From: Eledone cirrhosa
Lineage: Eukaryota
NCBI GenBank assembly: GCA_964016885.1
Contig: OZ024742.1
Location: forward strand, 183,458,001 to 183,522,000
DNA: 64,000 nucleotides
Reading direction: 5' to 3'
The notes under the pieces were generated by a model, which worked only from the letters and a program-made list of their open reading frames with translations, had not been told where the DNA came from and searched no databases. Within the stretch, counting starts at the first letter, position 1; the number at the start of each line of letters is the position of its first letter. Shown here piece after piece: positions 1-64,000 of this stretch. The position numbers and the translations under genes were made by a program.

Positions 1-7
1 ACACACA

Positions 8-38
<31 letters not shown>

Positions 39-49
39 GCGTATATATA

Positions 50-462
50 AACCTTATGCATTTCTACAGTATTTTCACCAAACTTAAGACATAGGTTACT
101 TATGTACTCCGGATGGTCATGGGCACTTTCATTTTTCCAGATATTGATTATAGGGCCTCCCGGCAGATAACCCCCTTTAATCACTTCCTTGGAGTCGATT
201 GAAGCACTGCAGTGCAATGCAACAAAACGTCATAACTTCTGGAGTTCGCAACTGATTTTCACAAAACTTGACACATGGGCTACGTTTGTCCTACAGATGA
301 AGGTGAACTCTCAGAATTGGCACATATTGAGCAGGGGACCCCTGGGGGCAGGTACCTCCTTTTGGAAAAAGCCATAGTTTTCGAAGCAGCACTGAAGTAT
401 TGACATAAATGGTATACACAACTGCTATTTAATACCCGAGCAACCCCGGGTACCTCTGCTAG
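50..462 (+). mobile_element. Non-autonomous Helitron-like element (3' part)
   Basis: Ends with a GC hairpin (ACCCGAGCAACCCCGGGT, 434-451) then CTAG|T (459-463), the Helitron 3' signature. A near-identical terminus occurs at 39798-39826. The 5' TC start is not seen. Confidence 0.6.
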
Positions 463-669
<207 letters not shown>

Positions 670-1140
670 TTTTCATCATTTATCCTACGTATTTCGTTTT
701 TTCTTTTTCGTGTAGTATTTTGCTATTTATTACTACTCCTTCTTTGATGTTTTCTAACTGTTTATTTACGGCACAACACACATTCTTTCCTCTTTTTTTT
801 GACAAAAGTCTATTTATATTTCCCTCTTTCTGGCGTTATCATTTGCACAACTTGTCTGCAACATATCCTGTCCTGTCACGATTTCAGGCGTAAGACTTTT
901 TATTGTTTTTTTTTTTGTTTGTTTACGTACTCGTTTTTGTCATATTCGTAAGACACTAGCTTTCCCCTGTATCTATGTTGTTGTATTGTCCCATATTCTT
1001 CTTTTGGGGCTCGATATTATGCAATGCAAACCATATGTGCGAAATTGCATTACCCAGACAGTGGCTGATTAGGAAGTCAGATGTTTTGTTCATTCGTCAC
1101 ATACATTTCAATTGTTTTCCTTTGCTACATACATACATAC

Positions 1141-1500
1141 ATGGTGGCTGCCAACTCGTTTTCGAGTACGGCCACTACTTTATATCCATGTAGGAGAACC
1201 CCTACCGATGCGCTGAACGAGTGTGACTTTTTAGTCCAGCCAGCGACTTGAAAACTCTGGTACAAACACTACACTTGTGACAATTATTGACACATAGTGC
1301 TGGGCCCATGGTACCATGTGACGACAAGTGCAGAGAGATCTCCAGATATAAAGCAATGCCTGTGCCGTGAAGCTTTTATAGTGAGCAAAGGCACTGCACA
1401 AAGCCAGCCCCACTCTCTTAACCAAGATGATATTTACCAAAAAGAAGAACAAGTCAACATCATTGGATACTATCAGAGTTGCAGGTGTTATATCAGAGTT
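1141..1500. repeat. Unclassified dispersed repeat, related copy at ~7794-8030
   Basis: Shared start (ATGG(TGG)CTGCC..CTCGTT(T/A)TCGAGTA(C/T)GGCCA) and shared end (AAAGAAGAA.A.(G/A)TCAACATCAT.GG...CTA...GAGT.G.AGGT.TTAT). Confidence 0.5.
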
Positions 1501-1721
1501 TTCCTTCTCCTAGAATTCTGCCTTGATAAAGGCTAAGGGGTCATCTCTCCCGGTGATTTTGGATGGCCATTGACTCTTAAGAGCTCCTTTGCCCTTTGAC
1601 AGGTTTTGTTTTTAGTCCTGCAGGATGTCCCAAGTCACCCCCCTCACCAAGAAACCTTGGTGGGGTTGCCAGTTTAGACGCCAACGACCCGACCATGAGA
1701 CAGGTTGTACTGGGATACATG

Positions 1722-2500
<779 letters not shown>

Positions 2501-2814
2501 AATTTTTAATTTAGCTGCCTGCTTGACGTTTTTCTTCGTGTGCTTTTCTAACATATATGCTCTGCTGATAACCCCTTCTCTCTCTGATTTTCTCTTCACT
2601 CTCCTTCAAAGTTTTTCTCCTCTTTCTCTTTTTTCTATTCCTACTACCCTCATTTACTCTCTCATCTAGTTTTGAGTACCGGAAGTAGTTGTGTCTTGAA
2701 TATATAAGACATTCTGAATGAATGAAAAACCTCTGACATAATTGTAGCTAGCCGTCGTAAAACTACGAGGTACTGCAGAGAAATGTGAATAGTAAGGCTA
2801 CTACTACATAATGT

Positions 2815-3146
2815 AATGGAACCCTCCGTCGGTTTCGACGATGAGTGTTCCAGTCGATCGATCAACGGAACAGATGATTGGAGAAATCATCACGCCGGTG
2901 GCTGAGCATGCCACAGAAACTTGCACCCGTAACACAATTTTCAGTATGATTCATCATGACATACTGTGTAAATTGAATTATTAATACAGTCCATTCAATC
3001 AACTTCCAAACAGTTTCCGTTTACCCAATTTCTGTAGGGTTTGCCGTAGGCTATGCTAAACCACACTTGCCTATGGCACCATGCAGTAGGATCGAACCAG
3101 GGACTTAATAATTGCGAAGTGTACTCTTTAACCATTCGGCCATGTA
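2815..3146. mobile_element. Decayed SINE fragments (related to 9845-10000 and 34050-34130; tRNA-like head on minus strand ~3000-3146)
   Basis: Shared GAGTGTTC..GT.GATCGA...ACGGAACAG core with 9853-9880; minus-strand B-box-like GGTTCGATCC near 3090. Confidence 0.45.
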
Positions 3147-3340
3147 ACATTGTCTTACATGAGTTCTCTATGTATTGAGTGCACATTGTTCGGAACACTT
3201 CTTTGTTTCTTATTCATTGAATAAATGGATAAGATATTCAACCGTAATCAATTCAATATGTCAGGCCACTTAGCTAAGAAAATTGATTGATTTCGTAAAT
3301 ATTCATATTATATACATATATACATACACGCGTACACACG

Positions 3341-3388
<48 letters not shown>

Positions 3389-3389
<1 letters not shown>

Positions 3390-3924
3390 CTATACTATAA
3401 CAAAGGGAGGAGTGCGGGACTGCGTCCCGAATATATATTTTTTTATCCCGTTACTAAAATAAGTTAGATTACTTTGAATAAATAATGAATGAATATTACA
3501 TAATTTATCTACTAAATTTCGTAGCTGTTGATTAAACATAAATATTATTATATATAATGATTGCTTATTTTAAGATTCACTTCTTTTAAAATTTTCAAAT
3601 GTCTACACTTCCGGTTAGTGTCCGTTATATCATAACACTTATTACATTGCTTATATAAACATCCGTATATTTGCATCGTTATATAAGGTTTCATTACATT
3701 TCACCGTAATGTAGTTTATATATATCCTCTTTTTAAAATGTATCATGGATTACGTTACTGATTACAGAAGATAGTGTAACACAGTCTCTCTTCAATTTCT
3801 GTGCATATTGCCAATTACGATTTTATTTGACATATATCTACATGCATATATATTTGCATATAATATCAATATACACACTACACATGCTAGCAGAAAACCA
3901 CCCGGAGGGTGGTATTTCTGCTAG
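3389..3924 (+). mobile_element. Non-autonomous Helitron-like element, copy 1
   Basis: A|TCTATACTATAA 5' end; 3' palindrome CTAGCAGAAAACCACCC..GGTGGTATTTCTGCTAG|T; sits between A and T; homologous over its length to 11646-12136. Confidence 0.8.
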
Positions 3925-3929
3925 TTCCT

Positions 3930-4895
3930 ATAACCAACGAAAACATAAACACATCAAATAAAGCCTAAAGTAAGAAAATATCAATTTCACAAAACTAATT
4001 GGATTAAGTTTACTAATTATTTAGGAACAGAACTATCACCCCACAGCAAATACTACAATGCCCAATCAGCTAAAGAGCTAAAATCAAGTCTGTAAATATT
4101 TATTGACAAAATACATGATACAATCACTGAGAATGTACCTTTTACGTGTTTCAATCCAAATAAAAATAACAGTAATAAGGATAAAAACTACAATAAGGCA
4201 TGGTGGGGTGAAGAACTAAAACAATTAAGAACGAAAATGGCCCAGTCATTAAAAAAATGGAAATACAATTTTACAGATTCTAATTATGAAAAATATAAAG
4301 GTCTAAAGAAAAAGTTTAAAAGGCAAAGGAAACAAGCCAAATATGATTTCTGGTCTACCAAAGCTAACCTGGGGTCCATGGGCAATATATGGAGCATATA
4401 CAACTCAATGATCAAACCCAAACCTCCCAAAAACGAATCAAGAGCTATTGATGGTGAGGTAATCTCAGACACTTCCAAACTCTCTTCCCTATCTGCAGAA
4501 TTGTTTTTTGGCAACGCTTCATTTACAGAATCTACTACCCATTATAAAGCTTCTGATACTCTCACTCCAATCGTAGATTTCCCTCATATTATTGAACAAG
4601 AACTACTAGCAGTTAAGGATGAGTTGAAAATGGAAACGGCCACAGGCCCTGATGGTATATCCAATTTAATCATTAATGAAAGAATCGACCAGCTTGATCT
4701 CACTAGACATAAAGGGAGCTTATGACAATGTGGTTCATGAACTCTAGTTAAAAAACCACACCAATTTGAAATACTCAAATATATTTCTAACTGGGCTGAA
4801 AGCATTCTCACTCATCATAGTACTAATCTGATTCTTGGAAACAAGAGAGGCAAAAGTATTTACTTTTTAAAGGGTCTCCCATGGGGTTCACTAGT
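3930..4895 (+). mobile_element. Decayed APE-type LINE ORF2 fragment with internal deletion
   Basis: ORF 4237-4725 carries ATGPDGISN (the KAPGPDGI pre-RT motif); downstream ...YFLKGLPWGS resembles RT GVPQGS. The intervening RT motifs are missing. Confidence 0.6.
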
Positions 4896-5127
4896 ACATA
4901 TAATGTTAACAATTTCAACGACAAAACTATCAGGAAGCAGCCGATACTTCGAGTGTCTCTTCTGAGACTAACGAAGACCAGATTTAATATAAAACATAAA
5001 TTTATTTACGAAATCTATAGGCAACCAACTTAGAATATACATTCAAGTGAAAATAGAAATCTTTTAATGTAAGTACGAAAAGCATTTTGAGTTATACAAC
5101 TACGTGAAATGTCATATAATCTAATAT

Positions 5128-5314
5128 CCAGTAATGCACTGGGTAATTGCTGGCCTTGTGCCTAAAGTAGAAACAATTATTACATAGCTGAGTTCAAATC
5201 CCGCCGAGGTTAACTTTGCCTTTCATCCTTACGGGATCGATAAAATAAAGTACCAGTAATGCACTGGGTAATTGCTGGCCTTGTGCCAAAAGTAGAAACA
5301 ATTATTACATAGCT
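5128..5314 (+). mobile_element. tRNA-derived SINE, two nested 5'-truncated copies
   Basis: B-box GAGTTCAAATCC, core GCCTTTCATCCTTACGGG.TCGATAAAATAAAGTACCAG, tail GAAACAATTA; 62-bp direct repeat at 5128-5189 and 5253-5314. Confidence 0.8.
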
Positions 5315-5780
5315 ATCAACGTATTGCGTAAACAACAAATTTAGTTAAATAGTCGAACTATGCTAATTTGATTTGAATTGGAATATTGCTGCATACACCA
5401 AAATGGAACTGTCAAGTATTATTTCTAAAAATTGTTTGATTTGGATTTTTATAATGTACATTTCTGTCTCGGATATAAATATTTCTTTACATTTTCGCAT
5501 ACATCTTAACGATATTCTCAATGGACGCGCTTACAATATTTGAATGTAACAGAACCACCGTACTTATTTAATTTGAAAAGTGGAGTAAAGTAAAAGGAGA
5601 ATAAAGTGAATTTGAAGCGTCAATCCCTTGTGTTTTGTTTTCAATACCAGACTTACAGTTTTCCAGGATGTATAGACTCATTTTTTGAAAAAGATGAAGG
5701 CGATTTATATCCTCATGAAACTGACATGTAAATGATTGGGCATTTCATACATACATACATGTACCTAAATAAGAAAATAT

Positions 5781-5955
5781 AATTGTTTCTACTTTTGGCA
5801 CAAGGCCAGCAATAACCCAGTGCATTACTGGTACTTTATTTTATCGACCCCGTAAGGATGAAAGGTAAAGTTAACCTCGGCGGGATTTGAACTCAGATCG
5901 TAAAGGGACGTAACTACGCTGGGAAGCATGTCTGACTCTCTACCAAATGCCACCA
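5781..5955 (-). mobile_element. tRNA-derived SINE, near full length
   Basis: Reverse complement of the family at 10797-10977. Confidence 0.8.
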
Positions 5956-7768
5956 GGACACCCGCATGGTTAAAGGATTTCGTCACATCTTATCAGCCTT
6001 CATTCCCCCCGTTCCCCAACACCCCCGCCTCATTCATTCCAAAAGAGCTAACTAGCATCCCCATACCTATCTCCTCCCACCCTCATCGTCGGATTCTGTC
6101 GAAATTAGTTCTACTTACCCTGTCAGCCACCCTACCATTTCCGTAACAGATAGCTTGCCTCTAACGTCACCTTCTCCCCAACCGAGTCCCACTGTTTAGG
6201 GTAACGCTGATCACCCGGTTCCCCCTTCTATCTCTATCGTTAACCGTAGGGTCCTTCACGTTAACAACTCCAAATAGAGCTCTGGCACCCAGCTTCACAT
6301 CAAGAGACTGTTGACTTGATCACAGAGTCTTTCCCCTCCATCGAGTTCCTCCCCCATCGGCGTGGTGCTTCCTTGGGGCTCCAGTTACTGACCAAGCCTT
6401 CGAGTCCATTTTTCAATCTAAGTTGGCTAACCGGAAGCAACTTTTAAAAAACCTCAAAGTCAGTGAGCCTCACCAAGGTTTTTTCGATCTGTCAATCCCT
6501 AAGTTGCTGTATTTTCTTAGAGTTAGTACTTCTTACAAATTTTCGTCATCTCTTCAACGCTTCGACGATCTTATATTCAGTGAGCTCGAGGGTTTGGTCA
6601 ATGTCCGACTCTGTCCAGAGACCCGCGACCAAGCGGCCTTACCCAAACGGTTTGGAGGTCTCGGTTTGCGTTAGTGTACTTCATTGTCCCTTCCTTGCTT
6701 TCTTTCCTCCATCTACGCCTGCTCCTCTTTGGTAGGTGATATCCACTCCTTCACAACCTTGACTAGATCCACCAGGGAGTTCGATGAAGCTTTACTATAG
6801 TGGAGAGAGCTGTGTTTGTCAGTCCCAGTTACTGTTGAGGATAGACGAAAGTAGAGAGTATGGGACAATCTGCGCTCGAGGGAAACTTTCAACTCTCTCG
6901 TTGATCTTTCCGATCAATTTTTTAGGCGCCGCTTACTTTCTGCTAGCGCAAAGTTCACGGGGGACTGGATTGATGCCCTGTCTGTGGCCAACATTGGTGG
7001 CCTTCTCAGTCAGGACGGACTCCGTATCTTCATTGCACTTGGTGTGGGAGCTGAGGTCTGAGGGGGTCTGAGATGCCGCTGTGGTAGATCCCTCGACTCC
7101 ACAGCTTTACATGGTTTGTCCAGCTGCCTGAATGCTCGTCGTTTTGCCCGTCACACCGATCATCAAACGGGCCCTGGCACGGGTTAATATCCCCACAGTT
7201 CCGGAGCCGGCTGGTTTATTCAGAAGTGATGGGAAGAGACCAGACGGTCTTACCCTTTGTCCCTGGGTGAGAGGTAGGTGTCTCATCTTGGATGCCACAA
7301 TCAGTGACTCTTTTTCTCCCTCCCACATCATAGACGCTGTGGTGAATGTGGGGGGGTCACTGCTTCTGCTGCCGAACGGAATAAAATTCAGAAATACCAG
7401 GACTTATCAAACAATTATTTTTTCCAACCTTTGGCGTTCGACACGTTCAGCGGAGTTGGGTCGCTGACAGAGAAGTTCTTGTCTTCATTGGCAGCTCGCC
7501 TTACTGAGGTGTCAGGGGATGTCCGTGAGGGTGCCTGGTTATTTCAGCGCCTTAGCCTCGCCATCACCCGTGGTAATGTTGCGAGCGTGTTGGCTTGCCT
7601 GAAATTGTACAATTAATCCCTGCGGTGTGAAGTGTTGCCGATTGTCGCACTTGGTGGTGAATTGTCCCCCCCCCCCTCTTCTTTCTTTCTTTTATCATTT
7701 TTGTTCATGACTTTATATTTGTTTTGTTTTTAATGTAAATAAAATTGTTTAATTCTATAAAGAAAAAA
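5956..7768 (+). mobile_element. Decayed RLE-type non-LTR retrotransposon (CRE-like), 3' portion
   Basis: Frameshifted pieces: QAALPKRFGGLGLR; EPAGLFRSDGKRPDGLTLCPW..GRCLILDAT (RLE nuclease); FQRLSLAITRGN C-terminus; AATAAA and A-rich end ~7738-7768. The 5' boundary is uncertain. Confidence 0.8.
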
Positions 7769-8125
7769 TATATATATATACATACATATGATGATGATGG
7801 CTGCCCCCTCGTTATCGAGTATGGCCATTGCACGATATAACATTATTAATAATTATTAATTAACTCTATCGTGCAATGCTTGTTCGTGGACATTTTTTTT
7901 AAAGTGACGAAAGACTGTGCACTGAGCCAATCCTACTCTCTGAGCGACAGTAGCTATAACCTGAAAAGAAGAAAAGATCAACATCATCGGTAACTACTGA
8001 GTCGTAGGTTTTATGTTGGAGTTATCCCAGTTTCCTGAGATACATACATACACATATATAGATACACAAACACACACACACACACGTATATATCTTCGGA
8101 TTTTAGTCTTCACATTTTTTATCAT

Positions 8126-8188
<63 letters not shown>

Positions 8189-8273
8189 AAAATGTTCAAG
8201 ACCCCGACGGCAGAGCTGAAGCCGTTTCGACAGCTATTTCTGGACTACCTGGTTCCTTTCCACACTTCCTTCG

Positions 8274-8365
<92 letters not shown>

Positions 8366-8386
8366 ATACATACATAAATACATATT

Positions 8387-8860
8387 CTATAAGATGGCAT
8401 CTATGTCATTAATATATGCAACAAACAAAAGGGGACCAAGAACAGATCCCTGTGGTACACCAGATGAGATCTCATACGGTGAGGAATGCTGTCCTAGAAC
8501 TGTGACTACCTCCCTTCGACTGAGAATGAAGGACTTCAACCATTTAAAAAGATCATCTTTCACACCCATTGCAGAGAGTTTTGCCATAAGTCTTTTGTTG
8601 TGGCACAGAATTAAAAGCTTTAGCAAAGTCAAGATTAATAACATCCACCCATGAGCCGCCATCTGTGATCCAGGTGATGTCTTTGAGAAACTCGATAAGT
8701 TGATCACAGCAGCTGGAGTTAATGATAAATCCAAATTGCGAAGGCCGGATAAGACTGAGGATTCCAGAAGTTTCAGAGTGTTTCTCTGACACAAGATTCC
8801 ATCAGTTCGGCAATGCAGCTAGTAAGACTGGCTGGACGATAGTTGACAGGCTACGCGCGG
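8387..8860 (-). mobile_element. CR1/L2-group LINE RT fragment (frameshifted)
   Basis: QPVLLAA/RPVSL-like region, [36 protein letters not shown]. Confidence 0.8.
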
Positions 8861-8984
8861 TCACCCTTTTTGAACAAATATATATAGGCAGAAACTCTGG
8901 TGGGGAGATATCTCAATATTATACTAGCTTGGAACATAACTTAAAGGCTGTTACAAAATTATAGCAGAAGGCTTTTCTTTTGAC

Positions 8985-9180
8985 GCTAAACTCCGCTAGT
9001 TGCAGACTGCGCATCATGTGATATCTCTATCCACAAAGTTCGATCACCAGCAGCAGAGTTCAAAGAGCAAAGATCAAGTCCAATCCATAAGTTGACATTG
9101 TCAAGCCATCGTTTTGGCTGTCGGCCTCTGCTTCTGTTACCAGACAACCTTCCTTCCAGGCATAACCTACTCACACCACG
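8985..9180 (-). mobile_element. RTE-type LINE 3' fragment
   Basis: LEGRLSGNRSRGRQPKRWLDNV, typical of the RTE ORF2 C-terminus. Confidence 0.7.
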
Positions 9181-10185
9181 AGAAGGCTTTTAGATAATTC
9201 TAAATACTTTAAAATATGCAGCTTTCTATTGTAGAACCAAGGGCGGTTTGAAGCGGTTTAGTATCAGAGTTAAACTATCGCTTTCTTATGGTTATTTGTT
9301 ATAAACTAAATGGTTACAGTGACACAAGAGATAATAGTAATAAAAAAAAATGACCCAACGAGCATGTATATACTTCAATCAATGCTTAAATAAGGTCTGC
9401 TATGTATTGCCTATACATTGAGTTTCTGTGTGTGTGTGTGTGTGAATATATAAACATTTAAGATAGGTTTTCGAATACATTAGCTTTAAACAAGTAGATG
9501 TATTGATTGAACTACTAACCTAGTCAGGCGGGTTTTATTTATTTGTTTATTTATTCATTTATTTATTTATTTTATTTTATTATATTTATTGTATTGGAGG
9601 AGGAGGAGGAGGGCAGAAAGGTTATTATTTTTTTTTTCATAAACACAATACAGTGTTTCGATTGGTAAACACAACCGTGAGTATTTTCAAGTTTCTCCAT
9701 TGTATGTTACATGGCAATCTAGTACAAGTGGGAGAGGCTGTGGTTGTCGGCGTGGAGGGGGGAACATGTGTGTGTTGAGATTGAAAACTGAGGCAGACAA
9801 ATTGACAAATTACAAATATAGTAGATATTATTGTTGTTGTTGGACCTCCGACGAGTGTTCATGTTGATCGACGGAACAGGCTCGTGCATGTAGCTGAACA
9901 TTCTATAGACACGTGTACCCTTAATGTACTTCTCAGGGAGATTCATGGTGACAAAGTGTGTGACATGGCTACCCCTTTGAATTACAAGTACAACTCATTG
10001 TTTTCTTTTCATTCGCGAGGGTTACGTTCCTAGAGCACCCAGAAAGAGTAAAAAACCGCGAATATTGGATGTGGTCCATAAAAATGTCTATAAATGTCAA
10101 AATATAACGTAAAATATAATAAAAAAAAGAGGTAGCGTCTTATGCGAAGGGGCGTCCAATAGGCTGGCAAATACGGTATACTGTC

Positions 10186-10311
10186 ATTAATAATTTAGCG
10201 TTAACTTTGCCTTTCATCCTTACGGGGGTCGATAAAATAAAGTACCAGTAATGTACTGGTTAATTGCTGGCCTTGTGCCTAAAGTAGAAACAATTAATAA
10301 TTTAGCGTTAA
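10186..10311 (+). mobile_element. 5'-truncated SINE with 19-bp target-site duplication
   Basis: ATTAATAATTTAGCGTTAA at 10186-10204 and 10293-10311. Confidence 0.8.
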
Positions 10312-10390
10312 AATATATATTGCCACGAAAAAAACCCATAAAAAGTATCGCAAAAGATATTTACAATTCTGCGAATATGTGGTGGAAAAT

Positions 10391-10875
10391 TCCACGAATA
10401 ACTGGGACTAAGAATGCCGGGGTACACTGTGAATCAAAATCACGATTGGGGACCAAACAACTGAACCACTAAGCCACGCGCTTTCACAAAGTCCAGATAA
10501 ATCTAAATAAAATTAAACTATTTCATTATAATAAGAATATCTTCTAATATTACAAATTGGCAGTATCGGTAGATAGTCGGACGCCATGCTTTGAAGCATA
10601 GAGTTACGTCCCTTTATGATCTGAGTTCAAATCCACGAATAACTGGGACTAAGAATGCCGGGGTACACTGTGAATCAAAATCACGATTGGGGACCAAACA
10701 ACCGAACCACTAAGCCACGCGCTTTCACAAAGTCCAGATAAATCTAAATAAAATTAAACTATTTCATTATAATAAGAATATCTTCTAATATTACAAATTG
10801 GCAGTATCGGTAGATAGTCGGACGCCATGTTTTGAAGCATAGAATTACGTCCCTTTATGATCTGAGTTCAAATCC
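10391..10875 (+). repeat. 241-bp tandem duplication including a SINE head
   Basis: TCCACGAATAACTGGG... starts at 10391 and 10632; near identical; junction microhomology AAT(T)CC. Confidence 0.9.
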
Positions 10876-10977
10876 CGCCGAGGTTAACTTTGCCTTTCAT
10901 CCTTACGGGGTCGATAAAATAAAGTACCAGTAATATACTGGATAATTGCTGGCCTTGTGCCAAAAGTAGAAACAATA
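10797..10977 (+). mobile_element. tRNA-derived SINE, full length (central domain resembles the Meta/Sauria-type SINE core)
   Basis: A-box-like TGGCAGTATCGG, B-box GAGTTCAAATCC, core GCCTTTCATCCTTACGGGGTCGATAAAATAAAGTACC. Superfamily assignment is from memory only. Confidence 0.8.
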
Positions 10978-11645
10978 TTACAAGAAACAAAGCGGTTGAC
11001 ATACGAATCATTTGGAACATTTGAAGAGTGAAATGTGTATGTCCCACGCAAGTTGTTCACTATAAAATAATAATTGAGGAAATCGTATATAGTAGCACTG
11101 GAGACGGAAAAAAAGTAGATAGAGCTGTCTGCGAGAAAACGAACACCGCATCTATTGCAGGCGCCTCTGTCACCTTTTGTCCTTCCCGAGGGAGGGGGTA
11201 CTTTACCTGATTTTCTCAACTACTATTTATAGTGATCGACTATTATCATGGTTAATTTGCGTTTGGACGCACACATTTCAAACTAATATTTACAATGTTA
11301 TATAATTCTATTTTGTTTTCTCATTAATAAAGTTATAAGTGGCGAGTGGGGTGGGCTGGGCTGGGCTGATGGACAAGAATTTCACTAATATTTAGTGATG
11401 GAGGAGGGGGAGGGTGATACTTGTCAGTTTGAGAAGCACTGATGGAGCGTGAAAGGTCAAACTGTCAGTGACACTGAGGAAGAAACAGAAAAAAATAGTG
11501 GGAGGTGGGCGGGTTTGGAGAATGGAAGAATAACGAGAAATAGACGCAACAGCAGCAACAACAACAACAATAGCAACAGCATCAGCAGCAACAACAACAA
11601 CAGCAACAATGATAAACAAATAAAGGAGTAAAATGATTATCAGTA

Positions 11646-12136
11646 CTAGCAGAAAAACCACCCACGGATGGTTTTCTGCTAGCATGTGTAGTGTGTATAT
11701 TAATATTATACACAAATATATATGCATGTAAATATGATACATCAAATAAAATCGTAATTGACAATATACACAGAAATTGAACAAAGCCTATGTTACACTG
11801 TCTTCTGTAATCAGTAATCCATGATATATAAAAAAAAAGACGACATTATATATAAACTGCATTAGGAGAAAATTAGCGACGGAAATATATGCGATTATAA
11901 GTGTTATAATACAACGGCCACTAACCGGAAGTGTTAACATTTGATAATTTTAAAGAATTGAATTTTAAAGATCTTTATAAGCTATAAAATATATTTAATC
12001 AACAGCCACGAAATTTGGTACATAAATTATGTAACATTCATTATTTATTCAAAGTAATCCAACTTATTTTACAAACGGGGTAAAAAATATATATTCTGGA
12101 CGCAATCCCGCAGACCTTCCTTTATTATAGTTAAGA
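11646..12136 (-). mobile_element. Non-autonomous Helitron-like element, copy 2
   Basis: Reverse complement of 3389-3924: TC start at 12136, terminal palindrome and CTAG at 11646-11649, A|T insertion. Confidence 0.8.
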
Positions 12137-12502
12137 TTTGTTCGGTTACTCTTGTCATAGACTGAATGTGTGTGTGGTGCGGTAGATAGTTATATACATA
12201 TACACCAGGTTCGAACACAAAGGAACCAAACTCCCACTGTCACTGCCTCCGTCTCTCCCGTTCTCCCCATTTCTCACTATTATGAACAAATGGAGGCACT
12301 CGCACTAGCCACCTCGGGGCCCCAGTGGACAGAATAGAGAAGGCGTTTCCCCGGAGGATGGTGAGGGAGACGCACAGGAACAGACATTCTAGCTCGCGAG
12401 GCACACCCCTGCGGTTAGCCAACGTTGTGCCGATGATGGTGAATAGGGAGGTGGTCCTAGGAACATACTAAAGTAATAAAATTATATGTCAGAAGGCATT
12501 GA

Positions 12503-12650
12503 TGTGGCCATGTGGTTAAGAAGACCGTGTCGTTCCTAGTTTCGACCCCGCTACGTGGCAGCTAAAGCAAGCGTTTTCCATCATAGCCTCACTTCAAACC
12601 ACACTGTGAGTGAAATTTGGTAGGTAGAAATTATATGGAAACCCATCAGA
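12503..12650 (+). mobile_element. Decayed tRNA-type SINE head
   Basis: TGGCCATGTGGTTAAG A-box-like and GTTTCGACCCC B-box-like motifs. Confidence 0.45.
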
Positions 12651-13249
12651 GAGACCTTACTGGTTCTTTGGTGGTAGCCTTAGAACCACCACCTGCCCTC
12701 TGCTATTGTCGTATTAATCCATGGAACCTAGGTTTTCTAACACTTCAAAATTTCACATCACTACAGCAGAAAAAAAAAAAAAAGAATCGGGTCCCCTAGT
12801 TCCTTAGGGTTCCCTAGGCTGCTGTCTAATTAGCCTTATGAATGATCCGGCCTGAAAGTAGTATACGATTTGCTGTTTCTTCCTCCTCCTTTCACTTCAT
12901 CAGTCTCGAAGGACAGTCAAGGCCCATGTCCGCTGCACCTCCTCCACATTCTCTCACAAAACACACTTCTGAAAACTAGTAATATACCTTTGACAATGTT
13001 TCCTGTCTTTAGGATAGATTTTCTTAACTATTATTTATAGTGAACACGTTGCCGATCTCTCGAACTCTTACGAAGCGCTGAAGGGATACAGTTAATAGAA
13101 AGAGTGATGTGCTCATTGCACACAGATGTTATAAAATAGTTTATAAAATAAGGTGAAACCCCTTAAAGTCTGTAAGAGTCTTCGTCGTCTTTTTGCATCT
13201 CCGCACATGAGCTCACCACTCTTTATATTATCTTGAGTAATCAACTATT

Positions 13250-13590
13250 ATTATCATGGTTATTTCTGAGTTCAAATCCCGCCGAGGTTAACTTTGCCTT
13301 TAATCCTTACAGGGTCGATAAAATAAAGTACCAGTAATACACTGAGTAATTGCTGGCCTTGTGCCAAAAGTAGAAACAATTATCATGGTTATTTGCAAAG
13401 GGTGGTGAATTGACAGAGTTGTTAGAGTATCGGACATAATACTTTATATTCTGAGTTAAAATTCCACTGAGGTTAACTTTGCCTTTAATCCTTATGGGGT
13501 CGATAAAATAAAGTATCAGCTAAATATTGAAGTCGATTTAATCGACTTTCTCTTTCTCCAAATTGCCGGCCTTGTGCCTAAATTAGAAAT
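13250..13590 (+). mobile_element. Two adjacent SINE copies; the first has a 16-bp TSD
   Basis: ATTATCATGGTTATTT at 13250-13265 and 13379-13394; a second copy follows at ~13398-13590. Confidence 0.8.
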
Positions 13591-13826
13591 TACAATTAAG
13601 GTCATTTGCGTTGGGATGACTACATCCCAAATATAATATACAAATATATGACTTTCTATTCTCCATATGTGCTTTCAACACTACGCTGTATTATTTCTAC
13701 TCAGAAGAGCATCCCCCTGGAGCTCATGCCTTTGGAGCTCATCTCTCTGGAGCTCATCCCCTGTCTAAGCTATTGTTGTTCTAACTTTGTTCCAGCTCAG
13801 TCAATTCATCTGTCGTAATTTAAGAG

Positions 13827-14185
13827 GATTTGGTTGATATTTCTAGCAGTTCGAGAAACTATCTAATGGCTTCTAGGTTGTTCCAAGCTCTAACATTACA
13901 GAATGACGTGGGAGGACATTTGGTTGCTATTCCTAGCAGGTTGAGCAACCACGTAAAAGCTTCCTTAGTGAAGGGCTGTTGTACCAGGATTTAACTTAAC
14001 AGAATGAGGTGGATTTGGTTGCTATTTCTGGCTGGTGAAGCAACCATTTAATGACATCCTTGGTGAGGGACCGTTATTCCAGAATGGGAAGGGGGAGATT
14101 TGGTTGCTATTTCTAACAGGTCGAACAAGCATATAAAAGTCTCCCTGCTGGCTGGCAGAGTGTTCCAGGCCCTAACCTTACAGAA
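13827..14185 (+). repeat. Degenerate tandem repeat, ~4 units of ~90 bp
   Basis: Recurrent ATTTGGTTG(C/A)TATT(T/C)CT(A/G)(G/A)C at ~13829, 13918, 14013 and 14098. Confidence 0.65.
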
Positions 14186-14407
14186 GGTCAAACTGTACAT
14201 CAACCACATTGACCTTGCCAATCTGGGAGGGTCTGCAAAGGTCAAAGACACCGCCCCCACCTCCTGAAAATGAAAAGTTGACATGCGACTGACAGCATGC
14301 TATCATTACTCTCTCTCTCACTCTCTCTCTTTCACGTACACATAAGCATACACATAGTTTAGTACATTTGTGTGAATGGATATATGTGTATGCTTATTAT
14401 ATATATA

Positions 14408-14480
<73 letters not shown>

Positions 14481-14483
<3 letters not shown>

Positions 14484-14903
14484 AAAGTTCTATTTAAATT
14501 GTTGGGATACAACAAGCAAATATTTTTATAACTGATATAAAGCACTCAACAAATATTTGGAGTAAAAATACGATATTAACAAATAGAAACTATATTTATA
14601 AAACCATATTTATTTCATTATACATATTTCAAGGACACCAAGTTAAATTATGGTGTGCTTTCATCATATAAAATATAATATAGATCAGTTTTATAAATAA
14701 ATATTGACATACCCTTAAAAAATGCAACCATTACTGTTGGAAGCTCCCGGATAGTTTTAAGGGTATGTCAATATTTATTTATAAAACTGATCTATATTAT
14801 ATTTTATATGATGAAAGCACACCATAATTTAACTTGGTGTCCTTGAAATATGTATAATGAAATAAATATGATTTTATAAATATAGTTTCCATCTGTTAAT
14901 ATC

Positions 14904-14907
<4 letters not shown>
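14481..14907. mobile_element. Hammerhead-bearing repeat family A; long palindrome (arms 14568-14720 and 14755-14907), core mutated to ATGATGA
   Basis: ~153-bp near-perfect inverted arms with a 34-nt loop, flanked by (TA)n on both sides; homologous to 27173-27750, 31065-31240 and 32161-32340. Confidence 0.8.
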
Positions 14908-14965
<58 letters not shown>

Positions 14966-15649
14966 GCACACATATATACACATATGTACACACGCGCGCG
15001 CACACACAGACACAGAAATATATATATATATATCAAAATGTCACTAATATATTTATATACACATATATAGCAGACCTGTCAACTCCCCCCCCCCCCCACC
15101 GCCGTCAGACGGGGGAGATCTCCCACCCTTTTTGGAGCGGGCGAGAGATATTTTCTCTTGTAAAAATGGGTATAGCTTTCATTATGTAAAACTCTCCTTT
15201 TTGCCTCATTTCTCCTCGTTTTAGAGCACTTTTCATGGTACTCTGTTTGCGTTTTTAGAGGTTGGCAGGTCTGGTATAGTGGTGGTTTACCAGTTTCAGC
15301 ATTCAATGGTAACATGTGGTTCCGGCTAGAGATGTGGGATTCTACGTTTGCATGTTCACTAGTTTCGGTATCCACAGCAAGCAGAGTGTTACTAGTGATA
15401 AGAAGAGGGATCCAAGTATCAATATAACATCAATAGAATTTCATTCACACGTAATATATACAATTAGGAATGGTTTTCCGAAGGAGAATGGAAGAGAATC
15501 ATGGTTAAATAAAGTACTCCATTCCATACATTACTATAGAATGTTCATATTCATTTAATATAGAAATGAATTCTACAGGATTTCAAACGAATGAAAGAGT
15601 TCTAGTGCTGTAGAAACGATTTCCCTATGAAATATTTATATACAAAATG

Positions 15650-15977
15650 GTAAAGACCCCCTTCGGTCACGAATGACCGTGGGTTTGGGTTTAGCAACCA
15701 GAAAATTCCCCTCTGATGTACGAGATTGTGCAAGTTGTGTTTTTGTGGAAAGCCAGCAGTCACCCAGATATTCCAGTCTCCCCTTTCCACGCCACCGATG
15801 TTGTCCAAGAGAAAGGCGAAGGCTGAAAGCCTATACAGCTTGGTATCAATGACACCACAACTTATTATTTTTTTTCCAGCTGAGTGAACTGGAGTCACGT
15901 GAAATAAAGTGACTGGCTCAAAGACTCAACACACCTCCCGCTCCGGAACTCAAACTCACAACCACATGATTGTGAGA
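15650..15977 (-). mobile_element. Decayed SINE-like repeat
   Basis: Minus-strand B-box-like GAGTTTGAGTTCC followed by a CORE-like TGAGCCAGTCACTTTATTTCAC..CTCCAGTTCACTCAGCTG stretch. Confidence 0.5.
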
Positions 15978-16179
15978 GGTTCATGAAATATACGTCACCG
16001 CTCGCAACAGCTTTTTCAATCGTTAAGAGTCTCTACCCTATTTTATAGGCTATTTTAAGCAACTCACTATACTTACAGTTACTTTCTGCAGCTGAGCATA
16101 CTACATTTTGTATAAACCTTATATTCTCTCAGCGCTACGTAAGTTCGAAAGTTAGAGCTTCGCACACGATGTTCACACA

Positions 16180-16280
<101 letters not shown>

Positions 16281-16926
16281 GCGTGTGTGTGTGTTGAAAG
16301 AGAGAGAGAGAGAGAAGGGGAGAGTGTGTGCGTGAGTGTGTGTACGGTGAGATAGAGAGAGATAAATAGACACCGTGTTTGTCATCGTGAATATTTTGAC
16401 TTTTAGTTAAGATTGTTTGTGTTTGCGAGAGTGCTGATTATATCAGATCGTTTAGAATTGTTTTTGTCGTCTCTCGCTGTGTTAGGGGGACGGTGTGAAC
16501 TGCTTCATCATGAAGTAAAATAATATAAATTATTTAATTAATGAATATTATTCTAAGTAGATAATGTGACAGAGGTCATTGTAAAAAAAAGCAAAGAGAA
16601 AGAAAAGTTGTATACATAAAGGCAGGTAGAGAAAGACAAAGAACAAAAAAGATATCAAATAAAATTTCGTATTTATAATAAATCACAGATAAGCACTTTC
16701 CTTTATAGTATAATTTGTATATTTTTGTGTGCGTTACAATGAAGTCTGTTTCTAAAGAGAGTGATGAAAATAAAATCCCACATGCAAACGATATTTTCTT
16801 ATACCCTTTATATGTCTAGCTAGTCACCACATGAATGGAAAACATTGTTAGAATGTCAAAGAGTACAAAACTTTAGAGTTTTAACCTGAATTGGAAATAT
16901 TGTGAGAAAATGATAGTACAATCTAT

Positions 16927-18008
<1,082 letters not shown>

Positions 18009-19604
18009 GTCGGCACCTTACTGGAGGAGTACGAAAAGTTCACAGGGGCTAAGCTGAACCGGGACAAGTCGATCGGTTTGCAACTCGGCACGTGGAGGGG
18101 CAGACCGATGCCCTCCGATGGCGTCGTCGGACGCTGGACGGAGGGCCCGGTGAAGTTGCTCGGGGTCTGGTTCGGACCGGACCTCCAGGTGGAGAAAAAC
18201 TGGGCGGAGGTTACGAACAGAGTGTTTGCACTGACCCAGAAGTGGGCCAGTTGCAAACTATCCCTGAAAGGTCGGGCGGAGGCGGCGAACACTTATATAG
18301 CGTCCGTCATCTACTACCGCCTGACCGTAGTGCCCTGCCCAAAGGAAACCCTCACCAAGATGGAGCGCGCGCTCTTCCAATTCCTTTGGAAGAGGCGGGC
18401 TCCTATGGTGAGGAGATCCATCTGCTGTCAACACCCTTCGAAAGGAGGGCTGGGGATGCCGTGGCTAATGATGCGTAAACACGCATTAAGGCTACGGCAC
18501 CTCTACGTATTCCTCACCGGACAACCGGTGTGGGCCTCGTTTGTGAGACGAACCTTTCCCAGACTCGTCTCACTCACCGAGCTGCAATCCTGGGTCAAGC
18601 AAAGACCGAGAAAACTGGGCGCCTGGCACACTGAGTGTGCCCAGGCGCTCACCGCCCTCTGGCAGGCGGATCCGGTTATCAGTGGAGACTCCACCGCAAC
18701 ATTCTATAGAGGGCTGGTACGCAGCAGGTGCGACGACGCCCTCGGAGAAGCCCTAGACATGGAGGAGGACGAACTGGCCAGCCTGTTCGGTAGGACATTC
18801 AGCCCGGGACCTATGGACAACTTCCAGAAGTCCCTGGCCTGGCAGTGCTACCGAGGGGCTTTACCCGTTCGAGAAAGGCTCTACAGACACGGGTGCCCGG
18901 GTAGGGACCCCGCCAAAAAGATCTGTCCCAGATGCGTGTGCGACGAGGAAACCGTTGCACACGCATTGGTACACTGCTCGGGCGTAGCCGATCTGTGGGG
19001 CTATGTCGAACAACTGCTGTCAAGGGTGGGACCGATCCGGTTGACCACCGAGTCTATTGTAATGATCAAGCCGCCTCCCCCCTTCAAAGATGAAGCAGAG
19101 GCGGTGTTTCTGTGCGTAATAGCCATGGCGAAAGAGGTTGTATGGTGGACGCGTCTGAAAGGACTGAGGTCAGGCACCTTTCTCTCTGGCCAACAACTGG
19201 TCCGTTTCTTCCGATATCATTTCGGAAGAAGGATCAGGATAGAGAGAGAGGTGCTGCACCCCAGTCGTTTTTATGAAAGGTGGGTGAAAGTGGCGAGAAT
19301 GGCCCGTGTGAATGGGCCTTCTCTTTACATAAGCCTGTAGGTGGAAAAGAGGAAGGAACGAGGGAGCACCCCCTCTCTGTGCTCCTGAGGAAAAGGGTTG
19401 CACACTTTTTTCGGGGGTGTGTGCGACCCCCCAAGGCGCCTCCTCTCTATTGAGGATTTTGTTAAAAATTTTATTTTTTGTTATATCTTATTTTATTTTT
19501 ATATTTTGTTATTGCCTCCTCCTTATTGAGGACGCCTTTTTGTGTAAACTCCCCCCTTTGTACTTGTCCCACTTTTGATGCCCTAGTGGCAAATAAAAGA
19601 AACA

Positions 19605-19646
<42 letters not shown>
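18009..19646 (+). mobile_element. L1/Tx1-type LINE copy 2 (5'-truncated) with (TCTA)n tail
   Basis: Open frame to 19340 (KLSLKGRAE, GGLG, CCHC knuckle); same 3' UTR; tail ~19604-19646. Confidence 0.9.
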
Positions 19647-22195
19647 AGGTTCTAGCTGCGGATAGGAATAGGAAGGAAAGGGAGCTAATAGATAGAGTAG
19701 AAGAGGCAATTAGAAGCGGCGACGTGGCCAGAGTGCTAGCGTCGAGAACGGCTTTGAGCCAGTTTTTCGACGCGAAGCACGATGGCTGCGTTGTCCGAAG
19801 TAAAATACGTGCTCTAGGGAACGAGGGGACCAAAGCTGTTAGCTGGGCCCGCGTGACAGAGGCCAACAGTGGAACTAAATCCACCATCCGGTCTTTGCGA
19901 GACCTGGATGGACGGGCGATTCTTGAGCCTAAGCAGATGTGTGAGGCCTTTCAAAGGCACTTTGCCCGACTGTTCGGGAGGGGCGGGGAGCCGGTTGGGA
20001 ACGTGGACTTCGGTCCATACCTCGACGGCCTGCCGCGCCTCTCGGACAGGGAGGCGAAGTCCTGCGAGGAGCCGATTTCGGCCGCTGAGATAGAGGACGT
20101 GCTGAGCCAATGCGGCAAACGCAAATCCCCGGGTCTCGATGGTCTTCCTTACGAATTATATCTAGCTATGCCGGACTTGTTCCCCGATCTCCTCGAGGCG
20201 GTCTACTGCAACTGGCAACAGAACGGGAGAATTCCCTGTACTGTGACCAAGGGCGTAATCACGCTAGTGAGGAAGGACGAGAACAAGGGGGACGAAATAA
20301 GTAACTTCAGGCCCATAACACTGCTAAATACAGAGTTACAGATTTTGGCCAAGGTGCTAGCAAAGAGGTTGGCGCTTGTCGTGGGCAACCTGGTGGGAGA
20401 TGCGCAGACATGCGCTATCCCGTCCAGGTCCATCCATGACAACCTCCACCTCATGCGATACATCATAGAGAGGGTTGGGAACGAACCCGGCTTTGGTGGG
20501 GCTCTGATCAACTTGGATCAATCTAAGGCGTTCGATAGGGTCGACCATGGTTACCTGGATGCGGTGCTAGCGGCGGCAGGCTTCGGACCCGTTTTCAGGG
20601 GATGGATCACTGCTATGCACAGCAGCCGCATCTGCTCTAGGGTCAAGGTGAACGGCTACCTCTCGGAGCCGTTCAAAATCGCGCGGTCCATCCGACAAGG
20701 GTGCCCTCTCTCCTCCCTTCTGTATGTGTTGACTCTCGAGCCACTACTGCGGAAGTTGGAGTTGTTGCAGGGCATCCCTTTGGAACCGGGATTGCGGAAA
20801 GCGGTGTCGGCCTACGCCGATGACGTGACAGTAACGGTGTCGACGGCCTCCGAAATCGAGGCGGTCGGCACCTTACTGGAGGAGTACGAAAAGTTCACAG
20901 GGGCTAAGCTGAACCGGGACAAGTCGATCGGTTTGCAACTCGGCACGTGGAGGGGCAGACCGATGCCCTCCGATAGCGTTGTCGGACGCTGGACGGAGGG
21001 CCCGGTGAAGTTGCTCGGGGTCTGGTTCGGACCGGACCTCCAGGTGGAGAAAAACTGGGCGGAGGTTACGAACAGGGTGTTTGCACTGACCCAGAAGTGG
21101 GCCAGTTGCAAACTATCCCTGAAAGGTCGGGCGGAGGTGGCGAACACCTACATAGCGTCCGTCATCTACTACCGCCTGACCGTAGTGCCCTGCCCAAGGG
21201 AAACCCTCACCAAGATGGAGCGCGCGCTCTTCCAATTCCTTTGGAAGAGGCGGGCTCCTATGGTGAGGAGATCCATCTGCTGTCAACACCCTTCGAAAGG
21301 AGGGCTGGGGATGCCGTGGCTAATGATGCGTAAACACGCATTAAGGCTACGGCACCTCTACGTATTCCTCACCGGACAACCGGTGTGGGCCTCGTTTGTG
21401 AGACGAACCTTTCCCAGACTCGTCTCACTCACCGAGCTGCAATCCTGGGTCAAGCAAAGACCGAGAAAACTGGGCGCCTGGCACACTGAGTGTGCCCAGG
21501 CGCTCACCGCCCTCTGGCAGGCGGATCCGGTTATCAGTGGAGACTCCACCGCAACATTCTATAGAGGGCTGGTACGCAGCAGGTGCGACGACGCCCTCGG
21601 AGAAGCCCTAGACATGGAGGAGGACGAACTGGCCAGCCTGTTCGGTAGGACATTCAGCCCGGGACCTATGGACAACTTCCAGAAGTCCCTGGCCTGGCAG
21701 TGCTACCGAGGGGCTTTACCCGTTCGAGAAAGGCTCTACAGACACGGGCGCCCGGGTAGGGACCCCGCCAAAAAGATCTGTCCCAGATGCGTGTGCGACG
21801 AGGAAACCGTTGCACACGCATTAGTACACTGCTCGGGCGTAGCCGATCTGTGGGGCTATGTCGAACAACTGCTGTCAAGGGTGGGACCGATCCGGTTGAC
21901 CACCGAGTCTATTGTAATGATCAAGCCGCCTCCCCCCTTCAAAGATGAAGCAGAGGCGGTGTTTCTGTGCGTAATAGCCATGGCGAAAGAGGTTGCATGG
22001 TGGACGCGTCTGAAAGGACTGAGGTCGGGCACCTTTCTCTCTGGCCAACAACTGGTCCGTTTCTTCCGATATCATTTCGGAAGAAGGATCAGGATGGAGA
22101 GAGAGGTGCTGCACCCCAGCCGTTTCTATGAAAGATGGGTGAAAGTGGCGAGAATGGCCCGTGTGAATGGGCCTTCACTCTACATCAGACTATAG
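19647..22195 (+). CDS. LINE ORF2 reverse transcriptase + zinc knuckle (N-terminally truncated, uninterrupted frame of ~850 codons)
   Basis: KSPGLDG, FRPITLLN, LDQSKAFDRVDH, IRQGCPLS, YADD, GGLG, CPRC...H...C. The predicted start at 19478 lies in the UTR of copy 2 and is not the native start. Confidence 0.88.
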
Positions 22196-22460
22196 GTGAG
22201 GAAGATGAAAGACCAAGGGAGCACCCCTTCTCTGTGCTCCTGAGGAGAAGGGTTGCACACTTTTGTTCGGGGGTGTGTGCGACCCCCCAAGGCGCCTCCT
22301 CTCTATTGAGGATTTTGTTAAAAATTTTATTTTTTGTTATATCTTATTTTATTTTTATATTTTGTTATTGCCTTCTCCTTATTGAGGACGCCTTTTTGTG
22401 TAAACTCCCCCCTTTGTACTTGTCCCACTTTTGATGCCCTAGTGGCAAATAAAAGAAATA

Positions 22461-22514
<54 letters not shown>
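19647..22514 (+). mobile_element. L1/Tx1-type LINE copy 3 (5'-truncated, lacks the APE endonuclease) with (TCTA)n tail
   Basis: Complete RT domain, 3' UTR and tail ~22459-22514. Confidence 0.92.
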
Positions 22515-22802
22515 CTACTAAAAGTTGTGATTGCTTGCTTGCTTGTCTGTAATGTAATACAGCCAAAAGAGCACACAATGGGAAAATTCTTCGAAAGGTA
22601 GTTGACCCTGAAATGGGAATACAAATGGAATAAAACAAGTTTCGCGTAAATCGGAGCACTGGGGTTTTCTGGGCACCTTCATAAATAGCCAAAACGGTGC
22701 ATAATGGTAAAAATACTCCTGAAATGGGAATACAAACGGAATAAAACACGTTTTTCGGGTACCTTGAACTATTGATGACCCAACGGATCATGGGCAGTCT
22801 AG
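22511..22802 (+). mobile_element. Short non-autonomous Helitron-like element
   Basis: A|TCTACTACTAAAAG followed by (TGCT)n; internal direct repeat; 3' hairpin CCCA..TGGG then CTAG|T at 22799-22803. Confidence 0.65.
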
Positions 22803-23074
22803 TATTTAAAAAAAAAATCAACTACAATAATAGCAAGAACATAATATTTCATTTTCAATTTGAACCTTGAGGCCCCTCCAAACATGCCTTACCAACAGAC
22901 AACTGCGGCAGTTCAGGTAAAATACATCCCCTACAACACCTGCAGAAAATAACTTTTTCTCCCAAACAGAATAGTGCTTACCCAGTACTACGATTTTTGT
23001 AAGAGCATTATCGCAAAGAAAGCCTTCGTGGATCGCACAACTCCCAAGCTCTCTAGTTTCCCTAAGTGGAGACA

Positions 23075-24200
23075 ATTATTATTACTAGTCTTATTATTAT
23101 TGTTATTATTATTACTAGTCTTATTATTATTGTTATTATTATTATGGTTTATTTTTGTAAATCTCAAACACTTAAACGATTTGGATATTTTCGTTAGAAA
23201 GCAGTCAACATCAAGTTGACAAACGTCCCTCACTTCATCCTCTCCCGTGCCTTATATAGACAAGATGTTCTTAAAATCCTTGGTTCAATTCCGATTCTAT
23301 TTACAGTCCCAATGCTCCTATCACCACTGCGATCACTAAAACCTTCTTCCCCCACCACAACTTCCCAGCCTCTTCCTTCAGTGGCTCATACTTCGCCATC
23401 TTTTCATGCTTTTTATCCTTCACTCTACTATCTCCTGGATAGAGATATCGATAATTCGGGTCTCTTTTTTTCTTCTTGTTCACAACTAAGATGTCTGGCC
23501 CTTTGCCTCAATCATTCTATCGCATTGAATGAAGTCTCATAAAAGCTTAAATTCGTCATTCCCTAACACATCTTATGGTCTCAGCTAAGTTGCTATGTAT
23601 GACAAATCCACATTTCTCAGTTATCATCCAATGGATATATCTGGCAACATTATCATGGCATCTTTTGTATCTCGCTGTGCTAGCTTAACACATTCGCTTA
23701 CAATATGACTGACCATTTCGCCTGCTCTACACATTCGCTTACAATATGACTGACCATTTCGCCTGCTTAACACATTCGCTTACAATATGACTGACCATTT
23801 CGCCTGCTTAACACATTCGCTTGCAATATGACTGACCATTTCGCCTGCTTAACACATTCGCTTACAATATGACTGACGATTTCGCCTGCTTAACACATTC
23901 GCTTACAATATGACTGACCATTTCGCCTGCTTAACACATTCGCTTACAATATGACTGACCATTTCGCCTGCTTAACACATTCGCTTGCAATATGACTGAC
24001 CATTTCGCCTGCTTAACACATTCGCTTACAATATGACTGACCATTTCGCCTGCTTAACACATTCGCTTGCAATATGACTGACCATTTCGCCTGCTTAACA
24101 CATTCGCTTGCAATATGACTGACCATTTCGCCTGCTTAACACATTCGCTTGCAATATGACTGACCATTTCGCCTGCTTAACACATTCGCTTGCAATATAG
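23075..24200 (-). mobile_element. Decayed Dong/R4-like RLE retrotransposon 3' fragment with (TAA)n tail
   Basis: PGDSRVKDKKHEKMAKYEPL..LW..VVIGALG (RLE); LAQR..KR.HDNVARYIHW at ~23630-23684; (TAA)n on the minus strand at 23075-23145. Dong elements are known to target TAA repeats. Confidence 0.75.
23684..24198. repeat. 41-bp minisatellite, ~12.5 copies
   Basis: Unit CTTAACACATTCGCTT(A/G)CAATATGACTGACCATTTCGCCTG. Confidence 0.95.
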
Positions 24201-24217
24201 CCTACGGTTTCATCATT

Positions 24218-24258
<41 letters not shown>

Positions 24259-24589
24259 TATTATTATTTTTATATTTTCCTTTGATTTCGCTTTATGTGC
24301 AATGACTACCGAGTATCAACCAGAAACTTAGGACAAGCATCGTTGATTTTGATAGTTTTCAACAGCTTTTTTTTTTTGTTCCGTCCTCATTTTCACTGAG
24401 CAAGTCACATCACAAAAGTTGATAGGTAAATAAGTTTAGGAGTAGGGGGAGATAAAAAGAAGTATTAATGTGTATAAAAAATAGGAATTAATTTTGTTTC
24501 AAGGATATTTGAATAGTATTAAATATTAATTAAATTTGCTCTAAAAATTAAACAGGCGAGATTGTTTGACATATGTTACAAAGTAAAAA

Positions 24590-26275
24590 ATTAATGAAGT
24601 ATGTGGGCGGTACTTGCTAGAACTATCTTTTGGATTTCATAGATGCTAATTTTATCAGGTATGTTTTTTTAGAAACCTTTGAACACCTTTCTTTATGGCA
24701 TCTAGAGCTCCTATCACTACCCAACTAGTTTGTGTTTTAAGGTGCCACATTCTGTTTATCTCAATTTCTAGATCTCTATATTTAGCAAGTTTCTCATACT
24801 CTTTTGCTGACACATTTTTATCAGTCGGCACAGTCATGTTAATGAGTAAGTCGATCTTGATTTTTAAATCTTGAATAATACTATCAGTGTGGTTTTCCTT
24901 AAATATGATCTGTGTAGGTGGTAAAGTCCCAAAGGATTGTTGCTCCTTCAGTTTTAGTTACTGGTTGTGGTTTGTGTTCATACCAGTTTCTTCGTGTTCT
25001 GCATTGTATTTTTTTTACATATTATCCAGTGGATATATTGCCCCACCATATAATGTCTAATCTTATACTCAGTTGGGGATAGTGTGGGCATCCTGATGTT
25101 ATATGGTCAATTGTTTCAAGCTGTATGTCACATATCCTGTATTTAGAGCCTGCTCCATTTCTGAGAATATTTGCTTGATAATTCCTAGTAAAGAGGCTCT
25201 GATCCAGGGCAGCAAAAATAAAATCTTCTGTTTCAACTTTTAATCCTGAACTTCGTAGCCACTGATAGATTTGTGCTTGATCTACATCAACATCTGGGGT
25301 GCGAAGTGGGAATTGGCCGAGCAGAGAGTTTTCTTGCAATGTTTTTATACCTTCAAGCTTTGATTTGCTTCTGTGGATTGTTGCTGCCTTAGTCGGAATT
25401 AGGTCAGCTTCCTCATTTAGGTGTATGTCTTCTGTTTTTAGTTCTTTCCTGTACTTTCCTGCCTCTTTGAGTACTGAATGGAGTTTCTTTTAGTTTTCGT
25501 GTTCTCTTACTAACACCATTATCCATTCATTGGTATCGCTAGGTACGTTTGTAAGCCTGTTGTAGCTATTTTCTATGACAGTTCTAGTTGGATTAAACAT
25601 CCCCCCAACTCCTGTCTTGGCAAATATATACGATCTACGTCTGCCTTGGGTTGATGCATTTTGTTGGCTGTAAGGAGTTTTCGAGTTTTCGAGTCCATTC
25701 TTTGAAGATCGGGCAAGTTCTAATTGATGATTCTATTACTGTATTGTACCACCGGTTGAGCTAAGGTGTTTATAGTCTCGAAAAGATTTTTAGAATTTAG
25801 TTCAGTTTTCAGGATCAGCTTTACTCTTCTGTAATATTCTTTCCGTATTTTCTCCATTTGATTGTGTTTAATTTCATCACCTTCGTTTATGCCAAGATAT
25901 TTATAGATACCTTCTGGGTCTAACTCATGTATGGTTGTATCTATATCTAGTTTAACAGATTATGTTTTTGTTAGCTTTCCTCTTTTAAATGTTGCTTTGG
26001 CACATTTGTCAAGGCCAAATTCCATGCCAATATTATTGCTAAATTGCTTCAGAGTTGTTCGCTTGGTCGTTTTTAGCATACAATTTTAGGTCATCCATAT
26101 AAAACCAATGGTTAACGATCTAATTGTTTCTGTTTATCTTATACCCGTATCCTGTGTTGTTGAGCTTATTTGATATTGGAAAAAGAGCAAAGCAAAAGAG
26201 GGAGAGAGGGAGTCACCTTTGAATATTCCGTAATTAATTTTAATTTCATCTGACATTATGACTCCGTTGTTATGT
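24590..26275 (-). mobile_element. Second decayed Dong/R4-like element (RT, zinc knuckle, RLE)
   Basis: GIF.GDSLS and YMDDLKLYAKND (RT, ~26060-26230); WLRSSGLKVETE..AALDQ..ETIDHITSGC; PTDKNVSAKEYEKLAKYRDL..VVIGAL. Multiple frameshifts. Confidence 0.85.
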
Positions 26276-26309
26276 TTGAAGAAGAGGGCTGTACTCCATT
26301 TTGTCATGC

Positions 26310-26560
26310 TCGTAAAAAGTTAGTCTACACGCAGAGAAAAGTTATTCGACTAATTGACTTAAAGTCACTCAAGGACACACCTCAGCCTCTTTTCAACATG
26401 CACGATGTCTCCTCTGGGGATGTTACTATGATCTCTGCTCACCAGTGCTTGCACTCTCGACTCATACCAGGCCAAGCAGACCAAGTACACGGGTACTGCA
26501 TTTGAGCTCAGGAAGTTATATTTAAGATATTAAAAACTAATTCCACTACAACTTTTACGT
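26310..26560 (+). mobile_element. Possible CR1/Jockey-group LINE 3' remnant
   Basis: QRKVIRLI..L...QPL...DVSS resembles the post-RT region; highly decayed. Confidence 0.35.
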
Positions 26561-27172
26561 GTTTAACTTCAATTTGTGTATTTAACATATATATGTATAT
26601 TGTAAATGATGTATGACAAATGGCAATATCACTTATCTACAATTGCGACTTACTTACGAATATATTCAGTAATTGCTATGTAGATGTAACATAGTTGAAT
26701 GGATTGTATGTTATTGTCGTTTGCCTGATCAAGATCAGATGTCAGTGATCAATTTCCAGGGACAACCTTGTGTAGATTAGCAACTTACTTAAATTTGCTG
26801 CTGAGGTAAGGACACACTTGCAGATTTTATGTTATTTTATTTTTATTTTATATCGCACTAAAAAGGTTGGTAGTTAAACAGGTTTCCATTAGTTCACTTT
26901 ATTTTCTAGACCTCATACACAATAAGGCTACTCATCTGAGTGGCATAAAGTTATTTTAACTTTACTAGCCTTCCGACACAGATGGTATGGATGCTATTAC
27001 TGTTCGGTTTAAATTGTTGCACATTGATACCCGCAGGAAAGATATGTAAGAAAATAACAGAGGCCGACATATTCTCCCTCCTTTCGCTATCTTTTCTGAT
27101 GGGATAGAACTGACATCTTGCCACAAACACTCAGACAAACCCGCCTCATCGTTTCCTACTCTTATCCTACTC

Positions 27173-27752
27173 TTAATAAATAGAAACTATATTTATAAAA
27201 CCATATTTATTTTATTATATATATTTCAAGGGTACCAACAATTTTGGTACGCTCTCATCAGATAAAATACAAAATCTGTTTTATAAATGGTGACATACCG
27301 AAGAAACCAGACCTTATCGGTTCAGGTGAGCACTCGATGTTTAGGTTCACATCTGTAGCGAGGTGTAGAGCTAAACAGAGTGTAAATATAATAATACAAG
27401 GACGATTTGTTAAGCCTTCATTACGTGTATTGATTAATGACGCGCGTTTTGCATTACAACAGCAGAGGTCCGACGAGTTTTTGATTCCAGAGTCGGGCCA
27501 GATCGATATAGATCGAACCTTGAGCTAATCAATAGCGAAACGCGCGTCACCAATCAATAAACGTATGATAGCGTACCAAAATTTTGGTACCCTTGAAATA
27601 TATATAATAGAATAAATATGGTTTTATAAATATAGTTTCCATTTATTTAATATCATTGTATATTATACTCCAGAAAACTTGTCGAGTGCTCTGAATCAGT
27701 TATAAACATTTATATTTGTTGAATTACCAACAAATTGAATATCCCTTCTGCT
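27173..27752. mobile_element. Hammerhead-bearing repeat family A in inverted configuration with a nested inner inverted repeat
   Basis: Outer arms ~27173-27258 and 27565-27651; inner arms ~27423-27450 and 27534-27564; ends at a (TA)n run. Confidence 0.75.
27208..27269 (-). ncRNA. Minimal type I hammerhead ribozyme motif (family A, intact core)
   Basis: Minus strand: TATTTTAT-CTGATGA-GAGCGTACCAA/aattg/TTGGTACCCTT-GAAA-TATATA-TA-ATAAAATA. Perfect 8-bp stem I, 10/11-paired stem II, palindromic minimal stem III, AUA cleavage triplet. Confidence 0.8.
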
Positions 27753-27758
27753 TATATA

Positions 27759-27844
<86 letters not shown>

Positions 27845-27846
<2 letters not shown>

Positions 27847-27887
27847 CGAGCTGAGGATCCGCTAAGGTGAAACAATTGTTCTCAGTA
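27845..27887 (+). ncRNA. Minimal type I hammerhead-like motif (different family)
   Basis: TACGAG-CTGAGGA-tCCgctaaGGt-GAAA-CAATTG-TT-CTCaGTA; palindromic stem III, weak stem II; in a ~70-bp island between (TA)n runs. Confidence 0.6.
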
Positions 27888-27934
27888 TGGCGAACTAACT
27901 GTTGTGTAACCACTTATATATATATATATATATA

Positions 27935-29800
27935 TAAAAACAGGGAGAAAGAGACGATTATGAGGAAGAAAAAAATATTTTTTTCATTTTTTTTGTGTGT
28001 CTCTTTTTTCTGGGTTAGAAAATGATTAAAACGAAATGTTTTACTTTGTGTGAAGTGTTAAGGTATTAGTTGATTTATTTTTTATTTAACAATGGCATTT
28101 ATTTATCTATTTATATATTTAATTATTGTCTATTACCGGTTTCTGCATTTATATGCATTATCAAATGATAGTGAAAGTGTCGGACATGTTAAACAGAAGG
28201 TGCAGAAAAAATAATGTTATATACAAACAAGGTTTAAGAAGTGAAAAGAAAAAAAGAAAAAGGAAAAAAAACGTGCATAATGTGGAACGTAAAAAGTCAA
28301 TGTGGAAGAAAAGTTAATGTTATTTACAAGCACAGTCATTGAAGTTAAGCAGTTCAAAATGTGTTAATGTCGCAAGAATGTTTAGTTGAACCATGGTTCC
28401 GTGAAGGAGGCAAATGGTGGATTGTGGTTTGATATGATTTTCCTTTTTAGAGAGTTAATATGCAGGGAGAAGCAATTCTTGCTGGGTGATATTTAATTTA
28501 TTTAAGAAAAAGGATTAGGTAGGGTGTGAGGGAAGTAACTCTTGTAAATGTTTGATGGTTTGTTGCAGTTTTAGAAAGATCCGAATTTTAGGGCATTGAG
28601 TACTGGTTGAAATTTATTAATGAAATGTGTTTCCTTATTGGTACGTTGGATGAAAGTAGCGTTGTCTATGAATTTGTAAATGGGGAAAATTTTAAAGTTT
28701 GGAAGTTGGTTAAGAGCACAGTTGGCGATATGTTCACTAAATGCAATCTTTCTGTATTCCTGTATTTTAATTTGCGATTTATGGATGGTCATACGTTGAC
28801 GGAGGCTGTTTTTTGCCTGTCCTATATAGTGCTCTTGACAACCTGAGCAAGTCAAAACATAGATAAGGTTTTCAGATGCACATGTAAAGTTGTGTTTAAC
28901 TGTGAAACGTTGTCCTTGTTTAAAATGGAATGTTGAACCTTCTATTAGATTTATGCATATGCCACAGTTGGGCCTTCCGCATTTTGTTACTGTAGGGTTT
29001 ATTGTGAGGGTTTGATGGATTTTGGCTTGTGTGAGGATGATTTTTATAGATTTGGGTTGTCTTTTGCTCTTTATGATGTTGTGTGTTTGGAGGATATTGT
29101 TCATTCTTGGGTCTCTTTTTAGTAAAGGAATGTTCTGGAGGATGGTGTCGAATGTCTCATTGTTGAGGGGGTTGTGTGTGGAGATGTATGGTAGAGTTTT
29201 TTGTTGCGGTTCACTCCTGGGTTTGGGGTGTCTGAGTTCCTGGATGTCTAGTTTTAGGGCACGTTGGAATCCATTGGTGATTAGGGATGGTGGGTAGTTT
29301 CTGCTGATAAGTGTGTTTTTTAATTCTTCTAGTCGTGTGTAGCATGTGTATTTATCTGAAACTATTGTGCAGATCCTTCTGGCTAGGTTATAAGGAATTG
29401 CCATTTTGGTGTGTCTAGGGTGGCACGAGTTGAATGGAAGGTATTGTTTGGAGTCTGTGGGTTTGTAGTATATGTCTGTTTCTATTTTGTTGCTTGTTTT
29501 CTTGATGAGGATGTCGAGGAAAGGGAGTTCTTCATGGCTGTAAGCCATTGTGAATTGTAAGTTAGTGTTGAGTCCATTCAGAAGGGTTTTAAACTCAATC
29601 AGTCTATCTATACTTTCATGCCAGAGGATGAAGCAGTCGTCCAGATATCTCTTCCAGTTATTTTCTATGTGTTGGTAGAAGTGGTTGCCGTATTTATCTA
29701 GAACTTTGCGGTAGAGAATGGTTTCCAAATATCCCATGACAAGGTTGTCGTATGAGGGCGGCGCCACTTTCGTGCCCATGGCAGTCCCAGATTTCTGGTT
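27935..29800 (-). mobile_element. Penelope-like element (Neptune-type), 5'-truncated
   Basis: RT C-half plus Cys-rich linker plus GIY-YIG ORF, followed by ~630 nt of downstream sequence ending at (TA)n. Confidence 0.85.
28571..29779 (-). CDS. Penelope-like RT (partial) + GIY-YIG endonuclease, 402 aa open frame
   Basis: GTAMGTKVAP, WKRYLDDCF, LPFLDILI, TDIYYKPTD..YL..SCHP.H, CGRPNCGIC, NLIYVLTC..C..HYIGQ..LRQRM.IH. Confidence 0.85.
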   Translation of the reverse strand: MGTKVAPPSYDNLVMGYLETILYRKVLDKYGNHFYQHIENNWKRYLDDCFILWHESIDRLIEFKTLLNGLNTNLQFTMAYSHEELPFLDILIKKTSNKIETDIYYKPTDSKQYLPFNSCHPRHTKMAIPYNLARRICTIVSDKYTCYTRLEELKNTLISRNYPPSLITNGFQRALKLDIQELRHPKPRSEPQQKTLPYISTHNPLNNETFDTILQNIPLLKRDPRMNNILQTHNIIKSKRQPKSIKIILTQAKIHQTLTINPTVTKCGRPNCGICINLIEGSTFHFKQGQRFTVKHNFTCASENLIYVLTCSGCQEHYIGQAKNSLRQRMTIHKSQIKIQEYRKIAFSEHIANCALNQLPNFKIFPIYKFIDNATFIQRTNKETHFINKFQPVLNALKFGSF

Positions 29801-30757
29801 TATATACGCAATGAAACTTTACATAATATACATATGCATTTTTATAACATACACAATTACATAATATCATAAATGTTTATATTAATATACATATGTGCAT
29901 TTAAGTATATATAAAGGTTCAGACAAACTAAGATATGTGGGTGTATGTGTTCGAATATATATGTGTATACGTATGTACATATATAAATATATGCATATAT
30001 ATATATGTATAGTTATGTACATATATAAACCAGATAGAAAAATGCGTACAGCAAAAAAAAGTAATATTGTTGGAATATAAACCTTTAAAAATACAGGACA
30101 AGAAACTAAGATAAAACTTTAAAGAATTGGACAAGAAATAAAAAATGTTACAATAATATTAGTGGCAACATTTTTATTGGTAAAAAATCGAGTTCCACAT
30201 TCAGAGGTCGTCGTCAGACCGGGGGGGGGGGGATCATTTGATCCTGGTTTGAACACCAATTGGGCCATAACCATACCCCTATTTCATCATTCGGCGACAC
30301 GCCTCATGTGTCATGCATAATGTGAATGGACCCATGGGCCCATGAGCACAGATCTTGAGCAGCAGCGGACGGTCTTGTCGTCCCGCTCATCCTTGATCTT
30401 GACCAACCCGTCCATCTTCTCCTTGCATCTTGTCCTTGAGTTCAAGTCCGGCAGTCCAGATGAATGCGTGCCACAGCTTTCTGGTACAGGAAGGGGGAGC
30501 AGGAGGACTGGAGGGATGACGGGACAGAGGGAGGGAGGACCGGTGGTCGAGGGAGGTGCCGTAGTCGGTGGTCAGAGTCGACATCTTGTCCCGGTCGTCT
30601 TCTCCATCTTCATAAATATGTACATACATATACACATATGCATATATATATATATGTATATTTATGTACATATGCATATATATGTGTGTTTATATAAATA
30701 TCATATTTATATATATTTTTATTAGTGTATAATACATACATATATATATTAATACAT

Positions 30758-30796
<39 letters not shown>

Positions 30797-31064
30797 CATT
30801 GTTTATACACACGCATATATATATTATATATATATACACATGTATGTATATATATATATTGTACACACACATATATATACATACATTCATATATGTTTGT
30901 GTATGTGCATGTGAATATGTACGTGTGTTACTGAAACGTTATTAGTTTTGCCATTTTATTTGATATCTGTTGTAAAAAAAAATATTCAAAGCCAAACAGC
31001 AAGTGAAGTCTTCAGCAAAGTTCCTCTCGAATGTCCATATTATGACGTATATACATATATATAC

Positions 31065-31240
31065 AATGATATTAAATAAATGGAAACTATATTTATAAAA
31101 CCATATATATTGATACCCTTGAAATATATATATTTCAAGGGTACCAATACTTTGGTACGCTATCAGCAGATAAAATACAAAGTTTGTTTTATAAATTTTG
31201 ACATAACCAAGAAAAATACCTTAACGGTTCAAGTTTTCCT
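31065..31240 (-). mobile_element. Hammerhead repeat family A, rearranged copy (core CTGCTGA)
   Basis: Homologous to 27173-27320; contains a perfect 30-bp palindrome at 31114-31143. Confidence 0.7.
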
Positions 31241-31368
31241 TGGAATATGTGTGTGTGTGTGTGTGTGTGTGTAGATGTTTATTGAAAGAGAAGGTATAGT
31301 CCGTCCCTTCGGGGCTATATCCACACTCGCTCCTCTCTCTTTATATATATCTATATATACGCCCACAC

Positions 31369-31440
<72 letters not shown>

Positions 31441-31443
<3 letters not shown>

Positions 31444-32095
31444 AATGAATATATGATAGGGATAAACACTGATACAAGTATACATGTGTTTGCATTGCAA
31501 ATGACCAAGTTAGCTAGATTTGTATTACACGGCTCAGAAATATTCCTTTCTTTGAGCTATTTAATTGTAAAAGACTATTTGAGTTTATAACTCTATATAT
31601 AGTATTCTCGGCTCCATACGTGAGCTAATTTTTAGTCCCATAAAACCGGCTGCTATTTTTAGAGGCACGAGTATGAGACAAGCTAAGCGCTGTAACACAT
31701 GTGCGTTCAACAACACATTTCTCTCAGTCTTCTTAAGTATTTTGAAGTGAAACTTACCAATTTCTGGATACCTCCAGAAGAGCACAGGAATAGGAACTTT
31801 CACTTAATTGTTGCGAAACAAATTAAAAATATAAAATTTAAAATTTGTCCAGGTATCACGGCTATTGCCAATATAGGTTTGTTTTTATTGATTTATTATT
31901 TTAAATCGAGACAGGCAAACCGTATTATTTTAATTAGTATTTTTCAATCTAGCTAACTTGGTCATTTGCAACGAGAACACATGCATACTTGTATCAGTGT
32001 TTATCCCTAACATATATTCATTTGTATTACACGGCTCGGAAATATTCCTTTCTTTGAGCTAATTAATTATAAAAGACTATTTGAGTTTATAACTC

Positions 32096-32100
<5 letters not shown>
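31441..32100. mobile_element. Unclassified 660-bp element with combined inverted and direct terminal repeats, between (TA)n runs
   Basis: 31441-31520 is the inverse of 31946-32025; 31518-31600 directly repeats 32020-32100. Confidence 0.65.
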
Positions 32101-32163
<63 letters not shown>

Positions 32164-32202
32164 GATATTAATAAATGGAAACTATATTTATAAAACCATA
32201 TT

Positions 32203-32267
32203 TATTTCATTATACATATTTCAGGGATACCAAATTAAATTATGGTATGCCTTCATCAGACAAAATA
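32203..32267 (-). ncRNA. Minimal type I hammerhead ribozyme motif (family A, intact core) within repeat 32161-32340
   Basis: Minus strand: TATTTTGT-CTGATGA-AGGCATACCA/taatttaatt/TGGTATCCCT-GAAA-TATGTA-TA-ATGAAATA. Stem I has two G.U pairs; stem II differs from the 27208 copy while keeping pairing. Confidence 0.75.
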
Positions 32268-32469
32268 CAATATATAACAGTTTTACAAATAAGCTTTGAC
32301 GTACCCTTTTAAAATGCAACCATTATTTTTGGAAGCCATCTTATATATATATATATATATATATCTGGCCCTTAAAGCGATGAAATGCCTGGGACGGTTG
32401 GAGGGTCACTGATGAAGGACTTACTTTTTCATATGTATCCCATTTGCAACGCGCAGCTTCATTATTATC

Positions 32470-32544
<75 letters not shown>

Positions 32545-32629
32545 CATGTGCGTGCATGTGCGTGCATGTGTATTTGTGTGCGTATGTGTGCGTGCGTGCG
32601 TGTGTGTGTGTATATGTGTGCGTGTGTTC

Positions 32630-32660
<31 letters not shown>

Positions 32661-33279
32661 AGTGTTAGCGAGTGCATGGACAAACATCAGTTCATACGAA
32701 GTGTATTGAGATTATGATATGGAAAAATATAAAACAAAACTAAACAAAACAAATAATACAAGCATACCCACCACCCCCACGAACAAAATAAAGTCAGAAC
32801 GTAAAGCAAAACGCAAAGAGTTTTGTGCCCTTGACAAAAAAATAAAAAAAAAGTAAAGCAAGAAAAAATAAACAAACCAGAAAAAAAGAGATAAAAAAAG
32901 ATATATATAAAATAAAATAAGAGGCGGAAATGAAGCCAGTACATTAAGGTGATAAAGATAAAGATCGTGTAACTGGTATTTAAAGACGAAGACGGTGATG
33001 GCGGTGGTGGTGGTGACGTGTGAGCCGATGGTGGAGGAGAAGAGGAAGTTAAGGTTTTGAACAGGCAGCGACATCAGCTTGTTTAGTCTTAATCGGTTTT
33101 GAGGCAATTTTTATGAGAGAGAGAGAGAGAATTATTTATTTATTTGTTAGATTGGTGACAATGTCGGTCAGGCTTTTATTGTTGTTGTTGTATCGTTTGT
33201 TTGTTTGCTGATAAGGTGACAGTGGTAATGACAGTGGCAGTGGTGGGATCTTCTGACGTAGGAGGGAAGGAAACACTAT

Positions 33280-33280
33280 A

Positions 33281-33319
<39 letters not shown>

Positions 33320-33342
33320 CATTACTGCTGCTCCTGCTGCTG

Positions 33343-33373
<31 letters not shown>

Positions 33374-33383
33374 CACCACCACC

Positions 33384-33433
<50 letters not shown>

Positions 33434-33495
33434 CACCACCACCACCACCACCACCACCACCACCACCACCACCACCACCACCACCACTACTACAG

Positions 33496-33543
<48 letters not shown>
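33280..33543. repeat. (TAC)n/(CAC)n compound trinucleotide repeat
   Basis: Directly visible. Confidence 0.95.
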
Positions 33544-35669
33544 AATGATAAAGTCACAAGGCCAGCAATTTAGAAGTGGAGGAAGTTGATTTACATGGAC
33601 CACAGTATTCAACTGGTACTATATTTTATCATCCCCGGAAAGGTGTAATGCAAAAAAAGTTGATCTTGACTGGATTTGAACTCAGAACCTTTTTCGTTCG
33701 ACACTCTAGCGAGTCTCAAGGCCAGCAATTTTGTCCGATGCAACATAAGAATGCTGGTGGCATGGATATTATTACTAAAAAGCGTCACAACTGTTTGAAA
33801 TATTGTGGGCGGTTGCTGTAATTAATTAAACTCTCACTATATATATATCTTCGTACTTACTGACTTGGGTGATTGATTGCGTACTTACATAGTTATTTAG
33901 CTATTCAAATATTAGTAGAAGAGGCGTGTATAGAAGAAACATATAACATGATTATGCATAATTAAACATACGTAGTCTCGCTCTGAGTATTTTTATCTGT
34001 TATTTATATTACAGTTACCTCACTAACTGTGAAAATAACGAATACATGCATTTCATGAACCGTCATCAACGACGCTTACTCACGCAGTGGAACACTCAGC
34101 CACTTGCATGTTAATATCACGGGTTGATCCGCCAAAGTGCTGGTCTTGTGTCTAAATTAGAAATTATAAAATGGCGATGAATTTTGAGCAGCGGGTACTA
34201 TGGCTTCCAGCGTTTATTTACGTTCCTTTACGTTGAGTTCAAATCCAGCTGCGGTCAACTTTGCCTTTCATGTTTTCGGGGTTGATAAAATAAAGTAGCT
34301 GTAAAGTACTGGTTTTGATCTAACGGATTTTCCCCTACAAATAAATTGCTGGCCTTGTGTCTAAATTGGAAACGAAGTGTATACGAAAAATTTATATCTG
34401 CATATATACAGATATAAATTCATCCAAGACTGTGTAAATGTGTATATGTCTATATACACATGGAGCATCTAGACATATAAACATGTTCAATTTCCGTATT
34501 TCCGTGTAAATTAAAATTAAATAAAATTATATATATTATATATGCCCCAGCATGGCCCCAGCCGGGTGGCTGGAACAGGTAAAAGAGTAAAGAGTTTAAT
34601 CGATTTTTGAATCGTATCGGCTTCTTCTCATCAGAAGATATCTATTTATTATTTTATGGCTATATCACATCTTTCCATTATTCATTAAATCGAGTAAAGA
34701 AGGTGTTGTAGAATTTGGGGTCAGTGTGACATTTTTGGTTGCAGAATCGGTAGAAATTTTCTGAGGGATTGCAACAAGAACGTTTGTGCCGTAATTTCCT
34801 TTGACTATATAAATAGTCTGAGAGAATACTATCGTTAAAACTACGTAACGTGTCACAGCATCGCCGTCTTATCTATATATCTAAAACAGAGAATGTCTGT
34901 CTGTCTGTCAGCTCACTAAAACTCGAGAACAACCCAATCGATTGTTTTCAAACTTTACACATGTAATATTTATGGTATGTGAGTGTTTTGAGGAAAATTT
35001 TTTTTCCAATTTTCAATGCCTTAAGGACCGCATTAGGTGATTTAGCGATCTATCTTTATAATTCTTAGTCTTTTCTTTTAGATAGATACATAGATATAAC
35101 GTTGCACCCTTATAATATCTGTCTGCATTACGACATTATGACGCGGTGTGTGTGTGTATATATATATAGTGTGTAACGTTTTTTGAAATATTTACTTCTG
35201 CGTTCACAGATTTATTTTTTTAGTTTCAGAAGATCTCGTTAAAGCAGTGATTCTTTGCTTAAACTTTAATCTGTTATTTTAATATATATATATATATATA
35301 TAATATAAGTTAAAACAATGAAATAAAAAATCAAGTCCTTAGAGATATACTTCACTGCTTTACGATCGTTTCTAGATGGTGATAATACATTGTATCTATA
35401 CTCAGTTATTGATCTATGTAAGTTTACAAACTATCAGATAGAGAGAATATTTACTTACATGCATATCACCAGCTGTTTTCAAAAGCAATAATAATTTTAC
35501 TCAGAATTAGTATCATGTCCATATTTGGAGGTAGTTGAAGAACTAACGAATCAAATTGCTTTTTTCATATGGTGTTAAGATGAAAAGTAATACACTTTAG
35601 TTGAGGTCATGACCCTTTGAAAGGAATGGTTGAAAGGTGTTAGTAGAAATGGCAAATTAGAAAATTTGT

Positions 35670-37632
35670 AACGCATCCACTATGGGATAACACTTCCCAA
35701 GTTATCGAATGGTTTACTAGAATTGAGAATAAAAATTCAGCTTCATTCATTCAATTCGACATCGATTCCTACTATTCTTCGATTTCTCCAATTCTTTTAA
35801 ACAAAGCACTGATCTTTGCCAGAAATAGATCGGATTTATCTACTGAGGAAATCAACATCATAACTCACGCTAGAAAAACCTTACTAAACTTCCAAGATGA
35901 ATATTGGACAAGAAACACGTATAACAACTTATTCGATATTACGATGGGATCCATGGACTCTACTCAAGTTACAGACCTCGTTGAACTATTTCTCCTCTAT
36001 AACATTAATGACTCTTTTCCCCACCTCAAAGGTGGTCTTTATCGGGATGATTGTCTATTGTTATCTAACAATCTTAGCAATTCCAATATAAAAGCAAATT
36101 AGAAAATTTCTCAAGGACTATTACAGCCTTAACATCACTTTTGAAAACACTTCAAAAGTAGCTAATTTCCTTGATGTTACCTTAGATCTCTCTACGAATA
36201 CTTATCAACCATACCACAAACCTAACCAGAATCTACATTATGTACATTCACGATCTAACCACCCAGGCTCTATACTCAAGAACTTAGTATATAACATTTC
36301 TCTTAGACTTTCTAAATTATCTTCCAATGAAGATATATTTTATAATAATGCACCTTTCTACAACGAGGCCTTAACTAGAAGTGGATATAAAGAAAAAATC
36401 TCATATATCCCCAACACTACTGTGGACCAAAACATAAAACCTAACAAAAACTACAAACACCAAAAAATACCATTGAAACAAATACCTAAAGTGGTTATTC
36501 CTATTACACCAAACAACCGAAAAACCACAACAACTATTACTACACGATCTATGACCAATGTTATCAACCCACATATGAATACAAAGCACTCAAAATCTCA
36601 TAATCTACCCCAAAATAACACCAAATACAACCACGATGATTTACCAAATTCCACAAATAAGGACACTAACCATAGGAACTCTTCTAGAACACAACACAAT
36701 AATATGAGGGATAATAAAAACTTAACTAAAAACCGCAAAAGAAACATAACATGGTACAACGCACCCTTCAACCTGCAAACTATTGGACAAATCCCCCCAA
36801 AATTCTTTGAAATACTACATAAACATTTTCCACCAAACCACAGATACCACCAAATATTTAACAAATATACTGTTAAATTCTCATACTCTACATCAAGCAA
36901 TCTCAAACAAAAAATAAGCAACTACAACATTTATAAACTTTAAAATAATATGACTACACCACCGCAACATAATTTAAATAGGACTGCACCTTTTAAAAAG
37001 ACAAATAATACAATCCTTCAACCTAGAAAACACAACCACCCAAATCACCAACACAAAAACAACAGAACACAAAATCACAATACAACCCTAGCACCAAACC
37101 ACCCACAAAGCAACCTTCATTCTCCTGCTATCATTAATTACAATAGGAATAGCTCAAGGATTAATGAGAATAGTATAGGCACCCCAACAACCATCTTACG
37201 TATGGCTATAATTGCAGAAATAGAAGCATTTGCCCCTTAAATGGCAACTGTTTGATTAATAATGTAATATATAAATGCACTGTGTCTACTACAGACTCCA
37301 ACAAAACATATATAGGATCTACATCAAACACATTTAAGAAAAGATTTTACACACACTCTAGTAGTTTCAACAATACTAAACTAGCTAACACCACATCTTT
37401 AGCTGAAGCGGTAAATAATTATAAAAAGAAAAAAATAGATTTTAAGTTATCGTGGAACACCATTCTACAAAAAATTCCATATCTTGGAAACAGGAGGGAA
37501 TGCAGATTATGTTCAGGAGAGATCTTGGAAATTACTAAATCTAAGGACGATTTATTAAATAAAAGGCAGGAACTGATCATAGTTTGTAATCACTGTGTAC
37601 GAAGAACATTTAAATACTATAAACCTAATTAA
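35670..37632 (+). pseudogene. Frameshifted Penelope-like RT-GIY-YIG ORF
   Basis: FIQFDIDSYYSSI, FDITMGS, GGLYRDD, NFLDVTLDL, YHKPN..YVH..SNHP, ITWYNAPF, CPLNGNCLINNVIYKC..TYIGST..FKKRF..H, CRLC..E; several stops and frameshifts. Confidence 0.85.
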
Positions 37633-37849
37633 ATACTATAAACCTAATTAAATATTCTAAATAGCAACTCACTATAATTCGGTATAGAATAACATTTATT
37701 AGTACCTCTTTCCCCTAATTATATGCTTTCATGCTTATTTTTGCCTTTTAATATTTTAACTTCCTTAGGTTTATGCGTTAATGACTAAAGGCAACAAGAT
37801 ACACAACCACCCGTAATAGCATGAGTAAAAATAAACATCTATATATGAT

Positions 37850-37882
37850 ATGGAAATATATTTATGTGTGTATATATTTGTG

Positions 37883-37930
<48 letters not shown>

Positions 37931-38112
37931 TATGTATGTGTATATGTGTATATATGTATATGGTTGTATATGTATCTGTATGTGTGTATGTGTATGTATA
38001 TGTATGTGTATGTGTATGTATGTGTATATATGTGTATATATATATATGGGTGTGTATATATATGTATATATATATATATGTATGTGTGTGTATGTGTATA
38101 TATATATATATG

Positions 38113-38191
<79 letters not shown>

Positions 38192-38494
38192 ATATGTGAG
38201 TATAGGTGTATGAATGTTTATATATGAGTATGTGCACATGTAAGAGGAGTGTACATATACTCACACAAGTGTGTATATATATATGTGTGTGTACGTGTGT
38301 GTGTGTGTGTTGTATATGTATATATATATATGTATATATATATGTATATATATATATGTGTATATATATATATATGTATATATATATATGTATATATATG
38401 TATATATATATGTATATATGTGTATATGTGTATGTATGTATGTATGTATGTGTATGTGTATATGTATGTACATGTATGTATGTATGAGTGTGTG

Positions 38495-38525
<31 letters not shown>

Positions 38526-38690
38526 GTATGTGTATGTGTATATGTATATATGGGTGTATATGTATATATGGGGGTATAGATGTGTATGTGTGGATACAGA
38601 TATGTATGGATATGTATATATATGATTATATGCATGCGTGTGGATGTGTATTTAGGTTTGCATCTATTTGCACATATGTATATTTTGGTT
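37850..38690. repeat. Complex (TA)/(TG) microsatellite tract inside the Penelope element
   Basis: Directly visible. Confidence 0.9.
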
Positions 38691-39598
38691 AGATATCAAT
38701 ATAACTGCACCTCTCTCTATATGTAGTGTGAATATGTGCACTTTGTAGACTATGAAATTTATGTGTTTTAACTATGCCAACATGTACTTATCTGAGTTTG
38801 ATTGTTTATGCATAAACATACTTAGCAATATTTTAGAGCGTATAATATATAATATGTTATATTATACTGAGTGCAATTTACCACACCGTACTATTATATT
38901 CTGTTGGTTAAGTTGTATATTATCGCATCACTATATCTCATTATCTCATTATAATTTTCACCTTTTAATATATTATCTTTCCTAGCCATAACATTAATTT
39001 ATATTCACCTTAAAACTCAATACAACACTAATCACCATTTATTTTGACATTTCTTTTTAATTCACTATACAAGATACATTCAACTATCAGTTTGACAATC
39101 CCCTTCCTTCCTAATAGATTTTTATGCCATTTCTACTAACACCTTTCAACCATTCCTTTCAAAGGGTCATGACCTCAACTAAAGTGTATTACTTTTCATC
39201 TTAACACCATATGAAAAAAACAATTCGCCAGTTCTTCAACTACCTCCAAATATGGACATGATACTAATTCTGAGTAAAATTATTATTGCTTTTGAAAACA
39301 GCTGGTGATATGCATGTAAGTAAATATTCTCTCTATCTGATAGTTTGTAAACTTACATAGATCAATAACTGAGTATAGATACAATGTATTATCAACACCT
39401 AGAAAGGATCGTAAAACAGTGAAGTATATCTCTAAGGACTTGATTTTTATTTCATTGTTTTAACTTATATCATGACTCTGTTTTCCTTTTAATGTTTTAT
39501 TGTTTTCTGAGATTTATCTTAACCTACAACATTTTCAACATATGGATTACATTGAGTTCTTCATACAGAATAGACCCCACAACTTACAGTGGATACCT

Positions 39599-39701
<103 letters not shown>

Positions 39702-39877
39702 TATATTCGTGTACAGATATTTTTGCATATACAATAACAAAATATAAACAAACGTATTTATTTCACGAGGCTTGATAAGGATAAATATATAAGCAAATCC
39801 CGAGCAACGCCGGACCATTCTGCTAGTTACATCATATAACAACTCACCATATATTAACAATTATGTTCTTTCCAACC

Positions 39878-39913
39878 CTTCTTCTTCTTCTTCTTCTTCT
39901 TCTTCTTCTTCTT

Positions 39914-39944
<31 letters not shown>

Positions 39945-40197
39945 AGAGGGTCTTGGGGGGGGGGGGGGGGGGGGTCCACAAACAATCCTTCCAGCGAGTC
40001 CTTTCAAAAACAACTGTCTCCAACTGATCCGACTGGATCCCCAAGCGAGACCAGCCAAACTCATGGATGTTATCCAACCATCTTGCTTGAGGTCTACTCC
40101 TGGGTCTCCTGTCGGTTGAGTTTGCCCGTAAAATCTGTCCAGCTATTCTTTCCTCAGACATTCTCACCACATGCCCATAATATCGGAGCTTTCCAGC
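39878..40197 (-). mobile_element. RTE-type LINE 3' fragment with (GAA)n tail
   Basis: LRYYGHVVRMSEER..RRPRSRPQARWLDNI; (TTC)n at 39878-39943 on the plus strand. Confidence 0.75.
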
Positions 40198-40569
40198 TCT
40201 ATAAATAAAATACCAGTCAATTACTGGGTCGAATTTCTCCCTCTGATTCTTTCTCACTCTCTCACATCAATTATTCTCTTTTTATCTTCCTATATCAACC
40301 TTCCTCACTTTCTCTCATTTTCAACCCTCCCATTCTTCATCTAACAACCCTCACTTTCCCCTTTGGACGAACATCGGCGGTGTTCAGACCGGGAGAGAGA
40401 TGTGTTTCGTCGGGTATAAAATGGCCAAGACACGCTGCCGTATGTCGTCACTACGACTAACGGAAGATAAATGACACAAGGAAGGAGGGAAATAACGAAG
40501 TTATGAACAGTTATAAATCTATATCTGAAAACAAGAGAAAAAATGTATATCTACTATTATTAGCAGAAT

Positions 40570-41185
40570 CATGGTGTCCGGCGCTCTACCGATTCTGCCA
40601 ATAATTGTTTCTACGTTAGGCACAAGGCCAGCTATTTACCCAGTGCATTACTGGTACTTTATTTTATCGACCCCGTAAGGATGAAAGGCAAAGTTAACCT
40701 CAAATCCCGCCAAGGTTAACTTTGCCTTTCATCCTTACGGGGTCGATAAAATAAAGTACCAGTAATGCACTGTGTAATTGCTGGCCTTGTGCCTAACGTA
40801 GAAACAATTATTGGCAGAATCAGTAGAGCGCCGGACACCATGCTTCGCCGCATAGAGTGACGGTCCCTTACGTTCTGAGCTCAAATCCTGCCGAGGTTAT
40901 CTTTGTCTTTCATCCTTACAGGGTCGTTAAATAAAACACCAGTAATGCACTGGGGTCGATTTAATCGACTTTCCCCTCCTCCCAAATTGTTGGCCTTGAG
41001 CCTAAATCAGAAACCATTTGGCAGTATCGGTAGAGCGTCGGACGCCATGCTTTGCAGCGTAGAGTTACGGCCCTTTATGATGAGTTCAAATCCCGCCTTT
41101 CATTCTTACGGGGTCGATGAAATAAAGTACCAGTAATACATTGGGGTTTATTGCTGGCCTTGTGCCTATATAAGAAACCATTATT
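40570..41185. mobile_element. SINE cluster: foldback palindrome 40570-40842 plus head-to-tail SINE multimer
   Basis: ~130-bp arms around the loop CAAATCCCGCCA; further tandem plus-strand copies to ~41185. Confidence 0.85.
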
Positions 41186-41638
41186 ATTATTATATAAAAT
41201 TTGAAACATAACCTAGAAGATGACTGAAATAAAAATAAATAAATAAAAATACAAATAAAAAAAAGAAAGGAAACCAGAAGGAAAGAAAGGAAGAAGGAAC
41301 GAATAGAGTTAGTCTTATTGTTGTGAGAGGTTTTGTTGAGTGGAGATCATGCGATCACAATTGAAACGAAATAATACAAGAGAACAATAGGAAGGAAGGG
41401 GAAAGGGGAGAAAGGAAAGAAAAAAATGGCAAAAAAACATACAAATAATATTCATAAAAAAACCCCTTCATTAGGGGTCAGAGGCGTGTCAGGCTGAGAG
41501 AATGGTTTTTGAATATCAATGAGTTATTTAAAAACACGCTAAAAAACGAGGAAACTGAAGATTAAAAATATAGGAAATCTGCTTCTCAAACTCTCCCTCC
41601 CCTCTCTCTCTCCTTCTCTCACTCTCCCCTCTCTCTTT

Positions 41639-41670
<32 letters not shown>

Positions 41671-41782
41671 GCATATGATATATATATATATATATATACA
41701 TATATACACTTTATATATATATATATATATATATATACTGTATATATATATATATGCATATGATATATATATATATAAAGTG

Positions 41783-41851
<69 letters not shown>

Positions 41852-41870
41852 GCATATATATATATATATA

Positions 41871-41907
<37 letters not shown>

Positions 41908-42187
41908 ATATATATCACAGTTAACGTTTGTCTGTGCAGAGGCTTTTATGTTCAATTTGTCAGTAAAAGATACGATAACAGAGTTTAAAAAAAAAAAAGA
42001 AATACGCTGAAGCTCCTAAATGTTCATTAAATACATATCCGTTCAACGTTTCTAATAATAGATCATATACACACACATACACACACACACACACAGACCA
42101 TATATATATGTGTGTGTGAGGGTGTGTATATGCGTTCAGTAAAAAAAAAAAAACATTTTCAAACATCTGTAACACCTTATGATTGTT

Positions 42188-42545
42188 GCTACTATTGGTA
42201 CAAGGCCAGCAATTATCTCAGTAGATTACTGGTACTTTATTTTATCGACCCCGTAAGGATGAAAGGCAAAGTTAATGTCGGCGGGATTTGAACTCACACC
42301 ATAAAGGGGCGCAACTCGATGTTGCAAAGCATGGCGTCCGACCTTCTACTGATACTGCCAATCCCCCACCCTTATTAGTAATAATGGTTTCTTATATAGG
42401 CACAAGGCCAGCAATTTTGGGGAGGGAAAATCGATTAAATCGACCCCTGTGCGTGACTGGTACTTTATGTTAGCGATTAAAGGCAAAATTAACCTCGGCA
42501 GGATTTGAACACAGATCATAAAGGGCCGATACTGCCAATCCGCTA
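42188..42545 (-). mobile_element. Two tandem SINE copies
   Basis: Reverse complement of the SINE core and B-box, seen twice. Confidence 0.75.
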
Positions 42546-42619
42546 CCCTCACCTTATTAGTAATAATAATAAAAAGAAGAAATTGTTTCAATTCATTACA
42601 TTTGTTTACAAATTGTTTA

Positions 42620-43430
42620 GTAAGTAATTTAAAAAATGGTACATGGCGTGGAATATCGCAGCGGAATTAAATTTCTCCTGTTGAGTTTAAAATCGTAAAA
42701 AAAAAAGAAAACATCGAGGCGCTTCAATGCTCATCACTTGCAACAATTTACCGCTGGATTGAATATTTTAAAGATAGAAGAACTTTTCTTTTAGACGGTA
42801 AAATGTTGGGCAGATCTATTGAAATTGGAGAAGAGACCACAGAAAAATGCAATAAAATCAATTGCGATCTGAGAGCTTTTTTTTCTCAAGTTGACATCTG
42901 TGTCGAACAAATTCATAACATTTTGGGGCATGGTGACATTCAAAAGCTGTATTTGAGATTCGTGCCAAAATCTTTGGCATGCGAAATGTGTGACAAGCGA
43001 CACCAGACTTATGAATATAACCTCAACATTCTAAATGAGTATGGTCCAATATTTATTGAAAATATTGTCACCATTTATTACCACTTAGTCTATACCTTCC
43101 TGAATCAAATCGAGACTCCAAAGAATGGAAATTTCCATGCAAATTGAGAAGTGGAACAAGATATCAGCATACATGGATACTCACAATTTTCTGGAATAAT
43201 CATGGTGTTGTGTCAATTGATTTTACTGAAAAAGGTGTCTCAATAAATTTAGATTATTAAAGAATGCAGAAAAACGAGGTGAAAGAAGAGAAAAATTGCA
43301 ATTTAGTTTCTGCAAGACAACGCAACAATTACAACGCAACAATTCACAAAAGTGTTCAAACAATACAGAAAATTCGTGATGTTGGTTTAGAGTTGATTGA
43401 ACGTCCTCCGTACAACTCTGATTTGAGTTC
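42620..43430 (+). pseudogene. Decayed mariner-type transposase
   Basis: EYRSGIKFL, TIYRWIEYF, RFVPKSL (WVPxxL), ENIVT, IFWNNHGVVSIDF, QDNA, ERPPYNSDLS (HPPYSPDLA). TIRs not identified. Confidence 0.75.
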
Positions 43431-43575
43431 CGAGCCCATTCATGTAAATTTATATTACAGTCGCTTAGACCTCTTGATCTATGGACAATAACTGAGAAAA
43501 TAATAATAGATAAATTGCATAACTTTCCTTACGACATCCAGAATGCACACATCAACATTCGTCTTGGCTTAGGTC

Positions 43576-43640
43576 AGGCATGGGCAACCGTTTTTCAAGC
43601 AGTGGGCCGCATAGGATGTGGCTTTACATAAGGCAGGCTG
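43576..43640 (+). mobile_element. Possible hAT-type terminal fragment
   Basis: CAGGCATGGGCAAC...GGGCCGCA resembles hAT TIR/subterminal sequence; no partner end found. Confidence 0.35.
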
Positions 43641-44322
43641 CACTACTAACAATTTCAAAGCAGTTCCGAAATTTGGCTTGCCATTCAGAAAACTGATTTA
43701 GCTGTTATTTCGGGTACCCCACTATCAGCACCAATACGACTAATACCATTTTAGTCACTATTTAAGATCGACCAGCACAATTAGTATCAACACCACTATT
43801 TGTCTTTGTTTAACCACTATTTAATCTATCGCACCATTAGCACTAATATCACTATTAGTCTTTGGTTTAACCACTATTTAAGCTTCACCAGTGCCTTTAG
43901 AACCAACACTACTATTACCAGTTTAGACGCAACTTTAAGTCCCTACCATCATTAATATCAACACCACTACTAATATTGGTTAAAACCACTATTTAAGGTC
44001 CACCACCCTCAGTGCCACATCAACCATTACTTTTGGTTTAGCCGATATATTGATCTTGTGTAAATAAGCCTGATTAAAGGTGAAGTGGATTCGTTTCAGT
44101 GAACTTTCAGGTATATTATGTTATCCATTTCAGTTGAATGGCGAAGCTAGTAAATATATTTAGTATTGAAATACTGGAGAGATTTCCCGCTTTCTTTTGA
44201 CTATACATACGTTCATACAAAATGACATATATATCAATATATATATATATACATACAAAAAAGATGTCCCCAAAAATGTATACATACTTCAATAGCAGTG
44301 TATACATTTTTTGGGGGAGATC

Positions 44323-44364
<42 letters not shown>

Positions 44365-44393
44365 TCCTAGCTAAGCATATTGATAATATATTG

Positions 44394-44449
<56 letters not shown>

Positions 44450-44541
44450 TCCGAGCTAAGCATATTGATAATATATATATATATGCCAAAACGTGCACAC
44501 ACGCACAGATACACATACACAAAAGCACGTGTATATGTATA

Positions 44542-44694
<153 letters not shown>

Positions 44695-44712
44695 TCACTT
44701 ATGTATATATAA

Positions 44713-44747
<35 letters not shown>

Positions 44748-44924
44748 AAACAATATATCAATCAATATGCTTAGCAAGGAAGATATCCATCTGGACACAG
44801 CTGTATTTGAACATTTTAACGAGATGTTGACTGTTTAAACAGCAGTCACCACACACAAGTTAGCGCTTGGTTTGTAAATTGATATCAGTAGGATTGCTTC
44901 CAATTTCTGCTGTTAAATTTGGAT

Positions 44925-45560
44925 ATATTAATATATTTAGTATATTCAAAATAGGACTAATTTCAGCTGTTTATTTAGGAATTATATTCTAAATTCTATA
45001 AAGCACAATATATTTTATATTTAATATATTCTAAACAAGACTAATTCCAGCTGTTTATTCTGAAAATATATTCTAAACACTGTATGTACAATGTATTTCA
45101 TATATTCCATATGTTTTAAACAGGACTAATCTCTGTTATTTTTTCTGGAAATATATTCTGAATACTATATAGTACGAGGTACTGTATAGAAATATATTTT
45201 GATAACTAATTTAGAGAAAAGGCCTGCAAATTTGGGAGAAGAGCAAAGTTGTTTAAATCAACCATAATGGTTAGATATGATAGATACCGTGTAGTACCAT
45301 ATATACAACAGCACAAGGTACTCTATAGTACCCTGTATTCTGAACAGTATTAGGTATTTTATAATACTACATATTCGAAATAGAACTAGGTACTCTAGAA
45401 TACCATATATTCTGAATAGAATTAGGTAATATCTAGTACTATATATTTTGAAAAAAACTTCGTAATTTATAAAATAAAGTACCTTGTATTCCGAACAGGA
45501 CTACGAGCATTATAGTACCATGTGTTCCAAGAGAACTAAGTGTTTTATAGTACCATACAT
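44925..45560. repeat. Degenerate edge of the 36-bp satellite
   Basis: Recurrent ATATATTCT(A/G)AA(C/T)AG(A/G)ACTA motifs that become more consensus-like toward 45560. Confidence 0.7.
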
Positions 45561-48500
45561 CCCTAACAGAACTAGGTACATTAGAGGACCATATATTCTA
45601 GACAGAACAAGGTACATTACAGTACCATATATTTTAAACAGAACTAGGTACATTACAGTGCCATATATTCTACACAGAACTAGGTACATTACAGTGCCAT
45701 ATATTCTACACAGAACTAGGTACATTACAGTACCATATATTCCAGAGAGAAGTAGGTACATTAGAGTACCATATATTCTAAACAGAACTAGGTACATTAG
45801 AGTACCATATATTCTAAACAGAACTAGGTACATTAGAGTACCATATATTCTAGAGAGAACTAGGTACATTACAGTACCATATATTCTAAACAGAACTAGG
45901 TACATTACAGTACCATATATTCTAAACAGAACTAGGTACATTACAGTAGCATATATTGTAAACAGAACAAGGTACATTACAGTACCATATATTCTAAACA
46001 GAACTAGGTACATTACAGTACCATATATTGTAAACAGAACTAGGTACATTACAGTACCATATATTCTAAACAGAACTAGGTACATTACAGTACTATATAT
46101 TCAAGACAGAACAAGGTACATTACAGTACCATATATTCTAAACAGAACAAGGTACATTACAGTACCATATATTCTAAACAGAACTAGGTACATTACAGTA
46201 CCATATATTCTAGACAGAACTAGGTACATTACAGTACCATATATTCTAGACAGAACTAGGTACATTACAGTACCATATATTCTAGACAGAACTAGGTACA
46301 TTAGAGTACCATATATTCTAGACAGACCTAGGTACATTACAGTACCATATATTATAGACAGAACTAGGTACATTACAGTACCATATATTCTAGACAGAAC
46401 AAGGTACATTACAGTACTATATATTCTAGACAGAACTAGCTACATTACAATACCATATATTCTAGACAGAACAAGGTACATTACAGTACCATATATTCTA
46501 AACAGAACAAGGTACATTACAGTACCATATATTCTAAACAGAACTAGGTACATTACAGTACCATATATTCTAAACAGAAAAAGGTATATTACAGTACCAT
46601 ATATTCTAAACAGAACTAGGTACATTACAGTACCATATATTCTAGACAGAACAAGGTACATTACAGTACCATATATTCCAGAGAGAAGTAGGTACATTAG
46701 AGTACCATATATTCTAAACAGAACTAGGTACATTAGAGTACCATATATTCTAAACAGAACTAGGTACATTAGAGTACCATATATTCTAGAGAGAACTAGG
46801 TACATTACAGTACCATATATTCTAAACAGAACTAGGTACATTACAGTGCCATATATTCTACACAGAACTAGGTACATGACAGTGCCATATATTCTACACA
46901 GAACTAGGTACATTACAGTACCATATATTCCAGAGAGAAGTAGGTACATTAGAGTACCATATATTCTAAACAGAACTAGGTACATTAGAGTACCATATAT
47001 TCTAAACAGAACTAGGTACATTAGAGTACCATATATTCTAGAGAGAACTAGGTACATTACAGTACCATATATTCTAAACAGAACTAGGTACATTACAGTA
47101 CCATATATTCTAAACAGAACTAGGTACATTACAGTACCATATATTGTAAACAGAACAAGGTACATTACAGTACCATATATTCTAAACAGAACTAGGTACA
47201 TTACAGTACCATATATTGTAAACAGAACTAGGTACATTACAGTACCATATATTCTAAACAGAACTAGGTACATTACAGTACTATATATTCTAGACAGAAC
47301 AAGGTACATTACAGTACCATATATTCTAAACAGAACAAGGTACATTACAGTACCATATATTCTAAACAGAACTAGGTACATTACAGTACCATATATTCTA
47401 GACAGAACTAGGTACATTACAGTACCATATATTCTAGACAGAACTAGGTACATTACAGTACCATATATTCTAGACAGAACTAGGTACATTAGAGTACCAT
47501 ATATTCTAGACAGACCTAGGTACATTACAGTACCATATATTATAGACAGAACTAGGTACATTACAGTACCATATATTCTAGACAGAACAAGGTACATTAC
47601 AGTACCATATATTCTAGACAGAACTAGCTACATTACAATACCATATATTCTAGACAGAACAAGGTACATTACAGTACCATATATTCTAAACAGAACAAGG
47701 TACATTACAGTACCATATATTCTAAACAGAACTAGGTACATTACAGTACCATATATTCTAAACAGAAAAAGGTATATTACAGTACCATATATTCTAAACA
47801 GAACTAGGTACATTACAGTACCATATATTCTAGACAGAACAAGGTACATTACAGTACCATATATTCTAGACAGAACTAGGTACATTACAGAACCATATAT
47901 TCTAGACAGAACTAGGTATATTACAGTACCATATATTCTAGACAGAACTAGGTACATTACAGTACCATAAATTATAGACAGAAGTAGGTACATTACAGTA
48001 CCATATATTCTAGACAGAACTAGGTATATTACAGTACCATATATTCTAAACAGAACTAGGCACATTACAGTACCATATATTCTAAACAGAACTAGGTACA
48101 TTACAGTACCATATATTCTAAACAGAACTAGGTACATTACAGTACCATATATTCTAAACAGAACTAGGTACATTAGAGTACCATATATTCTAGACAGAAC
48201 TAGGTACATTACAGTACCATATATTATAGACAGAACTAGGTACAATAGAGTACCATATAGTCTAAACAGAAATAGGTACATTACAGTACCTTATATTGTA
48301 AACAGAACTAGGTACATTACAGTACCATATATTGTAAACAGAACTAGGTACATTACAGTACCATATATTCTAAACAGAACTAGGTATATTACAGTACGAT
48401 ATATTCTAAACAGAACTAGGTACATTACAGTACCATATATTCCAGAGAGAAGTAGCTACATTAGAGCACCATATATTCTAAACAGAATTAGGTACATTAG

Positions 48501-51500
48501 AGTACCATATATTCTAAACAGAACTAGGTACATTAGAGTACCATATATTCTAGACAGAACAAGGTACATTACAGTACCATATATTCTAGACAGAACAAGG
48601 TACATTACAGTACCATATATTCTAAACAGGAGAAGGTACATTACACTACCATATATTCTAAACAGAACTAGGTACATTACAGTACCATATATTCTAGACA
48701 GAACTAGGTACATTACAGTACCATATATTCTAGACAGAACTAGGTACATTACAGTACCATATATTATAGACAGAACTAGGTACATTACTGTAGCATATAT
48801 TCTAGACAGAACAAGGTACATTACAGTACCATATATTCTAGACAGAACAAGGTACATTACAGTACCATATATTCTAAACAGAACTAGGTACATTACAGTA
48901 CCATATATTCTAAACAGAACTAGGTACATTACAGTACCATATATTCTAGACAGAACTAGGTACATTACAGTACCATATATTCTAGACAGAACTCGGTACA
49001 TTACAGTACCATATATTCTAAACAGAACTAGGTACATTACAGTACCATATATTCTAGACAGAACTAGGTACATTAGAGTACCTTATATTCTAGACAGAAC
49101 TAGGTACATTAGAGTACCATATATTCTAGACAGAACTAGGTACATTACAGTACCATATATTATAGACAGAACTAGGTACATTACTGTACCATATATTCTA
49201 GACAGAACAAGGTACATTACAGTACCATATATTCTAGACAGAACAAGGTACATTACAGTACCATATATTTTAGACAGAACTAGGTACATTACAGTACCAT
49301 ATATTCTAGACATAACTAGGTACATTACAGTACCATATATTCTAGACAGAACTACGTACATTACAGTACCATATATTCTAAACAGAACTAGGTACATTAC
49401 ATTACCATATATTGTAAACAGAACTAGGTACATTACAGTACCATATATTGTAAACAGAACTAGGTATATTACAGTACCATATATTCTAAACAGAACTAGG
49501 TACATTACAGTACCATATATTCTAGACAGAACAAGGTACATTACAGTACCATATATTCGAAACAGAACTAGGTACATTACAGTACTATATATTCTAGAGA
49601 GGAACAAGGTACATTACAGTACCATATATTCTAAACAGAACAAGGTACATTACAGTACCATATATTCTAAACAGAACTAGGTACATTACAGTACCATATA
49701 TTCTAAACAGAAAAAGGTATATTACAGTACCATATATTCTAAACAGAACTAGGTACATTACAGTACCATATATTCTAGACAGAACGAGGTACATTACAGT
49801 ACCATATATTCTAGACAGAACTAGGTACATTACAGAACCATATATTCTAGACAGAACTAGGTATATTACAGTACCATATATTCTAGACAGAACTACGTAC
49901 ATTACAGTACCATAAATTATAGACAGAAGTAGGTACATTACAGTACCATATATTCTAGACAGAACTAGGTATATTACAGTACCATATATTCTAAACAGAA
50001 CTAGGCACATTACAGTACCATATATTCTAAACAGAACTAGGTACATTACAGTACCATATATTCTAAACAGAACTAGGTACATTACAGTACCATATATTCT
50101 AAACAGAACTAGGTGCATTAGAGTACCATATATTCTAGACAGAACTAGGTACATTACAGTACCATATATTATAGACAGAACTAGGTACAATAGAGTACCA
50201 TATAGTCTAAACAGAAATAGGTACATTACAGTACCATATATTCTAAACAGAACTAGGTACATTACAGTACCATATATTGTAAACAGAACTAGGTACATTA
50301 CAGTACCATATATTGTAAACAGAACTAGGTACATTACAGTACCATATATTCTAAACAGAACTAGGTATATTACAGAACGATATATTCTAAACAGAACTAG
50401 GTACATTACAGTACCATATATTCCAGAGAGAAGTAGCTACATTAGAGTACCATATATTCTAAACAGAACTAGGTACATTAGAGTACCATATATTCTAAAC
50501 AGAACTAGGTACATTAGAGTACCATATATTCTAGAGAGAACTAGGTACATTACATTACCATATATTCTAAACAGAACTAGGTACATTACAGTACCATATA
50601 TTCTAAACAGAACTAGGTACATTACAGTACCATATATTCTAGACAGAACTAGGTACATTACAGTACCATATATTCTAGACAGAACTCGGTACATTACAGT
50701 ACCATATATTCTAAACAGAACTAGGTACATTACAGTACCATATATTCTAGACAGAACTAGGTACATTAGAGTACCATATATTCTAGACAGAACTAGGTAC
50801 ATTACAGTACCATATATTCTAAACAGAACTAGGTACATTACAGTACCATATATTCTAGACAGAACTAGGTACATTAGAGTACCTTATATTCTAGACAGAA
50901 CTAGGTACATTAGAGTACCATATATTCTAGACAGAACTAGGTACATTACAGTACCATATATTATAGACAGAACTAGGTACATTACAGTACCATATATTCT
51001 AGACAGAACAAGGTACATTACAGTACCATATATTCTAGACAGAACTAGCTACATTACAGTACCATATATTTTAGACAGAACTAGGTACATTACAGTACCA
51101 TATATTCTAGACATAACTAGGTACATTACAGTACCATATATTCTAGACAGAACTACGTACATTACAGTACCATATATTCTAGACAGAACAAGGTACATTA
51201 CAGTACCATATATTCGAAACAGAACTAGGTACATTACAGTACTATATATTCTAGACAGAACAAGGTACATTACAGTACCATATATTCTAAACAGAAATAG
51301 GTACATTACAGTACCATATATTGTAAACAGAACTAGGTGCATTACAGTACCATATATTCTAAACAGAACTAGGTATATTAGAGTACCATATATTCTAAAC
51401 AGAACAAGGTACATTACAGTACCATATATTCTAAACAGAACTAGGTGCATTACAGTACCATATATTCTAAACAGAACTAGGTATATTAGAGTACCATATA

Positions 51501-54500
51501 TTCTAGACAGAACAAGGTACATTACAGTACCATATATTCTAAACAGAACTAGGTACATTACAGTACCATATATTCTAAACAGAACTAGGTATATTACTGT
51601 ACGATATATTCTAAACAGAACTAGGTACATTACAGTACCATATATTCCAGAGAGAAGTAGGTACATAAGAGTACCATATATTCTAAACAGAACTAGGTAC
51701 ATTAGAGTACCATATATTCTAGAGAGAACTAGGTACATTACATTACCATATATTCTAAACAGAACTAGGTACATTACAGTACCATATATTGTAAACAGAA
51801 CAAGGTACATTACAGTACCATATATTCTAAACAGAACTAGGTACATTACAGTACCATATATTCTAAACAGAACTAGGTACATTACAGTACCATATATTCT
51901 AAACAGGACTAGGTACATTACAGTACCATATATTCTAAACAGAACTAGGTACATTACAGTACCATATATTCTAAACAGAACTAGGTACATTACAGTACCA
52001 TATATTCTAGACAGAACAAGGTACATTACAGTACCATATATTCTAAACCGGAGAAGGTACATTACAGTACCATATATTCTAAACAGAACTAGGTACATTA
52101 CAGTACCATATATTCTAGACAGAACTAGGTACATTACAGTACCATATATTCTAGACAGAACTAGGTACATTACAGTACCATATATTCTAAACAGAACTAG
52201 GTACATTAGAGTACCATATATTCTAGACAGAACTAGGTACATTACAGTACCATATATTATAGACAGAACTAGGTACATTACAGTACCATATATTCTAGAC
52301 AGAACAAGGTACATTACAGTACCATATATTCTAGACAGAACTAGGTACATTACAGTACCATATATTTTAGACAGAACTAGGTACATTACAGTACCATATA
52401 TTCTAGACATAACTAGGTATATTACAGTACCATATATTCTAAACAGAACTAGGTACATTACAGTACCATATATTCTAGACAGAACAAGGTACATTACAGT
52501 ACCATATATTCGAAACAGAACTAGGTACATTACAGTACTATATATTCTAGACAGAACAAGGTACATTACAGTACCATATATTCTAAACAGAAATAGGTAC
52601 ATTACAGTACCATATATTGTAAACAGAACTAGGTGCATTACAGTACCATATATTCTAAACAGAACTAGGTATATTAGAGTACCATATATTCTAGACAGAA
52701 CAAGGTACATTACAGTACCATATATTCTAAACAGAACTAGGTACATTACAGTACCATATATTCTAAACAGAACTAGGTACATTACAGTACCATATATTCT
52801 AGACAGAACTAGGTACATTAGAGTACCATATATTCTAAACAGAACTACGTACATTACAGTACCATATATTCTAAACAGAACTAGGTACATTACAGTACCA
52901 TATATTCTAGACAGAACTAGGTACATTACAGTACCATATATTCTAGTCAGAACGAGGTACATTACAGTACCATATATTCTAAACAGAACTAGGTACATTA
53001 CAGTACCATATATTCTAGACAGAACTAGGTACATTACAGTACCATATATTCTAAACAGAATAAGGTATATTACAGTACCATATATTCTAAACAGAACTAG
53101 GTACATTACAGTACTATATATTCTAGACAGAACAAGGGACATTACAGTACCATATATTCTAGACAGAACTAGGTATATTACAGTACCATATATTCTAGAC
53201 AGAACTAGGTACATTACAGTACCATAAATTATAGACAGAACTAGGTACATTACAGTACCATATATTCTAGACAGAACTAGGTATATTACAGTACCATATA
53301 TTCTAAACAGAACTAGGTACATTAGAGTACCATATATTCTAGACAGAACTAGGTACATTACAGTACCATATATTATAGACAGAACTAGGTACATTAGAGT
53401 ACCATATAGTCTAAACAGAAATAGGTACATTACAGTACCATATATTCTAAACAGAACTAGGTACATTACAGTACCATATATTGTAAACAGAACTAGGTAC
53501 ATTACAGTACCATATATTGTAAACAGAACTAGGTACATTACAGTACCATATATTCTAAACAGAACTAGGTATATTACTGTACGATATATTCTAAACAGAA
53601 CTAGGTACATTACAGTACCACATATTCCAGAGAGAAGTAGGTACATAAGAGTACCATATATTCTAAACAGAACTAGGTACATTAGAGTACCATATATTCT
53701 AAACAGAACTAGGTACATTAGAGTACCATATATTCTAGAGAGAACTAGGTACATTACATTACCATATATTCTAAACAGAACTAGGTACATTACAGTACCA
53801 TATATTGTAAACAGAACAAGGTACATTACAGTACCATATATTCTAAACAGAACTAGGTACATTACAGTAACATATATTCTAAACAGAACTAGGTACATTA
53901 CAGTACCATATATTCTAAACAGAACTAGGTACATTACAGTACCATATATTCTAGACAGAACAAGGTACATTACAGTACCATATATTCTAAACAGAACAAG
54001 GTACATTACAGTACCATATATTCTAAACAGAACTAGGTACATTACAGTACCATATATTCTAGACAGAGCTACGTACATTACAATACCATATATTGTAAAC
54101 AGAACTAGGTACATTACAGTACCATATATTCTAAACAGAACTAGGTACATTACAGTACCATATATTCTAAACAGAACTAGGTACATTACAGTACCATATA
54201 TTCTAAACAGAACTAGGTACATTACAGTACCATATATTCTAGACAGAACTAGGTACATTAGAGTACCATATATTCTAAACAGAACTACGTACATTACAAT
54301 ACCATATATTGTAAACAGAACTAGGTACATTACAGTACCATATATTCTAAACAGAACTAGGTACATTACAGTACCATATATTCTAAACAGAACTAGGTAC
54401 ATTACAGTACCATATATTGTAAACAGAACTAGGTACATTACAGTACCATATATTCTAAACAGAACTAGGTACATTACAGTACCATATATTCTAAACAGAA

Positions 54501-57500
54501 CTAGGTACATTACAGTACCATATATTCTAGTCAGAACGAGGTACATTACAGTACCATATATTCTAAACAGAACTAGGTATATTAGAGTACCATATATTCT
54601 TGACAGAACAAGGTACATTACAGTACCATATATTCTAAACAGAACTAGGTACATTAGAGTACCATACATTCTAGAGAGAACTAGGTACATTACAGTACCA
54701 TATATTCTAAACAGAACTAGGTACATTACAGTACCATATATTCCAGACAGAACTAGGTACATTAGAGTACCATATATTCTAGACAGAACTAGGTACATTA
54801 CAGTACCATATATTCTAAACAGAACTAGGTACATCACAGTACCATATATTCTGAACAGAACTAGGTACATTACAGTACCATATATTCTAAACAGAACTAG
54901 GTACATTACAGTACCATATATTCTAAACAGAAAAAGGTATATTACAGTACCATATATTCTAAACAGAACTAGGTACATTACAGTACCATATATTCTAGAC
55001 AGAACAAGGTACATTACAGTACCATATATTCCAGAGAGAAGTAGGTACATTAGAGTACCATATATTCTAAACAGAACTAGGTACATTAGAGTACCATATA
55101 TTCTAAACAGAACTAGGTACATTAGAGTACCATATATTCTAGAGAGAACTAGGTACATTACAGTACCATATATTCTAAACAGAACTAGGTACATTACAGT
55201 GCCATATATTCTACACAGAACTAGGTACATGACAGTGCCATATATTCTACACAGAACTAGGTACATTACAGTACCATATATTCCAGAGAGAAGTAGGTAC
55301 ATTAGAGTACCATATATTCTAAACAGAACTAGGTACATTAGAGTACCATATATTCTAAACAGAACTAGGTACATTAGAGTACCATATATTCTAGAGAGAA
55401 CTAGGTACATTACAGTACCATATATTCTAAACAGAACTAGGTACATTACAGTACCATATATTCTAAACAGAACTAGGTACATTACAGTACCATATATTGT
55501 AAACAGAACAAGGTACATTACAGTACCATATATTCTAAACAGAACTAGGTACATTACAGTACCATATATTGTAAACAGAACTAGGTACATTACAGTACCA
55601 TATATTCTAAACAGAACTAGGTACATTACAGTACTATATATTCTAGACAGAACAAGGTACATTACAGTACCATATATTCTAAACAGAACAAGGTACATTA
55701 CAGTACCATATATTCTAAACAGAACTAGGTACATTACAGTACCATATATTCTAGACAGAACTAGGTACATTACAGTACCATATATTCTAGACAGAACTAG
55801 GTACATTACAGTACCATATATTCTAGACAGAACTAGGTACATTAGAGTACCATATATTCTAGACAGACCTAGGTACATTACAGTACCATATATTATAGAC
55901 AGAACTAGGTACATTACAGTACCATATATTCTAGACAGAACAAGGTACATTACAGTACCATATATTCTAGACAGAACTAGCTACATTACAATACCATATA
56001 TTCTAGACAGAACAAGGTACATTACAGTACCATATATTCTAAACAGAACAAGGTACATTACAGTACCATATATTCTAAACAGAACTAGGTACATTACAGT
56101 ACCATATATTCTAAACAGAAAAAGGTATATTACAGTACCATATATTCTAAACAGAACTAGGTACATTACAGTACCATATATTCTAGACAGAACAAGGTAC
56201 ATTACAGTACCATATATTCTAGACAGAACTAGGTACATTACAGAACCATATATTCTAGACAGAACTAGGTATATTACAGTACCATATATTCTAGACAGAA
56301 CTAGGTACATTACAGTACCATAAATTATAGACAGAAGTAGGTACATTACAGTACCATATATTCTAGACAGAACTAGGTATATTACAGTACCATATATTCT
56401 AAACAGAACTAGGCACATTACAGTACCATATATTCTAAACAGAACTAGGTACATTACAGTACCATATATTCTAAACAGAACTAGGTACATTACAGTACCA
56501 TATATTCTAAACAGAACTAGGTACATTAGAGTACCATATATTCTAGACAGAACTAGGTACATTACAGTACCATATATTATAGACAGAACTAGGTACAATA
56601 GAGTACCATATAGTCTAAACAGAAATAGGTACATTACAGTACCTTATATTGTAAACAGAACTAGGTACATTACAGTACCATATATTGTAAACAGAACTAG
56701 GTACATTACAGTACCATATATTCTAAACAGAACTAGGTATATTACAGTACGATATATTCTAAACAGAACTAGGTACATTACAGTACCATATATTCCAGAG
56801 AGAAGTAGCTACATTAGAGCACCATATATTCTAAACAGAATTAGGTACATTAGAGTACCATATATTCTAAACAGAACTAGGTACATTAGAGTACCATATA
56901 TTCTAGAGAGAACTAGGTACATTACATTACCATATATTCTAAACAGAACTAGGTACATTACAGTACCATATATTGTAAACAGAACAAGGTACATTACAGT
57001 ACCATATATTCTAAACAGGACTAGGTACATTACAGTACCATATATTCTAAACAGAACTAGGTACATTACAGTACCATATATTCTAAACAGAACTAGGTAC
57101 ATTACAGTACCATATATTCTAGACAGAACAAGGTACATTACAGTACCATATATTCTAAACAGGAGAAGGTACATTACACTACCATATATTCTAAACAGAA
57201 CTAGGTACATTACAGTACCATATATTCTAGACAGAACTAGGTACATTACAGTACCATATATTCTAGACAGAACTAGGTACATTACAGTACCATATATTAT
57301 AGACAGAACTAGGTACATTACTGTAGCATATATTCTAGACAGAACAAGGTACATTACAGTACCATATATTCTAGACAGAACAAGGTACATTACAGTACCA
57401 TATATTCTAAACAGAACTAGGTACATTACAGTACCATATATTCTAAACAGAACTAGGTACATTACAGTACCATATATTCTAGACAGAACTAGGTACATTA

Positions 57501-60500
57501 CAGTACCATATATTCTAGACAGAACTCGGTACATTACAGTACCATATATTCTAAACAGAACTAGGTACATTACAGTACCATATATTCTAGACAGAACTAG
57601 GTACATTAGAGTACCTTATATTCTAGACAGAACTAGGTACATTAGAGTACCATATATTCTAGACAGAACTAGGTACATTACAGTACCATATATTATAGAC
57701 AGAACTAGGTACATTACTGTACCATATATTCTAGACAGAACAAGGTACATTACAGTACCATATATTCTAGACAGAACAAGGTACATTACAGTACCATATA
57801 TTTTAGACAGAACTAGGTACATTACAGTACCATATATTCTAGACATAACTAGGTACATTACAGTACCATATATTCTAGACAGAACTACGTACATTACAGT
57901 ACCATATATTCTAAACAGAACTAGGTATATTACAGTACCATATATTCTAAACAGAACTAGGTACATTACAGTACCATATATTCTAGACAGAACAAGGTAC
58001 ATTACAGTACCATATATTCGAAACAGAACTAGGTACATTACAGTACTATATATTCTAGAGAGGAACAAGGTACATTACAGTACCATATATTCTAAACAGA
58101 ACAAGGTACATTACAGTACCATATATTCTAAACAGAACTAGGTACATTACAGTACCATATATTCTAAACAGAAAAAGGTATATTACAGTACCATATATTC
58201 TAAACAGAACTAGGTACATTACAGTACCATATATTCTAGACAGAACGAGGTACATTACAGTACCATATATTCTAGACAGAACTAGGTACATTACAGAACC
58301 ATATATTCTAGACAGAACTAGGTATATTACAGTACCATATATTCTAGACAGAACTACGTACATTACAGTACCATAAATTATAGACAGAAGTAGGTACATT
58401 ACAGTACCATATATTCTAGACAGAACTAGGTATATTACAGTACCATATATTCTAAACAGAACTAGGCACATTACAGTACCATATATTCTAAACAGAACTA
58501 GGTACATTACAGTACCATATATTCTAAACAGAACTAGGTACATTACAGTACCATATATTCTAAACAGAACTAGGTGCATTAGAGTACCATATATTCTAGA
58601 CAGAACTAGGTACATTACAGTACCATATATTATAGACAGAACTAGGTACAATAGAGTACCATATAGTCTAAACAGAAATAGGTACATTACAGTACCATAT
58701 ATTCTAAACAGAACTAGGTACATTACAGTACCATATATTGTAAACAGAACTAGGTACATTACAGTACCATATATTGTAAACAGAACTAGGTACATTACAG
58801 TACCATATATTCTAAACAGAACTAGGTATATTACAGAACGATATATTCTAAACAGAACTAGGTACATTACAGTACCATATATTCCAGAGAGAAGTAGCTA
58901 CATTAGAGTACCATATATTCTAAACAGAACTAGGTACATTAGAGTACCATATATTCTAAACAGAACTAGGTACATTAGAGTACCATATATTCTAGAGAGA
59001 ACTAGGTACATTACATTACCATATATTCTAAACAGAACTAGGTACATTACAGTACCATATATTCTAAACAGAACTAGGTACATTACAGTACCATATATTC
59101 TAAACAGAACTAGGTACATTACAGTACCATATATTCTAGTCAGAACGAGGTACATTACAGTACCATATATTCTAAACAGAACTAGGTATATTAGAGTACC
59201 ATATATTCTTGACAGAACAAGGTACATTACAGTACCATATATTCTAAACAGAACTAGGTACATTAGAGTACCATACATTCTAGAGAGAACTAGGTACATT
59301 ACAGTACCATATATTCTAAACAGAACTAGGTACATTACAGTACCATATATTCCAGACAGAACTAGGTACATTAGAGTACCATATATTCTAGACAGAACTA
59401 GGTACATTACAGTACCATATATTCTAAACAGAACTAGGTACATCACAGTACCATATATTCTGAACAGAACTAGGTACATTACAGTACCATATATTCTAAA
59501 CAGAACTAGGTACATTACAGTACCATATATTCTAAACAGAAAAAGGTATATTACAGTACCATATATTCTAAACAGAACTAGGTACATTACAGTACCATAT
59601 ATTCTAGACAGAACAAGGTACATTACAGTACCATATATTCCAGAGAGAAGTAGGTACATTAGAGTACCATATATTCTAAACAGAACTAGGTACATTAGAG
59701 TACCATATATTCTAAACAGAACTAGGTACATTAGAGTACCATATATTCTAGAGAGAACTAGGTACATTACAGTACCATATATTCTAAACAGAACTAGGTA
59801 CATTACAGTGCCATATATTCTACACAGAACTAGGTACATGACAGTGCCATATATTCTACACAGAACTAGGTACATTACAGTACCATATATTCCAGAGAGA
59901 AGTAGGTACATTAGAGTACCATATATTCTAAACAGAACTAGGTACATTAGAGTACCATATATTCTAAACAGAACTAGGTACATTAGAGTACCATATATTC
60001 TAGAGAGAACTAGGTACATTACAGTACCATATATTCTAAACAGAACTAGGTACATTACAGTACCATATATTCTAAACAGAACTAGGTACATTACAGTACC
60101 ATATATTGTAAACAGAACAAGGTACATTACAGTACCATATATTCTAAACAGAACTAGGTACATTACAGTACCATATATTGTAAACAGAACTAGGTACATT
60201 ACAGTACCATATATTCTAAACAGAACTAGGTACATTACAGTACTATATATTCTAGACAGAACAAGGTACATTACAGTACCATATATTCTAAACAGAACAA
60301 GGTACATTACAGTACCATATATTCTAAACAGAACTAGGTACATTACAGTACCATATATTCTAGACAGAACTAGGTACATTACAGTACCATATATTCTAGA
60401 CAGAACTAGGTACATTACAGTACCATATATTCTAGACAGAACTAGGTACATTAGAGTACCATATATTCTAGACAGACCTAGGTACATTACAGTACCATAT

Positions 60501-63500
60501 ATTATAGACAGAACTAGGTACATTACAGTACCATATATTCTAGACAGAACAAGGTACATTACAGTACCATATATTCTAGACAGAACTAGCTACATTACAA
60601 TACCATATATTCTAGACAGAACAAGGTACATTACAGTACCATATATTCTAAACAGAACAAGGTACATTACAGTACCATATATTCTAAACAGAACTAGGTA
60701 CATTACAGTACCATATATTCTAAACAGAAAAAGGTATATTACAGTACCATATATTCTAAACAGAACTAGGTACATTACAGTACCATATATTCTAGACAGA
60801 ACAAGGTACATTACAGTACCATATATTCTAGACAGAACTAGGTACATTACAGAACCATATATTCTAGACAGAACTAGGTATATTACAGTACCATATATTC
60901 TAGACAGAACTAGGTACATTACAGTACCATAAATTATAGACAGAAGTAGGTACATTACAGTACCATATATTCTAGACAGAACTAGGTATATTACAGTACC
61001 ATATATTCTAAACAGAACTAGGCACATTACAGTACCATATATTCTAAACAGAACTAGGTACATTACAGTACCATATATTCTAAACAGAACTAGGTACATT
61101 ACAGTACCATATATTCTAAACAGAACTAGGTACATTAGAGTACCATATATTCTAGACAGAACTAGGTACATTACAGTACCATATATTATAGACAGAACTA
61201 GGTACAATAGAGTACCATATAGTCTAAACAGAAATAGGTACATTACAGTACCTTATATTGTAAACAGAACTAGGTACATTACAGTACCATATATTGTAAA
61301 CAGAACTAGGTACATTACAGTACCATATATTCTAAACAGAACTAGGTATATTACAGTACGATATATTCTAAACAGAACTAGGTACATTACAGTACCATAT
61401 ATTCCAGAGAGAAGTAGCTACATTAGAGCACCATATATTCTAAACAGAATTAGGTACATTAGAGTACCATATATTCTAAACAGAACTAGGTACATTAGAG
61501 TACCATATATTCTAGAGAGAACTAGGTACATTACATTACCATATATTCTAAACAGAACTAGGTACATTACAGTACCATATATTGTAAACAGAACAAGGTA
61601 CATTACAGTACCATATATTCTAAACAGGACTAGGTACATTACAGTACCATATATTCTAAACAGAACTAGGTACATTACAGTACCATATATTCTAAACAGA
61701 ACTAGGTACATTACAGTACCATATATTCTAGACAGAACAAGGTACATTACAGTACCATATATTCTAAACAGGAGAAGGTACATTACACTACCATATATTC
61801 TAAACAGAACTAGGTACATTACAGTACCATATATTCTAGACAGAACTAGGTACATTACAGTACCATATATTCTAGACAGAACTAGGTACATTACAGTACC
61901 ATATATTATAGACAGAACTAGGTACATTACTGTAGCATATATTCTAGACAGAACAAGGTACATTACAGTACCATATATTCTAGACAGAACAAGGTACATT
62001 ACAGTACCATATATTCTAAACAGAACTAGGTACATTACAGTACCATATATTCTAAACAGAACTAGGTACATTACAGTACCATATATTCTAGACAGAACTA
62101 GGTACATTACAGTACCATATATTCTAGACAGAACTCGGTACATTACAGTACCATATATTCTAAACAGAACTAGGTACATTACAGTACCATATATTCTAGA
62201 CAGAACTAGGTACATTAGAGTACCTTATATTCTAGACAGAACTAGGTACATTAGAGTACCATATATTCTAGACAGAACTAGGTACATTACAGTACCATAT
62301 ATTATAGACAGAACTAGGTACATTACTGTACCATATATTCTAGACAGAACAAGGTACATTACAGTACCATATATTCTAGACAGAACAAGGTACATTACAG
62401 TACCATATATTTTAGACAGAACTAGGTACATTACAGTACCATATATTCTAGACATAACTAGGTACATTACAGTACCATATATTCTAGACAGAACTACGTA
62501 CATTACAGTACCATATATTCTAAACAGAACTAGGTATATTACAGTACCATATATTCTAAACAGAACTAGGTACATTACAGTACCATATATTCTAGACAGA
62601 ACAAGGTACATTACAGTACCATATATTCGAAACAGAACTAGGTACATTACAGTACTATATATTCTAGAGAGGAACAAGGTACATTACAGTACCATATATT
62701 CTAAACAGAACAAGGTACATTACAGTACCATATATTCTAAACAGAACTAGGTACATTACAGTACCATATATTCTAAACAGAAAAAGGTATATTACAGTAC
62801 CATATATTCTAAACAGAACTAGGTACATTACAGTACCATATATTCTAGACAGAACGAGGTACATTACAGTACCATATATTCTAGACAGAACTAGGTACAT
62901 TACAGAACCATATATTCTAGACAGAACTAGGTATATTACAGTACCATATATTCTAGACAGAACTACGTACATTACAGTACCATAAATTATAGACAGAAGT
63001 AGGTACATTACAGTACCATATATTCTAGACAGAACTAGGTATATTACAGTACCATATATTCTAAACAGAACTAGGCACATTACAGTACCATATATTCTAA
63101 ACAGAACTAGGTACATTACAGTACCATATATTCTAAACAGAACTAGGTACATTACAGTACCATATATTCTAAACAGAACTAGGTGCATTAGAGTACCATA
63201 TATTCTAGACAGAACTAGGTACATTACAGTACCATATATTATAGACAGAACTAGGTACAATAGAGTACCATATAGTCTAAACAGAAATAGGTACATTACA
63301 GTACCATATATTCTAAACAGAACTAGGTACATTACAGTACCATATATTGTAAACAGAACTAGGTACATTACAGTACCATATATTGTAAACAGAACTAGGT
63401 ACATTACAGTACCATATATTCTAAACAGAACTAGGTATATTACAGAACGATATATTCTAAACAGAACTAGGTACATTACAGTACCATATATTCCAGAGAG

Positions 63501-64000
63501 AAGTAGCTACATTAGAGTACCATATATTCTAAACAGAACTAGGTACATTAGAGTACCATATATTCTAAACAGAACTAGGTACATTAGAGTACCATATATT
63601 CTAGAGAGAACTAGGTACATTACATTACCATATATTCTAAACAGAACTAGGTACATTACAGTACCATATATTCTAAACAGAACTAGGTACATTACAGTAC
63701 CATATATTCTAGACAGAACTAGGTACATTACAGTACCATATATTCTAGACAGAACTCGGTACATTACAGTACCATATATTCTAAACAGAACTAGGTACAT
63801 TACAGTACCATATATTCTAGACAGAACTAGGTACATTAGAGTACCATATATTCTAGACAGAACTAGGTACATTACAGTACCATATATTCTAAACAGAACT
63901 AGGTACATTACAGTACCATATATTCTAGACAGAACTAGGTACATTAGAGTACCTTATATTCTAGACAGAACTAGGTACATTAGAGTACCATATATTCTAG
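45561..64000. repeat. 36-bp satellite array (~510 monomers, runs off the window) with higher-order repeats
   Basis: Consensus ACAGAACTAGGTACATTACAGTACCATATATTCTA(A/G). Identical ORF blocks recur at offset 4609 (55199/59808, 58055/62664), 8353 (47628/55981) and 1188 (46409/47597). Confidence 0.98.

What the first reader, a model, noticed from the sequence alone, without database searches (positions are those of the whole stretch)
27208..32340. Dispersed non-coding repeat family carrying a minimal hammerhead ribozyme (retrozyme/Penelope pLTR-like), supported by covariation
Seen: four loci (14481-14907, 27173-27752, 31065-31240, 32161-32340) share a ~200-300 bp AT-rich unit. Its minus strand reads stem I-CUGAUGA-stem II-GAAA-UAU(A/G)UA-UA-stem I'. 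Two copies (27208-27269, 32203-32267) have an intact core. Stem II differs between copies (GAGCGTACCA/TGGTACCCTT, AGGCATACCA/TGGTATCCCT, AAGCACACCA/TGGTGTCCTT) yet stays paired, with a conserved C.C mismatch, i.e. compensatory change. Every copy abuts or lies near (TA)n. Established: minimal type I hammerheads with a palindromic stem III occur in Penelope pseudo-LTRs and metazoan non-LTR retrozymes and cleave as dimers. Inference: this is a non-autonomous, ribozyme-processed retroelement family, possibly undescribed in this lineage, mobilised by Penelope RT and targeting (TA)n; its stem III palindrome is itself (UA)n.
Basis: partly seen in the sequence, partly recalled or inferred. Interest (0 to 1): 0.82.

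Follow-up and report, generated by a model that had tools for sequence, protein, structure and literature searches.

The report
Penelope retroelement stubs carrying hammerhead ribozymes
The repeat is real and very abundant, and two of its six copies here keep a complete hammerhead self-cutting RNA motif (cutting untested); it is most likely the short tail end of a Penelope-like jumping gene, a kind already described in animals, and no copy could be tied to its parent gene.

Summary
The window holds six copies, not four. Two loci are head-to-head inverted pairs, each with one long and one short 3' end, and 4 of 6 3' ends abut (TA)n. Two copies have an intact type I hammerhead (minus strand 27208-27269, 32203-32267). 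Three stem II pairs change on both sides across 5 distinct sequences. Public runs show a very high-copy family, also present under two other organism labels. This architecture matches published Penelope-like element (PLE) insertions: minimal hammerheads, opposite-strand pairs, a tail at one end, (TA)n targeting. It is not a retrozyme as defined: there is no head-to-tail array, and inserts span the cut site uncut. A Neptune-like and a Hydra-like PLE remnant lie nearby, but neither shares sequence with the unit, so the parent is unidentified. New here: the 27 kb locus also carries a second, different hammerhead (plus strand 27467-27551), 223 nt upstream of the first on the RNA strand. It is probably a chimera of two PLE ends. 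Cleavage and expression are untested. Verdict: new member of a known kind.

The parts
27208..27269 (-). Hammerhead A, intact copy (core 27261-27255, GAAA 27227-27224, predicted cut after 27216)
32203..32267 (-). Hammerhead A, intact copy (core from 32259, predicted cut after 32211)
32161..32341 (-). Single copy of unit A with short 3' end, (TA)n on both sides
27173..27451 (-). Left arm of inverted pair: 3' half of hammerhead B (GAAA changed to AAAA), hairpin, unit A with short 3' end
27452..27752 (+). Right arm: whole hammerhead B, a deletion between two ATGA microhomologies that removes the hairpin and the start of core A, then unit A with long 3' end abutting (TA)46
   Evidence: loose ends at 27565
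27467..27551 (+).
   Evidence: descriptor; Rfam RF00163 14.8 bits, E 2.2, gathering 34; the common read letters at 27478 and 27527 improve two stem II pairs
27325..27385 (.). Hairpin that likely marks the 3' end of family B; contigs of three organisms end their match at 27322-27333
   Evidence: z -5.2 plus, -3.1 minus; table 8
14481..14750 (-). Left arm of inverted pair: unit A with core C3 to A, long 3' end abutting (TA)n
14755..14907 (+). Right arm: unit A with the same C3 to A change, short 3' end abutting (TA)n; arms 97% complementary over 158 nt
31065..31240 (-). Single copy of unit A: core A6 to C, stem I' replaced by a 17-nt foldback centred on the TA palindrome; 5' end beside a (CA)n run
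28571..29818 (-). Context, not shown to be the parent: 5'-truncated Neptune-like PLE ORF (RT 3' half, Cys linker, GIY-YIG), 415 codons

Best explanation
These repeats are likely the 5'-truncated 3' ends (pseudo-LTR stubs) of a (TA)n-targeting Penelope-like retroelement, and two of six copies keep a complete hammerhead motif that is predicted, not shown, to self-cleave. Inferred mechanism: the element's GIY-YIG nuclease nicks (TA)n and its reverse transcriptase primes there on uncut RNA, starting at one of two sites about 50 or about 140 nt past the hammerhead. It stops early, and often a second, inverted copy is laid down head to head, giving one long and one short end. The hammerhead would fold actively only as a dimer through its palindromic stem III, or with protein help, and would trim precursor transcripts rather than define the inserted unit. 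The 27 kb locus is most likely a chimera in which the end of a second PLE family (hammerhead B) was joined in front of unit A before the inverted pair formed. Shown: sequence, structure, paired changes, abundance, ends. Inferred: parent class, priming, dimer cleavage, chimera history.
For: Intact core and stems in 2 of 6 copies, above chance. Three two-sided stem II changes. Reads add two more stem II variants that keep most pairs and extend the stem by two, one of them also under organism B (loose ends at 27228 and 27585). None of the 40 best-supported variant rows shown falls in the core or GAAA; 114 rows were hidden. Both inverted pairs are head to head with one long and one short end (138/51 and 146/43 nt after the cut), as Craig 2021 draws for PLEs. 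4 of 6 3' ends lie at (TA)n, the stated target of Hydra and a bias attributed to Neptune. In 131 loci encoding relatives of the neighbouring ORF, 18 loci gave 21 hammerheads (0.4 expected by shuffle); 19 of 21 are on the ORF strand and 13 of 21 lie within 750 nt after the ORF match. Published Hydra hammerheads sit about 90-430 nt from the consensus end in sense orientation in most rows. Cervera 2014 describes single and opposite-strand paired minimal hammerheads as truncated PLEs. Frangieh 2024 reports that uncut RNA is the insertion substrate and that two start sites make the tail.
Against: No copy is linked to an ORF: there is no similarity between the unit and either PLE remnant's flanks, and no match of the model in 100 of the 131 PLE loci. 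The five measurable 5' ends cluster 53-83 nt before the core, which fits a short defined element as well as truncation. The extra 3' stretch is about 90 nt, not the 30-40 nt published tail. The motif departs from the published PLE consensus: first stem II pair G.U or A-U instead of G-C, no extra base after A9, stem I of 8 bp. The hammerhead fold is 5 kcal/mol above the minimum fold, and the stem III dimer is weak (-2.2 to -3.2 kcal/mol). No target-site duplication can be read inside (TA)n.
Confidence: 0.68

Rival explanations
1. Unit A is an independent non-autonomous mini-element (about 180-270 bp, its own fixed 5' end) derived from a PLE end and copied in trans by PLE proteins.
For: Five 5' ends lie within 30 nt of each other. 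There are at least two upstream subfamilies. Depth falls more than tenfold 25-60 nt upstream of the core. No ORF link was found.
Against: Only copies long enough to hold the hammerhead were recognised, which biases the 5' ends. The depth fall also reflects subfamily divergence under the 80% cut-off. At 27 kb the unit continues upstream into family B. Depth is higher still at the 3'-most bins, as truncation predicts, although these bins are AT-rich and may attract unrelated reads.
Confidence: 0.24
2. Non-LTR retrozyme: tandem units are transcribed, cut by consecutive hammerheads, circularised and re-inserted as dispersed monomers.
For: The unit size (180-270 bp), low GC and type I motif fit the published range. 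Monomers of retrozyme families are described as dispersed.
Against: There is no head-to-tail array of the unit in the window, and none of the joints shown joins the 3' end to the 5' start (15 shown, 55 hidden). Paired copies are inverted, with fixed 3' ends rather than circular permutations.
Confidence: 0.05
3. A DNA foldback or MITE-like repeat whose hairpin is kept by DNA-level repair, the hammerhead look being incidental.
For: The inverted arms resemble terminal inverted repeats. A DNA foldback did occur in the 31.1 kb copy. There is no Rfam hit.
Against: Single-arm, polar copies exist (31.1 and 32.2 kb). Arm junctions differ between loci and contigs. All consensus core bases and three helices occur in the right order, with 0 of 100 shuffles matching. 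None of 19 chance core-pattern matches in viral contigs forms a stem I of 2 bp or more.
Confidence: 0.03

Closest known systems
Minimal hammerheads in pseudo-LTRs of animal Penelope-like elements (Cervera and de la Pena 2014, PMC4209133; parts 1-2 of 4 read, plus passages of one supplement)
   Same: Type I core, long helix II, tiny palindromic helix III, thousands of dispersed single copies, pairs on opposite strands 100-700 bp apart, families with compensatory changes.
   Different: No G10.1-C11.1 pair, no extra base after A9, helix I of 8 bp rather than 4-5, helix II of 10-12 bp with a fixed C.C mismatch, 6-nt palindrome, AUA triplet; parent ORF not found.
Neptune and Hydra clade PLE insertions (Craig et al. 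2021, PMC8557442; passages, section 11, supplement tables S1/S2 in part)
   Same: Inverted 5'-truncated copy joined head to head, extension at one end only, (TA)n targets, sense-strand hammerhead near the 3' end.
   Different: The extension is about 90 nt rather than 30-40. No hammerhead in the S2 table I read has this stem II or palindrome, and Hydra-1_oBim has a different one. Short-motif searches of that supplement showed no match in the passages displayed.
Animal non-LTR retrozymes (Cervera and de la Pena 2020, PMC7229834, passages; Li et al. 2026, 10.64898/2026.07.22.740005, parts 1-3 of 5)
   Same: Short, AT-rich, non-coding, type I hammerhead, likely PLE-derived.
   Different: Defined by head-to-tail repeats with a hammerhead in consecutive units and circular RNA; neither is seen here.
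PAc Poseidon element of Anolis (Frangieh et al. 2024, PMC11167929; parts 1-2 of 4)
   Same: Two 3' ends; inserts span the hammerhead uncut; AT-rich targets.
   Different: In PAc the hammerhead overlaps the ORF start. No conserved reading frame starts in or after hammerhead A.

Membership tests
Type I hammerhead ribozyme | Core C3-U4-G5-A6-N7-G8-A9, G12-A13-A14-A15, U16-H17 (as listed in PMC3088659) | tested here: met
   Complete in 2 of 6 copies; C3A in 2, A6C in 1, deleted in 1
Type I hammerhead ribozyme | Three helices with no mispair next to the core | tested here: met
   Intact copies: G.U or A-U at 10.1-11.1, A-U at 15.1-16.1, U-A at stem I; U.U at 10.1-11.1 in two damaged copies
Type I hammerhead ribozyme | Compensatory change in helices | tested here: met
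   3 of 9 stem II pairs two-sided, 5 distinct sequences; few independent events
Type I hammerhead ribozyme | Site-specific self-cleavage | not testable with these tools
   Needs in vitro assay
Rfam RF00163 Hammerhead_1 | Score at or above gathering (34 bits) | tested here: not met
   No hit for A; 14.8 bits for B
PLE minimal hammerhead consensus (Cervera 2014) | Palindromic 15.2-16.2 and loop 3; helix II longer than canonical | tested here: met
   UAUAUA / UAUGUA; 9-10 pairs
PLE minimal hammerhead consensus (Cervera 2014) | G10.1-C11.1 pair and an unpaired base between 9 and 10.1 | tested here: not met
   G.U or A-U, no bulge. Works like the class, but is a variant of its consensus
PLE 3' end / pseudo-LTR | Sense hammerhead within a few hundred nt of the 3' end | tested here: met
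   43-146 nt
PLE 3' end / pseudo-LTR | Inverted 5'-truncated copy joined head to head; tail at one end | tested here: met
   Both pairs; tail about 90 nt rather than 30-40
PLE 3' end / pseudo-LTR | Flanks an RT plus GIY-YIG ORF in at least some copies | tested here: inconclusive
   No link in the window or in 100 PLE loci of other organisms; no whole genome held
Non-LTR retrozyme | Head-to-tail repeats with a hammerhead in two or more consecutive units | tested here: not met
   None in the window; genome-wide not tested
Non-LTR retrozyme | Linear and circular monomer RNAs | not testable with these tools
   Needs RNA reads or RT-PCR

The most novel reading that the evidence does not exclude
Units B and A form one mobile, protein-free element carrying two different hammerheads on the same RNA strand, 223 nt apart (a GUC type with a loop that can pair with its own core, then an AUA type). 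It is amplified by Penelope proteins into (TA)n and would cut out a defined ~220-nt RNA. Both arms of the 27 kb pair have the B-then-A order, so such a composite was copied at least once. Against it: neither arm holds both motifs intact, and B has its own boundary at 27322-27333 in contigs of three organisms.
Probability: 0.12. Interest if true: 0.62.

Novelty: new member of a known kind. Interest (0 to 1): 0.3.

Why it matters
As a PLE stub family it adds a very abundant hammerhead variant (long stem II, A-U or G.U first pair, AUA triplet) with natural compensatory changes. That makes it a ready test set for the open question of what PLE hammerheads do in vivo. It does not change the known picture. 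It would matter more if the two-hammerhead composite is a real family, or if unit A proves to be an independent SINE-like partner of PLEs.

Tried and rejected
Whole-genome search: no genome is held for this window. Rfam: nothing at gathering; E-value scans gave only repeat-driven miRNA matches and the weak RF00163 match to B. Family-specific DNA pattern: 0 matches in metagenome contigs; B pattern: 0 in viral contigs; loose core pattern: 19 viral matches, none with stem I of 2 bp or more. Single-protein search of prokaryote genomes: 36 pattern matches, 0 relatives; the alignment search then worked. Neighbouring Neptune-like ORF as parent: not supported, because its 630-nt 3' flank has no core within one mismatch and the nearest same-strand hammerhead A lies 1.3 kb away behind two TA runs and an inverted arm. 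Hydra-like element at 35.3-39.5 kb as parent: no similarity. An intron or start codon after hammerhead A: not conserved between the two long copies. Earlier-finding look-ups by place, sequence and two word sets were empty. Literature: seven full-text searches showed no paper describing this family. Repbase/Dfam are not available here, file 1 of the PMC4209133 supplement could not be searched, and bioRxiv supplements are closed, so a catalogued match cannot be excluded.
Full report
Observation. The window is AT-rich, microsatellite-rich DNA; no whole genome is held. A strict descriptor finds two complete hammerheads, on the minus strand at 27208-27269 and 32203-32267, and none of 100 shuffles gives a comparable hit. 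Each has an 8-bp stem I, the CUGAUGA core, a 10-position stem II with a C.C mismatch, GAAA, a UAUAUA or UAUGUA palindrome and an AUA triplet. The other four copies have C3 to A (two), A6 to C with a foldback (one), or a deletion into the core (one). On 5 distinct sequences, 97.4% of 78 cells pair and three stem II pairs change on both sides; slid registers pair 38-52%. That is real but rests on few events. The hammerhead fold is about 5 kcal/mol above the minimum fold and the stem III dimer is weak. Rfam does not recognise the motif.

Abundance and variation. I laid 4 of the 17 listed runs on 27165-27752 at 80% likeness. In X1 (organism A, possibly the window's source) 14,822 of 16.5 million contigs were laid, in X15 (organism A, another study) 31,419 of 12.5 million reads, and in organisms B and C 70 and 20 contigs, each with a piece across the whole hammerhead. 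These are not copy numbers, but the family is clearly very large and is shared across three organism labels. Loose ends show two further stem II variants that keep most pairs and add two. None of the 40 variant rows shown lies in the core or GAAA (114 rows hidden).

Ends and orientation. On the hammerhead strand, 3' ends fall in two classes: 43-51 nt and 138-146 nt after the predicted cut. The two long ends align to the same position. Each inverted pair is head to head with one long and one short end. 4 of 6 3' ends lie within 2 nt of a (TA)6+ run, against a 2.7% background; the other two are 207 and 580 nt from one. 5' ends lie 53-83 nt before the core in five copies. Every copy that can be measured spans the cut site, so the template was uncut there.

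A second hammerhead. The plus strand at 27467-27551 holds a different motif (B): 3-bp stem I, core with U4 to C, long stem II around a 34-nt loop, CGCGCG palindrome, GUC triplet (Rfam RF00163 14.8 bits, E 2.2). The letters most reads show at 27478 and 27527 turn a wobble and a mismatch of this stem into Watson-Crick pairs. In this copy the loop can pair with stem I and the core, and that fold wins by a wide margin (-23.7 against +1.3 kcal/mol). U4C lowers activity in vitro (PMC3088659, passage); whether most copies have U4 is not visible. Both arms run B then A. In the left arm B is cut to its 3' half and its triplet lies 223 nt before the A cut. In the right arm a deletion between two ATGA words removes the linker; contigs show the undeleted continuation at 27565. 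Contigs of three organisms stop matching at 27322-27333, depth dips about tenfold at 27305-27324 in X1, and B shows its own inverted junctions of varying length. I therefore read B as the 3' end of a second PLE family, and the locus as a chimera; this is inference.

Search for the parent. A 415-codon ORF at 29818-28571 has a GIY-YIG domain and 57-59% identity to full-length RT plus GIY-YIG proteins. It has the Cys linker that Craig 2021 gives for Neptune and Nematis; I call it Neptune-like from motifs, partly recalled, without a tree. In 131 loci encoding its relatives, 18 gave 21 hammerheads (0.4 by shuffle), 19 on the ORF strand and 13 within 750 nt after the match. None resembles A (0 hits in 100 of the 131 loci), although TA or TATA palindromes occur in 5 of 21. 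The window ORF's 3' flank has no core and no similarity to the unit. A second broken PLE at 35.3-39.5 kb has relatives with the RWK and DKT motifs of Hydra, but shares nothing with the unit either. The parent remains unidentified.

How it most likely works. By analogy with PAc, where uncut RNA is the substrate, two internal start sites make the tail, and the hammerhead cuts only with protein (PMC11167929), a PLE protein would nick (TA)n, prime on its RNA at one of two sites past the hammerhead, stop early, and often add an inverted partner. The short end coincides with an internal TA-like word, which could let the target prime there (inference). The hammerhead would work as a dimer or with protein, on precursor RNA. 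The paired changes say its shape was kept by selection while the subfamilies were active; they do not show cleavage.

Comparison and novelty. Cervera and de la Pena 2014 report thousands of single minimal hammerheads per genome, pairs on opposite strands 100-700 bp apart, and attribute them to truncated PLEs. Craig 2021 describes the inverted copy, the one-sided tail and (TA)n targeting. Retrozymes need head-to-tail units, which are absent here. Seven literature searches did not show this family, but repeat databases and some supplements were not available. What differs from the published consensus is the missing G-C first pair and bulge, the long helices, the 90-nt extension and the two-hammerhead chimera.

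Verdict. Real feature, new member of a known kind, interest 0.30. PLE stub 0.68, independent PLE-driven mini-element 0.24, retrozyme 0.05, incidental DNA hairpin 0.03.

Noticed in passing
window 27845-27914 (+): A 70-bp stub between two TA runs with a third hammerhead-like motif (CUGAGGA core, 2-bp stem II, CAAUUG palindrome, GUU triplet, 3-bp stem I). It is too weak for my descriptor and points towards the 3' flank of the Neptune-like ORF.
   Followed up: partly
window 31108-31149: Near-perfect foldback centred on the stem III TA palindrome of the 31.1 kb copy (z -6.7). The copied part starts right after the predicted cut site, but an ordinary DNA template switch at the palindrome gives the same result.
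   Followed up: partly
window 28571-29818 (-): 5'-truncated Neptune-like PLE ORF, open for 415 codons, with a 630-nt 3' flank ending at (TA)n and no recognisable hammerhead.
   Followed up: yes
window 35300-39473: Broken Hydra-like PLE (ORF pieces 35647-37632, +) with a 355-bp, 96% identical inverted copy of its 3' end at its 5' end, next to (TA)n; a CUGAGUA..GAAA half-match at 39270 may be a decayed hammerhead.
   Followed up: partly
window 16927-22514 (+): Three partial tandem copies of a non-LTR retrotransposon (909-aa frame with RVT_1 and zf-RVT), 94-98% alike, each ending in (TATC)n.
   Followed up: no
window 45293-64000: 36-bp satellite, about 519 copies, 93% matches, filling the last 18.7 kb.
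   Followed up: no
window 5128-5944, 10200-10982, 13260-13589, 33552-34373, 40567-41196, 42178-42528: Another dispersed family of 100-350 bp, often in inverted pairs and once as a 241-bp tandem dimer; no hammerhead found in it.
   Followed up: no
window 31439-32101: Two 82-bp segments are each repeated, one direct and one inverted, between TA runs; possibly another inverted stub pair.
   Followed up: no
window 27325-27385: The hairpin folds better on the strand opposite to hammerheads A and B of the left arm, and the common read letter at 27374 keeps a pair only on that strand; function unknown.
   Followed up: partly
L096-L150: 55 loci in prokaryote genome records encode PLE-type RT relatives, several with PLE hammerheads; probably host DNA in symbiont and metagenome bins.
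   Followed up: no
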